64,000 nucleotides of DNA from Pseudomonadota bacterium (GTDB taxonomy: Bacteria > Pseudomonadota > Alphaproteobacteria > RF32 > CAG-239). A program made the position numbers and the translations under genes. Under the pieces are notes generated by a model. That model was not told where the DNA came from, searched no databases, and saw only the letters and a program-made list of their open reading frames with translations. The DNA is taken from contig CAKJXZ020000012.1 of NCBI GenBank assembly GCA_918234285.1, positions 1 to 64,000 of the forward strand. Reading direction: 5' to 3'. Positions within the stretch are counted from its first letter, which is position 1. Each line of letters opens with the position of its first letter. Shown piece by piece: positions 1-64,000 of the stretch.

Positions 1-56
1 CTGCCGGTTCTTCTGATTACTACTCCTTGTTTATTGTTTTATTTTTATAGCTAATC

Positions 57-103
57 AGAAAAACACCTTGAGTGATAGCAATACCACCCAAGGTGTTTTT
101 TTT
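57..103. terminator. Bidirectional intrinsic terminator downstream of recG
   Basis: Inverted repeat aaaaacaccttg...caaggtgttttt with A and T runs on the two flanks. Confidence 0.75.
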
Positions 104-126
104 ATTTGCATCTTTTTATCCAATTT

Positions 127-2208
127 TTACCCGGCATTGTAGGTTTTAATCGCTTCGTCTTGCTCAAACAGATAGAGAAGGGTGCGCAAAGCCTGTCCGC
201 GCGGCGATTGCAGGTTCGGGTCCTGCCGCAAAATCAGCGCTGCATCTTTGCTGGCAGTTAAGAGTAAATCGCCATGTATGCTCAAATCGGCCACGCGGAA
301 ATTGCTGAAGCCAGATTGTCGTGTGCCCAAAACTTCGCCGCCGCCGCGCAATTTGAGGTCCTCTTCGGCGATTAAAAAGCCGTCTTCGGTGCTTTTAATC
401 GTATTCAGCCGCTCTCGCGAAACCTCGCTGAGCGGATAACCGTACATCAAAATACAACTGCCGGCCTCAAAACCGCGCTTAATGCGGCCGCGCAACTGGT
501 GCAACTGCGCCAAGCCGAAGCGCTCGGCATGCTCGATGACCATAATCGTGGCGTTCGGCACATTTACTCCGACTTCAATTACGGTGGTGGAAACCAAGAG
601 TTTGAGCTCGCCCCGCTTGAAGCTTTCCATAATGGCATCTTTTTCGCTTTCTTTCATTTTGCCGTGTATCAAACCGACTTGGTTGCCGAATACTTTGCGC
701 AAAGATTCATAGCGTTCTGTGGCGGCGGAAAGGTCGATTTTTTCAGACTCCTCAACCAGCGGACATACCCAATAAGCTTGCGTTCCGGTGTTCAGTTTGC
801 GTTGCAGCGCTTCAACCACATTGTGAATTTTTGAAAGCGGCATAACCGTAGTAGCAACCGGCTTGCGTCCCGCCGGCAGTTCATCTATTTTGGAGTATTC
901 CATATCACCGAATTGCGTTAATACCAACGTACGCGGAATCGGCGTGGCTGTCATAACCAACACGTCGCAGAGCCGGCCTTTTTGCGAGAGATTCAGTCGC
1001 TGTCTGACTCCGAAGCGATGTTGCTCGTCAACAATAACATAGGCCAAATCCTTAAACGTAACATCTTCGGTAAACAGAGCGTGCGTGCCGATGAGAATAT
1101 CGATATTGCCGGCGGCCAATTCTTCCAAGAGCTGCTTGCGGGCTTTACTTTTAACATTTCCGGTCAGCAGGGCTGTTTTTACACCGATTTTATCACATAA
1201 TTCGGAGATGGTTTCGGCGTGTTGCTCGGCCAAAATTTCGGTCGGAGCCATAATCGCCGCTTGACAGCCGCATTCAACCGCATTTAGCATTGTCAACAGA
1301 GCCACAATGGTTTTGCCGCTGCCGACATCACCTTGCAACAGTCGCGACATACGATATTCGCCGAATAAGTCGCTTTCGATTTCGGCAATTACGCGTTTTT
1401 GCGCATCTGTCAGGGCAAACGGCAGTACCGAGAGTAGCTTTTCTTTCAATTTACCGGCGTTGGCAAGTGAGCGTCCTTTCTGCTTTTTAAGCCGCTCGCG
1501 CACAATGGCAAGCGAAAGCTGATTGGCTAGCAATTCGTCATAAGCCAAACGTTGTCGCGCCGGTGCACTCGGCTCAATATCGGCAAAATTCTGCGGATGA
1601 TGAGCTGTCCATAGGGCTTGTTTGAAACTCGGCCATTTTTGTTTGCTTAAATAACGCTCATCCTGCCATTCCAGCAAATCAGGTACTCGCGCCAGTGCTT
1701 GCGCAAGTTGCTTGTTGAGCATTTTGTTGGTAACACCGGCCGTCAGCGGATATACCGTTTCAATCAGCGGCATCTGCTCCGGTTTGGCGGCATCTACGGC
1801 ATAGTCGGGATGACTCATCTGCAGTTGCCCGTTAAAAATTTCGATTTTGCCGCTGATGATTTTTTCTGCTCCCACCGGAAATTGCTTGGTGATACTGTCA
1901 CCGAATACTTTGAAAAACACTAAAATCAGCTGGTCGGTATTATCTTCAACCACAATGCGATATGGTTGTTTCTTGGTTCTCGGCACCACGTGCTCCACCA
2001 CTCGTACCCTACCGGTCCAAATTTTGCCGTCTGCCGCCTGCGACAAGGGCACATTACAGCGCCGGTCGATAAATCCGCTCGGCAAATGCCACAACAAATC
2101 AATCACTTTGCCGCCGCAAAGATTGTTCATCAATACGCAATAACGCTTGCCGATACCGCTCAGAGTTTCCAGCGGTGCAAACAGCGGATATAAAATACTC
2201 GGGCGCAT
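127..2208 (-). CDS. recG: ATP-dependent DNA helicase RecG
   Basis: Wedge domain, LQGDVGSGKT Walker A, DEQHRFG, MTATPIPR, QLHQLRGR and GTRQSG motifs; start trimmed to the ATG of MRPSILYPLF. Confidence 0.97.
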   Translation of the reverse strand: MRPSILYPLFAPLETLSGIGKRYCVLMNNLCGGKVIDLLWHLPSGFIDRRCNVPLSQAADGKIWTGRVRVVEHVVPRTKKQPYRIVVEDNTDQLILVFFKVFGDSITKQFPVGAEKIISGKIEIFNGQLQMSHPDYAVDAAKPEQMPLIETVYPLTAGVTNKMLNKQLAQALARVPDLLEWQDERYLSKQKWPSFKQALWTAHHPQNFADIEPSAPARQRLAYDELLANQLSLAIVRERLKKQKGRSLANAGKLKEKLLSVLPFALTDAQKRVIAEIESDLFGEYRMSRLLQGDVGSGKTIVALLTMLNAVECGCQAAIMAPTEILAEQHAETISELCDKIGVKTALLTGNVKSKARKQLLEELAAGNIDILIGTHALFTEDVTFKDLAYVIVDEQHRFGVRQRLNLSQKGRLCDVLVMTATPIPRTLVLTQFGDMEYSKIDELPAGRKPVATTVMPLSKIHNVVEALQRKLNTGTQAYWVCPLVEESEKIDLSAATERYESLRKVFGNQVGLIHGKMKESEKDAIMESFKRGELKLLVSTTVIEVGVNVPNATIMVIEHAERFGLAQLHQLRGRIKRGFEAGSCILMYGYPLSEVSRERLNTIKSTEDGFLIAEEDLKLRGGGEVLGTRQSGFSNFRVADLSIHGDLLLTASKDAALILRQDPNLQSPRGQALRTLLYLFEQDEAIKTYNAG

Positions 2209-2290
2209 GTTGATTATTCTTCTTTTTTGTTGCGATAACTGCTGTATTGTATATATTTTAGACAAGTTTGTAAATCGGAAAGCACAAGAT

Positions 2291-5200
2291 ATGCAACAGG
2301 ATTTTAACGCGCTGTGCGGCAAAAATGTAACTTCGGTTTGCGACGGTTACGAGCCGTGGGTGCTGGCTTTGATGGCGTCAAAAGAACGACCGCTGATATA
2401 TATTGCGGCCGACGGGAATGCATTGGCGCAAACCGCCTCGATGTTGCGTTTAACTCATCCCGAGTTCACGGTGTTGGAATTTCCGGCGTGGGATACCGTG
2501 CCGTATGACCGCGTTTCGCCCAACACCAATATTATGGCACAGCGAATTTCGGTAATGTCGCAGTTGGTGCTGAGTGAGTTTAAGCAGCCGCTGATTATCG
2601 TAACCAGTCTGGGAGCGGTGTTGCAAAAACTACCCCCGGCTAAAATTTTTCGGAATGCGCAGAAAAAAATCAAAGTCGGCGGTACGCTTCGTTTTGACGA
2701 CTTTTTACATTATATTTCGATTAACGGCTATACCCGCGTTGAACAGGTGATGGAGCCGGGAGAATATGCGGTGCGCGGCGACATTGTCGATATTTTTCCG
2801 AGCGGTACCGATTATCCGCTCAGAATTGATTTGTTTGATGAAGAAGTCGAGCGTCTGCGCTTTTTTGATGCGGTAACGCAACGCACTTCCGGCGAGCTGA
2901 AAGAATATGATTTTCAGGTGGCGGGTGAGGTGGTTTTGGATGCCGATACCGTGCGTAACTTCCGCGAAAAGTATCGCGAATTGTTCGGTGCCGACGGTAT
3001 GCACGATGAGATTTACGAAGCGATTTCCGAGCGGCGCAAATATATCGGTATGGAGAATTGGTTACCGTTGTTTTATGCCGATGCGTTGCCGACTTTGTTC
3101 GATTATGTGCCGAATGCGGCGGTTGCCGCGGGGCGTAACGTTGATGAGGCACTTAAGGCTAAAACAGAAAGTATATATGACTATTACACTGCCCGTCTGG
3201 AAGCGGCCAATATGCACCGCGGTAAGCTCGATGACGAGGCCTATCGCCCGCTAAATCCGGAAATGCTGTATTTAACCGCGGCCGAATTTACGCAAAAATT
3301 ACACGATAAAAAAGCGGCGATGTTCAGCGCGTTGGCGGCCGCCGCATCAGATGATGTTGTTGATATGCAAACCGTTCCGGGGCGTGATTTTGCGCACAGC
3401 AAAAACGTGAGTGCGGCGGCGGTTTATGCCGAACTTAATGATTATTTGAACGAAAATGCGCGGCGCAAACGGATTGTTTGTTGTTATGCCGAAGGTTCGC
3501 GCGAACGTCTGTTTAACCTGATGAACGAACACGGCATTAAAAATGTGGTTTTGGCCGGTGATTGGGCTCAGGCTTCGCAGTTGGCGGCGGCCAAAAAGAC
3601 AGCGCTGGTGTTGGCGGATTTGGCTCGCGGTTTTCGCGATAAGGAATGGTGCTTGATTTCCGAACAGGATATTTTGGGCGAACGTCAGCATCGCAAGGCC
3701 AAAAAAGTAACTTCCAAAGATTTTATTGCCGATGTTTCGGCGCTGGCGGTCGGCGAGTTGGTGGTACATATCGAACACGGTATCGGTCGCTTTATGGGGC
3801 TGGAGAATATTATGGCCGGCGGGGCGCCGCACGATTGCTTGAAAATAGTGTATGCCCACGACGATAAGCTGTTTGTGCCGGTAGAAAATATCGATGTTTT
3901 GTCGCGCTACGGCTCCGATGACGAAAATGTACAGCTCGATGTGCTGGGCGGTGCGGCTTGGCAAGCCAAAAAGGCCAAGGTTAAGGAAAAAATCAAGGAT
4001 ATTGCCGAAAAGCTGATTAAAATCGCCGCGGAAAGGCATCTCAAAACCGCCGAATGTTTTGTTACGCAAGGCGGAGTTTATGACGAATTCTGCTCCAAAT
4101 TCCCGTTTAACGAAACCGATGACCAACTGCACGCTATTCAAGACGTGTTGCAGGATTTGGGTGCGGGCGAGCCGATGGACAGGTTGGTGTGCGGCGATGT
4201 CGGCTTCGGCAAAACCGAGGTGGCTTTGCGTGCCGCGTTTACGGTGGCTATGTCCGGCTCACAAGTGGCGCTGATTGTACCGACTACTTTGCTGGCGCGT
4301 CAACATTATCTGAACTTTGTCGAGCGTATGCAGGGCTTTCCGCTCAAGGTGCGCATGCTGTCGCGTCTGACTACCGCCAAAGAGGCGCGCGAAACCAAAG
4401 AAGGCCTGAAAACCGGCGCGGTTGATATTGTTATCGGCACGCACGCACTTTTGGCTAAAGATATCGCTTTTTCCGATTTGGGCTTATTAATTATTGATGA
4501 GGAACAGCACTTCGGGGTGGCGCACAAAGAAAAGCTCAAAGCGTTGAAATCGGACGTGCACGTGCTGACCTTGAGTGCCACACCGATACCGCGGACGTTG
4601 CAACTCTCTCTGACCGGTGTGAAACAGCTCAGCATTATCGCCACTCCGCCGGTAGACCGGTTGGCGGCGCGTACTTTTGTGATGCCGTTTGATGCGGTGA
4701 TGATTAAGGAGGCAATTTATCGCGAAAAATTCCGCGGCGGTCAGACGTTTTTTGTGTGTCCTCGAGTGTCGGATATTCCGCAAATGGAAAAAACGTTGCA
4801 TACGTTGGTGCCGGATATTAAAATCGCCGTGGCGCACGGACAGATGCCGGCCAAGCAACTCGAAGACGTTATCGGTGCGTTTGCCGACGGCAAATACGAT
4901 GTGTTGCTCTCAACCACGATTATTGAATCGGGGATTGACATGCCGCGTGTTAACACCATGATTATTCATCGCGCCGATATGTTCGGATTGGCGCAACTGT
5001 ATCAACTCAGGGGCAGAATAGGGCGTTCCAAAATCCGCGGCTATTGCTATTTTACGGTGCCGCCGCAGAAAAAGCTTAATCCGGTGGCGGAAAAGCGGCT
5101 CGATATTTTGCGGGCGCTCGATACGCTCGGGGCGGGTTTTTCGCTTGCCAGCCACGATATGGATATCCGCGGCTCCGGTAATGTTTTGGGTACCGAACAA

Positions 5201-5767
5201 TCGGGACACATTAAAGACGTCGGTATTGCCCTGTATCACCAAATGCTGGAAGAAGAAATTCAACGGCAAAAGGCCGGTCACGACGAACAGATGAATGCCG
5301 CGCTTAATAATTCCGATTGGGCGCCGCAGATTACGACCGGAGTACCGCTGTTGATTCCGGAAGAGTATGTGCGTGATTTGGGTGTGCGTTTGGGGTTGTA
5401 TCGCCGTATCGGTGCGCTCAAAGACGCTAATGAATTGGCGGATATGCGCGAGGAGTTGATTGATCGTTTCGGCGCCATTCCGTCGGAGGTGGAAAATCTG
5501 TTGCAAACCATAGAAATCAAACAGCTTTGCTATCGTGCCAATATTGCCAAAATCGATGCCGGCGCCAAAGGGATTTTGATTGCCTTTCACAACAACAAAT
5601 TTGCCGCGGCGGATAAGCTGATAGACTTGGTGGCGCGCTCGTTCGGGGTGTTCAAAATTCGGCCGGATCAAAAGTTGTTTGTCGACCGCGATTTGTCGTC
5701 ATACAACGAACGCATTGCTATTTTAAAAAAGACTGTCGGCAAGCTGTTGGAATTGTTGTATAGCTAA
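2291..5767 (+). CDS. mfd: Transcription-repair coupling factor Mfd
   Basis: FPAWDTVPYDRVSP, VVHIEHGIG (CarD-like domain), CGDVGFGKTE, DEEQHFG and C-terminal TRCF domain; start at ATG 2291. Confidence 0.97.
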   Translation: MQQDFNALCGKNVTSVCDGYEPWVLALMASKERPLIYIAADGNALAQTASMLRLTHPEFTVLEFPAWDTVPYDRVSPNTNIMAQRISVMSQLVLSEFKQPLIIVTSLGAVLQKLPPAKIFRNAQKKIKVGGTLRFDDFLHYISINGYTRVEQVMEPGEYAVRGDIVDIFPSGTDYPLRIDLFDEEVERLRFFDAVTQRTSGELKEYDFQVAGEVVLDADTVRNFREKYRELFGADGMHDEIYEAISERRKYIGMENWLPLFYADALPTLFDYVPNAAVAAGRNVDEALKAKTESIYDYYTARLEAANMHRGKLDDEAYRPLNPEMLYLTAAEFTQKLHDKKAAMFSALAAAASDDVVDMQTVPGRDFAHSKNVSAAAVYAELNDYLNENARRKRIVCCYAEGSRERLFNLMNEHGIKNVVLAGDWAQASQLAAAKKTALVLADLARGFRDKEWCLISEQDILGERQHRKAKKVTSKDFIADVSALAVGELVVHIEHGIGRFMGLENIMAGGAPHDCLKIVYAHDDKLFVPVENIDVLSRYGSDDENVQLDVLGGAAWQAKKAKVKEKIKDIAEKLIKIAAERHLKTAECFVTQGGVYDEFCSKFPFNETDDQLHAIQDVLQDLGAGEPMDRLVCGDVGFGKTEVALRAAFTVAMSGSQVALIVPTTLLARQHYLNFVERMQGFPLKVRMLSRLTTAKEARETKEGLKTGAVDIVIGTHALLAKDIAFSDLGLLIIDEEQHFGVAHKEKLKALKSDVHVLTLSATPIPRTLQLSLTGVKQLSIIATPPVDRLAARTFVMPFDAVMIKEAIYREKFRGGQTFFVCPRVSDIPQMEKTLHTLVPDIKIAVAHGQMPAKQLEDVIGAFADGKYDVLLSTTIIESGIDMPRVNTMIIHRADMFGLAQLYQLRGRIGRSKIRGYCYFTVPPQKKLNPVAEKRLDILRALDTLGAGFSLASHDMDIRGSGNVLGTEQSGHIKDVGIALYHQMLEEEIQRQKAGHDEQMNAALNNSDWAPQITTGVPLLIPEEYVRDLGVRLGLYRRIGALKDANELADMREELIDRFGAIPSEVENLLQTIEIKQLCYRANIAKIDAGAKGILIAFHNNKFAAADKLIDLVARSFGVFKIRPDQKLFVDRDLSSYNERIAILKKTVGKLLELLYS

Positions 5768-5810
5768 TTATTTATCATCCCTCTCGTAGCGCTGTGCATA
5801 GAAAAATTAT

Positions 5811-5960
5811 GTCATACCTTGTGGTGTGTGACGCATCACCGCGTCAAGGTATCTGACCTTTGCGAAGCGCAAATTTTAAGTGAATCGGAAGCAATGCCTC
5901 GCGGCATTGAAAGACAAGATCCTTGGACAAGGTGACGCACCGCGCACCTTGAAGGATGAC
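5811..5960 (+). repeat. ~150-bp palindromic interspersed element, full copy 1 (truncated arm at 5775-5797)
   Basis: GTCAT...GATGAC ends; core CTTTGCGAAGCGCAA...CGGAAGCAATGC...GCATTGAAAG shared with 31170-31317 and 61790-61939. Confidence 0.9.
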
Positions 5961-5973
5961 ATAAGAAAACAGC

Positions 5974-6002
5974 TTGACAAAAACGGCACTTGGTGCTATC
6001 TT
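5974..6002 (+). promoter_or_regulatory. Sigma70-type promoter
   Basis: TTGACA-N17-TATCTT with extended TGn; AAGGAG RBS downstream. Confidence 0.65.
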
Positions 6003-6038
6003 ATGCGGCATAATGCAACAAACCAAAGGAGTAGAAAA

Positions 6039-6557
6039 ATGGAAAAGAATTACGATGGATATTATGTTCTACAAAATAATTCAGGAGCTTATGATTATTG
6101 CCATATACACTATTTACAAGTTCAACAAGGAAAAATTGTTGACTGTGTTTATGAAGTCGATGAACATGAAGGATATTTTAGAGAAACATATCTCCGCGAA
6201 AAAGAAGCTCTTAAAAATGCTCCTGATTATGAAAAAATTAAGTTTGAAAAAGCTGAAGACAGATATTTGGAAAAGAATCAAAGAACCAGATGTATGCAAG
6301 CTGCACTTGGAGAAGATATCCGAGATTTCCTTTTGGATAAGATGTTAAATGATTATGGTTGGAAATCGTATAAAACAGATTCTTTGGGATATATCGAAAA
6401 TAAAGACAGAATTTTGGGCTATTTAGGCATATCAGAAGAAGAGCATAATCATCGTGTTGCCGATATTTTGCAATCCAAAGAGAATAAGGCAACTCTCGGC
6501 AAAACCGGCGTGATGAATAAACTGACCGAAATGAAAAACGGCCGTAGCGGGAAATAG
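6039..6557 (+). CDS. Hypothetical protein with basic C-terminal tail
   Basis: ORF with AAGGAG RBS before ATG 6039; low GC; the longer ORF start lies inside the repeat element. Confidence 0.75.
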   Translation: MEKNYDGYYVLQNNSGAYDYCHIHYLQVQQGKIVDCVYEVDEHEGYFRETYLREKEALKNAPDYEKIKFEKAEDRYLEKNQRTRCMQAALGEDIRDFLLDKMLNDYGWKSYKTDSLGYIENKDRILGYLGISEEEHNHRVADILQSKENKATLGKTGVMNKLTEMKNGRSGK

Positions 6558-6562
6558 AAATA

Positions 6563-6787
6563 TTACTGCATTGTGCCGGCGTTTTTGAAAAATATCGAAA
6601 AATATATGTAAAGAGCAAATGTTATCAATAACATAATCAAGCGGCTGCGAAGGCGGCCGTTATTTTTGCTGTCGCGCCAGATTCCGCGGATAATACTGTC
6701 GCAAATGAGTACAATTGCTTCCACAAACTCGTAAATTTCATCATAAATGCGCCTTAATAGCGGCTTTTTTGTTTTTTGATCACTCAT
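6563..6787 (-). CDS. Small hypothetical membrane protein
   Basis: 74 aa with a C-terminal hydrophobic helix, directly downstream of ruvX. Confidence 0.6.
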   Translation of the reverse strand: MSDQKTKKPLLRRIYDEIYEFVEAIVLICDSIIRGIWRDSKNNGRLRSRLIMLLITFALYIYFSIFFKNAGTMQ

Positions 6788-6803
6788 TTACAGTATTCCG
6801 TTT

Positions 6804-7259
6804 CTAGTATTTCAGTGCATCCAACGCGCCTTGCAGAATATAGGCGGCGGCTGAGGCATCGAGCACCTTTTTACGTTTGGCACGTGACATATCGACTTCA
6901 TCAATCAAAAAACGCTCTACCGCCGATGAAGACAGGCGCTCGTCCCAAAACATATAGGGTAGAGGAATTTCTTGAGCCAATTTTTCGGCAAAAGCGCGTA
7001 CTTCTTTGGCAATCTCGCCTTCGGTGCCGTCCATTTGCAACGGCAGCCCGTAAATAAATCCGCCGATTTCTTTTTCCGCCACAATGCGCTTGATTTCCGC
7101 TACGTCTTTTTCCCAATCCGAGCGGTAGAGAATTTTGTACGAGGTGGCAATTCCGCGCAATAAATCGGAGACGGCAATGCCCAAACGCTTGGATCCGTAA
7201 TCGAACCCGATAAGCGCCTGATAAGTTTTAAGCGAACTCTTAAATTCTTTTATATCCAT
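6804..7259 (-). CDS. ruvX: YqgF/RuvX family resolvase-like nuclease
   Basis: LIGFDYGSKRLGIAVSD, GLP, WDERLSS and DASAAAYILQ motifs. Confidence 0.95.
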   Translation of the reverse strand: MDIKEFKSSLKTYQALIGFDYGSKRLGIAVSDLLRGIATSYKILYRSDWEKDVAEIKRIVAEKEIGGFIYGLPLQMDGTEGEIAKEVRAFAEKLAQEIPLPYMFWDERLSSSAVERFLIDEVDMSRAKRKKVLDASAAAYILQGALDALKY

Positions 7260-7400
7260 TTCTTTCCTCTGCCTAAAACTAGCGTTTTACGGCAAAAAAG
7301 TCAAACGGAATATGCTGTCTATAACCTGTTTTTTTGCTTTATTTTTTTAAAGCAATCTGTATGATAAAGGCAAAATAAACGTTTATTGAGGTGATAAAAA

Positions 7401-8720
7401 ATGAAAATCAGATATATTTTGACCGCGTTGCTGATGTTTTTCAGCATGCCGGCTCGTGCCGAGCTGGAAATTGAAGTCAGCGGCGCCACTCGTAACCCGA
7501 TGCCGATTGCCATTCCGGAAATGATCGGCTCTAATTCCAACATTTTTACGAAGATTGCCGGCAAAAATTATGGCGATAAAATTCATGAAGTGATTGCGGC
7601 CGATTTGGATCGCAGCGGTTTGTTTAAAATCATTCCGGAAAACAGCTATATCGAAACGCTGAATTCCATCGACCAGAAGCCGAACTTCATTGATTGGCAG
7701 GCGATTAAATCCGAAGCTTTGGTACAAAGTAAAATTACCGAACTGCCGAATAATAAACTGCAGGTAGATTTTCGCTTGTGGGATGCGGTGGCGGAAAAGC
7801 AACTCTTGGGTAAGTCGTTTACCTCAACCGCCGATAATTGGCGTCGCATTGCCCACGTTGTGGCTGACGCGATTTATGAACGTCTGACCGGCGATAAGGG
7901 TTATTTCAACACCCGCGTGGTTTATGTTTCCGAAAACGGACAGGGACCGCGTAAAGTCAAGCGTTTGGCAATTATGGATCAGGACGGCGAAAATCACCGT
8001 TTCCTGACCGATGGCCATAACTTGGTATTAACCCCGCGCTTTTCGCCGAATATGCAGAAAATTACCTACATGGAATATGTCGGTAACAGCCCGCGCGTTT
8101 ATTTAATGGATTTAAACACAGGTAGCAAACAGGTTTTGGGTAACTTCCCGGGGATGACGTTTGCACCTGTATGGGCGCCGGACAGTTCCAAGGTTTTGAT
8201 GAGCTATGCCAATAAGGGTAAGACCAACATTTTTGAGATGAATCTCAAAACCCGTGCGGTTAAACAGCTGACATTTGACAGCGCGATTGCTACTTCGGCC
8301 AGCTATTCGCCGGACGGCTCGCAGATTGTGTTCAACTCCGATAAAGGCGGCAATCAACAGCTTTATGTTATGAGCTCGAGCGGCGGAGAGGCCGAGCGCA
8401 TCAGCTTCGGTAACGGCCGTTACGCCACTCCGGTATGGTCACCGCGCGGTGATTACATCGCCTTTACTAAGATGTCGGGCGGTGCGTTCTATATCGGTGT
8501 TATGGCACCGGACGGCAGCGGCGAACGCATTTTGGCCGACGGCTTTTTGGTAGAAGGCCCGACTTGGTCGCCGAACGGTCGCGTAATCATGTATTCGCGC
8601 CAAGACAGAGGCGGTCCGGTTCGTTTGTATACCATTGACTTAACCGGTTATAACGAACGCCGTGTCGTAACTCCGTCTGAGGCATCCGACCCGGCATGGT
8701 CGCCGTTGTTGCCGTTATAA
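7401..8720 (+). CDS. tolB: Tol-Pal system beta-propeller protein TolB
   Basis: Signal peptide, [27 protein letters not shown]40 (P.WSPDG) repeats, C-terminal [10 protein letters not shown]. Confidence 0.95.
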
Positions 8721-8735
8721 TATTGAGTTATATAT

Positions 8736-8772
8736 AAAAAAGACGGCGCAAAATCACAATGCGCCGTTTTTT
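8736..8772 (+). terminator. Intrinsic terminator after tolB
   Basis: gacggcgca...tgcgccgtt stem followed by a T run. Confidence 0.7.
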
Positions 8773-8791
8773 TGTTTGATTGAGGTTGCAG

Positions 8792-9916
8792 ATGAAAAAA
8801 GAAGATATAAAAGTTGATTTTGATAACAGTATTTTGGCTTTAAGCAATTCACTGTTACATCATTTCGGCGTTGTGAGCGAATATAAGTCGTTGCCGATTT
8901 TGGATAAGGTGCTGAATGAGGGCTGGAAAAATGTGGTGTTTCTGATTTTGGATTGTTTCGGGAAGAATATTCTTGAATATCATCTTCAACCGAGCGATTT
9001 TTTGTATCGACACCGAATGGCTGATATTTCGACAATATATCCGCCGACCACGGCCGCCGCCACCATCACTTTTCATTCGGGACTGCCGCCGATTGCTTCG
9101 GGGTGGATTGGTTGGATGAATTATTTTCAGCAATATGGCCGCGTAATCGAAAACTTCCGTAATATCGATTTTTATACCGGTGAGGAGCTGACAACGCCGC
9201 ATCCGGCCGATACGATTTTGAAGTATAAAAGCATTTACGAAAAAATTACCGAGCAAAATCCGGACGTGGAATATCATCGGGTGTTTCCGGCGTTTGTCGA
9301 GGGTGGGGCACAAACTTTTGATGAACTTTGTGAGCGTGTTACCGCGGCCACCGAAGCCGATGATAAGCGCAAGATAATTTCCGCATATTGGACCGAGCCG
9401 GACTATGCCATTCATCACAACGGTATTCATTCCGCGGCGGCGGCACAACAAATCCGCGAGATAAATGCCAAACTTGAAAAAATGTGCGCCGGTTTGCATG
9501 ATACGCTGGTGATAATTTCGGCCGATCACGGCGGTATAGATGTTGACGATATTGTTATCGAACATCAGGATTTATGTGATACATTTCGCTTGCCGCCTAC
9601 CATCGAAACTCGGACAGTTTCTTTTTGGATTAAAGAAGGTTGCAACGATGAGTTTGTGCGTTTGTTTAACAAATATTACGGCAAGGAATTTGTACTCTTT
9701 ACCAAAGAGGAATTTATGCAATCGCATATTTTTGGCTACGGCAAGCAACATCCGCTGGTTGACGGGATGATTGGCGAATATGTGGCGATTGCCACCGGTA
9801 CACTCTCGATTAATTATGATTCCGGCAAACGTGAGCCGAAATTGTTTGTGGCTACTCACGGCGGTTATACCAAAGAAGAAATGACGGTGCCGCTGATTTT
9901 GGTAAAGTGTCGTTAA
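8792..9916 (+). CDS. Alkaline phosphatase superfamily (type I phosphodiesterase/nucleotide pyrophosphatase) protein
   Basis: VVFLILDCFG, YPPTTAAA, EPD..HH.G, ISADHG and HGG motifs. Confidence 0.85.
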   Translation: MKKEDIKVDFDNSILALSNSLLHHFGVVSEYKSLPILDKVLNEGWKNVVFLILDCFGKNILEYHLQPSDFLYRHRMADISTIYPPTTAAATITFHSGLPPIASGWIGWMNYFQQYGRVIENFRNIDFYTGEELTTPHPADTILKYKSIYEKITEQNPDVEYHRVFPAFVEGGAQTFDELCERVTAATEADDKRKIISAYWTEPDYAIHHNGIHSAAAAQQIREINAKLEKMCAGLHDTLVIISADHGGIDVDDIVIEHQDLCDTFRLPPTIETRTVSFWIKEGCNDEFVRLFNKYYGKEFVLFTKEEFMQSHIFGYGKQHPLVDGMIGEYVAIATGTLSINYDSGKREPKLFVATHGGYTKEEMTVPLILVKCR

Positions 9917-9923
9917 AAAATAC

Positions 9924-9952
9924 TTGACAAAAAACGTAAAAAACGCTAAACT
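9924..9952 (+). promoter_or_regulatory. Sigma70-type promoter
   Basis: TTGACA-N17-TAAACT; GAGGAG RBS before ATG 9987. Confidence 0.65.
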
Positions 9953-9986
9953 CAGTTCATAGTTTATGTAAAAGAGGAGAGCAGTT

Positions 9987-12347
9987 ATGACCGAATATAT
10001 CATGCGCGGGGATGAACCGATTACCGAAATCACCGATTGGGATACCCGAAATCGATATTTGAAACAGGCCAAAGAACTGTATCAAAGTGGCGAGGCATAC
10101 GATATGACATTTTTGCCGATTGCCGAAGGTTTTAACGATATACTTTATCCGTTGGTGCAAAGCGATGATGATCGGAAGAGCGAAGATGATACGAAGGCAT
10201 ATTCGTACATAATACAAAAGTCTTTGGAAGAAACCTTCAAACGAGGTAACCCGCAGCATGATAGTGATTTAATTATTACCATGTCGATTGACGATGTAAA
10301 TGATCGTCATAAAGCCAACGTTGATGAGTGGAGGGCGCTTACTCTGCGGGCTATACAAGAGCAAATGCACAGAGATCCGGAGTGGTTCGGTAAGCTGACT
10401 CCGGCGGCGCAGTTGACGGCAATCGGTTTGGAAATGCACAGAATATCTCGCGGCTCGACTCCGAGTTTACAATATGAAGAAGGTTTAAAGCTTGATTTTG
10501 CCGATACTCCGGAACATACCTATTCTTCCGATTTGGAGCAGGCAGCAAATATGATATTGCCGAAGGCTTATAACAGCTATCGTGAAGTTGTTCGTCCGGT
10601 AGAAGATTCTCAACTTAAATGGGAGGTTAAAGCGGCAGCATTGGAAGCACAGCTGAAATCACACAGTAGCAGAGGAAAGATTCCGTCATTACCGGTGTTT
10701 GTTGATTTGCTGAAAACCGCCGAAAAACCTGCACAACAGCTCAAACTGGCTGAACTCGTCAAAGAGCCGGATTTTAAGGAAAGTATGCGTTATGACGGTT
10801 TCAGAAATGAATTAAGACAAAGTTTTAAAGATATAGCTCCTTGTGGCGAGGCAACGCAAAAGCTGTTTTATGAAGTGCTGTATAATTTTGATTTGCGCGG
10901 AATTAATGAGCCGAAGTTACAATTAACTGACATCAACTTCGGTACATTACAGGCGGCAGTGGCAGAGTGTAAAGCCCAGCGTATTGTTGATGAGGTAAAC
11001 AATCAGGCAGATATAAATCATAAAGAGATAACCAAACTAGATAAAAAATTAAAAACCGAAAGACTTTCCAAGCAGGAAAAAGAATTTATGGAGAAGCAAA
11101 TTGATGATTTGCGGAAAAAGAATATTATAACCGGTATTCCGGATATTGAATTGGTAGCCAAATATCGACCGGAATTTTTGGAACAGCCTGCCAAAATGAC
11201 ACCGGATTTGTGTGCGCAGATTGTTAATAAATACGGCGATAAACTTTCGGCGCAAACTCAGCTTGAGATGATGACCAAAGTGGTTAAGAGTATACGTTTC
11301 GGTGACGGTTATACTTTGAATAAAGATGATTTTGCCAAATTAAACCAATATATAAACCGAGCGCAAAAACTGAATACATCTTCACGGGCAATGAAAAAGT
11401 TTGTTGAAACGGTGCGCCCGATTGTGGAATTTACTCAAAGACAGTATGATGCAGACAGTAAGTTTTTGGTTGATGCCATGCGCGTAAATGCGGAACACGA
11501 GGCTGCCCAAAAACGCATGGATTTGTTTGATGAGGCGCGTATAAGATATTGTGAAATGGATGAGTTGCAAGGCAAAATCAAAAGAGTGCGTGACGGTCTT
11601 AAACTGGAAAATCCGAGTGATGAAACTCTGGCTCGATTTATGAAAGACGGACTTGCCGGTAATAAGGTCGGGTTAACTTATGAGCCGAAGAAAGTGTTGG
11701 GTTTGTTTACGCGCGATAAGGAAGGACAAGCGGGTTTGGCAGATTTAGTCAACAATTTAAACGATAAAATGCAAAGAGCGCAAACGGAAAGCTCTGCCGG
11801 ATATTTAACAAAAGTTGCCGTTTCTCAAGATGAATACCTGAGTCAAAGAAAAGAAAAAGATGCCGAAAAGGACGAGATAGCGAGAGCTATTGATGATAAA
11901 GGATATCGCTATACCTCCGGCGCGAGCAATCGGGTGGCATGGTTTGAAAGCAACAACCTTCCGCAACAGTTTGAAACCTTGACTGAGCAATTTGAAAAGC
12001 GTTCAAAAGAAATGCAAGGGCGTGCGCGAACAGATTTAGCAATGCAATTCGGCGAACAGCAATTTGGAGAGCGTTCAAAAGAAATGCAAGGCCGTGCTCG
12101 CAAGCCGCTGGAAGGTTTGGTAAAAGAAGAGAAGATGGCGCAAGACATTTATAAAGATAAAATTGCTAAATTGCGTCAGGATATTAAAAACGGCATCAAG
12201 CAAGATATGACCGAACGTGGGTTGAATGAGAAGCCGAGCCTTGATAATCCGAATGAGGTCGGTAAGCCGATGACTGCCGAAGGAACAAAGAAAATCCGTA
12301 AAAATATGAGGGATTTGAAACAGTATAAGCAACTCGTAAAAGAGTAA
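9987..12347 (+). CDS. Large alpha-helical/coiled-coil hypothetical protein
   Basis: 786-aa ORF with strong RBS, own promoter and terminator; no recognisable domain. Confidence 0.85.
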   Translation: MTEYIMRGDEPITEITDWDTRNRYLKQAKELYQSGEAYDMTFLPIAEGFNDILYPLVQSDDDRKSEDDTKAYSYIIQKSLEETFKRGNPQHDSDLIITMSIDDVNDRHKANVDEWRALTLRAIQEQMHRDPEWFGKLTPAAQLTAIGLEMHRISRGSTPSLQYEEGLKLDFADTPEHTYSSDLEQAANMILPKAYNSYREVVRPVEDSQLKWEVKAAALEAQLKSHSSRGKIPSLPVFVDLLKTAEKPAQQLKLAELVKEPDFKESMRYDGFRNELRQSFKDIAPCGEATQKLFYEVLYNFDLRGINEPKLQLTDINFGTLQAAVAECKAQRIVDEVNNQADINHKEITKLDKKLKTERLSKQEKEFMEKQIDDLRKKNIITGIPDIELVAKYRPEFLEQPAKMTPDLCAQIVNKYGDKLSAQTQLEMMTKVVKSIRFGDGYTLNKDDFAKLNQYINRAQKLNTSSRAMKKFVETVRPIVEFTQRQYDADSKFLVDAMRVNAEHEAAQKRMDLFDEARIRYCEMDELQGKIKRVRDGLKLENPSDETLARFMKDGLAGNKVGLTYEPKKVLGLFTRDKEGQAGLADLVNNLNDKMQRAQTESSAGYLTKVAVSQDEYLSQRKEKDAEKDEIARAIDDKGYRYTSGASNRVAWFESNNLPQQFETLTEQFEKRSKEMQGRARTDLAMQFGEQQFGERSKEMQGRARKPLEGLVKEEKMAQDIYKDKIAKLRQDIKNGIKQDMTERGLNEKPSLDNPNEVGKPMTAEGTKKIRKNMRDLKQYKQLVKE

Positions 12348-12362
12348 GCGATATTCAGCGAC

Positions 12363-12400
12363 AACAAAAACGCTTCGATAATATCGAAGCGTTTTTGTTT
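12363..12400. terminator. Bidirectional terminator between convergent genes
   Basis: aacaaaaacgcttcgata/tatcgaagcgtttttgtt near-perfect palindrome. Confidence 0.85.
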
Positions 12401-12415
12401 GAGCTTGTACTTAAA

Positions 12416-13282
12416 TTATAAGCCCCAAGAACCGCCGTACGAGCCCTGAACACCGATGATGGTGCTGCTGCCGTACTTGCCGGAGCCGCGGTCTTTGGCG
12501 CGGAAGTATTGAATATACGGACCCATTTGCAGGCCGTTGTAAATATCAACCATCATATCCGCTTTGTTGTTCCATTCATAATCGAAATCACGCGGATTAT
12601 ATTTGCTGTATTCAAAGTAATCGCGGAAATAAGACGTAAAGTTGAAGCTGATACCTTCGCGCAACGGATAGGTCGCGTCTATACCGATTTCGTAAGCCCA
12701 TTTTCTGGTTTTATCGTGCTTGTACGTAAAATCGTATTCACCGACCAGACCGGCATAAAGATTTTTAATAACCGGACCGTCAAACATTTTCAAACCGGCC
12801 ATACCGCGGATGATTTTGGTGCGCGGTGCGTCATCGTTAGGGTCAAATTCGGTCTGATAAGCGCCCTGTACAAACGGACCGACATCGGCATCCCAATAAC
12901 GCCATACCTTCATGGCATAGTCGGTCGAGAGCAAGATTTTATCGGCAGTTTCGTTTTCAATCGCCGGACCGTCATCCTGATGTACTTTGGTTTTGCCGTA
13001 CTCCATAAAAATGTTATTATCCCACTTATAGGCAGCTTGTTGATTAATCAAAGAAAAATCAAAAATTCCTTTTACCAGGCTTTCGCTGTTGCCGCTCAAT
13101 TCGGCATTCGGTGAATCTCTGTATTCTTCAGAGTTTTTAATTTTGGTTGAAGAAAGTTCCAAACCGGCTTTTTTCAGCTCGGCAATCCAACCGTATTGCT
13201 GATAATCGGCGGCTTGGGCGTTGCGTGCGGCCGCTACCAGAACCAGCGCCGGCAACAACAATAAACTTAATCTGTTTGTCAT
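12416..13282 (-). CDS. Putative outer-membrane beta-barrel protein (DUF3078/DUF481-like)
   Basis: Signal peptide ending AQA, alternating aromatic beta-strands, WDNNIFMEYGK and DKILLSTDY segments. Confidence 0.7.
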   Translation of the reverse strand: MTNRLSLLLLPALVLVAAARNAQAADYQQYGWIAELKKAGLELSSTKIKNSEEYRDSPNAELSGNSESLVKGIFDFSLINQQAAYKWDNNIFMEYGKTKVHQDDGPAIENETADKILLSTDYAMKVWRYWDADVGPFVQGAYQTEFDPNDDAPRTKIIRGMAGLKMFDGPVIKNLYAGLVGEYDFTYKHDKTRKWAYEIGIDATYPLREGISFNFTSYFRDYFEYSKYNPRDFDYEWNNKADMMVDIYNGLQMGPYIQYFRAKDRGSGKYGSSTIIGVQGSYGGSWGL

Positions 13283-13367
13283 GATATAGTCCTTATTAAC
13301 AAGTTCATACTGCCCACAGACTAGAACAATTTGATTAAAAAAAGGTTTAAAACCGTTGTAATAATGC

Positions 13368-13396
13368 TTGACAAGCCGATTTTTTTATATTATAAA
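13368..13396 (+). promoter_or_regulatory. Promoter of the ffh operon
   Basis: TTGACA-N17-TATAAA. Confidence 0.75.
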
Positions 13397-13458
13397 ACCC
13401 TCGAATTTAGAGTATTTTTACCCACATAAGTTCGTAAAAAGGTAAGCTCTGAGGAGTC

Positions 13459-13488
13459 CGTCAGTCAGCGAGGGTTCGCACACTGACG
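13459..13488 (+). promoter_or_regulatory. ffh leader RNA motif (alphaproteobacterial)
   Basis: Stem CGTCAGT/ACTGACG enclosing GCGA-GGGT-TCGC in the ffh 5' UTR; resembles the described ffh motif (CGAGGG core). Confidence 0.6.
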
Positions 13489-13517
13489 TTAATCTGTTTA
13501 TGTAAAAGGATAAAACT

Positions 13518-14900
13518 TTGTTTGAGAGTTTGACAGATAAGCTGAGTCAGGCATTTTCGAAAATCACCTCCCGCGGGGTGCTGACCGAAAAGGATATTGA
13601 CGATGCCATGCGTGAAATTCGTATTGCCCTGCTGGAAGCCGATGTTTCGCTGCCGGTAGTGAAAAGTTTTATCGCAAACGTCAAAACCGAGGCTTTGGGC
13701 GAAAAGGTGGTAAAGTCGGTTAAACCGGGGCAGATGGTGGTTAAAATCGTTCACGACGAACTGGTTAAACTGCTCGGCTCGGAGTCAACCGAACTCAACT
13801 TTAACGCTCCGGCGCCTGTTTGTATGCTGCTCGTCGGCTTGCAGGGTTCGGGTAAAACCACCACGGCGGCCAAAATCGCCAAACGCTTAAAGAAAAACAA
13901 GCGCATTTTGCTGGCTTCGCTCGATGTTTATCGTCCGGCGGCGCAAGAGCAACTGGCGCAGCTCGGAAAACAGATTGAAGTTGATGTGTTGCCGATTGTG
14001 GCGGGGCAAAAACCGCTGGAAATTACCAAGCGCGCTTTGCAAGAGGCTAAAACCGGTGTTTATGATTTGCTGATTCTGGATACGGCCGGTCGTTTGCAGA
14101 TAGATGAAACTCTGATGAACGAGGTGGTTGAGGTTAAAAAACTGGCTCAGCCGACTGAAACGCTGTTGGTTGCCGATGCTTTAATCGGTCAGGAAGCCTG
14201 CAACGTAGCCAAAGAGTTTAACGATAAGGTCGGTATTACCGGTTTGGTTTTGACGCGTATCGACGGTACATCTCGTGCCGGTGCTGCCCTTTCAATGAAA
14301 ATGGTGTCGGGCGCACCGCTTAAGTTTTTGGGTACCGGCGAAAAGCTCGATGAAATTGAGGAATTTCACGCCGACCGCATAGCCGGACGTATTTTGGGGC
14401 AGGGCGATGTGGTCTCTTTGGTGGAAAAAGCCATTGAAAACGTTGACCACGCCGAAGCCGAGAAAATGGCGGGTAAAATGATGAACGGCGCATTTGATTT
14501 GAACGATATGCTTAATCAAATGCGGCAAATGCAGAAAATCGGCAGTATCGGGAGCATTTTAGGGATGATTCCGGGGCTGGCGAAATTTAAATCACAGATT
14601 GAAGATTCCGGAGTGTGCGACAATCTGATGAAAAAACAGGAAGCGATTATTCTTTCCATGACCAAAGAAGAACGTTCGCATCCAAATATCATAAAGGCTT
14701 CTCGCAAGAGAAGAATCGCACTCGGCTCCGGAGTTGAGGTTCATGATGTCAACGTTTTGCTCAAATCGTATGAGCAAATGGCCGGCATGATGAAAAAGAT
14801 GGGCAAGTTCGGCGGTTTGTCGGCAATGTCTAAATTGATGAAGAACTCTCCGTTCGGCTCGATGATGCCGACCGGAATGAATAAACGGTTTCCGTTTTAA
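13518..14900 (+). CDS. ffh: Signal recognition particle protein Ffh
   Basis: ALLEADV, GLQGSGKTT, DTAGR and M domain; TTG start with AAGGA RBS. Confidence 0.98.
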   Translation: MFESLTDKLSQAFSKITSRGVLTEKDIDDAMREIRIALLEADVSLPVVKSFIANVKTEALGEKVVKSVKPGQMVVKIVHDELVKLLGSESTELNFNAPAPVCMLLVGLQGSGKTTTAAKIAKRLKKNKRILLASLDVYRPAAQEQLAQLGKQIEVDVLPIVAGQKPLEITKRALQEAKTGVYDLLILDTAGRLQIDETLMNEVVEVKKLAQPTETLLVADALIGQEACNVAKEFNDKVGITGLVLTRIDGTSRAGAALSMKMVSGAPLKFLGTGEKLDEIEEFHADRIAGRILGQGDVVSLVEKAIENVDHAEAEKMAGKMMNGAFDLNDMLNQMRQMQKIGSIGSILGMIPGLAKFKSQIEDSGVCDNLMKKQEAIILSMTKEERSHPNIIKASRKRRIALGSGVEVHDVNVLLKSYEQMAGMMKKMGKFGGLSAMSKLMKNSPFGSMMPTGMNKRFPF

Positions 14901-14926
14901 GTAATTAACGAAAGGAAAAAACAAAA

Positions 14927-15331
14927 ATGACAGTACGTATCAGACTATCTCGCGGTGGTTCCAAAAAACGTCCTTATTATCACATTGTTGCGGCTGATCA
15001 AAGAGCGCCGCGTGACGGTCGTTATATCGAAAAACTGGGTGCATACAATCCGTTGTTGCCTCAAGATCATAAAGATCGTTTGGTTTTGGATACCGAAAAA
15101 GTTTCCGCATGGCTTTCCAAAGGTGCTCAACCGACCGAAAGATTGCAGAAATTGTTTGCTAACTTAGGTTTGTGCGCCGCTCCGAAAATCGGCAATCAAC
15201 CGAAGAAATCTGCACCTAAAGCTAAAGCTTTGGAGAGAATTAAAGAAAAAGAAGCAAAAGCTCAAGCCGCTGCCGAAGCCGCTGCTGCCGCTAATGCTGC
15301 TCCGGCTGAAGAAACTTCTTCTGCCGAATAA
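14927..15331 (+). CDS. rpsP: 30S ribosomal protein S16
   Basis: [26 protein letters not shown]; Ala-rich C-terminal extension. Confidence 0.98.
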
Positions 15332-15385
15332 TTTTCGGTTAAATAATTAAGAGAGTTATTTTGAGTCTGTAAGAAAGGCTTTGTT

Positions 15386-15928
15386 ATGGAAAAAAGAGTT
15401 TGCATCGGTAAAATCGTAGCTGCACACGGTATTAAGGGCGAAGTTAAAGTTCGCAGCAACAACCAAAATCCGTTGGATTTGGACAGATACGGTGCGGTTG
15501 AAAATGCCGACGGCAGCAAAAAATTTTCCATCAAAGTTGTGGGACTGGTTTCAACCAATGCACGAGTGAAGATTGCGGGCGTAACCACGCGTAACGACGC
15601 GGAAGCGCTTATCGGAACCGAGCTTTATGTGCCGCGTTCGGCGTTGCCGGAATTGGATGAGGAGGAGTTTTATCTGTCGGATTTAATCGGACTTGATGTC
15701 TGCTTGAAAACGCCGGATAAAAAAATCGGTAAAGTTGCCGCGTTTCAAAATTTCGGCGCCGGCGATATTATCGAAATCAAACTCAAAGGGCAGAAAGAAA
15801 CGGAAATGTTGCCGTTTACCAAAGCCTATGTTCCGACCATTAATATTGACGAAGGGTACATCATCGTATCCAGCGCAACCATGATTTTTGCAACAGATGA
15901 CGAGGGCGATAATGGTGCTGAAAGCTAA
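15386..15928 (+). CDS. rimM: Ribosome maturation factor RimM
   Basis: GKIVAAHGIKGEVK, EFY..DLIG, NFGAGD; operon context. Confidence 0.97.
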   Translation: MEKRVCIGKIVAAHGIKGEVKVRSNNQNPLDLDRYGAVENADGSKKFSIKVVGLVSTNARVKIAGVTTRNDAEALIGTELYVPRSALPELDEEEFYLSDLIGLDVCLKTPDKKIGKVAAFQNFGAGDIIEIKLKGQKETEMLPFTKAYVPTINIDEGYIIVSSATMIFATDDEGDNGAES

Positions 15929-16601
15929 AATATTGACCATATTTCCCGAGATTTTTCCGGGCTTTCTCGGTACATCTTTGACCGGTAAGGCATTGGAAGA
16001 CGGGATTTGGCAGTTGGAAGCAATCAACATTCGCGATTATGCGTTTGATAAGCACGGTTCGGTGGATGATACGCCTTGCGGCGGCGGTGCCGGAATGATT
16101 ATGCGCCCTGATGTTTTGGGTGCGGCAATCGAACATAATCACACCGGTGGCAAAATCATTTATATGAGCCCGAAGGGTATGCCGCTGACGCAAGCTAAAG
16201 TGCATGAGTTGAGCAAAGAAGAAAACCTGACGATTATCTGCGGCCGGTTTGAGGGAATAGATGAGCGCGTGCTTGAGGAGTACTCGATTGAGGAAATCAG
16301 CATCGGCGACTATATCTTAACCGGCGGAGAGCAGGCGGCAATGATTATGCTTGATGCGGTGGTGCGTCTGTTACCGGGAGTTCTCGGCAATGCGCAATCT
16401 ACCGAAAACGAAAGTTTTGAGCAAAATTTGCTGGAATATCCGCAATATACGCGGCCGATTGAATGGAAAGGACGCAAAGTGCCGGATATTTTAATGAGCG
16501 GTCACCACGAAAATATTGCCAAATGGCAAAGACAACAGGCTCTTCAAATAACTAAAAATCGACGCCCCGATTTATTGGAAAAAATGCTTGATTCCGAATA
16601 A
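15912..16601 (+). CDS. trmD: tRNA (guanine-N1)-methyltransferase TrmD
   Basis: VDDTPCGGGAGM, CGRFEGIDER, SIGDYILTGGE, LLEYPQYTRP. Confidence 0.98.
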   Translation: MVLKAKILTIFPEIFPGFLGTSLTGKALEDGIWQLEAINIRDYAFDKHGSVDDTPCGGGAGMIMRPDVLGAAIEHNHTGGKIIYMSPKGMPLTQAKVHELSKEENLTIICGRFEGIDERVLEEYSIEEISIGDYILTGGEQAAMIMLDAVVRLLPGVLGNAQSTENESFEQNLLEYPQYTRPIEWKGRKVPDILMSGHHENIAKWQRQQALQITKNRRPDLLEKMLDSE

Positions 16602-16647
16602 AATGTGGTGTATAGGAATAACAAATTAACTTGAAAAGGTAATAAAA

Positions 16648-17043
16648 ATGAACATTATCGAAAACATTGAAAAAGAGCAAATTGAAAAGCTGATGGAAGG
16701 CAAAAATATGCCGACCTTTAAGCCGGGTGATACTTTGCGTGTTCACACCAAGGTTAAAGAAGGCGACAGAGAACGTATTCAAATTTATGAAGGCGTTTGC
16801 ATTGCTCGCAAAAATGACGGCTTAAATTCATCTTTCACCGTTCGCAAAATTTCTTTCGGCGAGGGTGTGGAGCGTGTATTTCCGCTGTATTCTCCGAATG
16901 TGGCAAAAATCGAAGTATCCCGCGTAGGTAAAGTACGCCGCGCCAAATTGTACTTCTTGCGTGCTTTGCGCGGTCGTTCGGCTCGTATTGCCGACGATTT
17001 GTCCGTATCGGTTAAAGAAGTTAACAATCCGGGCAGCAAATAA
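16648..17043 (+). CDS. rplS: 50S ribosomal protein L19
   Basis: [29 protein letters not shown]. Confidence 0.98.
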
Positions 17044-17065
17044 TTTTTGCTTTAATACATTGAAT

Positions 17066-17100
17066 AAAAGGAGCGTGAGCGGTTTGCAGCGCTCCTTTTT
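17066..17100 (+). terminator. Intrinsic terminator after rplS
   Basis: aaaaggagcg...cgctcctttt. Confidence 0.8.
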
Positions 17101-17231
17101 GCTTATGGACTTTATAAAAAATACTCTTGCATCAAACATAAAAACTTCTGCATAATTAAAAAAAACAGTTGTGCTATGATTGCGTAACCTATTAAAATAA
17201 CGCATAAAGTCAACTTTAAGAGGAAAAATAT

Positions 17232-18998
17232 ATGTATGAAATTCTGCAAACCGTCAGCTCTCCGGCCGATGTGAAAAAGTTAAATATCGAACAATTAAAA
17301 ACGTTGGCAGAGGAAATCCGCGCGGCCATCTTAAATCGTGACAGTGCCATCGGCGGACACGTCGGGCCTAATCTGGGGATTGCGGAAGCGGCGATTGCCT
17401 TGCACTATGTGTTTGATTCTCCAAAGGATAAAATTGTTTGGGATGTGTCGCACCAATGCTATCCGCATAAGCTTTTGACCGGCAGAAAAGACGGTTTTAT
17501 TACCGACGAGGGGATGAAGAAGATTTCCGGTTATACCAATCAGGACGAGAGCGAGCACGATTTCTTTAAGGTCGGCCATACCTCGACTTCCGTTAGTTTG
17601 GCTTGCGGGTTGGCCAAGGCGCGTGATTTGCGGGGCGAAAAGCATAACATTATCGCGGTTCTCGGCGACGGTTCTCTCTCCGGCGGCGAAGCTTTGGAAG
17701 GATTGAGCAACGCGGCGGTACTCGGCTCAAACATCATCGTTATTTTGAACGACAACGAAAGGTCTATTGCCGAAAATCACGGCGGTTTATACACCAATCT
17801 GCGCCTTTTGCGCAAAACGGATGGTAAGGCCGAATGCAATATGTTTAAGGCACTCGGTTTTGATTATCGCTACGTTGCCGACGGTAATTCGATTGAGGCT
17901 ATGATTGCGGCGCTGTCTGAGCTGAAAGATACGGATAAACCGACGCTTTTGCATATTCATACTTTAAAAGGCAAAGGCTATAAGCCGGCGGAAGAAGATA
18001 AAGAAACCTGGCATTGGAACGTGCCGTTTAATCTGGCAGACGGCAGCCCGAAATGGGATATGTCGGGCGAAAATATCAATGATTTGACCTATGATTATTT
18101 CTTGAAAAAAATTGAAAAGGATAACACGATTGTTCTGGTTAATGCCGGCACTCCGGGCGTTTTCGGCTTAAACGAAGAAAGACGTAAGGTGTTGGGTGAA
18201 CATTTTGTTGATGTCGGTATTGCCGAAGAACATGCGGTTGCCTTTACATCGGCGCTGGCCAAAGGCGGAGCCAAACCGATTTATTTGGTGATGAGTTCGT
18301 TTATTCAGCGCACCTACGATCAGCTTTCGCAAGATTTGGCCTTAAACAAAAATCCGGCGGTTATTTTGGTGGCGTGGGGCGGAATTTCCGGTGCCGATAT
18401 GACACACTTGTGTTCGTTTGATATATCCATGACAAGCAATATCCCGAACTTGGTATATCTGGCTCCGACTACGGCGGAAGAATATATGGCGATGCTTGAT
18501 TGGGCGGTTGAGCAAAATAAGCATCCAGTAATTATTCGCCAGCCCAAGGAAGTTACTCACGCTTTTGCTCCGGTTGATGCCGATTACGGCGAAATCAATC
18601 TGTATCAGGTTGCAAAGCGCGGCAGTAAGGTGGCGATTATCGCTGCCGGTAGCTTTTTCAATTTGGGTAAAATCGTCGCCGAGGAGCTGGAAACCAAACA
18701 TGATATAAATCCTACTTTAATCAACCCGCGTTATTTAACCGGAGTGGACGAGCTTTGTCTGGAAGTGTTGAAAGCCGAGCATCAGCTGGTCATAACTTTG
18801 GAAGACGGCGAACTCAACGGCGGTTTCGGCGAAAAAATCGCCCGCTTTTACGGTGCAAGCGATATGAAGGTATTGAACTACGGCTCGTTTAAGGAATTTA
18901 CCGACCGTGCTGACGTGCAAGAACTTTATGAGCGTTATCATCTGACGCCGGAACTGATTATCAGGGACATAATGAAAGTACTGCCAAGGGAAAAATAA
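17232..18998 (+). CDS. dxs: 1-deoxy-D-xylulose-5-phosphate synthase (short, Firmicutes-like form)
   Basis: GGHVGPNLG, WDVSHQCYPHK, GDGSLSGG...NDN TPP motif, DVGIAEEH. Confidence 0.92.
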   Translation: MYEILQTVSSPADVKKLNIEQLKTLAEEIRAAILNRDSAIGGHVGPNLGIAEAAIALHYVFDSPKDKIVWDVSHQCYPHKLLTGRKDGFITDEGMKKISGYTNQDESEHDFFKVGHTSTSVSLACGLAKARDLRGEKHNIIAVLGDGSLSGGEALEGLSNAAVLGSNIIVILNDNERSIAENHGGLYTNLRLLRKTDGKAECNMFKALGFDYRYVADGNSIEAMIAALSELKDTDKPTLLHIHTLKGKGYKPAEEDKETWHWNVPFNLADGSPKWDMSGENINDLTYDYFLKKIEKDNTIVLVNAGTPGVFGLNEERRKVLGEHFVDVGIAEEHAVAFTSALAKGGAKPIYLVMSSFIQRTYDQLSQDLALNKNPAVILVAWGGISGADMTHLCSFDISMTSNIPNLVYLAPTTAEEYMAMLDWAVEQNKHPVIIRQPKEVTHAFAPVDADYGEINLYQVAKRGSKVAIIAAGSFFNLGKIVAEELETKHDINPTLINPRYLTGVDELCLEVLKAEHQLVITLEDGELNGGFGEKIARFYGASDMKVLNYGSFKEFTDRADVQELYERYHLTPELIIRDIMKVLPREK

Positions 18999-18999
18999 A

Positions 19000-19560
19000 A
19001 TGAAGAAGATATTATCTTTATTTGCGATTATTTTAACGATGTTAACAATTTCCGGCGCCAAAGCCGAGGAGGGGGATGTGACGGCAAAAAAAATATTGGT
19101 GGCATATTTCAGCGCCACCGGAACAACCGCACAAGTGGCGGAGAAACTGGCGGCCGTTACCGCCGGCGACTTGTTTGAAATCAAACCGGAACAACCGTAT
19201 ACCGCTGCCGATTTGAATTGGCGAAACGATAAAAGCCGCAGTTCGGTGGAAATGGCAGACCGCACCTCACGGCCGGCAATAGTCTCAAAAGTGGCGGATA
19301 TGAGCCGCTATGAGGTGGTTTTTATCGGCTTCCCGATTTGGTGGGGCCGTGAACCGTCGGTTATTGATACGTTTGCGGAAAGTTATGACTTTACGGGCAA
19401 GAAGATTATTCCGTTTGCAACTTCCGGCAGCAGTGATATCGGGGATTCGGGAGATAATCTGCAGGCACTCGCTCCGCAAGCGGTTGTTTTGCACGGCAAA
19501 CGTTTTTCCGCCGATGTTTCGGAAGCGGAGTTGCAAGCTTGGTTTGAGCAATTGCCGTGA
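19000..19560 (+). CDS. Flavodoxin-family protein with signal peptide
   Basis: LVAYFSATGTT, GFPIWW, PFATSGSS. Confidence 0.88.
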   Translation: MKKILSLFAIILTMLTISGAKAEEGDVTAKKILVAYFSATGTTAQVAEKLAAVTAGDLFEIKPEQPYTAADLNWRNDKSRSSVEMADRTSRPAIVSKVADMSRYEVVFIGFPIWWGREPSVIDTFAESYDFTGKKIIPFATSGSSDIGDSGDNLQALAPQAVVLHGKRFSADVSEAELQAWFEQLP

Positions 19561-19584
19561 ATTTTGCAGTTCGTCAGTAAATAA

Positions 19585-20268
19585 ATGACCATAGAAGAAA
19601 AAATATTTATGCGCGCCGTTGCTGATTTCGGCAAGCTGTTTGACTACGGATTTATCCGTTCCGCTACCGGTTTGGTTTATGAAAAAGAGTTTATGCACGG
19701 CGATTTTAAGGCGGTGGTGGTCGTTGATGCGCAAGGTAAAGTTTCCGGTGAAGTTTATGAAACCGACAGTACTGATGTTTATTTTCCGCTGCGGGTGGAA
19801 AGTATGTCTGCCGGCTTTGTCGGCGAAGTTCGGGCCGCATACGAACAGATTTTGCTGGATATACGCACGCATTGTTTCAATATGAATTGCTTTGTGTATC
19901 CGCAAGCCAATCGATTGACGCGGGAGATTTTTGAAAAATACGGCGATTCTCCGGAATTTCCGTGGGATAAATTTAATCGTCACGGGGTTTTTCGCAATTA
20001 CGACAGTCGTAAATGGTATGCGCTGATTCTGAGTGTGGATAAGAGTAAGCTTGATAAGAAATTATCCGGAGATATTGAGGTGGTCAATATAAAAGCGGAT
20101 GCCGATAAAATACCGGAATTGTTGGAACTTGACGGGTTTTATCCGGCATATCACATGAATAAAAAAAGCTGGATAAGCATTATGTTGGACGGCTCCGTAT
20201 CAGACGAAGTTTTATTCGCACTGCTAGCGGAGAGTCATTCCTTTGCTATACCAAAGAAAAACAGATAG
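19585..20268 (+). CDS. MmcQ/YjbR family DNA-binding protein
   Basis: KWYALI, VNIK and PAYHMNKKSWISI motifs. Confidence 0.85.
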   Translation: MTIEEKIFMRAVADFGKLFDYGFIRSATGLVYEKEFMHGDFKAVVVVDAQGKVSGEVYETDSTDVYFPLRVESMSAGFVGEVRAAYEQILLDIRTHCFNMNCFVYPQANRLTREIFEKYGDSPEFPWDKFNRHGVFRNYDSRKWYALILSVDKSKLDKKLSGDIEVVNIKADADKIPELLELDGFYPAYHMNKKSWISIMLDGSVSDEVLFALLAESHSFAIPKKNR

Positions 20269-20283
20269 CGAAAAAGTACTTAC

Positions 20284-20318
20284 AAAAAAGCCGCCTCATT
20301 TACCGAGGCGGCCGTTTA
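20284..20318. terminator. Terminator between convergent genes
   Basis: gccgcctc...gaggcggc stem with A-rich 5' flank. Confidence 0.7.
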
Positions 20319-20331
20319 TCATATCACGCGT

Positions 20332-21207
20332 TTAGTTCAGCCGATATTCGATATATTCCGGTGTGTAATAAATTACTTCAAAATTTACACCGTTGATGTC
20401 GACAAAGCGCTGTGTCGGATAAACCGTACGTCTGGTCGTGGTGCCGGTTGCCGCGTCATACACCAGGAAGGAAAGCATACCGTTGTCGATTCCGTCATAG
20501 CGAATATCAAAATTCAGCTGTTTGCCGGAGGCTGATTGCGATACACTATCAGCTCGAATCAGCTTCATATATTTCGGGTTATATACTATGGTATCGTTAC
20601 CCACATATAACTTACCGTCGCGGGCTACCCCCATCTTATTGTGTATTTTGCCCTTTTCGTCGACGAGCAACGTGTATGCCGTGCCGTCAATACGCAAGAG
20701 CATGAAAGGTTTCTCGTTGATGGTTACTTCGCCAAACGGACGGAACAAGTCATCGGTATAGACTTTGAAATCGTGATCCTTACTTGAAATCATCCCCTTG
20801 GTATTAAAGCGATAGGCTTCACCGGTAATGGCATGCGTAGTCAAAGTATAAGTTGTCGAATCATACATACGCTGACCGCGATTCGCAGAAACCACAACAC
20901 CTTGCGGATATTCATGAGCGTTTACCGTTTGCGAACTGTCCATACCGACATCGTCGCACGGAGCCGGTTCCGGATACATCACAATCGGATACACCCGATA
21001 AGTTCTGAAACGGTTTTTCCAATATGATTCATTCCCCGGTTTATCGAAAATATCTTCAAACAAAGGCGGATCTTCTTCCGGACAACCCTGTAATCCACAA
21101 CGGCTCTGGTATGTCGGATCTACGTAAGTTTCGGTATATTGCGCCTGCGAGGACACGGCCCAACCGGTTAATAAAAGTGTTATTGCTGGAATAAATATTT
21201 TTTTCAT
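20332..21207 (-). CDS. Exported hypothetical protein
   Basis: 291 aa, Sec signal peptide ending SQA, beta-rich. Confidence 0.8.
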   Translation of the reverse strand: MKKIFIPAITLLLTGWAVSSQAQYTETYVDPTYQSRCGLQGCPEEDPPLFEDIFDKPGNESYWKNRFRTYRVYPIVMYPEPAPCDDVGMDSSQTVNAHEYPQGVVVSANRGQRMYDSTTYTLTTHAITGEAYRFNTKGMISSKDHDFKVYTDDLFRPFGEVTINEKPFMLLRIDGTAYTLLVDEKGKIHNKMGVARDGKLYVGNDTIVYNPKYMKLIRADSVSQSASGKQLNFDIRYDGIDNGMLSFLVYDAATGTTTRRTVYPTQRFVDINGVNFEVIYYTPEYIEYRLN

Positions 21208-21293
21208 GATAAGCTCTTTTTAAAGTTTAGGTATATATACTGAAGCTACATTAAACCCGCTTTGGTAAAAAAAGTTATAACGAAAGCAAAAAA

Positions 21294-22169
21294 ATGGAAC
21301 AAAAATTCGGAAACTGCAAAATTATCAAATTCAAACCGTGCGCACAAGTACCGGAACAACTTGAAAGTTTTGCCGAAGAATTCTTTGAAGTGGTGGAGTT
21401 GAATTATACTGACGACGGAATGGAACAACTTGTCGGATATTTGCGAGTTGATGCCGATGTTTCGGTGATGAACGCCGTTGCCGCAGCAACAAATATCACG
21501 TTGCCGGAATATACGGTCGAACTGCTGCAAGGAAGGGATTGGCTCAAAGAAAACGTGATTAAGTTTGCGCCGGTCGAGGCCGGAGACTTTTATGTTTACG
21601 GTATTCATGAAACAACACCCGATACTCACGGCAAAATCGGCATAAAAGTATATGCGGCCACGGCTTTCGGTTCCGAGCATCAAACTACAAAGTGCTGTCT
21701 GCTGGGGATTTCCGAAATCGATAAACTCGGATGCAAAGTGCAAAAAGTTTTGGATGTCGGTACCGGTTCGGGCATTTTATCGTTGGCGGCCGCCAAACTT
21801 TGGCCGCAATCGGCAATCGTGGCGGTGGATATTGATGACGAATCGGTAAACGTAACGGCGCAAAATGCGATTGATAACGGGGTATCAGCACAAATTACGG
21901 CTTTATACAGCGACGGGTATTCCGCACGGACGGTACACGATAATGCACCTTATGATGTGATATTGGCCAATATTTTGGCGCGCCCGTTGATTGCCATGGC
22001 GCCGGAGATGGCCGCACACTTAAAAATAGGCGGTTATGCGGTTATATCCGGATTTATCGAAGACCAGGCCGAGTGGGTCATCGGCGAGCACGAAAAATAC
22101 GGACTGGCTCTGCAAAAAGTTTATGAGGACGGACAGTGGCGTGCCGCCCTGTTGAAAAGGGTAAAATAA
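21294..22169 (+). CDS. prmA: Ribosomal protein L11 methyltransferase
   Basis: AFGSEHQTT, VLDVGTGSGILS, YDVILANILA. Confidence 0.92.
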   Translation: MEQKFGNCKIIKFKPCAQVPEQLESFAEEFFEVVELNYTDDGMEQLVGYLRVDADVSVMNAVAAATNITLPEYTVELLQGRDWLKENVIKFAPVEAGDFYVYGIHETTPDTHGKIGIKVYAATAFGSEHQTTKCCLLGISEIDKLGCKVQKVLDVGTGSGILSLAAAKLWPQSAIVAVDIDDESVNVTAQNAIDNGVSAQITALYSDGYSARTVHDNAPYDVILANILARPLIAMAPEMAAHLKIGGYAVISGFIEDQAEWVIGEHEKYGLALQKVYEDGQWRAALLKRVK

Positions 22170-23860
22170 TGACAATACGGGAAATCAGAAATCAGTTAAA
22201 AAAATTAGAAATTGAGGCTTATGTCGTCAGCCACGGCAATCGCTTCATCGGTCAGGATGTGTTACCGGAAGAACATAAACTCAAGGCGCTGTGCGGCTTC
22301 AGCGGTTCGGCCGGAATTGCGGTTATCACGGAAAACGAGGCGTTTTTATTGGTGGACGGTCGCTACGAGTTGCAAGCCCGCCTGGAAACCAAAGCCGATG
22401 AGATAACCGTGGTTGATGAGATGCCGCGTTTCAAGTCGGTATGTGATTTGTTGCGGCAAAAAAACATTACTTCGGTCGGGTATGATGCCTGGTGTCACAG
22501 CATTGCCGAAACGGAGTATCTGAAGCGTCGCTATCGTGAGATGCGTTTTGTTGATGTCGGAGAATTGATGCCGCTTGCGCCCGCACGCGAGATTGAAGCG
22601 CTACGGCGAGAGGAACGTTTTGCCGGTCAAAGTCGTGCCGAAAAACTGGCATTGGTAACGGAGATATTGCGAGAGCAAAATGCCGATGCCTGTTTAATTA
22701 CATCGGCCGACAGCGTTTCCTGGTTACTTAATATATATGCGAGAGATTTGCCGTGTACGCCGATTGTGCGGGCCTATGCTCTGGTGGAAACTGACGGCGG
22801 TGTTACTCTGTTTGCCGATAATCTTAAGGCCGATTTGCCGGTGAAAAATTGGCAACAGCTGGCCGATTTTTTGGCTGCAGCCGCGGATAAAAAAATTATG
22901 TGTGACGCTCATACCGCGCCGGAAAAAATAAAAAATCTGCTTGCCGCCACCACGGTTCTGTATAAGGCTCCGGATGTTTGCGCACTGTCTAAGGTCGAAA
23001 AAAATCAGGTTGAATTGCAAGGTATGATAAATTGCCATATTCGCGACGGTGTGGCTTTGGTTAAATTGTTTGCTTGGTTGGAGAACAATTGGCATGGCCT
23101 GAGTGAAATGGATGTGGTCAAAAAATTGCATACGTTGCGCGCCGAGCAGGAATATTTTTTCAGCGAAAGTTTTGAAACTATCGCCGGTTGCGGTGCCGAC
23201 GGGGCAATCGTACATTATCAGCCTGATGCCGGACATAATTCGCCGCTAAGTGAAAATACGCTTTTGCTGCTTGACAGCGGCGGACAATATTTTGACGGTA
23301 CCACCGATGTTACCAGAACAATAGCTTTGGGGGAGCCGACAGCGGAGATGATTGCCGATTTTACGGCGGTACTGAAAGCACACATTGCTCTGGCACAAAT
23401 GCGTTTTCCGCTCGGGACATCGGGGACCAAGCTGGATATAATCGCTCGCTCTGAAATGTGGAAAGAATATCAGGATTATAAGCACGGCACCGGACACGGA
23501 GTAGCTTGTTTCGGCAATGTACACGAAGGGCCGATAAGTATTTCTGCCGGTGGTTCCGATTACGGCTTCAAACCGAATATGGTAACTTCAAACGAACCGG
23601 GAGTGTATAAAGAAGGCAAATACGGGATTCGCATCGAAAATTTACAATATACGGTTACGTCGCCGCAAAACGAAAACTTTTTGGAATTCCGCTATCTGAC
23701 CAAAGTGCCTATTGATAAAAAGCTGATTGATAAATATTTATTAAGCGAAGGCGAGCAGGCGTGGCTGAACAAATATCACGAAGATGTATATAACGGTTTA
23801 GCTCCTTATTTGAATGAAATTGAAAAAGTGTGGTTGAAAAACGCTTGCTCTCCGCTTTGA
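22169..23860 (+). CDS. Aminopeptidase P (M24B) family protein
   Basis: GFSGSAG, DSGGQYFDGTTDVTRT, HGTGHGV, SNEPGVY, GIRIEN. Confidence 0.93.
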   Translation: MTIREIRNQLKKLEIEAYVVSHGNRFIGQDVLPEEHKLKALCGFSGSAGIAVITENEAFLLVDGRYELQARLETKADEITVVDEMPRFKSVCDLLRQKNITSVGYDAWCHSIAETEYLKRRYREMRFVDVGELMPLAPAREIEALRREERFAGQSRAEKLALVTEILREQNADACLITSADSVSWLLNIYARDLPCTPIVRAYALVETDGGVTLFADNLKADLPVKNWQQLADFLAAAADKKIMCDAHTAPEKIKNLLAATTVLYKAPDVCALSKVEKNQVELQGMINCHIRDGVALVKLFAWLENNWHGLSEMDVVKKLHTLRAEQEYFFSESFETIAGCGADGAIVHYQPDAGHNSPLSENTLLLLDSGGQYFDGTTDVTRTIALGEPTAEMIADFTAVLKAHIALAQMRFPLGTSGTKLDIIARSEMWKEYQDYKHGTGHGVACFGNVHEGPISISAGGSDYGFKPNMVTSNEPGVYKEGKYGIRIENLQYTVTSPQNENFLEFRYLTKVPIDKKLIDKYLLSEGEQAWLNKYHEDVYNGLAPYLNEIEKVWLKNACSPL

Positions 23861-23871
23861 ATGGAGGGATA

Positions 23872-24324
23872 ATGCGTAAGGCAGCGGGACTGCTGGCAAT
23901 TTTGTTGTGTATCTGCGGTTTTTCGGCACGGGCGCAATATGTCGATTTGCCGGGCAATAATCGGGCTTTGCAAGATTATATCAATGCGGCACCGGAAAAT
24001 GCCAACACCTCGATAATGTATATTTTTTATGCAAATTGGGATTGCGTGGAATGTGCCGAGGCCGTTAAACTGATTTATTACTTATACAACAAATATTACG
24101 TTAACGATTTCAATGTGTTCGAAATAAACTATATGGCCGATTATACCTATGATTATCGCCTTGACTTTGATTTAACGCAGCCGCTGACGGTTATTTTGGT
24201 CAGGGTGCGGGGTGGGCAGGCTCTGGGTTATTATAAAATAGACAATCCGCAAGAATGGTTAAATAATCCGATGAATTTCGAACAAAATATGCTTATGCAG
24301 ATAAATAACTTTCTGGCGATGTAA
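23872..24324 (+). CDS. Exported thioredoxin-fold (CxxC) hypothetical protein
   Basis: Signal peptide; FYANWDCVEC motif. Confidence 0.65.
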   Translation: MRKAAGLLAILLCICGFSARAQYVDLPGNNRALQDYINAAPENANTSIMYIFYANWDCVECAEAVKLIYYLYNKYYVNDFNVFEINYMADYTYDYRLDFDLTQPLTVILVRVRGGQALGYYKIDNPQEWLNNPMNFEQNMLMQINNFLAM

Positions 24325-24393
24325 AATCTTATCTAAATTTTTACTAATTCCGTTTAGAATGCATTTTAAAGTGCAATTAAAAGACGGAATTTA

Positions 24394-25218
24394 ATGAACC
24401 AAAAACTGAAATATATTTCACGAATTAAAGACGAATTTGATACGGTCATCAGCGGTGTCAACGGCGTTATTATGCGCGGGGACAATATTGTTGATGAGGC
24501 AGTCGATACGTTAATTAAATTGTATCAGAGCGGCAAGAAAATCATGCTGGCTTCCAACTCGGGAATGCGGGTAAAAGATTTATATTATACTTTAAAGCAC
24601 AGAAATGTGCCGATGAATATCTTTTATGCCATGATTACCGCCGGCGAAATCGCTCACTTTTATTTGAAGAACAATCGCATCGGCGAAACATATTACAGTT
24701 TGTCGGGCAATACATCAAATGTAATGGCCGGATTGGATTACAAACCGGCCGACAGCATTGTTATGGCGGATTTTATTGTGGCGGAAACCGAAAGTTCCGG
24801 CGTTAATCTTGCCGAAACGATGTCGGTGTTAGAACAAGCATTGCACTTGCATTTGCCGCTTTTATGCGTCGGTAACAATACTTCGTTGATTACGGACACC
24901 GGAGTGGTGGAAAGCGTAGGGGCCGTGGCTGAAAAATACGCTCTTATGGGTGGGCAGGTTATTCCGTTCGGCAAACCCGATGTGCGAATAGCTGCTTATC
25001 TGGCGGAAAGTGTGCCCGGTTTTATGGCTAAACGCTGCCTGGTGGTAGGTGACGGCATGGCTACCGATATGCGTATGGGTAACAGTTTTGGCGCAAAGAC
25101 ACTGTTTTTGACCGAAGGCGTACATCAGCTGGATGTCAATATTGAACAGCGCTTAAATGATTTATCTGAAAGTTACGGTTTGAATATCGACTACTATATG
25201 GAGAAATTTATATGGTAG
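24394..25218 (+). CDS. HAD superfamily subfamily IIA hydrolase-like protein with degenerate motif I
   Basis: LASNSG (motif II), FGKPD (III) and VVGDGMATD (IV) present; motif I reads ISGVNGV. Confidence 0.8.
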   Translation: MNQKLKYISRIKDEFDTVISGVNGVIMRGDNIVDEAVDTLIKLYQSGKKIMLASNSGMRVKDLYYTLKHRNVPMNIFYAMITAGEIAHFYLKNNRIGETYYSLSGNTSNVMAGLDYKPADSIVMADFIVAETESSGVNLAETMSVLEQALHLHLPLLCVGNNTSLITDTGVVESVGAVAEKYALMGGQVIPFGKPDVRIAAYLAESVPGFMAKRCLVVGDGMATDMRMGNSFGAKTLFLTEGVHQLDVNIEQRLNDLSESYGLNIDYYMEKFIW

Positions 25219-25742
25219 GGCGTGGTTTGAAACAAACAATGCTTTTTGTTCTCGGCATTGTGGCAATTATTTTTGTGTGTCGTTCTCGTTTGGGAGAATA
25301 TCCGTCCGAGCAATACGAGCGCGTTATGGCTCGCAAGCGTGCCGCGTACGAATTGGAAATTACTCCAGCGGAAATAAATGCTTTTACCCGTCTGTGGCCG
25401 GAATTTAAACAGCTCGGTCTGGATAAGGATTTTAACGTTTCTTATATGGTATTGTTGCCGTCAGAAGCTGCAGACTGGAAGCGCAAATTGTGGTTCAGAT
25501 ACCACCAATGGGATGCCGATCGTTTCTTTTATGTACAACAACGCATCGGCTATTTGTTGCAAGCTATCGAAATCAGACGCGATGCACAAAATATTCTGGA
25601 AAGTCTGGAAGGTCGCTATGATGAGCTTTCCGAACAGTTGAGAGAATTGCAACGGTTACGGATTAAATCGGCAACAATGTCGTTTGCAGAGTTGTTGGCG
25701 GTTTCGTCACGTGAAGATCAATTACGCGAATTATTGAAGTAA
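25212..25742 (+). CDS. Hypothetical protein with N-terminal membrane anchor
   Basis: 176-aa ORF overlapping the upstream stop. Confidence 0.7.
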   Translation: MVGRGLKQTMLFVLGIVAIIFVCRSRLGEYPSEQYERVMARKRAAYELEITPAEINAFTRLWPEFKQLGLDKDFNVSYMVLLPSEAADWKRKLWFRYHQWDADRFFYVQQRIGYLLQAIEIRRDAQNILESLEGRYDELSEQLRELQRLRIKSATMSFAELLAVSSREDQLRELLK

Positions 25743-25855
25743 TATCGGTAACTGCGGGGAAACCTGTTTTTTACGGATATAAATTTTTAAAGCGAATTTT
25801 TATTTAATTATTTTAATAAAATTATAACTTTATAACTTTATCTTTGTAATCATAA

Positions 25856-28048
<2,193 letters not shown>

Positions 28049-28077
<29 letters not shown>

Positions 28078-28990
28078 CTTGGGAACCAACTCTTGCCGCT
28101 TGCGGATTACCGACGGCTCCGGCAATGTGTTGTATCGCCATGCCGAAACCGTTAAGTTGGGCGAGGGGATGTATCAGAACGGAAGTTTTACCGAAACCGC
28201 GATGGCGCGCACTCTCAGGTGTTTGACCGATTATGCAGCACAAATGAAAAATTACGGAGTTACGCATTATCGTGCCGTGACTACTGCCTCTTGTCGCATG
28301 GCTGCCAACGGACCGGAATTTGTGCAGACGGTGCGAGAATTGTGCGGACTTAATCTGGAAATTATCAGCGCCGAGGAAGAAGCATTGCTCAATGTCAAGG
28401 GGGCTCGGCTCAATGCCGCGGCAAGCTCGCCCTATGTGTTGGTTTATGATTTAGGCGGCGGTTCTACCGAAATAACCTTGGCCACCAACGAGCCAAACCC
28501 GAAAGTTTTATACACGATTTCGATTCCCTGGGGCGCACGCAACGCTTCCGAGGCATTCGATATAATCGAATATGATGCCGCAAAGGCGGAAAAATTACGC
28601 ACTGAAATTCGTAAATACGTTTTGGAATTTTTATACGGCTCCGAATTTTTGATGTATCTCAACCAATGTGATTGCATATCTACCTCCAGCACTCCGCTCA
28701 GATTGATGAGTATGGTTATGAACACCGTAGGCTACGACAAAGATAAGGCGGACGGTATGGCGGCGGAGACCAAAAAAATCGACGAGCAGATTGCCGCGAT
28801 TTGGCAGATGAATTTTGAACAACTCGCCAAAAATCAATATATCGGCGAAAATCGCGCGCCGATTATCGTGGCGGCCACCGTGATTTTTAAGGAGATTTAC
28901 GATACGTTGCAAATCAAAGTGCTGACGGCTTCGCTTAAAGGGGCACAAGATGCCATTATTGAAGAATTGAGGCAAAAATGGCTAAGTTGA
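28049..28990 (+). CDS. Ppx/GppA family protein (copy 2, divergent)
   Basis: AIDLGTNSCRL, EEEA, DLGGGSTE; C-terminal GxREG replaced by GAQDA. Confidence 0.88.
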
Positions 28991-29667
28991 CGCAATCGGC
29001 AAAACAGGTGCGCGGGCGCAAAATGTTGGCAGTCAGAGTTAAAAATGCCAAATACAACACCACGTCTTCCAATCGCTGGTTGCAGCGTCAACTCAACGAT
29101 CCGTATGTGGCGGAAGCCAAGCGGCAGGGATATCGTTCGCGGGCGGCGTTTAAGCTGATTCAGCTGGATGAAAAATATCACTTTCTGGGCAAAGGCAAAA
29201 CCATTGTTGATTTAGGCTGTGCACCGGGCGGATGGACGCAGGTGGCGGCGCTTAAAAACAAAGGCGAGGGGCAAATTGTCGGCATGGATTTGTTGCCGAC
29301 CGAGCCGATTGAAGGTGCCGTATTGTTGCAACAGGACTTTACCGCCGATGAGGCGCCGGCGATGATTAAGGCCTTGCTCAACGGGCCGGCCGATGTGGTG
29401 ATGAGCGATATGGCGGCCAACACCACCGGCGTACAGAACATCGACCATTTACGTACACTCGGCCTGGTGGAGATGGCATATGATTTTGCCAAAGAAATTC
29501 TGGCGGTCGGCGGCATTTTTATCGCCAAAGTTTTCCAAGGCGGTACCGAGCAGAATTTGTTAAACGATATGAAACAACATTTTTCCAAAGTTACGCACTA
29601 TAAACCCGATGCCAGTCGGCAGGATTCGGTAGAAATGTATGTGGTGGCGCAAGGTTTTAAGGGCTGA
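28978..29667 (+). CDS. rlmE: 23S rRNA methyltransferase RlmE (FtsJ)
   Basis: WLQRQLNDPYV, GYRSRAAFKL, DLGCAPGGW, SDMA, KP.ASR. Confidence 0.97.
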   Translation: MAKLTQSAKQVRGRKMLAVRVKNAKYNTTSSNRWLQRQLNDPYVAEAKRQGYRSRAAFKLIQLDEKYHFLGKGKTIVDLGCAPGGWTQVAALKNKGEGQIVGMDLLPTEPIEGAVLLQQDFTADEAPAMIKALLNGPADVVMSDMAANTTGVQNIDHLRTLGLVEMAYDFAKEILAVGGIFIAKVFQGGTEQNLLNDMKQHFSKVTHYKPDASRQDSVEMYVVAQGFKG

Positions 29668-29723
29668 TAAAACCGCACATATAAAAAACGAAAAGCGCGA
29701 ACATTTGAGTTCACGCTTTTTGC

Positions 29724-30614
29724 TTAAAATTCCTGCAACAGGCGATAATTTTCTCCCACACCGATTAAAACGGATTTATTTTTCTTGTCGGCGGCCACAA
29801 CATCTGCACCCTCAGGGCAAATATCGGTCGCAAACGGTTCGCCGTTAAAGCGATAAAGGAAGAACTTTTCACCGCGTTTGAGGCAAAAGAGCGACGCAAA
29901 ATCCAGAAGATCAATCTGTTCGGCGCGCTCAAATTGCATAAACTTGCCGCGATAACAGCTCTGAATCAAGCCGCTCAGCCCGCAACAAATGGCAAAATCG
30001 TCGTGTCTGCTGCACAAAATGAGTTGCTGACGCACAAAGAGCGGGGCGCACTGCAAAGTATACTGACGCTGTTTGCGCAAAGAATAGATTGCGTGGTTGC
30101 CGACGGAATGCACATACAAAAAATCGCCTTTAATTTCGATTTCCTGATTGTCTAGGCACGTTTGCTCCGTAATCAGCGTGCCGTCGAGGTCATACACCGT
30201 CCAATATTTGCCGTACTTGATGTACAGAGCCAAGTAGCGGTCGCTTTTGAGCAGTTGATTACCGTACGCACACACATACTTCTGCGTTCCGTTCCACCAG
30301 ATGGCGCAGTAACGCATATCGCCGTCGCTGTGATAATCAAGAACGATAATCCAAGATTTCCCGGCCGGATAAAGCATTACATCTGCCCCGAGGCGCGAAA
30401 CCACTACCTTTTCTTCGAGGGTATAGATAGTGCGTGAGCTGATAATCAGGCCGCACTGCGGATAAACCTCGATTGAAGAATGGTCTTCGGAAAGGTGCCT
30501 CATTTTTATGAGTTTCAGCGTGCCGTCCGGTAGTTTTTCCACCCTAAACAGGCGCGATCTTCGCTCGTCTTTCAAGAGCATCAGGCCGCATTGGTCGAAT
30601 AATTTTTGTTTCAT
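29724..30614 (-). CDS. Hypothetical beta-rich protein
   Basis: 296-aa ORF with TTGACA-N17-TATCAT promoter and downstream hairpin (about 29690-29721); no Shine-Dalgarno. Confidence 0.75.
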   Translation of the reverse strand: MKQKLFDQCGLMLLKDERRSRLFRVEKLPDGTLKLIKMRHLSEDHSSIEVYPQCGLIISSRTIYTLEEKVVVSRLGADVMLYPAGKSWIIVLDYHSDGDMRYCAIWWNGTQKYVCAYGNQLLKSDRYLALYIKYGKYWTVYDLDGTLITEQTCLDNQEIEIKGDFLYVHSVGNHAIYSLRKQRQYTLQCAPLFVRQQLILCSRHDDFAICCGLSGLIQSCYRGKFMQFERAEQIDLLDFASLFCLKRGEKFFLYRFNGEPFATDICPEGADVVAADKKNKSVLIGVGENYRLLQEF

Positions 30615-30763
30615 AAAGATTTGCTAATAATTTGACATTTGGCATTAATGATACATATTTTTTTGCACTTTGTCAACGGGAATATGCGATAAAAAACATT
30701 GTCACACCTCGTGCGGCACGATGAAAAATATTATTGTCATCGCTCGGTCTGCGATAATAACCT

Positions 30764-30857
30764 GTCATCCTGAACGAATGTGAAGGATCCAGCAACACCG
30801 TTGGTGTTGTTCGTTCCGTTGGAACGAATGGATACTTCGGCTTTGCCTCAATATGAC
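30764..30857 (+). repeat. GTCATCC-tagged REP-like palindromic element (second type)
   Basis: GTCATCCTGAACGAATGTGAAGGATCC ... GGATACTTCGGCTTTGCCTCAATATGAC: inverted arms enclosing two small hairpins. Confidence 0.7.
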
Positions 30858-30904
30858 GAGTCATAGAAAAACAAAAAAAGGCAGGACTATGCCTGCCTTC
30901 TAAC

Positions 30905-30980
<76 letters not shown>

Positions 30981-31109
30981 AAAAACAGAAATCGTATAAC
31001 ACAACATTTTTCAAATGTAAAGTAAAAAAATCGAGTTGTGTGTTTTTTTAATGCCGTGCGAGGTATGACAATAGACACAAATCGTCATCCCGCTCGCAAT
31101 ATAAAAATA

Positions 31110-31317
31110 GTCATCCCTCGAAGTGCACAACAATAACCTGTCATCCCTCGAAGTGCACAACAATAACCTGTCATCCCTCGAAGTGCGCGGTGCGTCACTT
31201 CGTCAAGGGATCTCATCTTTGCGAAGCGCAAATTGTATGTGATTCGGAAGCAATGCTGACGCATTGAAAGGTCAGATCGCTGGACGGTCTGACGCACCGC
31301 GCAGACCGAGCGATGAC
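31110..31317 (+). repeat. Two 30-bp tandem truncated arms followed by full palindromic element copy 2 (31170-31317)
   Basis: GTCATCCCTCGAAGTGCACAACAATAACCT x2, then the full element ending GATGAC. Confidence 0.9.
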
Positions 31318-31368
31318 AATATTTTTTTCACCGCATCGTGCGAGGTATGACAATAATTTTTTTGCTTG

Positions 31369-31610
31369 CAAAACACTTTAAAAAACGAGTGACGAAAATA
31401 CCTCCCATAAAAGCGCAAAAAAATACCTCAAAAAATGTAAAAAATGCCCCCAAAAAAATACCCCCAAAAAAATACCCCAAAAAATGCCTCAAAAAACGCA
31501 AAAAAAAATCGCAAAAAACGCTCCCAAAACACTTTAAAAAACGAGTGACAAAAATGCCAAAAAAATCGACATGAAAAACCCTTAAAAAAGGCTTAATAAC
31601 AAAAGGATAT
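31369..31610 (+). repeat. A-tract/C-rich low-complexity degenerate repeat upstream of the adhesin
   Basis: Recurrent A5-A9 tracts separated by short C-rich spacers; 25-bp CAAAACACTTTAAAAAACGAGTGAC at 31369 and 31525. Confidence 0.8.
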
Positions 31611-31627
31611 ATATATAAATTTTTTAC

Positions 31628-31656
31628 TTGCAATCTTAAAAAACATAGTCTAAACT
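31628..31656 (+). promoter_or_regulatory. Adhesin promoter
   Basis: TTGCAA-N17-TAAACT; AAGGAG RBS at 31711. Confidence 0.65.
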
Positions 31657-31723
31657 CCCGAGTAACGTCGTGTTATTTTGCGGCGGAAGTTAACTTATTA
31701 TAATAGAATAAGGAGAATAATTC

Positions 31724-34700
31724 ATGAAATATTCTAAGTCTGCGATAGGGCTCTTAACAGCGCAATATCGCAGTGTTTTAAAGAAATGCTGGATGATCAA
31801 CGTCGGGCTTTTCGCTTTGGGTGCGGCCCTGTTAACAGCCACACCTGCAGAGGCGGCTGATCCTCTGGCTAATCAGATTGTTGTTAGAACAGACGGACCA
31901 ATAGCTAAGTATGGTGAGCCATCAACGACTATCATTGGTGCTGATGTAGCTCTTTCTACTATTACTCTTACCGATAGTGTAATTAAAGCCGGTTTGGGTA
32001 TGACTAGTGGTTTGAAAGCAAGGTACGATGAATCGGGTAATGAAATTGCTTCATACTACGCAAAGGCTGCAGATTATACTACAACAGACGATCTTATAGC
32101 CGGTTATGTATCAAAGGGCAACAATGACAGTGACTGGTATAAATTGTTGAATGGTAGCGAGCAGTTTAACACATTGAATGTTAAAGGTACTAACCTCACA
32201 ACGGCAGGTGGTGTGTTAAACATCGATAATGCTGCTCGCGTTAAAAATACATTATCGATAACAGACGGTGCAAATACGGGAACGTTGCAACTGTATGACG
32301 GTACTCTCGGTTCCGCATCATTCAAAACCAACAACCTTTATATTGGTAGCAGTACTACTGCCGTTGATGGTGTTGCCTCTACGGTTGATGATGTTTCTAC
32401 TCATGCCAATTATTTGGTAACCAACGGTGCGGTTAATACGGCAATTAGTGCTGCTAAAACCGCTGCCGGTGTGTATACATCTGCTGATCATATGCAAGAT
32501 TCCGGTGCAATCTTTGCCGGTAAGACTACATTTACCGCTGCTATGGATGAAGCCGGTAAGCAAATCACTGCTAACGCCAGTAAAATTAACACTTTGATGG
32601 GTGATGATACCGGTTCGGTTAATCAGAAGATTGCGTCTGCATTTACTGACCATACCACAACGAATATTGTGGCTACAGGTACTGATTCTGGTAAGTTAGT
32701 AACCTCCGGCGCTGTTGCCGCTAAAATTGCTGACGCACAATCAGAAGCTGGCACGTATACATCTGCTACCGGCATGCAAGCTTCCGGCAAAATCTTTAAT
32801 GGTAAAATTACATTTACCGCAGCTATGGATGAAGCCGGTGCGCAAATTATGGCCAACGCAAGCAATATTGCTACAAACACCAGTGACATCGCTACCTTGA
32901 ACGGTACGGGTGCCGGTTCGGTTGATAACAAGATTATCAATCAGGCTAAAGACGCCGGTTACACCTTTAGCGGTACAACCGTAACCAAGACAATCGGCGC
33001 TGCTATCAAAGACAACGCTGATGCTATTGAAGTTTTGAACGGCGATGCTGCCGGTTCGGTTAACAAGAAGATTACCGACCAAGCTCAGAGCGCTACCTTT
33101 ACCGATGATGCCGGTACAGGTGCTCACACTTCTATTGCTGGCGCTACCACAATCAACGCCGCAATTAAAAACGTTGCCGGTGCGGTTGATACCAATACAC
33201 AAGCTATCACGGACTTAGGAAAAAGCAGAGATACTGCCGGTTCTATTAAGAATACCGTTAGAACCGAAGCCGCTGATGCTGATTATGATGCAAGCGCTAC
33301 TTATAGCACTGGCACTATCGGTAATGCTATTAAGACCAACGCCGATAACATTGCTACTCATACAACGGCTTTGGCTGACTTGGCATTGTCTGACGGCACA
33401 AAACCGACAGGTATCACTGTTCAACAGGCTATTGATTCTGCCAGAACAGGTGAGACCGGTAAGACTTTGAATGTTGGTGAAAATGCCAGCGAAATCGTTA
33501 TCGGTAAAACAACCACAGCTTATTTGGATATGAATACTGCCGCTACCGGTGCCGGTGCCGGCGATGTTGCTTTAAAAACCAATGGCGACGGTATATCTAC
33601 CGGTTTGGCTATGGCTAAAGACGGCACGATTAAATTAGGCAGATTGACTGGTGGTACCACATTAACAAACGGTATCGAAATCAGCGGTAACACTATTAAA
33701 TTCAGTGGCGCTGATGCATCGTCTACAACTGATGATGCTTCGATTACCAACGGTGCTTTGACTGCCAATTCGGCTACATTGAACAGCTTGACCTTGGGTT
33801 CAACTCCGGTTACCGGTGTTTCCACGGCTGCAGCTATTTCGACTGCTCCGGCTGCTAATGACACCTTGGCTACAACATCTGCAGTTTATAACACTGTTAA
33901 AGGTGTTACGGACACCCTCGAAACTTATGCTACCAAGTTGGAAGTATTCGGCGATGCCACTCATGCGGCTGACCTCGGCAAAGATGCCGCTACGGTTAAC
34001 CTCGGCGCTGCCGGCTCAACAACAGCTATCAACATCGGCGACAATGCTAACGGTGCCGGTATAGCTATTGCTAACCCGACAACAGGTGCTAAGACTGCCA
34101 GCTTGAAAGTTAAAGGCGATGGCGGTGACAACGGTGTATTTGCTACCGCAACTGGTGCTAAACTCGGTAAATCCATCAGCAGCACAAACTTTGACGGTGT
34201 AAGCTTTGTCGAAGGTACAGGCACCAACACCGGCACGGTTACCATTGGTGATTCTACCAAAAACGTTCAGTTCTTGAACGGTGGCGTTACTGCTACCGGT
34301 GGAATTCAGGGTGCTACTCTTAAAGCTACTGCTGCTACCGGCGGTTTAAACTTGAACGGAACAATTGCTGATTCTATTGATAATGACGGCACAGCTCCTA
34401 CTGCGGGGGGCAAGAGCACCAAGATTTTGGCTTCTACTGCGACTGTTTACAACGCAATGACCAAAGCCACGACCGATGCTCAGGCTTATACTCCGGCTGC
34501 TGCAGTTGACGGTACGGATGCCGATCCGAAAATTTTCCACGGTATTAATAAAGTAACTGATGCTTTGGATAAGGCTGGTGTCAAAATTCAAACCAATACA
34601 GGCAATATTGCGGCTAACACCACAAAATTGGATGGTTTGAAGGATTACGACAATGCTGATGCCGCTTCGGTTCAAGCCGCTTTGAGCAGCTACAAGACCG

Positions 34701-37700
34701 GTTTGCAAACGTACGCTACCAATGCTGTTACTACCGGTGCGCAGAATGCGACCTTCACCGACAGTACCACAGCGCACGCTTCGGTTAACGGTGCAACCAC
34801 GATTAAGGAAGCAATTTGGAATGTTGCCACTGCGGTTGATACAAACACCACAAAGTTAGATGGTCTGGTAGTTGAAACGACAGATCCGGCTACTCCGGTA
34901 ACTGTTCAAAACGCTATTAACTATGCGAAGAAGCAGGCAGGTGCTTATACTCCGAATGCAACGGTTCCGGAAGGTGTAACCAACATCTATTCTGGTGTAA
35001 CCACGGTTACCGGCGGTTTGGATGCTGTTGGTACTGCAGCTATGGCTAACACAGCTTCTATCAATACTTTGAACGCCGATGCCAGCAATGCTAACTCTGT
35101 TAAAGGTATGATTAAAGCTAATGCTTCTGCTGCTACTTATACAGAAAGCACTGATGAGACCACAATCGGCGGCGCAATCAAAGCTAATGCTAATAAGATT
35201 GCTACCTTGAACGGTACAGGTACCGGTTCGGTTGATAAGAAGATTACCGACCAAGCTGAAAACGCTACCTTTACTGATAGTGCAACAGCTCACACTTCGG
35301 TTAACGGTGCTACTACAATCGGTGGTGCAATTCAAAACATTGCCGGTGCTACTGATGCCAATACTGCTAAATTGGCCGGTTTGGGCGACCAAACGGTTGT
35401 ACAAGCGATTGCTGCTGCCGGTACTGCTGCCGATGGCAAGTATGTTGCTAAGACATATTTGGATAACACCAAGTCCGGTTTGACGGTAGACGCTACTGCC
35501 GGTTCTGAAAAAGTAACGGCTTATGCGAAGAATGGCGAATACAAGACCAGTGCAATTGAAGTTGCCGGTACAACTATCAAACTCGGTACCACCACTAATA
35601 ATGGTGCTGCCGGTACTGCATTTGCCGGTTTAACCTTGAGTAACGATGGCAAGACGGCTACATTTGCTTCTGCTGATACATCCGGTGCGGCTAAAAACGT
35701 TGTAGTTGCCGCCGGTAACGTAACGGCTGATGGCGAAGTTAAGGCAGCCAGTTTCAAGATTGGCGACAACGATGTTACGTCGATTGACAGCGGTGCGGCT
35801 CTGAGTTATGCTGCAGCTGCTGCCGATGCTGATAAGAAAGTAATGGCTACCGACGCTACCGTAATCAATACGGTTAGAGCTTTGGCTACTACTGAAGTTA
35901 AGAACAACGCTAATGCTATTGCTTTGTTGAATGAAGCAGATACCGAAGACGGTTCTGTATTGAACAGCATCAAGACAAAAGCTTCTAGTGCTACTTATAC
36001 AGCAAGTGCTGACCCGACCACAATCGGCGGCGCAATCAAAGCTAATGCTGATAGATTGAATTCTTTGAAGTCTGCTGCTTATGTAGATGTTACTACAACA
36101 TTGCCGGAAGGCAGTGATCTGACAGATCCTACAACACTCAAGGTTAATGACGAACAGATCAATGCATGGGTTGGTACTGAAGGCGCTAAACTCGCCACTG
36201 TAGGCACCACTTATTATGTAATTGGTCAGAAGTTGCTGAACGTTCACCAAGACTTGATGGATGACGGTGCAAATAAGTTCTCTATTGCACGCGCTTTGGG
36301 TGGTACTACCGAGAACGATACTTTGATATCTAAAGTTCAAGATCTTGCGGTTGCGGCACCTCTCGGTGACAGCACAGTTGGTGCATCTATCAATGCTAAC
36401 ACAACTAAATTGGCAGGTCTGAATGCCGGCGAAACAGCTAATCCGACAGTTCAAGATGCTATTGACTATGCAAAAGGACAGGCAGGCGTGTATACATCTG
36501 CTACCGGTATGCAAGATTCCGGCGCAATCTTTGAGGGTAAAACAACATTTACCGCTGCTATGGATGAAGCCGGTGCGCAAATTACAGCCAACAAGGCTCG
36601 CTTTGAGGGCTTTGCCAGCGATACGCAGACTGTTGCTCAATACGTAACAGCTAATGCTAAAGACGCTATTTATACTCCGGCTCAAGAAGAAACTACGCCG
36701 GGTGCTGGTGATGCTGTTCCGGCTGTAACCATCGGTGAAGCTATCCAAGCTAACGCTGATGATATTGCTGAATTGATAGGTAGCGGTGAAGGTTCTATCG
36801 ACGAGAGAATTGCTAAACAGGCTAAAGATGCCGGTTATACATTCGATTCTCAAACCGGTGCAATCACCAAGACAATCGGCGCTGCTATCAAAGACAACGC
36901 TGATGCTATCGATGTTTTGAACGGCGATGATGCTGGCTCGGTTAATAAGAAGATTAAGGACCAAGCTTCTGCTGCTACTTATACGGCAAGTGATGACGCA
37001 ACCACAATCGGCGGCGCAATCAAAGCTAATGCTAATAAATTGGCTGGTTTGAAGAAAGCTGACCAATCTGCTGCCGCTACGGTTCAAGATGCTATTGAAT
37101 CGTTTGCTGATGCTAGCGAAGCTGACTTGGCTAACGTACTGAATGGTACAACCAAGTTCACTAAGGCTAAAATCGGTGACGATTGGGCTGTTACTGAAAA
37201 TGGTAGAAAACGTTTCACAATTCGTGACACAACCACAGATGAGGCCATCGCAGTACTCGATAAAGCCGGTACATTCTCACTGAATGCTTTATCAGATACA
37301 GGCTCTCAGCAATACTTCGAAGTTAGAAACGGTTCTTTGAACCTGCAAAACAATGGTAAGAAAGTAATGATGGCTTCGGCTGCTGACCATACTTTCGCAT
37401 TGTATGATGGTGAAGGCGCTGCAACTGTTAATGTTGACTTGACAAGTGGCAACATCACTTCTAATGGTACTTTGACCTTGAAGGATGCTACGGTTGGCAA
37501 TCAGACCTTGAACGCTGCTAAGATTAAGCAAATCACCACCAACCAAACCAACATTGGCGATATGAGCCAGTTGCATGGTTCTGACAACGCTATGGTTAAC
37601 CGTGACGACAATGATAATCCTGATGGTGCTCCGACTGATATCGTTTCAGCTTTGAACAACATCTCTAAGAGTGTTGGTGATGTTCATGGTTTGAAAGCTA

Positions 37701-40700
37701 AAGTTGCAGGTGGAGCTTATGATACCGGAAGCAGCACTAAATATGCTGACGGTGCAGGCAACTTGTTTGCCGGTTCCGGTACTGACGACCACTTGGCTGA
37801 ATTGGCTGCTTCTATCGGTAACAGAACTTATGATTCTACGGTACCGTATTTGCATGCTAACGAGAGCGTTGCTACTTCGTTGGTTGCTTTGGCTACCAAC
37901 TTGAAGGACGTTGCTGACGATTATGTAAAGCAATCTTACTTTGATAACGGCGAACCGGCTACGGGTACCAATCCGGGCCTGATTTCTATGGGCTCCGGTG
38001 CGAAGAACATCGTAATCGGTAAGGTTAATGCTACTGCTCCGGATTCGGCTGCTAACATTGCTATTGATACTGCTGATGCAACTCGCTCAATCAAGGCTAC
38101 GGTTAGAAATACCGAAAACGAAGAACAAACCTTAACATTGGATAATACAGCAAATGCTCAAGGTTTGGAAGTTGCTTATAATAAGTACGACAATGCCGGT
38201 AATCCTACCGCAACCAAGAAGGTTGTTATCAATAAGGGTGTTGTAACCGCTGATGACAGCTTGGTTGCCAGCGATACAGCAGCAGCTACTTCGTCTACGA
38301 TTAATTCTGACGGTTCTGCTACCTTCGTAGGTGCAAACAAGACAGCCAGCATTGTTGACGGTACGGTAACCGCTAATAAGTTTGCATTCGATGCAACTCA
38401 TTATGCAACCGGTATCGACAATACGGGCGGCGTATTTACTGCTGCTCCGGCTGATAACTATACAATAGCTACCACCAGAACGGTTTATGACAATACCACG
38501 CTGTTGGCAGATGCCACTAACGGCAACTATACAGCTGGTTCGCTCATTAGCGCTATGGGTACTGTTGATTCGGCTATCGGTAACAGAAACTATGCTTCTA
38601 CGGTACCGTATTTGACTGCTAATGAAAGCGTTGCTACTTCGTTGACCGTTTTGGCCAATAACTTGAAAGGTGTTGCCGATAATTATGTAACCAAAGATTA
38701 CTTCAATAACGGTGATACCAGCGGTGACGCAACCAGCAATCCGAACTTCAAGAAGATTTCTATGGGCTCAGGTGCTAACGATATCACTATCGGCGGCGAT
38801 AACACCAACGTTGTTGTTGACAATGCCGGTAAGAAGATTACGTTAACAGCTGCCGGTACGACAACTGATACATTCACCTTTGATAATACAGATGGTGCAG
38901 TATTCAGCAATGTTGACGGTAGCACCACCAAGAGCGTGAAGATTGCCACAGGTAATGTTACGGCTGATGGTGATGTAATCGCAGCTGGTAGCTTGATTGC
39001 CGGTGATAAGACTGGCACGGCTTATGCTGAAGTTAAGTCTGACGGTTCTGCTACCTTCAAGAATGGCAGCAAGGAAGTTACCATTAAAAACGGTGATATC
39101 AATGCTGACGATATCGTTTCGACATCATTGTCTGCTAGCGTAATTAATGGCGCTAAAATCAACGGTGCTAGTATTACTGCCGGCACGATTGATTTCTTGG
39201 CTGGTGGTGTAGCGAAGTCTGTTGATAACGCAGGTAAAGATGTTCTCGCCAGCGGTACAACCATTGATGAAGAAGGCAAAGAACTTGCTTCTACCTTGAC
39301 GGTTAAGAATACGGTTCAAGGTGCAATTTCAGTTGGCGCCGGTGTTAACTATGCTGCTGGCACGGTTAAGACGGCTGTTGCCGACTTGGATGGTGCGATT
39401 GCTGACAGAAAACTGTACAACAATACGAAGTATGCAAATCCGGGTTCGCTCGCTACTGATACTCCGATTAGCTTAGCTCAGGCCATTAAGAACATTGATG
39501 ACAACGTATATGCTAAAGTTGGTGCTGTTGACTTTGCCGATACGATGCACTATGTATCTTCGGCTGATACCGATCTGACTAAGGCCATTAAGAGCATGGA
39601 TACCAATGTATTCAACGCTATCGGTGGTTTGGATAACAGATTCGTTACCCAGGCTTACTTCAACGGTGAGAATGGTGCAAGCGGTGCTTCTTCTGATGTT
39701 GTTATGGGCAGAAGCGCAAGCAGCATTCAAATCGGTGCTCAAAACTTCAGCGGTACAGGTCCGACAGGTTTGAACTCCGGTATTCAGATTGATGTAACCA
39801 GAAGCGGTACCGGTTCGATTACCGACAGCACAATTTCTATCGGTACGAACGGCAACAGCTCGTTTGACGGTATTCAGGTCAGCAGCAACGGTACTAACGT
39901 TGTTATCGGCAATTCTGCCGCTAACGGTGATAAAGTTACCTTCGCTGGCGGTGCTGTAACGGCTACCGGTGCGGTTCAGACCACTGAATTGAAGTTGGCT
40001 AAGACCGAAACCGGTTCGACAACTCCGACCATTACAAGTGCTGATTCTATCGACAACGCAGGTACGGTTATGACCGCTGCTCCGACAGACGGTAAGACCT
40101 TAGCTTCTACCTTGACTGTTTATAACAACATTCAAGATGCTACGGTATTTAAGGCTGCCGAAGTGCCGGCAACTGCACACAACTATGCGGCAGGTGATAC
40201 GGTTAAACAAGCTATCGCCAGCTTGGATAATGTTGCAGGTGACAGACAGGTTTACAGAAGTTCGCACTATGCTAACCCGGCCAGTACCGATATTTCGTTG
40301 GCAAATGCCATCAAGAACTTGGATACGGAAGTTTACACCATTGCTAATGACTATGTAAAGATTTCGTACTTCAACAACGGTGAACCTGATCAAATTGACA
40401 ACGGTTCCGGTACGATGGTTGATAATCCGAACGCTGGTCTGATTTCTATGGGTTCTGGTTCTACCACCATTCAAATCGGTAAGGTTGATGCTACATCCGG
40501 CTTGAACGGTATCATCATCAACAATACTGCTGGCGGCGATAAGACCATCAAGATTGGTAACAATACTGACAACGTTACGGTTAACGGCGGTGATTTGACC
40601 GCTACCGGTAAGGTTATTGCCAACGCGGTTGAAGCTGCTACTTCTATGAAGATTGGCACAAGCGAAGCTACCTTGTTTGATAATGCAACAGCAGCTATTA

Positions 40701-43700
40701 CGGCTAGTGTTGCCGGCGCCGATGGTGCAGAAAAGAAGATGGCTAACGTTGCCGAAGTTTACAACACGGTTAAGACCAATGCTGAAGAAGCTGATTACAC
40801 CAAGGGTGGTACAACAACCACAATCGGTGCTGCAATCAAAGCTAATACTGATGAGATTGCTAAGAGAGATGTTTCTATCTCTACAGCTAAGGTTGGTAAC
40901 GTAGAAGGTGTTGAACTCGTTACGGTTACAGATGGTACCGATACGGCTACTACTTTGACCAGTACCGGTTTGGCTACATTCTTTGATAAGAAGCAAATTT
41001 GGTTGAATAAAGAACTTGGTATTGATTCCGGCGATTTGACCGGCAATCCGTATCATACGGCATTTAATGGTGCCTTCAACCTGACCAATGATGCTGATAC
41101 CACCATGACCGGTGCTATTATGGAACTGGATAGTTCTATTGGCAACAGAAAGCTGTACAACAATACGCAGTACGCAAATCCGGGTTCTGCCGCTGGTGAT
41201 GATCCGATTGACGTTGCAACGGCTATTCAGAACATGGATACCAATATCTATGCTAAGATGGGCGATGTTAACTTCGCTACCGATCCGGCGATGCACTATG
41301 TTGAAGCAAGTGATAACCTGACTGATGCAATTAAGCACATCGACACCAAAGTTTATAACGAAATCTCCGGTTTGGATGACAAGTATGTAACCAAAGCTTA
41401 CTTCAATAACGGTGAACTGTCTACGGGCACTAATCCGGGCTTGATTTCGATGGGTTCCGGCGCAAGTCAGATTAACATCGGTAAGACAGTTCCGGCAGGA
41501 ACTCCTACTTCTGCAGTACTTGATTCCGGCTTGTCTATCAACAACACAACCGGCGATGTAATGCTCGGTCAAATTTCTCAAGTTGGCTCAGGCGCTACTG
41601 CGAAGAGCGTTGTTGAAACCGGTGTTAACGTTGATAATGCTACGCATACCGCAAGCCTTATCTCGGCTAACGGCCAATCCAGTATTAATGCGGTTGATGT
41701 TAACCAGACCACAATTAAACTCGGTATGACCACGACTGATACCAACGGCAACCCGTTGTTCTCCGGCGTATCGATTAACAATGGTGTTATGACCAACGCT
41801 AATCCGACCAACGCTAACAAGAAGTCTACTGTTTCTTCTGATGCTGTTGTAGTAACAGATGGATCTAGCACTTCTTCAATGGCTGCCAGCGGTATGGCTG
41901 TTGCCGGTGCTACCGGTACAACCTTAATCGGTGCCGGTGCTATCTCGGCTTCCGACGGCGCTGGTAACGTAACCGGTATTAGTACTACGGGCGTATCCGT
42001 AACCGATGGTAGTAGTACCTCTTTGGTTGCGGCTGACGCTATGGCTGTTATGAAAGGAAACGACTCTTCATCGATGTCGGCTACCGGTGTAACTATTAAA
42101 GATAACAGCGGTAACTCTAACACCATCAACAAGTCTGGTATGACGGTTGCTGATAGTCAGGGTAATACTGCGGCTGTCACAACTACCAGCATGAGTGTTG
42201 CTAACGGTTCTAAGAAGGCTGAAATGACTACCGACGCTATCTCGATTACCGATGGTAACAACACCACGTCGATTACTGCCGGTAGCGTAACCACCAAGGA
42301 AGTGATTGCTGAGAAGTTCGCATTCAATGATACCGATTATGCAACCGGTATTGATGCAGGTAATGATGTCAACGGCGGCAGTGCTGTAGTTGACGGTCAC
42401 ACTATTGCTACGACCGCTACGGTTAAGGCAAGTGTTGACGGTATGGTTGCCGATATCAAGAAGGAAATTCACGGTGATCAGAATGATTCGACAGTACCGG
42501 TTACTCTCGGCGATTATTCTGACACAGTTGTTGTCGGTAGTAGTTCGGTTGACGCCGTAAGCCATGAGAGAACTCTGTGGTCCGGTATGGAAATTGATAC
42601 CACAAGAGATGCTACTTCTGGTGATGTAACCAACCGTGAAGTAACGCTTGCTGCTATCATCGACGACGATAACGGTGTTGAAGTTGACTTGGATGCCGCT
42701 AACCAAACCATTGAGTTGACGGCAGCCGGTAAGGATACGAATAACAAGGATTCTGAAACCGGTGTCAAGATTGACAACAAGAATCAGAAGATTACCTTGA
42801 GTTCGACTGATGAGGCTTCGGAAAACACAACCGGAATCGAAATCAGCAACAAGGATGGTACCATTGCTATTTCTTCGGCTAACGATGATGATCATACCGC
42901 CAGCGGCTTGACCATTGTTAACGACAAGGCAAGTGGCAAACATACCATTGACTTGGCTTACACCGAGAAAGACAATAACGTTACGTCCACTTACGGCTTG
43001 AGCATCGATGGCGATAATCAGACCTACAGCTTAGGTTCTGAAACCGCAACATCGTCTTCGGGCTTAGATATCAATGCTAATACCAGTGTTTATACATTAG
43101 GTAAGAGCACGATTTCTGGCACTACGAAAACGCTTGACTATGGTATGACCATGGATGCTGCTAACGGTGTAACCACGTTTGCTGCTAGCGACGGTGAAGG
43201 TGTTACCATGAATAAGGGTGACATGACTGTTACCAGCAGTGCTACGGTTGGTTCTGAAACCGGCGGTGTATTGTCCGGTGTTAAACTTGACAAGTCCGGT
43301 ACGGCTCAGGCTTCTGAGAGCGTTACTGTAGGTCAGGTTAAAGCTGACGGCAGCTTGGACGGCAACGGCGTTCAGATGAAGAACGACGGCTCTGCTAAGT
43401 TCAGCGCTACCGAAGGTGCCGTGACCGTTGAGAAGGGCGGAGTTATCGCTGATAACAACGTAACCGTTGGCGACAAGTCCGGTGATAACTACATCGACAT
43501 GGCTAAGCAAACCGACGGCAGCTTAAAAGCTACCTTCGCTTCTGCTGACGGTAATGTTGAAATTGCCGGTGGTAATGTAACTGCCGACAACAAGGTTACC
43601 GCTAATGACATCGAAGCTAAGAACAGCATCTTTGTCGGTGATCCGGCAGGTGAAATTGCTGCTCTGTACAAGAAAGGTCTTGTTGCAGTTAAAGACGCTG

Positions 43701-45169
43701 ACAACCAAGCTACTTACGGTAGCGGCGGTATGTGGGCTAAAAAGAAGACTGATGATGGCAAGACATATGCTGCTGACTTCGGTGGTACAGGCTTGAGCGT
43801 TAGCCAATTGGATCCTTCAGATCCTACAAGTGTGATTGCTTCTGCAGGTGTCAGCGAAACCGGTCTGTGGACTCAGAGCGACAGCAAGAAATCATCATAT
43901 GGCAACGATGGTTTGTGGATTGGAAACAAAGCTGAAACAGCATTTGCAAGCCTCAACGAAAAAGCCTTATACATTACGGATGGTACCGATACATCCAACA
44001 TTGGTTTGGACGGTATTTACACTAGCCAAAACATCTCTGCTGCAGGCAACTCTTATGTTGGCGGCAACTCGCAAGTTGACGGTGTTGCCACCTTCGGTAA
44101 GGAGGCCGGTAAGCAAGTTGTTATTGACAGCGGTGACGTAACTGCTGATGGTAAGGTTAAAGGTAAAGACCTCGAGGCTACCAACAGCTTCACCTTGGCC
44201 GGTACTCAGGTTCACTCGATTGATACCGGTGCCGCTAAGTCTGCTCCGTCTGCCGACGCGTTGGCTACAACGGCTTCGATCTATCGTAATGCTGAAGATG
44301 GTTTGTATACACCGGCTTCCGGTACATACACCACGGCTAATGCCGCAACCATCAACGAAGCTTTCGAGGCTTTGGACAATATTGTTGGTAACTTCCCGGA
44401 TGGTTTGAATTATGAAAACCACAACCTCGACAATGGCGGTAAGGCTACTCCGGAAACCATTGTTGATGCCTTCAACAATATTGATGCTACTTTGGGTACC
44501 ATCCACGGCTTGGCAGCTAAACGCGGCGCTGACTACAAGGGCAACCTTGCAGAAGGTACCACGGTTGAGATGCACTTGTCCGCTTTGGATGACTCCATCG
44601 GCGATCGTACAACCATTACTAACGAAAACGGTTCGAACGGTTATGCGTTCTCTACCGATACGATGTATGTGGCTGACGTTCTGACCGATCTGGCTTCGCA
44701 AATCGGCACTGCCGGTGAGTTGGATGCTGCTAAGTTTAACGGCGTAAGCAAAGATAACACCGTTAATGCTAACATCGCTGCTCTTAACAACACCATCGGT
44801 GATGTATCCGAATTGCAAGAGACCACATACGCTCAAGGCGACACAATTGTTGACTCGATTAAGAGTGTTGACAACAAGTTGGGTAACTTGGATACACGTA
44901 TGGAAAGAGCTGAACGTGACTTGAAGGATGTTCACCACGAATTGCGTAGAGGTATGGCTTCCATGGCTGCTATGTCGGCTTTGGTACCGAACTCTCGCTC
45001 GACTGGTAAGACATCGTTGTCTCTCGGTACGGGTGCTTACAGCGGACATGGCGCTGTTGCAGTCGGTGGTTTCCACTATCTGACAGACAACTTGATGTTT
45101 AATGCGGGCGCCGCATGGAGCAACAGCCGCGATGCTGTTTACCGTGTAGGCTTAACGTATTCATTCTAA
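31724..45169 (+). CDS. Giant trimeric autotransporter adhesin (YadA-like anchor), 4481 aa
   Basis: C-terminal coiled coil plus RRGMASMAAMSAL...SLGTGAY...YRVGLTYSF anchor; A/T/G/N/D-rich repetitive passenger; N-terminal signal peptide. Confidence 0.95.
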   Translation: MKYSKSAIGLLTAQYRSVLKKCWMINVGLFALGAALLTATPAEAADPLANQIVVRTDGPIAKYGEPSTTIIGADVALSTITLTDSVIKAGLGMTSGLKARYDESGNEIASYYAKAADYTTTDDLIAGYVSKGNNDSDWYKLLNGSEQFNTLNVKGTNLTTAGGVLNIDNAARVKNTLSITDGANTGTLQLYDGTLGSASFKTNNLYIGSSTTAVDGVASTVDDVSTHANYLVTNGAVNTAISAAKTAAGVYTSADHMQDSGAIFAGKTTFTAAMDEAGKQITANASKINTLMGDDTGSVNQKIASAFTDHTTTNIVATGTDSGKLVTSGAVAAKIADAQSEAGTYTSATGMQASGKIFNGKITFTAAMDEAGAQIMANASNIATNTSDIATLNGTGAGSVDNKIINQAKDAGYTFSGTTVTKTIGAAIKDNADAIEVLNGDAAGSVNKKITDQAQSATFTDDAGTGAHTSIAGATTINAAIKNVAGAVDTNTQAITDLGKSRDTAGSIKNTVRTEAADADYDASATYSTGTIGNAIKTNADNIATHTTALADLALSDGTKPTGITVQQAIDSARTGETGKTLNVGENASEIVIGKTTTAYLDMNTAATGAGAGDVALKTNGDGISTGLAMAKDGTIKLGRLTGGTTLTNGIEISGNTIKFSGADASSTTDDASITNGALTANSATLNSLTLGSTPVTGVSTAAAISTAPAANDTLATTSAVYNTVKGVTDTLETYATKLEVFGDATHAADLGKDAATVNLGAAGSTTAINIGDNANGAGIAIANPTTGAKTASLKVKGDGGDNGVFATATGAKLGKSISSTNFDGVSFVEGTGTNTGTVTIGDSTKNVQFLNGGVTATGGIQGATLKATAATGGLNLNGTIADSIDNDGTAPTAGGKSTKILASTATVYNAMTKATTDAQAYTPAAAVDGTDADPKIFHGINKVTDALDKAGVKIQTNTGNIAANTTKLDGLKDYDNADAASVQAALSSYKTGLQTYATNAVTTGAQNATFTDSTTAHASVNGATTIKEAIWNVATAVDTNTTKLDGLVVETTDPATPVTVQNAINYAKKQAGAYTPNATVPEGVTNIYSGVTTVTGGLDAVGTAAMANTASINTLNADASNANSVKGMIKANASAATYTESTDETTIGGAIKANANKIATLNGTGTGSVDKKITDQAENATFTDSATAHTSVNGATTIGGAIQNIAGATDANTAKLAGLGDQTVVQAIAAAGTAADGKYVAKTYLDNTKSGLTVDATAGSEKVTAYAKNGEYKTSAIEVAGTTIKLGTTTNNGAAGTAFAGLTLSNDGKTATFASADTSGAAKNVVVAAGNVTADGEVKAASFKIGDNDVTSIDSGAALSYAAAAADADKKVMATDATVINTVRALATTEVKNNANAIALLNEADTEDGSVLNSIKTKASSATYTASADPTTIGGAIKANADRLNSLKSAAYVDVTTTLPEGSDLTDPTTLKVNDEQINAWVGTEGAKLATVGTTYYVIGQKLLNVHQDLMDDGANKFSIARALGGTTENDTLISKVQDLAVAAPLGDSTVGASINANTTKLAGLNAGETANPTVQDAIDYAKGQAGVYTSATGMQDSGAIFEGKTTFTAAMDEAGAQITANKARFEGFASDTQTVAQYVTANAKDAIYTPAQEETTPGAGDAVPAVTIGEAIQANADDIAELIGSGEGSIDERIAKQAKDAGYTFDSQTGAITKTIGAAIKDNADAIDVLNGDDAGSVNKKIKDQASAATYTASDDATTIGGAIKANANKLAGLKKADQSAAATVQDAIESFADASEADLANVLNGTTKFTKAKIGDDWAVTENGRKRFTIRDTTTDEAIAVLDKAGTFSLNALSDTGSQQYFEVRNGSLNLQNNGKKVMMASAADHTFALYDGEGAATVNVDLTSGNITSNGTLTLKDATVGNQTLNAAKIKQITTNQTNIGDMSQLHGSDNAMVNRDDNDNPDGAPTDIVSALNNISKSVGDVHGLKAKVAGGAYDTGSSTKYADGAGNLFAGSGTDDHLAELAASIGNRTYDSTVPYLHANESVATSLVALATNLKDVADDYVKQSYFDNGEPATGTNPGLISMGSGAKNIVIGKVNATAPDSAANIAIDTADATRSIKATVRNTENEEQTLTLDNTANAQGLEVAYNKYDNAGNPTATKKVVINKGVVTADDSLVASDTAAATSSTINSDGSATFVGANKTASIVDGTVTANKFAFDATHYATGIDNTGGVFTAAPADNYTIATTRTVYDNTTLLADATNGNYTAGSLISAMGTVDSAIGNRNYASTVPYLTANESVATSLTVLANNLKGVADNYVTKDYFNNGDTSGDATSNPNFKKISMGSGANDITIGGDNTNVVVDNAGKKITLTAAGTTTDTFTFDNTDGAVFSNVDGSTTKSVKIATGNVTADGDVIAAGSLIAGDKTGTAYAEVKSDGSATFKNGSKEVTIKNGDINADDIVSTSLSASVINGAKINGASITAGTIDFLAGGVAKSVDNAGKDVLASGTTIDEEGKELASTLTVKNTVQGAISVGAGVNYAAGTVKTAVADLDGAIADRKLYNNTKYANPGSLATDTPISLAQAIKNIDDNVYAKVGAVDFADTMHYVSSADTDLTKAIKSMDTNVFNAIGGLDNRFVTQAYFNGENGASGASSDVVMGRSASSIQIGAQNFSGTGPTGLNSGIQIDVTRSGTGSITDSTISIGTNGNSSFDGIQVSSNGTNVVIGNSAANGDKVTFAGGAVTATGAVQTTELKLAKTETGSTTPTITSADSIDNAGTVMTAAPTDGKTLASTLTVYNNIQDATVFKAAEVPATAHNYAAGDTVKQAIASLDNVAGDRQVYRSSHYANPASTDISLANAIKNLDTEVYTIANDYVKISYFNNGEPDQIDNGSGTMVDNPNAGLISMGSGSTTIQIGKVDATSGLNGIIINNTAGGDKTIKIGNNTDNVTVNGGDLTATGKVIANAVEAATSMKIGTSEATLFDNATAAITASVAGADGAEKKMANVAEVYNTVKTNAEEADYTKGGTTTTIGAAIKANTDEIAKRDVSISTAKVGNVEGVELVTVTDGTDTATTLTSTGLATFFDKKQIWLNKELGIDSGDLTGNPYHTAFNGAFNLTNDADTTMTGAIMELDSSIGNRKLYNNTQYANPGSAAGDDPIDVATAIQNMDTNIYAKMGDVNFATDPAMHYVEASDNLTDAIKHIDTKVYNEISGLDDKYVTKAYFNNGELSTGTNPGLISMGSGASQINIGKTVPAGTPTSAVLDSGLSINNTTGDVMLGQISQVGSGATAKSVVETGVNVDNATHTASLISANGQSSINAVDVNQTTIKLGMTTTDTNGNPLFSGVSINNGVMTNANPTNANKKSTVSSDAVVVTDGSSTSSMAASGMAVAGATGTTLIGAGAISASDGAGNVTGISTTGVSVTDGSSTSLVAADAMAVMKGNDSSSMSATGVTIKDNSGNSNTINKSGMTVADSQGNTAAVTTTSMSVANGSKKAEMTTDAISITDGNNTTSITAGSVTTKEVIAEKFAFNDTDYATGIDAGNDVNGGSAVVDGHTIATTATVKASVDGMVADIKKEIHGDQNDSTVPVTLGDYSDTVVVGSSSVDAVSHERTLWSGMEIDTTRDATSGDVTNREVTLAAIIDDDNGVEVDLDAANQTIELTAAGKDTNNKDSETGVKIDNKNQKITLSSTDEASENTTGIEISNKDGTIAISSANDDDHTASGLTIVNDKASGKHTIDLAYTEKDNNVTSTYGLSIDGDNQTYSLGSETATSSSGLDINANTSVYTLGKSTISGTTKTLDYGMTMDAANGVTTFAASDGEGVTMNKGDMTVTSSATVGSETGGVLSGVKLDKSGTAQASESVTVGQVKADGSLDGNGVQMKNDGSAKFSATEGAVTVEKGGVIADNNVTVGDKSGDNYIDMAKQTDGSLKATFASADGNVEIAGGNVTADNKVTANDIEAKNSIFVGDPAGEIAALYKKGLVAVKDADNQATYGSGGMWAKKKTDDGKTYAADFGGTGLSVSQLDPSDPTSVIASAGVSETGLWTQSDSKKSSYGNDGLWIGNKAETAFASLNEKALYITDGTDTSNIGLDGIYTSQNISAAGNSYVGGNSQVDGVATFGKEAGKQVVIDSGDVTADGKVKGKDLEATNSFTLAGTQVHSIDTGAAKSAPSADALATTASIYRNAEDGLYTPASGTYTTANAATINEAFEALDNIVGNFPDGLNYENHNLDNGGKATPETIVDAFNNIDATLGTIHGLAAKRGADYKGNLAEGTTVEMHLSALDDSIGDRTTITNENGSNGYAFSTDTMYVADVLTDLASQIGTAGELDAAKFNGVSKDNTVNANIAALNNTIGDVSELQETTYAQGDTIVDSIKSVDNKLGNLDTRMERAERDLKDVHHELRRGMASMAAMSALVPNSRSTGKTSLSLGTGAYSGHGAVAVGGFHYLTDNLMFNAGAAWSNSRDAVYRVGLTYSF

Positions 45170-45184
45170 TTTTAGTCTGAAACA

Positions 45185-45220
45185 AAAAATGCGGGGAGGG
45201 GAAACTCTCCCCGTGTTTTT
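45185..45220 (+). terminator. Terminator after the adhesin
   Basis: gcggggag...ctccccgt stem followed by a T run. Confidence 0.75.
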
Positions 45221-45236
45221 GAAAGAAGAGGTTATT

Positions 45237-45845
45237 ATGAGTCGTAAAAATAAAACAACGTCAATATCACAACAAGCTTTGTTTGAAACAACGGAAACAG
45301 CCGTTGCTCCGGCAGAACAAACTCCGGCTCCGGCTTTGCCGAAAATATCGGACCGTGGTTTTAAGCGGATTATTATACTGGTGTTGGCGCTGTTATTGAT
45401 TACCAACGTTTTTTCAATGTATAAAATACATAAATTGGAAAAAGCGGTTGATCATGACAGTAAAGTCTATGTTTATAGTATGGAAAACGTTTTGCTCTTA
45501 GCCGGGATGGCTGACGAAAACAAACAACATCAGATAGAAATGGATAAACTGGGAAAAGAAATTGATGCCGCACAGAAAAAACTCAACGGCATTAAAGATA
45601 AAAAGCTGAAACAGGAATATTCGGAAGTCTATATGAAGTCGCTGACGCTCAAACGCGATACTTTAGTGGAAACGCACGAAAAGTTTATGGCGAATTTGCT
45701 GAAAAACGTCAATCGTGCACTTTTGAGCGTAACCGCAAAGTATAAGGCACCGACCATCTATACGGCCAAATCAATTGCCGTGCATACACCGAATGTGATT
45801 GATGTGACAGATGAGATTTCACAGTATCTGAAAGATAATATGTAA
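45237..45845 (+). CDS. OmpH/Skp-like protein with N-terminal membrane anchor
   Basis: TM helix, KVYVYSMENVL strand-helix, long coiled coil, C-terminal VIDVTDEI typical of OmpH. Confidence 0.65.
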   Translation: MSRKNKTTSISQQALFETTETAVAPAEQTPAPALPKISDRGFKRIIILVLALLLITNVFSMYKIHKLEKAVDHDSKVYVYSMENVLLLAGMADENKQHQIEMDKLGKEIDAAQKKLNGIKDKKLKQEYSEVYMKSLTLKRDTLVETHEKFMANLLKNVNRALLSVTAKYKAPTIYTAKSIAVHTPNVIDVTDEISQYLKDNM

Positions 45846-45956
45846 TCTCGTCAACATATTCCAAGTTGCTTAAATACCCGCTTTTTGCGGGTATTAGAGT
45901 TTTAAAAGGTTGATTTTTTGCGTTTATGGCATAAAATAAAGGCAAGGAAAAGCAAA

Positions 45957-47069
45957 ATGGGATTTTGGATTGTTTATTTGCTCGTAGGAACGTTGTGCAG
46001 CACCGTCGGCGGTTACGCGCTGTCGGCAGATGCCGGCTATCCGTTTTGGGCTTCTGCGGGCATTTACGGCGCCTTTTTTGCGGCTTGGCTTGCCATGCCG
46101 GCGATTTGGTATTGGCAACATCGGAGCACTTTGCCGCCGCGATTGTATAAATTTGTTTTTCGTGCCGGCTATCTGCTGTTCGGAGTTGCATTTGTGCTGA
46201 CGGCTTTATTGGTGCTGCGTAATATGGTGTGGTACGCTGCCTATATTTTCGGGCTGAATGTACCGTCGCCGTTCACGGAGTCGGCAGTGCGGGCGGCTAA
46301 TGCAATAACGTTGGCAATTACCGCACTGTGCTGTTTGTATGCGCTGCATGCCGCACAAAAGTTGCCGCGAGTGGTGCATTATGAATATCATGATGCGCGC
46401 ATTAAAAGGCCGCTGGCACTGTTAGTAATTTCCGATTGGCATATAAATCGGACGATTTCTCCACAAAAAGTAGCCGAACGCGTGGCCCTGTTCAATAATC
46501 TTAAGCCAGATGTTATTCTAATGCCCGGCGATATTGCCGACGATACTCCGGAGATAATGCGCGAACAATTAAATGCGCTGAAAAAACTGCGTGCACCGCT
46601 CGGTATTTATTATACCGTCGGCAATCACGAAGCGTATAATTATGCGCCGGCATGGGAAGCCGCATTTGCCGCTCTCGGATGGCGAGTTTTGCACAACAGC
46701 GGAGTATCGGTTGAAGACTGCGGAATCTATATCGGAGGTGTGCCGGACGCAAGCACTTTCGGTGTCAGTGCCGGACAGGCGCTCAGACAGGCCGCGTCGG
46801 AACAATATAGGATTTTGCTCTCGCATACACCGACGATTATGGCACAAACAGAAGATATTTCTGTTGATTTGGTGGTGGCGGGACATACCCACGGCGGGCA
46901 GATTTTTCCGTTTAATTTTTTAACCAAATTCGGGAACAGCGGCTTTGTCGCCGGAGAATATCGGCAACACAATACCGTTTTACTGGTTTCGCGCGGAGCC
47001 GGCTATTGGGGACCGCCGCTGCGCCTGTTTGCTCCGAGCGATGTTTTGATGGTAGAGCTGCGGCCATAA
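45957..47069 (+). CDS. Membrane-bound metallophosphoesterase (YkuE-like)
   Basis: N-terminal TM helices; SDWH, GD, GNHE, LLSHTP, AGHTHGGQ, VSRG. Confidence 0.9.
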   Translation: MGFWIVYLLVGTLCSTVGGYALSADAGYPFWASAGIYGAFFAAWLAMPAIWYWQHRSTLPPRLYKFVFRAGYLLFGVAFVLTALLVLRNMVWYAAYIFGLNVPSPFTESAVRAANAITLAITALCCLYALHAAQKLPRVVHYEYHDARIKRPLALLVISDWHINRTISPQKVAERVALFNNLKPDVILMPGDIADDTPEIMREQLNALKKLRAPLGIYYTVGNHEAYNYAPAWEAAFAALGWRVLHNSGVSVEDCGIYIGGVPDASTFGVSAGQALRQAASEQYRILLSHTPTIMAQTEDISVDLVVAGHTHGGQIFPFNFLTKFGNSGFVAGEYRQHNTVLLVSRGAGYWGPPLRLFAPSDVLMVELRP

Positions 47070-47134
47070 AAACACGTTAACGATATTTTAGAGAATCCGT
47101 TGTATTTTATAGAAAAAATTACGGGAGATTTGGT

Positions 47135-47719
47135 ATGAAAAAAATCATTGTTATTTTGGGTTGTGCCGTATTTTTGCTGAGCGCTTGCGGTAAAAAAGAT
47201 GAGGATAAGCAGAAAAAAACGGCGACAACAACAGAAGTATCTGAAGTAATTTCGGCCGAAGAAATTGATGTTTTGGCTGAGGAAGAAGTCGCTCCGGTCA
47301 GCGTTTATGAAGACGAATTTACCAAAAAAGTCGGCGGCGATGCACAAATATTCAAGAAGGAGTTCAAGAAACTCAGCGAACCGCAACAGTATTATTTTTG
47401 CGCCGCATTTGCCATGGGGGCGATGTCGGTGGCCAAACCGATTACCGCTTCGGCAATGGTCAACTATTTCCTGGGCTTGGGGGTTAACCAATATAACGTC
47501 GGTATCAACGACGATACGTACATGACTTTTAATGCCGGTAAGAATTCGTTTTTGCACGAAGAATTGGTTAATGTCATTTTACAGGATAAAATCTGCGAAG
47601 ATATGATTAATTCCGCCACCGATTATGCCGTAAAAAACAACAAGAGCGTGGCCGATTTGGATAAGCTCGGCCAAGTCGAAGTGGAAAAAGTGGTGAAATA
47701 CATTCAGGATATGCAATAG
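47135..47719 (+). CDS. Hypothetical lipoprotein
   Basis: Lipobox LSAC. Confidence 0.8.
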   Translation: MKKIIVILGCAVFLLSACGKKDEDKQKKTATTTEVSEVISAEEIDVLAEEEVAPVSVYEDEFTKKVGGDAQIFKKEFKKLSEPQQYYFCAAFAMGAMSVAKPITASAMVNYFLGLGVNQYNVGINDDTYMTFNAGKNSFLHEELVNVILQDKICEDMINSATDYAVKNNKSVADLDKLGQVEVEKVVKYIQDMQ

Positions 47720-47902
47720 ACCTGATATTATCGTCAGAACAGGGCTTCGCGTGCATATTGCCGCGGAGCTTTTTTATATTTCAAAGGTATACGGCCGAGA
47801 GAGCTGTGCAAAAGTCAAATAAGTGTGGTAATTAATAATATATTAAGATATATATGATTTAGTATATGCGAAGGCATACAACTAAATGAAAGGATCCTTA
47901 AT

Positions 47903-48505
47903 ATGAAAAAAATTTTATTGTTAGCCGGTGTCGCCGCATTGTTTGCCTCTAATGCTTCGGCATCAATGTTTACTCCGTATTTGTCGGCTAAGGTTAAGTA
48001 TGACTTTGTTGATAGTACCGTAAAGTACGAAAAAAGCGATCTTGACCATAGAATCAATATGGATAAAGATGTTTTTGCCGGCAGCGTTGCATTCGGTTTG
48101 CGTCCGGAAGCTCTTCCGGCACTTCGCGGCGAATTGGAATACAACCACAACAAGACCATTAAAAAGACGGTTGACGATGGTTCTGCCAGAACGGAAATTC
48201 ACTATGTTTTGCTCAATATGTACTATGATTACATAACTTGCACTCCGTTTACACCGTACCTCGGCGTCGGCTTGGGCGGTTCGAGCATAAAATACTCGGT
48301 TGAAGACCAAAGTGACCGTAACAACCGCTTTGCATGGCAAGTCGGTGCAGGTATTGCCTATGCTTTCAATACCAATATTTCGGCTGATGTAGGCTATCGT
48401 TTTGTTGATTTGGGCCACATGTCCAGAAATCACGATGGTGCTAAAACCAGAATTGATTCCAATGCTCACGAACTTTATCTCGGTTTGAGATATACGTTTG
48501 AATAA
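47903..48505 (+). CDS. Small outer-membrane beta-barrel protein (opacity/OmpA-like)
   Basis: Signal peptide, LRGELEY, NMYYD, TPYLGVGLG, FAWQVGAG, DVGYRF, C-terminal GLRYTF. Confidence 0.9.
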   Translation: MKKILLLAGVAALFASNASASMFTPYLSAKVKYDFVDSTVKYEKSDLDHRINMDKDVFAGSVAFGLRPEALPALRGELEYNHNKTIKKTVDDGSARTEIHYVLLNMYYDYITCTPFTPYLGVGLGGSSIKYSVEDQSDRNNRFAWQVGAGIAYAFNTNISADVGYRFVDLGHMSRNHDGAKTRIDSNAHELYLGLRYTFE

Positions 48506-48569
48506 GCGAAATTAACGCATAATTGCGATAAGGGACGGACTAGCTCCGCCCCTTTTTTGTTGCCGATAA

Positions 48570-49670
48570 ATAAGATTTTTCATTAATAAAACATTGGCGG
48601 GCTATCAATCCGGTCGCGGAGGGGTGGATAGCTACGGCGTAGACCACAGCGGTTTTACCACGCGCGATGAACTGGAATATCAAAGCGCGCGATTGGCCAG
48701 AGAAAATCAACTGGCGGAAGGTTTTGCTAAGCAAGGAATTGCCGAAGAAAACTACCCGCAGTATGGCACAAATTTTTGGGGTGGTTCGCCGGAAAATAAC
48801 TACGGCTTCGGCACTTCAAATATTAAGCAAAATATTGAAAATATTACAAACCGGTTGAACAACGGCGCAAACAGCGGGCAAGTCTTCGCAAATTCCGACC
48901 ATTCTGTCAACACCGAAAGCTTAGTCGGTCAACCAAGCAGTTATTTTCAAAATAATAGCTCTGCTTTTGTAAATAATAACACCAGCGGCTTAGGAAATAA
49001 CAATACAAGCGGTTTGAATAGTACTGCCACTGGCGGATTCAATAACGACAGCACAAAACTTAATCAAAATAACTTGAGCGAAAATGGTACGAGTGAGGTG
49101 GATACATTACAACAATCTCAACAATTATCACAAATTCCGGAATGGCAAAAACCAGCATACAGCTCTACACACATGTATGCGTGGCAGAGAAATAAGCAAC
49201 CACCCATATTGTGGCAAACTAATCAACAAGATATGCTTTCCCCCGGACGTGCAATTGATTATAAAAAATTGGCTGAGGGTATCTTGAATAACCAATCTGT
49301 ACAGCCAGATATGATACAACATGATAATCAAAAAGGATATAACATTCGAAACGATAATAATTATGAGTGGACAAACTCAGAACCTTATGATCGTGGAGGA
49401 GATATAATATCAGTGTACAATAATTTTAGAAAAATAAACACAGAAAACCCAATTATATCACCAACATCATCTGGAAACAAAGTTACGGATTTTGTTGTTA
49501 TACAAAGAATTAAAAAGTTGTATCCTCACTTGGCAAAAATGATAAGAGCATATGATTTAGGTTACAGAGGGGCAGGTTATTATGATAATTTAAAAAGAGC
49601 ATATCGCGAAAGTCACCGTTATGATAGAGTATTTTCTGATGAGGAACTTTTATCGTTGCAAAATCGGTAA
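48570..49670 (+). pseudogene. 5'-truncated (no ATG/RBS) polymorphic effector/toxin-like cassette 1
   Basis: Frame opens after TAA 48567; only a TTG at 48594 without RBS; conserved head, Asn/Ser-rich linker, low-GC C-terminal domain. Confidence 0.6.
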
Positions 49671-49811
49671 TATTTGATTACAATTACATAAACCCCAAAA
49701 ACAGAGAGTATGTAGCAGAATTTCTGCTTCTGCATATTGGGCACATATTAGGAATACTTCGCTACAACTCTCTGTTTTTTTTGAAAACTGGAAATATGCG
49801 GAGAGTGTAAT

Positions 49812-50285
49812 ATGAAAAATATTGATAAAGAAGTTTGTATATTCGGCGGTTGTTATTTTGCAAGCGAATATATCATTTATATTTTTACTGGATTTTTACA
49901 ATTTCTCATACAACATCTGCCGCAAAATTTGAATGCAATTTTTATTTTCTTGAGTGATGCTCTCACCATATTCTCCGGATTAATGTTTGTGCTGTTTGTG
50001 GTACTTTTATTACGGTATTTATTTACACAAAAGTCTTTATCGATTATTAGCAAAATTCACAACAAATTTCCGAAGATTTCGGTGTATTTGTATTATTTGG
50101 GGTATGCAGGTTATATTTTGCTTGCGCTGAATGTGTTGCTATTGATACCGCTTTATGCTATGAATTTGAGTGAAATTGTGCAAAATATCATCGTATGGAC
50201 ATTAACAGTCATTAATATTTTGGGATTATTATTCCCCCTTGTTTTTGCAAGTTATAAGGTATTTTACAAACCCAAAAGATGTTAG
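49812..50285 (+). CDS. Multi-pass membrane protein (putative immunity to cassette 1)
   Basis: About 4 hydrophobic helices, GGAG RBS, low GC. Confidence 0.75.
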   Translation: MKNIDKEVCIFGGCYFASEYIIYIFTGFLQFLIQHLPQNLNAIFIFLSDALTIFSGLMFVLFVVLLLRYLFTQKSLSIISKIHNKFPKISVYLYYLGYAGYILLALNVLLLIPLYAMNLSEIVQNIIVWTLTVINILGLLFPLVFASYKVFYKPKRC

Positions 50286-50294
50286 ATAGATTAA

Positions 50295-50975
50295 CTCAAT
50301 AACAGCGGATTTGGTAACGGTACAAATAACGGTCAAGTCTTTGCAAATTCTGATTATACCGTCAATACCGAAAGCCTAGTCGGCAAACCGAGCAGTTATT
50401 TTCAGAATGGTAATTCTGTTTTTGCAAATAACAATACCAGCAATTTGGAAAATAATAACACAAGCGGCGCTAATACAACAATAGGGCAACAGGATAATAA
50501 TGTAGGAAGTAATAATTCTATTGTTCAAAGTATTACTGCATTAAATCCGATTAATGCCGGTTATCAAATCGGACAGAAAATTGGTGAATTTGCTGCTGAT
50601 ACAAAGTTAGCATATGATTATTGGCAAAAGATGAATCAAACAGGAAACCAACTTGTTACAACGTTCGGTTCTGGACAAGGTGCTGATATAGATAATTATT
50701 ACCATCCATTATTACAGTGCGAATTAGCAAAAATAAGTCCGCAAAGTCGAAATAATGGTATTGCTTTGGGTTATGCTAAAGAGTATCTGATGGATTATCC
50801 TAAAAAGAGGTTTTTACAACACCAAAGCCATGATGAAATTATGAAAGATAGTAGAAAAGACTTGCAAAACAATCTTTATGGTAGTAACTTAGGGTATGAT
50901 AATCCAAGCAGAAGCTGTGAGGATTTGTTGGATGACAGAAGAACACCCAATATGCGCAAATTAGGCATAAAGTAA
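50295..50975 (+). pseudogene. Start-less orphan cassette 2: homology arm plus alternative C-terminal domain
   Basis: In-frame GQVFANSDYTVNTESLVGKPSSYFQN matches cassette 1; C-terminus has DNYYH...C...G..KE...D...DLQNN..G. Confidence 0.7.
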
Positions 50976-51030
50976 TTATCGAATGATATAGAGGGAGTTA
51001 ACGTTATTTAATCCCCTCTATATTTATTAC

Positions 51031-51249
51031 ATGGAATGTGTTAAAATGAAGAAAAATATATTAAAATCAATTCTGTATGTGGTTTATAAATGCGCATTGT
51101 ATTTTATTGTGGCAACTTTTATTGCCGTTCTTTTTATACAAATATTTTACCTCTATGAAGAAAACAAATTTATAGACGATTGTGTTAAAAAAGGAGATAC
51201 CCGGGAACATTGTCAGAGTATTTGGTCTGAAATAGATGCCTTAAATTAA
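51031..51249 (+). CDS. Small single-TM protein with a Cys pair (putative immunity)
   Basis: TM helix then FIDDCVKKGDTREHC; start may be ATG 51046. Confidence 0.65.
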   Translation: MECVKMKKNILKSILYVVYKCALYFIVATFIAVLFIQIFYLYEENKFIDDCVKKGDTREHCQSIWSEIDALN

Positions 51250-51269
51250 AATTATAGAGGAGGATTGTG

Positions 51270-51470
51270 ATGAGCTTATTCAAAGATATATCAACAGACG
51301 TTATTAAACTATTGTGCTGGATTGGGTTCTTTATTGCATTATTTTTTATTGCAACTACAGCTTTTTATTATTGGGATTTCTATATAAATTTGGAACAAAA
51401 TACAAAATTGATTCAAGAATGTATGGATGAAGGTAATAGTGAAGAAGTCTGTAAAGGCAGAGTTTATTGA
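51270..51470 (+). CDS. Small single-TM protein with a Cys pair, paralogue of the previous gene
   Basis: AGGAGG RBS; TM helix then LIQECMDEGNSEEVC. Confidence 0.7.
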   Translation: MSLFKDISTDVIKLLCWIGFFIALFFIATTAFYYWDFYINLEQNTKLIQECMDEGNSEEVCKGRVY

Positions 51471-51738
51471 ACTTCGAGGACATAGCAAACAAAATAACTT
51501 TACCTCTCAAAGTTAAATACAAAAGAGGTTGGTAATTTACATAATAGGCAAGAGTTGAAATATACTCTTGCTCTTTTTTATTTACACTGTATTATATTCT
51601 TAATTCAACTTAAAATGGTGCAATTATGCTTAAAAATTTACTTCTGATGATGAAAAACAATAAAGAAAAAACGGCTCCCCTCTGTTTTTGTGGATGCTGT
51701 GCTTCAATTTATTATGTTTGAGAACAGCGGAGAGTAAA

Positions 51739-52311
51739 ATGGTAACAAAAGATAGAATATATATGACATTTAAATATCTCGGGTGTTTTCTTGCATGCAA
51801 TATTTTATTGTGGGCTATGATATGGCTTATTGCCGAATTAGACCAAGACAAACTTGAGCTGATTGATTGCTTTGCGTTTGAATACGGATATATTACAAAA
51901 ACACTTAGTTACCAAAGTTATTTACAAGGAGCTTGCACCTACCCGCAAATATGCACGTGCGCCGTAAATGCCGAATGGATATTGTTTTTCTATATTTGGG
52001 CTTTGCCGATTTTTGTTTTTTATGAAGTTTTTCGGCGCAAAATCATTCCGGCACAATACACCTATTTGTTTGTTTTTGGCGAAATTGCTTTTTGGTCGGT
52101 TATATGTTTTTTATGCCAAGACAATGCACCCTTTTTATGGTTTCCGCTCGGGAATACTTACAAAATCATCGCACCTATGGCAATTATTATGCTCGCATTA
52201 CACAGCTTGCCGCCGAAAGTACTTAAAGTGCTCTCTACAATCATCGGCACGATTTACGGGTTGTATTGGGGAATTTTTATAGCAATGATTGTCCCGAACT
52301 TTTTCCGCTAA
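51739..52311 (+). CDS. Hypothetical multi-pass membrane protein
   Basis: GGAG RBS, several TM helices, terminator at about 52312-52340. Confidence 0.7.
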   Translation: MVTKDRIYMTFKYLGCFLACNILLWAMIWLIAELDQDKLELIDCFAFEYGYITKTLSYQSYLQGACTYPQICTCAVNAEWILFFYIWALPIFVFYEVFRRKIIPAQYTYLFVFGEIAFWSVICFLCQDNAPFLWFPLGNTYKIIAPMAIIMLALHSLPPKVLKVLSTIIGTIYGLYWGIFIAMIVPNFFR

Positions 52312-52351
52312 AAGAAGGAGGCCACAGAGCCTCCTTTATTGTGTAATATGA

Positions 52352-52453
52352 GTGGCGCAGAATTTCAGCAAGCAAGGAATAGCCGAAGAAAACTACCCGC
52401 AGTTCGGCACCAACTTTTGGGGCGGAACACCGGAAAATAACTACGGCTTCGGC
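52352..52453 (+). repeat. ~100-bp direct repeat of 48711-48812 (gene fragment)
   Basis: Encodes FSKQGIAEENYPQFGTNFWGGTPENNYGFG versus FAKQGIAEENYPQYGTNFWGGSPENNYGFG. Confidence 0.9.
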
Positions 52454-52609
52454 GCCAACCCCGTATATCTCCTAAGGTTTGATTGATTTTAGGCAGAATA
52501 AATTTATTTAAATGATGTCATTATCCAAAAAATTTGTTTTTGACAATTTTTTACTTGATTTTTTGTACAAAATGTGTTTTTATAAGAAGACCAGAGTAGG
52601 AGAACATCA

Positions 52610-54085
52610 ATGACAGACGAGAATATGGAAGATATCACGGAAACGACGGAAGCGGGAGATACCGAGGATACACAAGTCGCGGAAGATATCGAGCAAGAAG
52701 CAGCGCAAGAGGAGGAAACTACGATTCCGCCTGACATGTCGTTGCAAATGTTGGCAGAAACAATTGATCCTATCAGCCGTAAAGAGCTGTTTGAACACGG
52801 ATTGAACATGTTGCAAATTTCGGCGGAGAAAAAGCCGATTGTTGCTGAATATTATAAGAGTCTGCGTGATGAGTATTTCGGTCCGGATGTACCGGAAGAA
52901 GAAGCAATAAACGCGCCGATTGAAGATGAACGGCAACGAAATTTGGTTGGCGAATTTTTAGATAATAAGCTTGACTTGATTAAGTCAGATGTGGTGAGTC
53001 TTAATTCGGATAGTGTGAATAAAGCGTTTGCGGAAATTTTTACTTTGGTCGGTGTAAAAGTAAGTCCCGAAAAGTTGGAAGAAAGTTTTTACGATCAACT
53101 GTTTGAAACGCGTTGTGAGAATATTCCGGAACTGTTGGACGAATACAAAATTTTGCAACTCAACCGCAGTTTATACCATATTTATGCCAACAAAAGCGGT
53201 ACGTTGGCTCTGAACGGTATTATCTTGCAAATGGAAAAATACTATTCTCAAAAAGATATAACGCGTGAACAGTTGGCGCAGTTTTATTATAACATCGGTT
53301 GCATTTATGACGTTCATTCTTTGCAGAAAAATACCGAAAAGATGGTCAAAGAAGAACATATGTTGGCACTGAGTTATAAGCGTAAGGCTTTGGATAAAAC
53401 CAGAAAGAATATGGAATTGATTTTGAATGTTCATCGTGACTGGTGTACCAACTACGACTATAAACCGCAGAAAATTCTCGATGCTTGCCATCGAGTAATC
53501 GATAATTCCGGCGACAGTCGAAGTCTGTATCAGGCCCATATGCTTTATGCCGAAACTCTGCAAGACTTTAGAGGCACCGAGGGTTTCGGTAGTCAGCGCG
53601 AAAAACGCGTGGCTTCAATTATCAAGCACTATCGCAAAGCGGTAAATTATACCGAAAATGAAGAAGAAAAAATCGATATACTCGATATGATTTCCGCGCA
53701 GCAGAAAAATTACGATAAGCCGGCTTATATCCGTACGCGGATGGAAATGGCTTCGTTATTGAATTATCGCGCCAAAATCAGAGAATACAGTCGTTTGGTT
53801 GATGAAACCGATGATTTCAAATTGAAATCGTTTTTGTTTATGTCCGGAATTAATGAGTTTTACGAACTCAGCGGTATTGATGACGAAGACCGCCAGTTGT
53901 ATGACGATTTGGATGCCAAATTCCGCAAGACCATTGAGGATAACGGCGGTGATGCAAAAGTTATTGCCAAATTGAATGAATTGAAAAAAGAATACGGCAC
54001 TGCAGATAAAAAAGAGCCGGAAATGTTATTTGTACGGGCATCAACCAGCGGACATGATTTTTTCGGTTCAGGTAAAGGCAGATAA
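52610..54085 (+). CDS. Helical (TPR-like) hypothetical protein with acidic N-terminus
   Basis: 491 aa, AGGAG RBS; TPR-like helices such as LAQFYYNIGCIY...ALSYKRKAL. Confidence 0.8.
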   Translation: MTDENMEDITETTEAGDTEDTQVAEDIEQEAAQEEETTIPPDMSLQMLAETIDPISRKELFEHGLNMLQISAEKKPIVAEYYKSLRDEYFGPDVPEEEAINAPIEDERQRNLVGEFLDNKLDLIKSDVVSLNSDSVNKAFAEIFTLVGVKVSPEKLEESFYDQLFETRCENIPELLDEYKILQLNRSLYHIYANKSGTLALNGIILQMEKYYSQKDITREQLAQFYYNIGCIYDVHSLQKNTEKMVKEEHMLALSYKRKALDKTRKNMELILNVHRDWCTNYDYKPQKILDACHRVIDNSGDSRSLYQAHMLYAETLQDFRGTEGFGSQREKRVASIIKHYRKAVNYTENEEEKIDILDMISAQQKNYDKPAYIRTRMEMASLLNYRAKIREYSRLVDETDDFKLKSFLFMSGINEFYELSGIDDEDRQLYDDLDAKFRKTIEDNGGDAKVIAKLNELKKEYGTADKKEPEMLFVRASTSGHDFFGSGKGR

Positions 54086-54099
54086 AAAGGAGAAAGATA

Positions 54100-54636
54100 A
54101 TGTCTCGTCGCTCTTGGATATTAAGTTTTTTGATTGTGCTCGCCGGATTGTTTTCGGCGCAGGCTCGAACTATGAAAATGCAACAAATTAACTGTGTTAT
54201 GCGCGATTCAAAAGAATTTTGCACGTCGCTGAAACACAGGCCGTTGAACGGTAAAGTGGCCGTTCAGAGTCCGGACGGTAATTTAGGCAGTATCAGCGAG
54301 TTCAAAAAGGGATATCGCCACGGCGAGAGTCTGTTTTACGATGGCAACGGCTATATGACCGAGAGAATTCTTTTCCGCGACGGCATGAAGGATGGAGTGT
54401 CCTTATATTATCATAAAAACGGTAAAGTTTGGATATCCGCGCCATATATCAAAGCTTTGTTGGACGGTTCGGTTGATATATATGACGTAAACGGTAAAAT
54501 TCGCGGCAAATTCAAATATGACAAGGGTAATTTAAAGTGGGGATATTGTAAACGCAAAGGTCAACATAAAGTTAAATATCCCAATCGCAAATCCTTTGTC
54601 GAAAACAACCAACTTGTTACATGCGGTCCAAAATGA
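54100..54636 (+). CDS. Exported MORN-variant repeat (YwqK-like) protein
   Basis: Signal peptide; repeats such as HGESLFYDGNG, DGVSLYYHKNGK, DGSVDIYDVNGK. Confidence 0.8.
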   Translation: MSRRSWILSFLIVLAGLFSAQARTMKMQQINCVMRDSKEFCTSLKHRPLNGKVAVQSPDGNLGSISEFKKGYRHGESLFYDGNGYMTERILFRDGMKDGVSLYYHKNGKVWISAPYIKALLDGSVDIYDVNGKIRGKFKYDKGNLKWGYCKRKGQHKVKYPNRKSFVENNQLVTCGPK

Positions 54637-55478
54637 CGACGGGGTTGGTTTTAGAAGGTGGAGCACATCGGGCGATTTATACCGCCGGTGTGCTTGATGT
54701 TTTAAACGAAAACGACATTATGTTTGATGGTGTTGTAGGCGTTTCCGCCGGCGCTATTCACGGTTGTGCTTTTGTTTCCAAACAAAAAGGTCGCAGTATC
54801 GGCTATACTTTAAAATATGCCGATAACTGGCGGTATATGAGTTTTTATTCGTGGCTTCTTACCGGTAATCTGGTGGGCGAGCAGTTTTGCTATCACGATT
54901 TGCCGGAAAAACTTTTTCCGTTTAATCATCAGACATTTGAGGCATCGCCGACCAAATTTTACGCCGTGTGCACCAATTTGGAAAGCGGACAAGCCGAATA
55001 TCTATATTGCGACGAATTGCGCACCAAACTATCGTATATCAGAGCTTCCGCTTCAATGCCGCTGGTATCTAAAATCAGTTATATAGGCAACAAAAAATAT
55101 CTGGACGGAGGTATTGCCGACAGCATACCGGTACGCGCTTTTCAACAGATGGGATATGATCGTTGTGTGGTGGTGCAAACAAGAGCGGCCGGATATCGCA
55201 AAAAACCTAATAAATTGGCGTGGATCGCGAAAATATTGTATCGCAAATACCCGAAATTTGTTGACGCCGTTAAAAATCGTCATATCATGTATAACAACGA
55301 GTTGGCGGATATTGAGCAAATGCAAAAAAGCGGCGAAGTGTTGGTTATTCGGCCGAGCAAGGAAATCAAAATCAGCCATACCGAGCGTAATAAATCGGTT
55401 TTGCAGGCAGTATATAATCTCGGACGCGAGGATGCATTACGGATGTTGCCGCAAATAAAGGAGTTTATTGCCAAATAA
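54633..55478 (+). CDS. Patatin-like phospholipase family protein
   Basis: LVLEGGA, GVSAG, RASASMP, YLDGG. Confidence 0.92.
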   Translation: MTTGLVLEGGAHRAIYTAGVLDVLNENDIMFDGVVGVSAGAIHGCAFVSKQKGRSIGYTLKYADNWRYMSFYSWLLTGNLVGEQFCYHDLPEKLFPFNHQTFEASPTKFYAVCTNLESGQAEYLYCDELRTKLSYIRASASMPLVSKISYIGNKKYLDGGIADSIPVRAFQQMGYDRCVVVQTRAAGYRKKPNKLAWIAKILYRKYPKFVDAVKNRHIMYNNELADIEQMQKSGEVLVIRPSKEIKISHTERNKSVLQAVYNLGREDALRMLPQIKEFIAK

Positions 55479-55514
55479 ACATCGGCCAGAACCTAACCGG
55501 AAGGACTAAGAATT

Positions 55515-57296
55515 GTGAAAATTAAACCGTTCCCGCAAACAGCTTTCAAATATTTGCTACATGAATGTATAATACCGTTCAAGTGGGCATTTTTGATGTG
55601 TTTGTTGCTGGTGTTTGCCGAAACCGGTGTTCACAATCTGGTTACTTGGTTGGTCGCTCGCTTGGTGGACAGTATTAAATCGGGGGTATCGCCGGAAGCT
55701 TTGCACCGCGCGTTATGGATTATCGGGGCGCTGGTGGTAGGCGACATCATCAATATCTTTTTACCGAAACAGGTTTTGATGTATCGGCAAAAGCATCTTT
55801 ATTTTCCGGTACAGGAGAGTATTTACGGCCGTGCATTGTCCTATATTTTTGCCCATTCGGTAAATTATATCGTCAACAAGCAGACCGGCACCTTGCTCGC
55901 CAAAACCAATCAGATTACAAGCTTGCCACCCTTATTTTCGGTTATCATTACGCAATTTTGGTGGTTAATCAGCGATATTAGCTTAAAAATAATCTTATTG
56001 ACTGCTATCAATGTATGGCTTGGTATTTTATTTGTATCCTGTTCCGGAATTGTCGCTATCGTAAACTACTATGCCAATAAACCGAGCGACCGACTTAATA
56101 ATATGCAAAGCAAGGCAGAATCTTTGTATTCCGGCTGGTTGGTTGATACTATTGCTAATATTCGCTTGGTTAAGCAATTCAATCGTTTAGACTATGAAAA
56201 AAAGCGATTGGCAACACTTTTACAGCAATATATCTCGATTAAAGTCAAAAATATGTTTGTCTGGTTTTCTTCCTATACCGGCGTTGGTTGCTTTATACAT
56301 TTTTGCTCGGTTACGATGCTGACGTTTGCCGTATATTTATGGAGTAAATCCTTAATCAATATCGGTGATATTGTTTTTGTTTTATTAACCATAAACAGTG
56401 GTTTTATGTGGCTGATGGAGTTATGTATTGATTATCGCCGCTTTATGAATAATCTGGCGCATATTCAAGCCGGATTAGAGCCGTTTAACGATAGACACGA
56501 AATTGAAGATGCACCGGATGCCAAAGAGCTGAAAATTAAAAAAGGCAAAATCGAATTTAAAAATGTCGGCTTTGCTTATCCTGAGCAAAAAAGAATTTTT
56601 GACGGCTTTAATTTAGAGATTAAAAGCGGTGAAAAAGTCGGTATCGTCGGCTTATCCGGCAATGGTAAAACCACACTGATTAATCTGTTGCAACGCGCAT
56701 ACGATATAGAGGAGGGGCAAATTCTGATTGACGGGCAGGATATTAAAACCGTTACGCAATCAAGTCTGCACCAAAATTTGGCGATTATTCCGCAAGAAAC
56801 CGTGCTGTTCCACCGTAGCCTTAAAGATAATATCGGGTACGGGGTTAAAACCACTGATAAAAAAATCCGACAGGCCGCAAAAGTTGCTTGTGCCGATGAA
56901 TTCATTAAGGCACTGCCCGACGGATACGATTCAATGGTCGGCGACAGGGGTTGCAAACTCTCCGGCGGAGAACGGCAACGCATTGCCATTGCCCGTGCGG
57001 TTTTGAGAAACAGCCCGATATTGATTTTAGATGAAGCTACCTCATCGCTTGACAGCGAGGCTGAAAGTATTGTTGCCGAGGCCATCAATAACTTACTCGG
57101 CAAACAAACGGTTATTGCGATTGCGCACCGCCTCTCTACCTTACGTAAAATGGATAGGATTATTTATTTAGAGCAAGGTAAAGTGACGGAAGTCGGCACT
57201 TTTACGGAGTTGGCAAAAAAGAAAAACGGCAAATTTGCCAAGCTGTGGAAAATGCAACAGTTGGCGCAAAAGGAGGCGAGCGATGAAGTTATTTGA
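55515..57296 (+). CDS. ABC exporter, fused TMD-NBD subunit 1
   Basis: N-terminal TMD, GLSGNGKTT, LSGGERQR, ILDEAT, AHRLST. Confidence 0.93.
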   Translation: MKIKPFPQTAFKYLLHECIIPFKWAFLMCLLLVFAETGVHNLVTWLVARLVDSIKSGVSPEALHRALWIIGALVVGDIINIFLPKQVLMYRQKHLYFPVQESIYGRALSYIFAHSVNYIVNKQTGTLLAKTNQITSLPPLFSVIITQFWWLISDISLKIILLTAINVWLGILFVSCSGIVAIVNYYANKPSDRLNNMQSKAESLYSGWLVDTIANIRLVKQFNRLDYEKKRLATLLQQYISIKVKNMFVWFSSYTGVGCFIHFCSVTMLTFAVYLWSKSLINIGDIVFVLLTINSGFMWLMELCIDYRRFMNNLAHIQAGLEPFNDRHEIEDAPDAKELKIKKGKIEFKNVGFAYPEQKRIFDGFNLEIKSGEKVGIVGLSGNGKTTLINLLQRAYDIEEGQILIDGQDIKTVTQSSLHQNLAIIPQETVLFHRSLKDNIGYGVKTTDKKIRQAAKVACADEFIKALPDGYDSMVGDRGCKLSGGERQRIAIARAVLRNSPILILDEATSSLDSEAESIVAEAINNLLGKQTVIAIAHRLSTLRKMDRIIYLEQGKVTEVGTFTELAKKKNGKFAKLWKMQQLAQKEASDEVI

Positions 57297-59070
57297 AAAT
57301 ATACCGAATATGCGTAAAGTGCCGTCAAATCCGCTGTTGTTTATGTGGGAGGCGATATACGGTGCGCGCAAGTGGGCGTTTATCGGCATGGCTTTAGCCT
57401 TCGGGCTGCAGTTGATGAAAATTTATGTGCCGGTATATTTTTCGCGGATGATTGATTATTTTACCAAAATAACGCCGGAAGAATTTGCTTGGGAAAAAAT
57501 GTGGTGGTTCTTGGCGGCCATTTTGGCTTCATACATTGGGCAATCGGTATTCAGAATGATTCGTGAGTTATTGGAAGAAAACAATGTGCGGATTTTCATG
57601 GATGCTAAAATTAAACTGTTTGCGGTGGATTACTTGGCCAAACATTCGGAAAATTACTTTTCTTCACAAAAAACCGGACAATTATCGCAGAAAGTAACGA
57701 CTTGCGCTGAGAAGGTTACAACGGTACATGGTCAAATCTCGCGTCTTTACAGCAATATTTTCAACGTTTTGATTAACTTTTTCTATATTGGTTGTGTCAG
57801 CTTATGGATTTTGCTCTTGGTGGTTATTTTTGGCTCAATATCTGCTTTTGCTTCGTATAAATCGAGCATTAAATTACGTGCTTTGAGTAAAGATAATGAT
57901 AATATATTTGATGATTTTAATGGTGTTTTAGCCGATAGTATCGGTAATGCCTTGAATGTGAAGGCCGGCGGCAGTGAAGATTATGAGATTTCTTTTGTTA
58001 AGAGTGTTTTTGATAAATACAAAAATACAGCTTATGCAAGTCTTAGCAGATTTCAAGACAGTCTTCGTTTTCAACGGCTAATGGTCTGTCTGTTTGGAAT
58101 TTGCGCTTTGTTGTTGCTGATTTATCTGTGGTATCACGAAAAAGTGAGTATCGGCGATGTAACCTTGGTGTTGATGTTGATGAGGATGGTTATGGATTGC
58201 TTGGTTGCAGTACTTGGGAATATTTGCAAGCTAAATACTTTTTTGGGGGCGTTACAGGCGGCAATGATGCCGTTTGTGGTCAAACATGAGATTATTGACG
58301 CACCACACGCCAAAGCGCTTAAAATCGGCGGTGGCGCGATTGAGCTTAAAAAAGTTAAATTCGGATACGACAACAAAAAGGTGTTCAATAACTTTTCGCT
58401 AAAAATCAAAGCCGGAGAAAAGGTCGGTATTGTCGGCGCGTCGGGCAGCGGCAAGAGCACCTTGATAAATTTGTTGCAACGCGCATACGATATAGAGGCC
58501 GGCGAAATTTTGATAGACGGGCAGAATGTAGCGAAGGTTAAGCAAAACAGCTTGCACGATGCCATCGCGCTTATTCCGCAAGATACGTCGCTGTTTCATC
58601 GCACCGTCAGTCAAAATATAGCTTACGGCAAGCTGAATGCCAAGCAAAGCGAAATTGAAAAGGCGGCGCAAAAGGCCTATGCCGACGAGTTTATCAAAGA
58701 ACTGCCGAAAGGCTATCAAACCAAAGTAGGGGAAAAGGGGGTTAAACTTTCCGGCGGACAAAGGCAACGCGTGGCCATCGCCCGCGCGATTTTGAAAAAC
58801 TCGCCGATATTGTTGTTGGACGAGGCTACTTCGGCGCTCGACAGCGAGGCGGAATTTTATATTCAAAAAGCGTTGGACGGGCTGATAAAAAACAAAACGG
58901 TTATTGCTGTGGCGCACCGCTTATCGACCCTCAAAAATATGGATAGAATCGTGGTGCTGGAAAAAGGGCGTATTATTGAAGACGATACGCCGGAGAATTT
59001 GCTTAAATCAGCCGGTAAATTTGCCGAATTGTGGCAGATTCAGATGAATGCCGAAGCAGGAAAGGACTGA
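57283..59070 (+). CDS. ABC exporter, fused TMD-NBD subunit 2
   Basis: GASGSGKST, LSGGQRQR, LLDEAT, AHRLST. Confidence 0.93.
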   Translation: MKLFENIPNMRKVPSNPLLFMWEAIYGARKWAFIGMALAFGLQLMKIYVPVYFSRMIDYFTKITPEEFAWEKMWWFLAAILASYIGQSVFRMIRELLEENNVRIFMDAKIKLFAVDYLAKHSENYFSSQKTGQLSQKVTTCAEKVTTVHGQISRLYSNIFNVLINFFYIGCVSLWILLLVVIFGSISAFASYKSSIKLRALSKDNDNIFDDFNGVLADSIGNALNVKAGGSEDYEISFVKSVFDKYKNTAYASLSRFQDSLRFQRLMVCLFGICALLLLIYLWYHEKVSIGDVTLVLMLMRMVMDCLVAVLGNICKLNTFLGALQAAMMPFVVKHEIIDAPHAKALKIGGGAIELKKVKFGYDNKKVFNNFSLKIKAGEKVGIVGASGSGKSTLINLLQRAYDIEAGEILIDGQNVAKVKQNSLHDAIALIPQDTSLFHRTVSQNIAYGKLNAKQSEIEKAAQKAYADEFIKELPKGYQTKVGEKGVKLSGGQRQRVAIARAILKNSPILLLDEATSALDSEAEFYIQKALDGLIKNKTVIAVAHRLSTLKNMDRIVVLEKGRIIEDDTPENLLKSAGKFAELWQIQMNAEAGKD

Positions 59071-59074
59071 GAAA

Positions 59075-60079
59075 ATGGAAGTGATAACCCCGATATCGCC
59101 GCAAAAAGATTATATCGACAAGAAAATAGTGTTTTTGGCGGGGCCGATTAAGGGTGCGCCCGATTGGCAGGCTCAAGCCATTAAAGACTTGGCGGATTTA
59201 GATGTGTATGTCGCTAATCCGCGCCGTGAAAACGTAGTCAATTTTAACCTCGATTTGCAGGTTAATTGGGAAAGCAAGTTTTTGGCGCTCGCCGATGTGA
59301 TTATGTTTTGGATTCCGCCGAAAGATACTGATGTTGCCGGTCGCGATTATGCCCAAACCACGCGCTTTGAATTGGCAGAGTGGATGGCCAAAACTAATTA
59401 TAATCAAACGCACAAGCAAGTAGTGGTCGGGATTGATGATGCCTTTTTCGGCAAAAGTTATATCGTTAAGCGGTTACAAGCGGAAAATGTACCGGTTTAT
59501 TTCACTTATGCCGAAACCCTCAGTAAAGTTTGCTCGTTATTAAAAAGCGGCGGGCGGGTTTTCTTTACTTCCGATACGCATTTCGGCAGTGAGCGTACAC
59601 GTCAATTTTCGCGCCGTCCGTTTGATTCCGTAAAAGAAATGGATGACGTATTGGTTAAAAACTGGAATAACAAAGTGGCTTCCGATGACGTAGTATATCA
59701 TTTGGGCGATTTCGGCGACTTGAATGTCCGTCCGTATTTGCACGGCAAGATTCATTTTATTTTGGGCAATTACGAAACCGATGCCTTAAAGAAAAATCCG
59801 GCGTTGCGGACCGAATTGGAAAAATGTTTTGCCAGTGTTTTGCTGCACGATACGCTGACTTTGAAAAACGGCGAACCGGTATATTTAACCCATAAGCCGA
59901 GCGAGTGCAAACGAGACATGTTCAACTTGTTCGGACATATCCACGGTTTGAGAAAAGTAAGCACAAACGGCTTAAATGTCGGCGTTGATGCCAATCATTT
60001 CCGGCCAATCAGTGAAGACGATGTGCTGTTTTTCAAAAATGCAATATTGAATCATTATGACCACGAGGTGTTTTTATAA
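59075..60079 (+). CDS. Nucleoside 2-deoxyribosyltransferase-like domain fused to a calcineurin-like phosphoesterase
   Basis: N: VFLAGPI...DWQ...NPRR...QVNWE...AD.I.FW...TTRFEL; C: FFTSDTHFG...RPF...EMD...NWN...YHLGDF...GNYE...GHIH. Confidence 0.85.
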   Translation: MEVITPISPQKDYIDKKIVFLAGPIKGAPDWQAQAIKDLADLDVYVANPRRENVVNFNLDLQVNWESKFLALADVIMFWIPPKDTDVAGRDYAQTTRFELAEWMAKTNYNQTHKQVVVGIDDAFFGKSYIVKRLQAENVPVYFTYAETLSKVCSLLKSGGRVFFTSDTHFGSERTRQFSRRPFDSVKEMDDVLVKNWNNKVASDDVVYHLGDFGDLNVRPYLHGKIHFILGNYETDALKKNPALRTELEKCFASVLLHDTLTLKNGEPVYLTHKPSECKRDMFNLFGHIHGLRKVSTNGLNVGVDANHFRPISEDDVLFFKNAILNHYDHEVFL

Positions 60080-60080
60080 A

Positions 60081-60884
60081 ATGAATAAGATTGCAAAATT
60101 GCTGAAATGGGGAGTTTTATTGGGTTCTATTCTGCTTTTTGAAGCGGTTATTTACGAACCTTACAGCCTGAAGATAACTTCGTATGATTTGCAAAATCCG
60201 CAGCTTTCCGGCCTTAAAATCGTGTTTGCGGCGGATTTTCATATTGCACCGTACGGTTGGGAAAAGCGGCGATTAAACAGGATTATCGACACCATAAACA
60301 AACAAAAAGCTGATTTGGTTATTTTGGGCGGAGATTACGTGAACCGGCATAATAAAACGGGAACTATGCCACCGGAGTATATTGCCGCCGCCTTGCAACG
60401 GATTACCGCTCCAAAGGTGGCGGTGCTGGGCAATCATGATTCTTATTACGGCAAAAAAGAAGTCAAGGGGGCTTTGGAAAATGCCGCAATTCCCGTATTG
60501 GATAACAGCAACCTCTCAATCAATCTGCAGGGCAGGGAAGTATATGTTGCCGGCGTGAGCGATTATGATACGGATAAGCCGGATATAGAAAAGGCTGTGC
60601 AAAATACCCAAACACCGCTGATTTTTGTTACCCATTCGCCCGATGTGTTCGTTAATCTCAAAGACGAGGCAGATATATCCTTTGCCGGACATACCCACGG
60701 CGGGCAGATTGTTTTGCCGTTTTGGGGCGCGTTGGTAGTCAACACCGACAGCGGCAGAAAATACACTTACGGCTTGTTTATGGAATACGGCAAACCGCGG
60801 ATAGTGTCTTCCGGTTTGGGTACCAGCATTTTGCCGGTGCGCTTCAATAATCGTCCGGAGATTGTAGTGGTGGAATTTGAATAA
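60081..60884 (+). CDS. Metallophosphoesterase (YkuE-like)
   Basis: ADFH, LGGDY, LGNHD, THSPD, AGHTHGGQ, SSGLGT. Confidence 0.9.
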   Translation: MNKIAKLLKWGVLLGSILLFEAVIYEPYSLKITSYDLQNPQLSGLKIVFAADFHIAPYGWEKRRLNRIIDTINKQKADLVILGGDYVNRHNKTGTMPPEYIAAALQRITAPKVAVLGNHDSYYGKKEVKGALENAAIPVLDNSNLSINLQGREVYVAGVSDYDTDKPDIEKAVQNTQTPLIFVTHSPDVFVNLKDEADISFAGHTHGGQIVLPFWGALVVNTDSGRKYTYGLFMEYGKPRIVSSGLGTSILPVRFNNRPEIVVVEFE

Positions 60885-60920
60885 AAAAAATCCCTCGCGG
60901 CGGTTAAGCGGCGGGGGATT
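60883..60920 (-). terminator. Intrinsic terminator, near-identical to 61946-61982
   Basis: AAAAAAATCCCTCGCGGCGGTTAAGCGGCGGGGGATT on the + strand. Confidence 0.8.
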
Positions 60921-60925
60921 GCTGT

Positions 60926-61363
60926 TCAATTTCCGGATTTTTTCTCATGTCTGTGCTCGGATAGCAACACATACGCAAAACCGAAGATGATTAAGATACC
61001 GAAAAATGTGATAAAGCTGTAATTTGTATGAAAGGTAGCTTCAATCTGTGCTTTATTCCATTCTCCCAACATAAAGTAGGTACGATTGCCTTCCAGACGG
61101 TAGGAGCAATTGTGAAGTTCGACCGCTGTAACCGGCATTCCCACAACCGGTTTGATTTTGGTATAGCCGAGTTTTCTTTCGCCGGTATAAACTTTTTTTA
61201 CGGCATAACGGGTACTACCGATTTCCACATAATACACGCCTTCGTCTGCGGCGATTTGTCCGCTACCGATGATTTCCGGTTCAAGCGGTTCGCTGTCAAA
61301 ACACGAGCACCCCACCAATGCCACCCCGAGTGCGGCAATCAACATAAATACGATTTTTTTCAT
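60926..61363 (-). CDS. Hypothetical lipoprotein with C-terminal TM helix
   Basis: Lipobox LVGC; no Shine-Dalgarno. Confidence 0.75.
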   Translation of the reverse strand: MKKIVFMLIAALGVALVGCSCFDSEPLEPEIIGSGQIAADEGVYYVEIGSTRYAVKKVYTGERKLGYTKIKPVVGMPVTAVELHNCSYRLEGNRTYFMLGEWNKAQIEATFHTNYSFITFFGILIIFGFAYVLLSEHRHEKKSGN

Positions 61364-61461
61364 AAGCAGAATAATATTTTGGTTATAATTATAAATTTGT
61401 TGCTTTTGTTTTAAATAAAAAATCTGTTTAAGTCAAGCATTATGCTTTGTATGGTTGCCAT

Positions 61462-61702
61462 AAAAAAATAGTCCCTAAGGTGCTCGACCAAAGGGACTAT
61501 AACAGACATGAATATAGTTGACGCACAGAGTATCTCACGACAGTCTGACAACAACCTGCGTATTAATGCTTCACAGCATCGCCACGCACATTAGTAACTC
61601 TTTAAAACTAAAAACTTATGAATGACTACTACAATCTCACATTAATGTCTCTCGACATTTTACTTATGTGGTAATAAATAAATACAGCATAATATAATTG
61701 AT
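61462..61702 (-). ncRNA. Candidate small RNA (~240 nt)
   Basis: TTGATT-N16-TATAAT promoter (61736-61709), GNRA-capped hairpins, terminator ATAGTCCCT...AGGGACTATTTTTTT, no ORF of useful length. Confidence 0.55.
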
Positions 61703-61789
61703 GGGCTCATTATAGATGCTTATTTGCAAAAATCAAGCTTTTTTTATATATAAAAAAATCCCTCGCTGCGTGCCGCGCAAAGAAATAAA

Positions 61790-61939
61790 GTCATCCCTCT
61801 CGCAGCGCTGTGCGTCTGCGAGTCAAGGGATCCGACCTTTGCGAAGCGCAATATTTTATATAAAGCGGAAGCAATGCCTGCGGCATTGAAAGACGATATC
61901 CTTGGACGCACGGACACACCGTGCCGTGCAAAGGATGAC
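61790..61939 (+). repeat. ~150-bp palindromic interspersed element, full copy 3
   Basis: Same ends and core as 5811-5960 and 31170-31317. Confidence 0.9.
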
Positions 61940-61945
61940 AATAAT

Positions 61946-61982
61946 AAAAAAATCCCTCGCAGCAGTTAAGCAGCGGGGGATT
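61946..61982 (-). terminator. Intrinsic terminator, near-identical to 60883-60920
   Basis: AAAAAAATCCCTCGCAGCAGTTAAGCAGCGGGGGATT on the + strand. Confidence 0.8.
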
Positions 61983-61992
61983 AGAAGTTTAA

Positions 61993-62394
61993 TCAGAACA
62001 TGAGTTTTGCCAGCATCAGCAACAGCGACAGTCCGACAATTCCTTCGTAAATCGACGCCCAGAAGAACGGCGATATCAGAATTGCAGCAGCCGCAAAGAC
62101 AGCCGCGGCGGTAAAGCCCGCATGATACAGCACCAACACCACTCCGGCCATAATCATCCACTGATATTGCATCCAGAGTAGATGGACCATTCGGTGTAGA
62201 CTGATGTTGTAAATCAACGTATTGACCGCACATACCAATATTCCGATGAAGAAATAATTGCTAACCGTTTCCCAATCGGTAAGGTAGTACAGCGCGCCCC
62301 ACAGCAGGGCAATCACAACGTTGGTCCAACAGAAAATCCTCCGGAACTTTTTAAGTTGGTAGAGGCAGTAGTTCAGTATTGTTAACAGATTCAT
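61993..62394 (-). CDS. Hypothetical membrane protein
   Basis: Start MNLLTILNY overlaps the upstream stop (ATGA); several TM helices. Confidence 0.7.
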   Translation of the reverse strand: MNLLTILNYCLYQLKKFRRIFCWTNVVIALLWGALYYLTDWETVSNYFFIGILVCAVNTLIYNISLHRMVHLLWMQYQWMIMAGVVLVLYHAGFTAAAVFAAAAILISPFFWASIYEGIVGLSLLLMLAKLMF

Positions 62395-62702
62395 ACTTTC
62401 TTGGGTTTGCGTTTGTAATTTTTCAAGAACAAAGGCAACAGCATCAGTGCACCTAACGGCATTAGCCACCATGGTTTCGCCGGTGCAAAAATCTGAGTGA
62501 TGAAGATGAGGACGACGATCCAGAGCGTTTCTCCCGTAAACAAGAGAACAAGATAGTTGTTTTTGAGCCTTGACCTTTCGGCGGCATTCGAGCACATCTG
62601 TACTTTTTTGTTCATGTACTTGCGATAAGTCAGGAACAAAATGACAGCCACAAACAACCACGCCAAAACAATAATTGCGGGGTTTTCAAGTAATAACTTC
62701 AT
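62391..62702 (-). CDS. Hypothetical membrane protein
   Basis: About 3 TM helices; TTGACA promoter upstream; no Shine-Dalgarno. Confidence 0.7.
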   Translation of the reverse strand: MKLLLENPAIIVLAWLFVAVILFLTYRKYMNKKVQMCSNAAERSRLKNNYLVLLFTGETLWIVVLIFITQIFAPAKPWWLMPLGALMLLPLFLKNYKRKPKKV

Positions 62703-62820
62703 AGGCAATAATATTTGTAATGATAGAAATTTGCTATAATGATAATCAATGTAATGTCAAGTATATACAAAAAAACGACAAAGTCAATGACTTTGTCGTT
62801 TAAATCAGGCAAATGATTGT

Positions 62821-63264
62821 TTAAGCGTTTTGTAAAGCAGCCAGAACCTCGTCAACATGGCCGGCAACTTTAACTTTGCGCCATTCCTTGACGATTTTAC
62901 CTTCGGCATTGATAATGAAGGTGGAACGTTCAATACCCATATATTTACGCCCGTACATCGATTTTTCTTTCCAAACGCCGTATTTTTCCGCCAGCTCGTG
63001 ATTGACATCGGCCACCAACATAAAATTCAGATTTTGTTTTTGCTGAAACTTTTGATGGCTGACAACACTGTCCGGACTGACACCGACAACTTCGGCATAC
63101 GCCGTCAATCGGCTCATATTGTCGCGAAAATCACAAGCTTCTTTGGTACATCCGGAAGTATTGTCTTTCGGATAGAAATACAAAACCGCAGTTTTACCGT
63201 GGAGATTTTGTTCGTCAAACTCCGTCGGCTGTCCGTTTTTATCAATCGCTTGCAGAATCATCAT
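62821..63264 (-). CDS. bcp: Peroxiredoxin BCP
   Basis: VLYFYPKDNTSGCTKEACDFRD, YGVWKEKSMYGRKYMGIERSTF. Confidence 0.95.
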   Translation of the reverse strand: MMILQAIDKNGQPTEFDEQNLHGKTAVLYFYPKDNTSGCTKEACDFRDNMSRLTAYAEVVGVSPDSVVSHQKFQQKQNLNFMLVADVNHELAEKYGVWKEKSMYGRKYMGIERSTFIINAEGKIVKEWRKVKVAGHVDEVLAALQNA

Positions 63265-63286
63265 TTTCTCCCGTCAGCCGTGCCGA

Positions 63287-64000
63287 TTATTTTTTGAAAA
63301 TAACCACACCCGGAAGTTCTTTACCTTCCATCCACTCCAAAAAGGCACCGCCGGCCGTTGAAATGTAGCTGAATTTATCGGCCACACCGGCATTGGCCAA
63401 AGCCGATACCGTATCACCGCCGCCGGCAACCGAAGTCAATTTTCCGGCCTGAGTCAGTTCTGCGGCATATTGGGCAACGGCGTTGGTAGCGGCATCAAAC
63501 GGCTTAAGTTCAAATGCACCGAGCGGACCGTTCCATACCAAAGTTTTGCATTCTGCCAATTTGGCTTTGATGTTGGCAACCGTTTTGGTGCCGACGTCAA
63601 GCAAAGTTCCATCTTGCGGAATATTATCGATATCAACGGTTTTATGCGGTGCGTCGGCGGCAAATTCTTTAGCCCATACCAAATCCAATGGTAAAATCAC
63701 CTCGCAGTTATGAGCCTTGGCCGTTGCCAGAATTTCTTTAGCCGTATCAAGCATATCCATCTGCACCAAAGAGTTGTTTTCGTTAATACCGTCAGCGCCC
63801 AAAACTTTGAGGAAAGTATGAGCCATACCGCCGGAGATTACCAGTTTGTCAACCTTTTTAACCAAGTTATTCAATAAATCGAGTTTGGTGGAAACTTTGG
63901 AACCGCCGACAATAGCCATCAGCGGACGCGTCGGGTTATTCAAACCTGAAGTTAAAGCGGCAACTTCTTCCGCCATCAACAAACCCATGGCAGACGGCAA
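63287..64000 (-). CDS. pgk: Phosphoglycerate kinase (3' part, truncated by the window)
   Basis: [39 protein letters not shown]. Confidence 0.97.

Follow-up and report, generated by a model that had tools for sequence, protein, structure and literature searches.

Polymorphic toxin systems, as generally defined (Zhang et al. 2012), join a conserved N-terminal part to variable C-terminal toxins. PMC12419801 (section 29) restates this definition. CdiA-CT, Rhs and MafB loci resemble the locus described here in having a conserved N-terminus, a variable C-terminal toxin and an immunity gene directly downstream, and in carrying arrays of 5'-truncated cassettes that retain a homology arm to the expressed gene. 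In LXG toxins of the Gram-positive T7SS, such as TelC, the N-terminal domain is likewise short and helical, the C-terminal toxin varies and orphan cassettes lie downstream. The X-Tfe effectors of the bacteria-killing Xanthomonadales T4SS are similar in their cell-wall-targeting payloads, their periplasmic immunity and a host equipped with a VirB/D4 T4SS, but their conserved VirD4-binding domain is C-terminal and they are not known to form orphan arrays. Pesticin and colicin M, like the proteins described below, lack a signal peptide and are conserved in their N-terminal region, part of which is disordered and rich in Gly/Asn; payloads that are pesticin-type or predicted to act on lipid-linked precursors and membrane-anchored periplasmic immunity (putative here) are further likenesses. 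Finally, PMC12419801 (Burroughs et al., eLife 2025) describes prok-SAA domains as tips of polymorphic toxins whose immunity proteins are periplasmic or in the membrane, predicts that these Lipocone domains attack lipid head groups, e.g. those of lipid II, and assigns the C-terminal toxin of TelC to the Lipocone lipid II-cleaving domains.

The window, i.e. the whole 64,000-nucleotide stretch of DNA analysed, contains at 48570-52486 a 5'-truncated toxin ORF, a second ORF that starts in the linker, a 34-codon head fragment and four membrane-protein genes. The features are the following.

48585..48860, + strand: 5'-truncated head of cassette 1, head-model positions 8-95 (head HMM E 1.1e-42)
48861..49100, + strand: Asn/Ser/Gly-rich linker of cassette 1, with the second homology arm at 48861-49012
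49101..49670, + strand: CT1, C-terminal domain including the stop codon, family unrecognised
49812..50285, + strand: immunity-type partner of CT1, a membrane protein of 157 aa in neighbour cluster 10 (four hydrophobic stretches, counted by eye)
50295..50975, + strand: cassette 2, start-less ORF of 226 codons beginning at the head/linker boundary (arm 50306-50467)
about 50550-50972, + strand: predicted prok-SAA (serum-amyloid-A fold, Lipocone) toxin domain of cassette 2
51031..51249, + strand: immunity-type partner of cassette 2, a single-pass membrane protein of 72 aa in neighbour cluster 1 (one hydrophobic stretch; two Cys in its short tail)
51267..51470, + strand: 67-aa paralogue of the preceding gene product, neighbour cluster 1 (one hydrophobic stretch; strong RBS, ATG 51270)
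51547..51572, + strand: terminator-like hairpin closing module 2 (9-pair stem, then T run)
51614..51721, + strand: 5' remnant of a small gene, about 30 codons, neighbour cluster 24
51739..52311, + strand: 190-aa multi-pass membrane protein, immunity-type, neighbour cluster 13 (about five hydrophobic stretches)
52352..52486, + strand: 44-codon ORF with a head fragment, head-model positions 50-83 (homology stops at 52453)

We consider that this region is probably a silent array of orphan cassettes belonging to a polymorphic antibacterial toxin system with a new conserved N-terminal module; the toxicity, immunity and recombination of the cassettes are predicted by analogy. The head family is new, and the kind of system is already known. 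The preliminary description had proposed a start-less first ORF with a low-GC C-terminal part, a second start-less frame repeating the linker, membrane genes after each module and a third head fragment at 52352-52453, and had seen no Rhs, FHA, VENN, LXG, PAAR or Hint motif. All of this held. The payload part has 30-34% G+C vs about 45% in the flanks, the third head fragment is 94-95% identical in DNA to full-length heads, and the Pfam-A scan of the array ORFs found none of those six domains. Positions 48300-48617 and 48791-52700 were recovered without a difference in Logan contigs of run X1, which may be the source sample of the window, so that this agreement is not independent support. Strains vary at this locus: a contig of run X5 departs from the window directly after 48584, and 48495 is joined to 52528 in a contig of run X4.

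The first ORF (48570-49670) is open from stop to stop over 366 codons, with its first ATG only at about codon 199. The head was found at three loci of this genome, two of which hold full-length copies with an ATG and an RBS, as expected from the preliminary proposal of an expressed copy elsewhere; the copy at C69:9781-8474 is intact, but that at C12:81964 is frame-broken. Both paralogues start 8 codons before the window homology, with a strong RBS (AAAGGAGG) followed by the ATG, and have their upstream region in common. DNA homology of cassette 1 to them begins at 48585-48588 (85% identity to C12:81981-82352), and its head is devoid of their first 8 codons, RBS and promoter region. The array may not be fully silent, because the only early start, TTG 48594, could initiate ORF 1 and is used by a public gene caller (P0029). 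TTG is an accepted start and the frame is intact, and ORF 1 would then be a working toxin minus only its first 8 residues, but we regard such expression as quite improbable: no purine-rich Shine-Dalgarno sequence precedes this TTG, whereas strong ones are found at the full copies and neighbouring genes, a hairpin followed by a T run (identified by eye) lies just upstream, after an outer-membrane-protein gene, and the Met-Asp/Asn-hydrophobic-aromatic start conserved in 90/90 full copies is absent from ORF 1.

The linker of cassette 1 is disordered in the model (pLDDT below 50), and its arm recurs in other loci. CT1 matches nothing in Pfam or NCBIfam, and its model has no recognisable fold (pLDDT 35-69). 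Its single database homologue, P0260, is 56% identical and has a different N-terminus; a third copy lies at C24:75041-74385 under a second head family, and loci L083 and L035 encode weaker relatives.

Cassette 2 repeats the linker in frame (50316-50467 vs 48861-49012, 79% over 152 nt, E 2.9e-30) and continues into a C-terminus unrelated to CT1. The array had initially been assigned to an unrecognised family; this stands for the head and CT1 but not for cassette 2, whose C-terminus is predicted from its structural model to be a prok-SAA Lipocone domain, i.e. a putative lipid-head-group-cleaving toxin tip. In the AF2 model, residues 100-226 have pLDDT above 90 and form an SAA-like four-helix core with a short fifth helix. 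The model aligns with SAA1/SAA3 at Z 11.4-12.2 and rmsd 2.2-2.5 Å, covering all 99-105 target residues, and the next unrelated row of the structure search has a Z of 6.1. Cassette 2 aligns with the PF00277-bearing C-termini of family members, including L026 and L020 (60.4 and 56.5 bits; cut-off 30.8). Alignment A3, which includes cassette 2, shows no variation at D133, H137, E163, D189 and G196 and very little at N193. The helix-4 motif s-N-x-x-G-R is listed among the conserved active-site positions of the family in PMC12419801 (section 9), and one toxin-family member, MBR1601519.1 (= P0030), is found in its supplement. The window copy differs from described prok-SAA tips in that it has no match to Pfam SAA (PF00277) at E<=0.1 and keeps N and G of the motif but has Ser in place of Arg; moreover, the immunity folds that section 30 of that paper names do not include its small single-pass neighbour with two Cys, and the N-terminal head is not mentioned in the accessible part. 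Full-length, head-bearing versions of CT2 exist in other genomes, namely P0007 and L027 (92% identical over the last 110 aa).

The membrane-protein genes co-vary with the toxin C-termini, and their role in protection is putative. As the preliminary description had anticipated, downstream genes pair with the C-terminus: a neighbour cluster is shared by 86/250 toxin pairs with the same C-terminus vs 58/3214 with different C-termini, figures that are overstated as related genomes were taken as independent. Hydrophobic segments occur in 66/84 toxin neighbours vs 245/693 other genes. Directly after CT1-type toxins a cluster-10 gene is found in 3/3 cases in 79 loci (window, L083 and L035), with a comparable membrane gene also after the C24 orphan. 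Cluster 1 comprises 29 genes from 21 loci. Its first gene in the window has an alternative possible start at ATG 51046, and the same gene pair lies downstream of the full-length toxin of L027. A cluster-1 gene directly follows three of the four other toxins whose last 110 aa are >=65% identical to CT2; over the wider SAA type the pairing is loose, with a cluster-1 gene within the next three genes in 4/16 members of the CT2 fine cluster. The cluster-13 gene at 51739-52311 has no adjoining toxin in the window. This cluster has six members in six loci, and in L016 its gene follows a lytic-transglycosylase-like C-terminus (cluster 14). The 3' end of the window gene and the next fragment are about 80% identical to C12:83826-83973, at the second locus. 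The cluster-24 gene, a remnant here, is intact in L015, L017 and L022, where it precedes the gene that comes next in the window.

The head, roughly 95 aa long with 14 invariant columns in 28 sequences, matched nothing in Pfam, NCBIfam or PDB sequences, in line with its initial designation as a new conserved carrier domain, and full-length head proteins have no signal peptide. It was expected to be multi-copy, which it is. Besides the three loci of this genome, 203 relatives were found in genome_contigs, from MAGs labelled Alphaproteobacteria or proteobacterium with one exception on a 3-kb contig, and 242 proteins match the head at E<=1e-3 (protein search, 449 candidates). The full P0001 query yielded 336 matches of 1.84 billion representatives, C-terminus-only matches included. 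The toxin family is common in uncultured gut and rumen Alphaproteobacteria; the head is present in 57/151 genomes of the order (5/20 genera) and 2/401 across the class, with up to 20 copies in a single 1.6-Mb genome. At least two other short heads in the same genomes have their linker and payloads in common with the 95-aa head. The linker of full-length genes carries a second conserved motif within its disordered Asn/Gly/Ser-rich stretch.

Among 119 head matches at 79 loci, all co-oriented, 90 are full (model position 1-3, Met) and 29 are 5'-truncated. The preliminary description had also predicted loci with a true start or a delivery domain; true starts were found, but the head is itself the N-terminus in 90/90 full copies, with no delivery domain upstream. 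When two frame-shift splits are set aside, a full copy lies upstream of 18/27 truncated heads within the fetched DNA, and 3/27 are at the edge of that DNA. As in polymorphic toxin systems, a conserved N-terminus is joined to variable C-termini, an immunity-type gene is linked and co-varies, and truncated orphans follow a full gene; in contrast to those systems, the head gave no Pfam or NCBIfam match that would mark it as a trafficking domain or tie it to a secretion system, and no match to a PDB sequence.

Some of the array may be no more than decay, as one full copy is frame-broken and scraps remain at 51614-51721 and 52352-52486. A stronger version, in which the whole array is the wreck of once-intact toxin loci, with useless start-less toxin parts and only the immunity genes still mattering, appears unlikely to us. 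It would account for the lack of start or promoter in the window toxin parts, the 34-codon head scrap, the 30-codon gene remnant, the broken gene at the second locus and the additional C-terminal scraps at C12:85597-85827 and 86335-86421, but both the 366- and 226-codon frames are stop-free, and the truncated-after-full layout recurs in other genomes in the 18/27 cases above. In addition, dN/dS values of 0.13 and 0.09 (dS 0.8-1.1) between the start-less head and the two full copies indicate that this head is not decaying.

The C-termini are as diverse as initially foreseen: those of 93 complete toxins form 18 coarse and 28 fine clusters. Twelve of 27 representatives matched Pfam above the curated cut-offs, all with cell-wall families (six GH108, four of them also with PG_binding_3; two SAA; one pesticin; one YkuD with Tlde1; two VgrG3-like C-terminal lysozymes), two had matches below cut-off (SLT and PBECR2) and 13 had none. 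The nuclease-like PBECR2 match, if real, would break the rule of envelope-only payloads, but it is sub-threshold (21.2 bits vs 27.1). Since GH108 and lysozyme-like C-termini adjoin small membrane proteins, the genes might be taken for a phage lysis cassette of endolysin-like genes with holin-like partners. This is very improbable. The head occurs in one 5,120-bp record named 'Bacteriophage sp.', and the protein-atlas clusters closest to these proteins are viral, although their scores (0.75-0.79) are too low to be of use. That record is the only one among 50,697 phage records, no plasmid record has the head and the IMG/VR search returned no head locus; the surroundings of the window array contain no phage genes, and the toxins are multi-copy with swapped C-termini that include SAA and Tlde1 types.

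Unlike CdiA-CT, Rhs and MafB systems, the present one lacks FHA, Rhs, PT-VENN and DUF1020 domains as well as a signal peptide, its conserved part comprises only about 95 aa and the linker, and a search of 151 genomes of the order yielded no T6SS sheath gene. N-terminal or pre-toxin Pfam domains of CdiA, Rhs, MafB and LXG proteins were absent from the window ORFs and 27 family representatives. In contrast with the LXG hosts, the organism is a Gram-negative one, with genes for an outer-membrane beta-barrel and TolB, and no LXG/WXG Pfam match was obtained.

It is possible that the head and linker serve for import, providing receptor binding and translocation for a diffusible bacteriocin of the colicin or pesticin type, which needs only to enter the periplasm. 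No secretion genes occur among the recurrent neighbours in 79 loci, which together with the absent signal peptide fits this idea, as do the short conserved motifs within the disordered Gly/Asn-rich stretch, the HTH-type gene that precedes full-length genes by about 100 bp in 21 loci, and the toxin gene of G537, in a recombinase-bearing island with no exporter nearby. The immunity types are similar to those that protect against pesticin, colicin M and pore-forming colicins, which we count in its favour; the resemblance of the head's aromatic/Gly-Glu-Asn-Asn part to the TolB-binding epitope of colicin E9 is only a lead. The payloads also agree, as they include a pesticin-type muramidase and a domain predicted to cleave lipid carriers (PMC12419801). 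However, unlike in pesticin and colicin M, neither a lysis gene nor a central receptor-binding domain as large as usual was seen, and a TonB/TolB box is at most putative; 5'-truncated orphan arrays are typical of contact-dependent systems, and the very high copy number is unusual for bacteriocins.

Recognition of the head by the chromosomal VirB/D4 T4SS of the lineage, used to kill bacteria as in Xanthomonadales, is also possible and only slightly less likely in our view. VirB4 is near-universal in the order (150/151 genomes). This genome has VirD4, two VirB2 and two VirB8 genes, and one head-bearing genome outside the order encodes an 815-aa VirB4 and no TssC. TssC (PF05943) was found in 0/151 genomes of the order and in a separate search not in the present genome (100% complete); nor did the searches reveal a T6SS, a phage sheath or a C39-ABC exporter. 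The payloads and periplasmic immunity resemble X-Tfe/X-Tfi pairs, which we count for this T4SS. Against it, the conserved module here is N-terminal, and the known T4SS signals, including XVIPCD, are C-terminal or internal. No XVIPCD-type or C-terminal VirD4-binding Pfam domain was found in the window ORFs and 27 representatives, and no toxin locus adjoins T4SS genes. A T4SS almost everywhere in the order, with the head in 5/20 genera, does not discriminate, and G130 has heads and VirD4 with no VirB4 detected, which may be an assembly gap. The rest of the probability goes to some other, unfamiliar delivery route.

Returning to the array of orphan cassettes as the preferred reading, full-length genes would consist of the head at Met1, the disordered linker and an exchangeable C-terminal toxin, followed by one or two immunity genes. 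The toxins would attack peptidoglycan, its lipid-linked precursors or the membrane from the side of the periplasm, with immunity proteins located in the membrane or periplasm. The window holds two start-less toxin 3' parts, CT1 beside a membrane protein of four passes and CT2 beside two small proteins of one pass each, and in addition an immunity-type gene standing alone and a scrap of head. Immunity genes in this store may be retained as protection against kin with armed versions. Through homologous recombination in their head or linker arms, the toxin parts could come under an expressed head; we infer this re-arming because of the homology arms and the strain variation.

More tentatively, the 95-aa head and the at least two other short heads sharing its linker might mark an undescribed delivery route for envelope toxins, either an N-terminal signal for a bacteria-killing VirB/D4 T4SS belonging to the core equipment of this entire order of gut Alphaproteobacteria or a minimal colicin-like import module, present in very high copy and refreshed from silent arrays.

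The array comprises start-less toxin frames, small membrane-protein genes and remnants, and its toxin frames share a modular layout. We call 'head' the conserved N-terminal module of ~95 residues, 'linker' the Asn/Ser/Gly-rich stretch that follows it and 'payload' the exchangeable C-terminal toxin domain, denoted CT1 in cassette 1 and CT2 in cassette 2.

Features of the array and its flanks (window coordinates)
47903-48505: outer-membrane beta-barrel gene (Pfam OMP_b-brl), left flank
48570-49670: cassette 1 frame, 366 codons, without an ATG in its first ~198 codons
49812-50285: membrane-protein gene, 157 aa
50295-50975: cassette 2 frame, 226 codons, opening directly after the preceding stop
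51031-51249 and 51267-51470: two small membrane-protein genes
51547-51572: terminator-like hairpin
51614-51721: 30-codon remnant of a further small gene
51739-52311: multi-pass membrane-protein gene, 190 aa
52352-52486: 44-codon frame repeating part of the head
52610-54085: unrelated gene, 491 aa, right flank

Between roughly 49000 and 52000, the G+C content drops from ~45% to 30-34%. The linker at 48861-49012 is repeated at 50316-50467 (79% DNA identity, E 2.9e-30), and the fragment at 52353-52453 is 94-95% identical in DNA to full-length heads. The product of 51739-52311 is toxin-less in the window, and in the fetched locus L016 a member of its family is located after a lytic-transglycosylase-like payload. 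The 3' end of this gene and the adjacent head scrap are ~80% identical at the DNA level to the place within C12:81964-86421, on the same contig, where an immunity-type gene meets an orphan. Three kilobases upstream of the array, a 4481-aa ORF (31724-45169, + strand) contains repetitive Thr/Ala/Gly-rich sequence, and its C-terminal end resembles by eye a trimeric-autotransporter anchor.

The preliminary description had predicted that the head is multi-copy and that at least one copy has a true start or a delivery domain. A search of the same genome with the head and linker (148 aa) indeed gave 10 matches, distributed over three loci.

Loci with the head in the genome of the window
C12:48570-52486: the array in the window
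C12:81964-86421: full-length copy and further cassettes
C69:9781-6880, minus strand: full-length copy and further cassette

The ATG of both full-length copies lies eight codons before the start of the homology of the window copy, and both are preceded by a strong ribosome-binding site and ~200 bp of common upstream region. The window copy has neither an early ATG, a strong ribosome-binding site nor this upstream region; an unrelated A+T-rich stretch leads straight into codon 9. Positions 48585-48955 are 85% identical in DNA to C12:81981-82352 (E 5e-116). In comparisons with each full copy, the head and linker of the start-less frame have dN/dS ratios of 0.13 and 0.09 at dS values of 0.8-1.1, which indicates divergence under constraint at the protein level rather than recent local duplication. 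Translation of the window copy could conceivably start at TTG 48594. The only intact toxin gene of this genome is that on C69 (P0001, 436 aa). In the C12:81964 gene, the reading frame shifts between linker and payload near C12:82612 (3608-3620 in the fetched locus L013), at a short tandemly repeated word, which could reflect a genuine break or an artefact of assembly. The same locus also contains a 77-codon scrap (C12:85597-85827) matching the C-terminal end of the pesticin-type member P0054 and, at its far end (C12:86335-86421), a further head scrap with stops.

The content of the array site differs between strains, since a Logan contig of sequencing run X5 departs from the window right after 48584 and a contig of run X4 joins 48495 to 52528. 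The left boundary coincides with the start of the head homology. These differences do not amount to an observed switch of cassettes. Logan contigs of run X1 contain the truncated junction as well; this run is possibly the source sample of the window itself and hence not independent. Joints with 88% likeness (48694 to 52379, 48717 to 52359 and 48863 to 50848) were discarded as signs of recombination because paralogous loci or other strains could yield them.

With residues 1-150 of P0001 as the query, we retrieved 242 proteins at E<=1e-3 (among 449 candidates), nearly all of them metagenomic; the few that bear a name are called 'hypothetical protein' and stem from MAGs with the label Alphaproteobacteria bacterium. 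The whole of P0001, used as query in an exhaustive HMMER search, matched 336 of 1.84 billion representatives, some by the C-terminus only. The genome_contigs collection holds 203 stretches encoding a relative, and 76 loci were kept. Apart from L080, a 2,995-bp contig binned as Gastranaerophilales, all of them derive from MAGs of the rumen and the human gut that carry the label Alphaproteobacteria or proteobacterium. A head model of 96 positions, derived from the family alignment A1, was run over these and the three own-genome loci (79 in total) and gave 119 matches, co-oriented within every locus. Ninety of them open at model position 1-3 with Met, and 29 open at positions 6 to 66. Because those 90 copies begin with the module, the head is the N-terminus itself. 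No delivery domain is found ahead of it in any of the 119 matches; of the two alternatives predicted, full-length copies have the true start and no delivery domain. Leaving out two copies split by frame shifts (L033 holds a third, noticed by eye), 27 truncated copies remain, 18 of which are preceded by a full copy within the fetched DNA and three of which lie at its edge.

The head has 14 invariant columns among 28 diverse sequences and no match in Pfam-A, NCBIfam or PDB sequences (a search of the latter with the head profile gave 0 hits at E<=1). Queries of a protein atlas with the head and CT1 gave values of 0.75-0.79 only and no lead. We found no description of the head in the mostly open-access literature searched, which included passages of PMC12419801 and three of its supplement files. 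The AlphaFold2 model of the cassette 1 frame (mean pLDDT 52.6, with only head residues 10-50 at 84-89) was set aside for fold searches. The only parts modelled with any confidence are one long helix at residues 23-46 of the window copy (pLDDT 84-89) and another at 77-91, and the aromatic/Gly-rich loop between them and the entire linker are modelled as disordered.

Small-genome Alphaproteobacteria of the order RF32 are widespread in rumen and human gut metagenomes and uncultured. As the order-level search with A1 also matched C-termini (93/151 genomes), the counts used here come from the head-only alignment A4. In the order, the head occurs in 57/151 genomes and 5/20 genera, with up to 20 matches per genome. 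Its presence per genus is 18/23, 17/34, 10/13, 3/7 and 8/8, and 0/19 in one well-sampled genus. At the class level, it was found in two of 401 genomes, that of the window and G537, which belongs to another family. G537 is the sole head-bearing genome found outside the order; at 7622-12048 of L123 (on G537:C50), its toxin gene adjoins genes for a serine recombinase and a restriction-type helicase, a signal-peptide gene is convergent to it, and the whole looks like a mobile island. Plasmid records contain no head, and among 50,697 phage records a single one does (MT838567.1, 4399-4686), an unannotated 5,120-bp 'Bacteriophage sp.' sequence from faeces. This record and L080 are probably mis-assigned fragments. 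An IMG/VR scan gave four relatives and returned no locus. Overall, the system is confined to a handful of genera among the uncultured Alphaproteobacteria of the gut.

The C-termini behind the head are diverse, as had been anticipated: the last 110 residues of 93 complete toxins form 18 coarse or 28 fine clusters. Among 27 payload representatives, 12 match Pfam families above the curated cut-off, all of them cell-wall families: GH108 (six, four also with PG_binding_3), SAA (two), pesticin, YkuD with Tlde1 and VgrG3-like C-terminal lysozyme (two). Two more score below cut-off, with SLT (17.5 bits) and a PBECR2 nuclease-like family (21.2 bits), and 13 have no Pfam match. As far as they are recognisable from sequence, the payloads appear to be envelope-directed only.

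A neighbouring gene lies within 500 nt of 84 of the 93 toxins, and 66 of these 84 neighbours harbour a hydrophobic segment, versus 245/693 other genes of the same loci. Toxins from different loci share a neighbour family in 86/250 pairs with the same payload versus 58/3214 pairs with different payloads; these counts treat related genomes as independent and so overstate significance, although the trend is unambiguous. Payloads of the GH108 and pesticin types are partnered by a signal-peptide protein encoded on the opposite strand. The observation stands, and the preliminary description was largely right: the array very probably belongs to a polymorphic toxin/immunity system with orphan cassettes, built on an undescribed N-terminal module.

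The array had been described as one of an unrecognised family. CT1 has no known family, but CT2 has the SAA fold. Other genomes hold full-length versions of cassette 2 that include the head: P0007 is 80% identical to it overall, and the toxin of L027 matches CT2 at 92% identity across the last 110 residues, with the same pair of small genes after it. CT2 aligns with family members bearing the Pfam SAA domain, with D133, H137, E163, D189 and G196 invariant. The model of cassette 2 is confident at residues 100-226, and CT2 superimposes on human SAA1 and mouse SAA3 with Z scores of 11.4-12.2 and rmsd of 2.2-2.5 Å over all 99-105 target residues; the next, unrelated structure has a Z score of 6.1. 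Foldseek ranks the same SAA entries on top with probabilities of 0.98-1.00 but E-values of 0.14-0.45. Burroughs et al. (PMC12419801) describe prok-SAA domains as Lipocone toxin tips of polymorphic toxins, predicted to cleave lipid head groups, e.g. that of lipid II, like TelC, and to be countered by membrane or periplasmic immunity proteins. Their supplementary list includes MBR1601519.1, our family member P0030. The products of 51031-51249 and 51267-51470 are members of a family of 29 proteins, from 21 loci, that span the membrane once and have a short tail with two Cys. A gene of this family directly follows three of the four other toxins at least 65% identical to CT2; in the wider fine cluster, it is among the next three genes in only 4/16 cases.

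CT1 has no Pfam, NCBIfam or atlas match and yields no confident model (pLDDT 35-69). A relationship with SAA was rejected, as hhalign against the SAA alignment gave a probability of 0.1%. This payload is rare: its sole database homologue, P0260, is 56% identical and has a different N-terminus and a Pro/Gln-rich linker. A further copy, an orphan that lacks a start, lies at C24:75041-74385 in the genome of the window; the head part before it is of a second, unrelated family, and a gene for a multi-pass membrane protein comes next. This copy is part of a fourth toxin locus (G000:C24:73930-76859, minus strand) that comprises a full gene encoding a lysozyme-like C-terminus, a Cys-rich signal-peptide gene, the orphan, which begins inside the second head, and the membrane gene; its linker has a short conserved motif in common with the first head family. 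Shorter CT1 relatives are found in L083 and L035, and the same four-pass membrane-protein family follows in 3/3 cases including the window. With a membrane-embedded partner, one might guess that CT1 acts on the membrane.

How these toxins are delivered was approached from the secretion genes. TssC was found neither in the genome of the window (100% complete) nor in any of the 151 genomes of the order, and no phage-type sheath was found. Export by a double-glycine leader and a C39 exporter was rejected, as the Gly-Gly of the own-genome head is not conserved in the family and the sole C39 peptidase match is a 271-aa ORF at a contig end. The genome encodes a chromosomal VirB-type type IV secretion system (T4SS) at C17:20739-36826 (two VirB2 genes, VirB4, two VirB8 genes and a 1789-aa ORF), with VirD4 at C24:33033-35246. 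We consider it rather improbable that the head is a signal for this system. VirB4 is present in 150/151 genomes of the order, in single copy, and in G537; because the T4SS is almost everywhere, it does not discriminate head-bearing from head-less genomes. Such conservation is unusual for genomes of 1.3-2.0 Mb. G130, of the same genus (99% complete, about 20 contigs), has heads (two matches) and VirD4, and no VirB4 was detected there with the Pfam model or the own-genome VirB4 protein, which may reflect an assembly gap. Somewhat less doubtful, and still tentative, is the reading that head and linker form a colicin/pesticin-like import module. Co-folding of head residues 1-110 (A1) with residues 21-439 of the TolB encoded in the window (7401-8720; alignment A5) gave a score of 0.00 and a mark of 0.32, which weighs neither way on binding. 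Secretion genes are not among the recurrent neighbours of the toxin loci; the one gene that does recur there is conserved, encodes 150-258 aa and lies ~100 bp ahead of full-length copies (23 members in 21 loci, within L018-L085). Its longer forms have a sub-threshold N-terminal HTH, and it is possibly a regulator of the toxin genes; it was not seen before the own-genome copies.

Systems of this kind have been described before, and one of the payloads appeared in print in 2025. New are the head, CT1, several immunity-type families and the finding that genomes with no T6SS sheath gene found hold such arrays. With the head in more than a third of sampled genomes, some with at least 12 copies, these bacteria invest heavily in what appear to be cell-wall-directed toxins where that sheath gene was not found. 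One new N-terminal module carries payloads whose families are otherwise known from T6SS effectors (Tlde1, VgrG3-like) or, for pesticin, from a bacteriocin, and CT1 is an uncharacterised payload common to three different N-termini. Finally, full-length and orphan prok-SAA toxins with candidate immunity genes allow a direct test of the lipid-head-group activity that is predicted for the SAA lineage.
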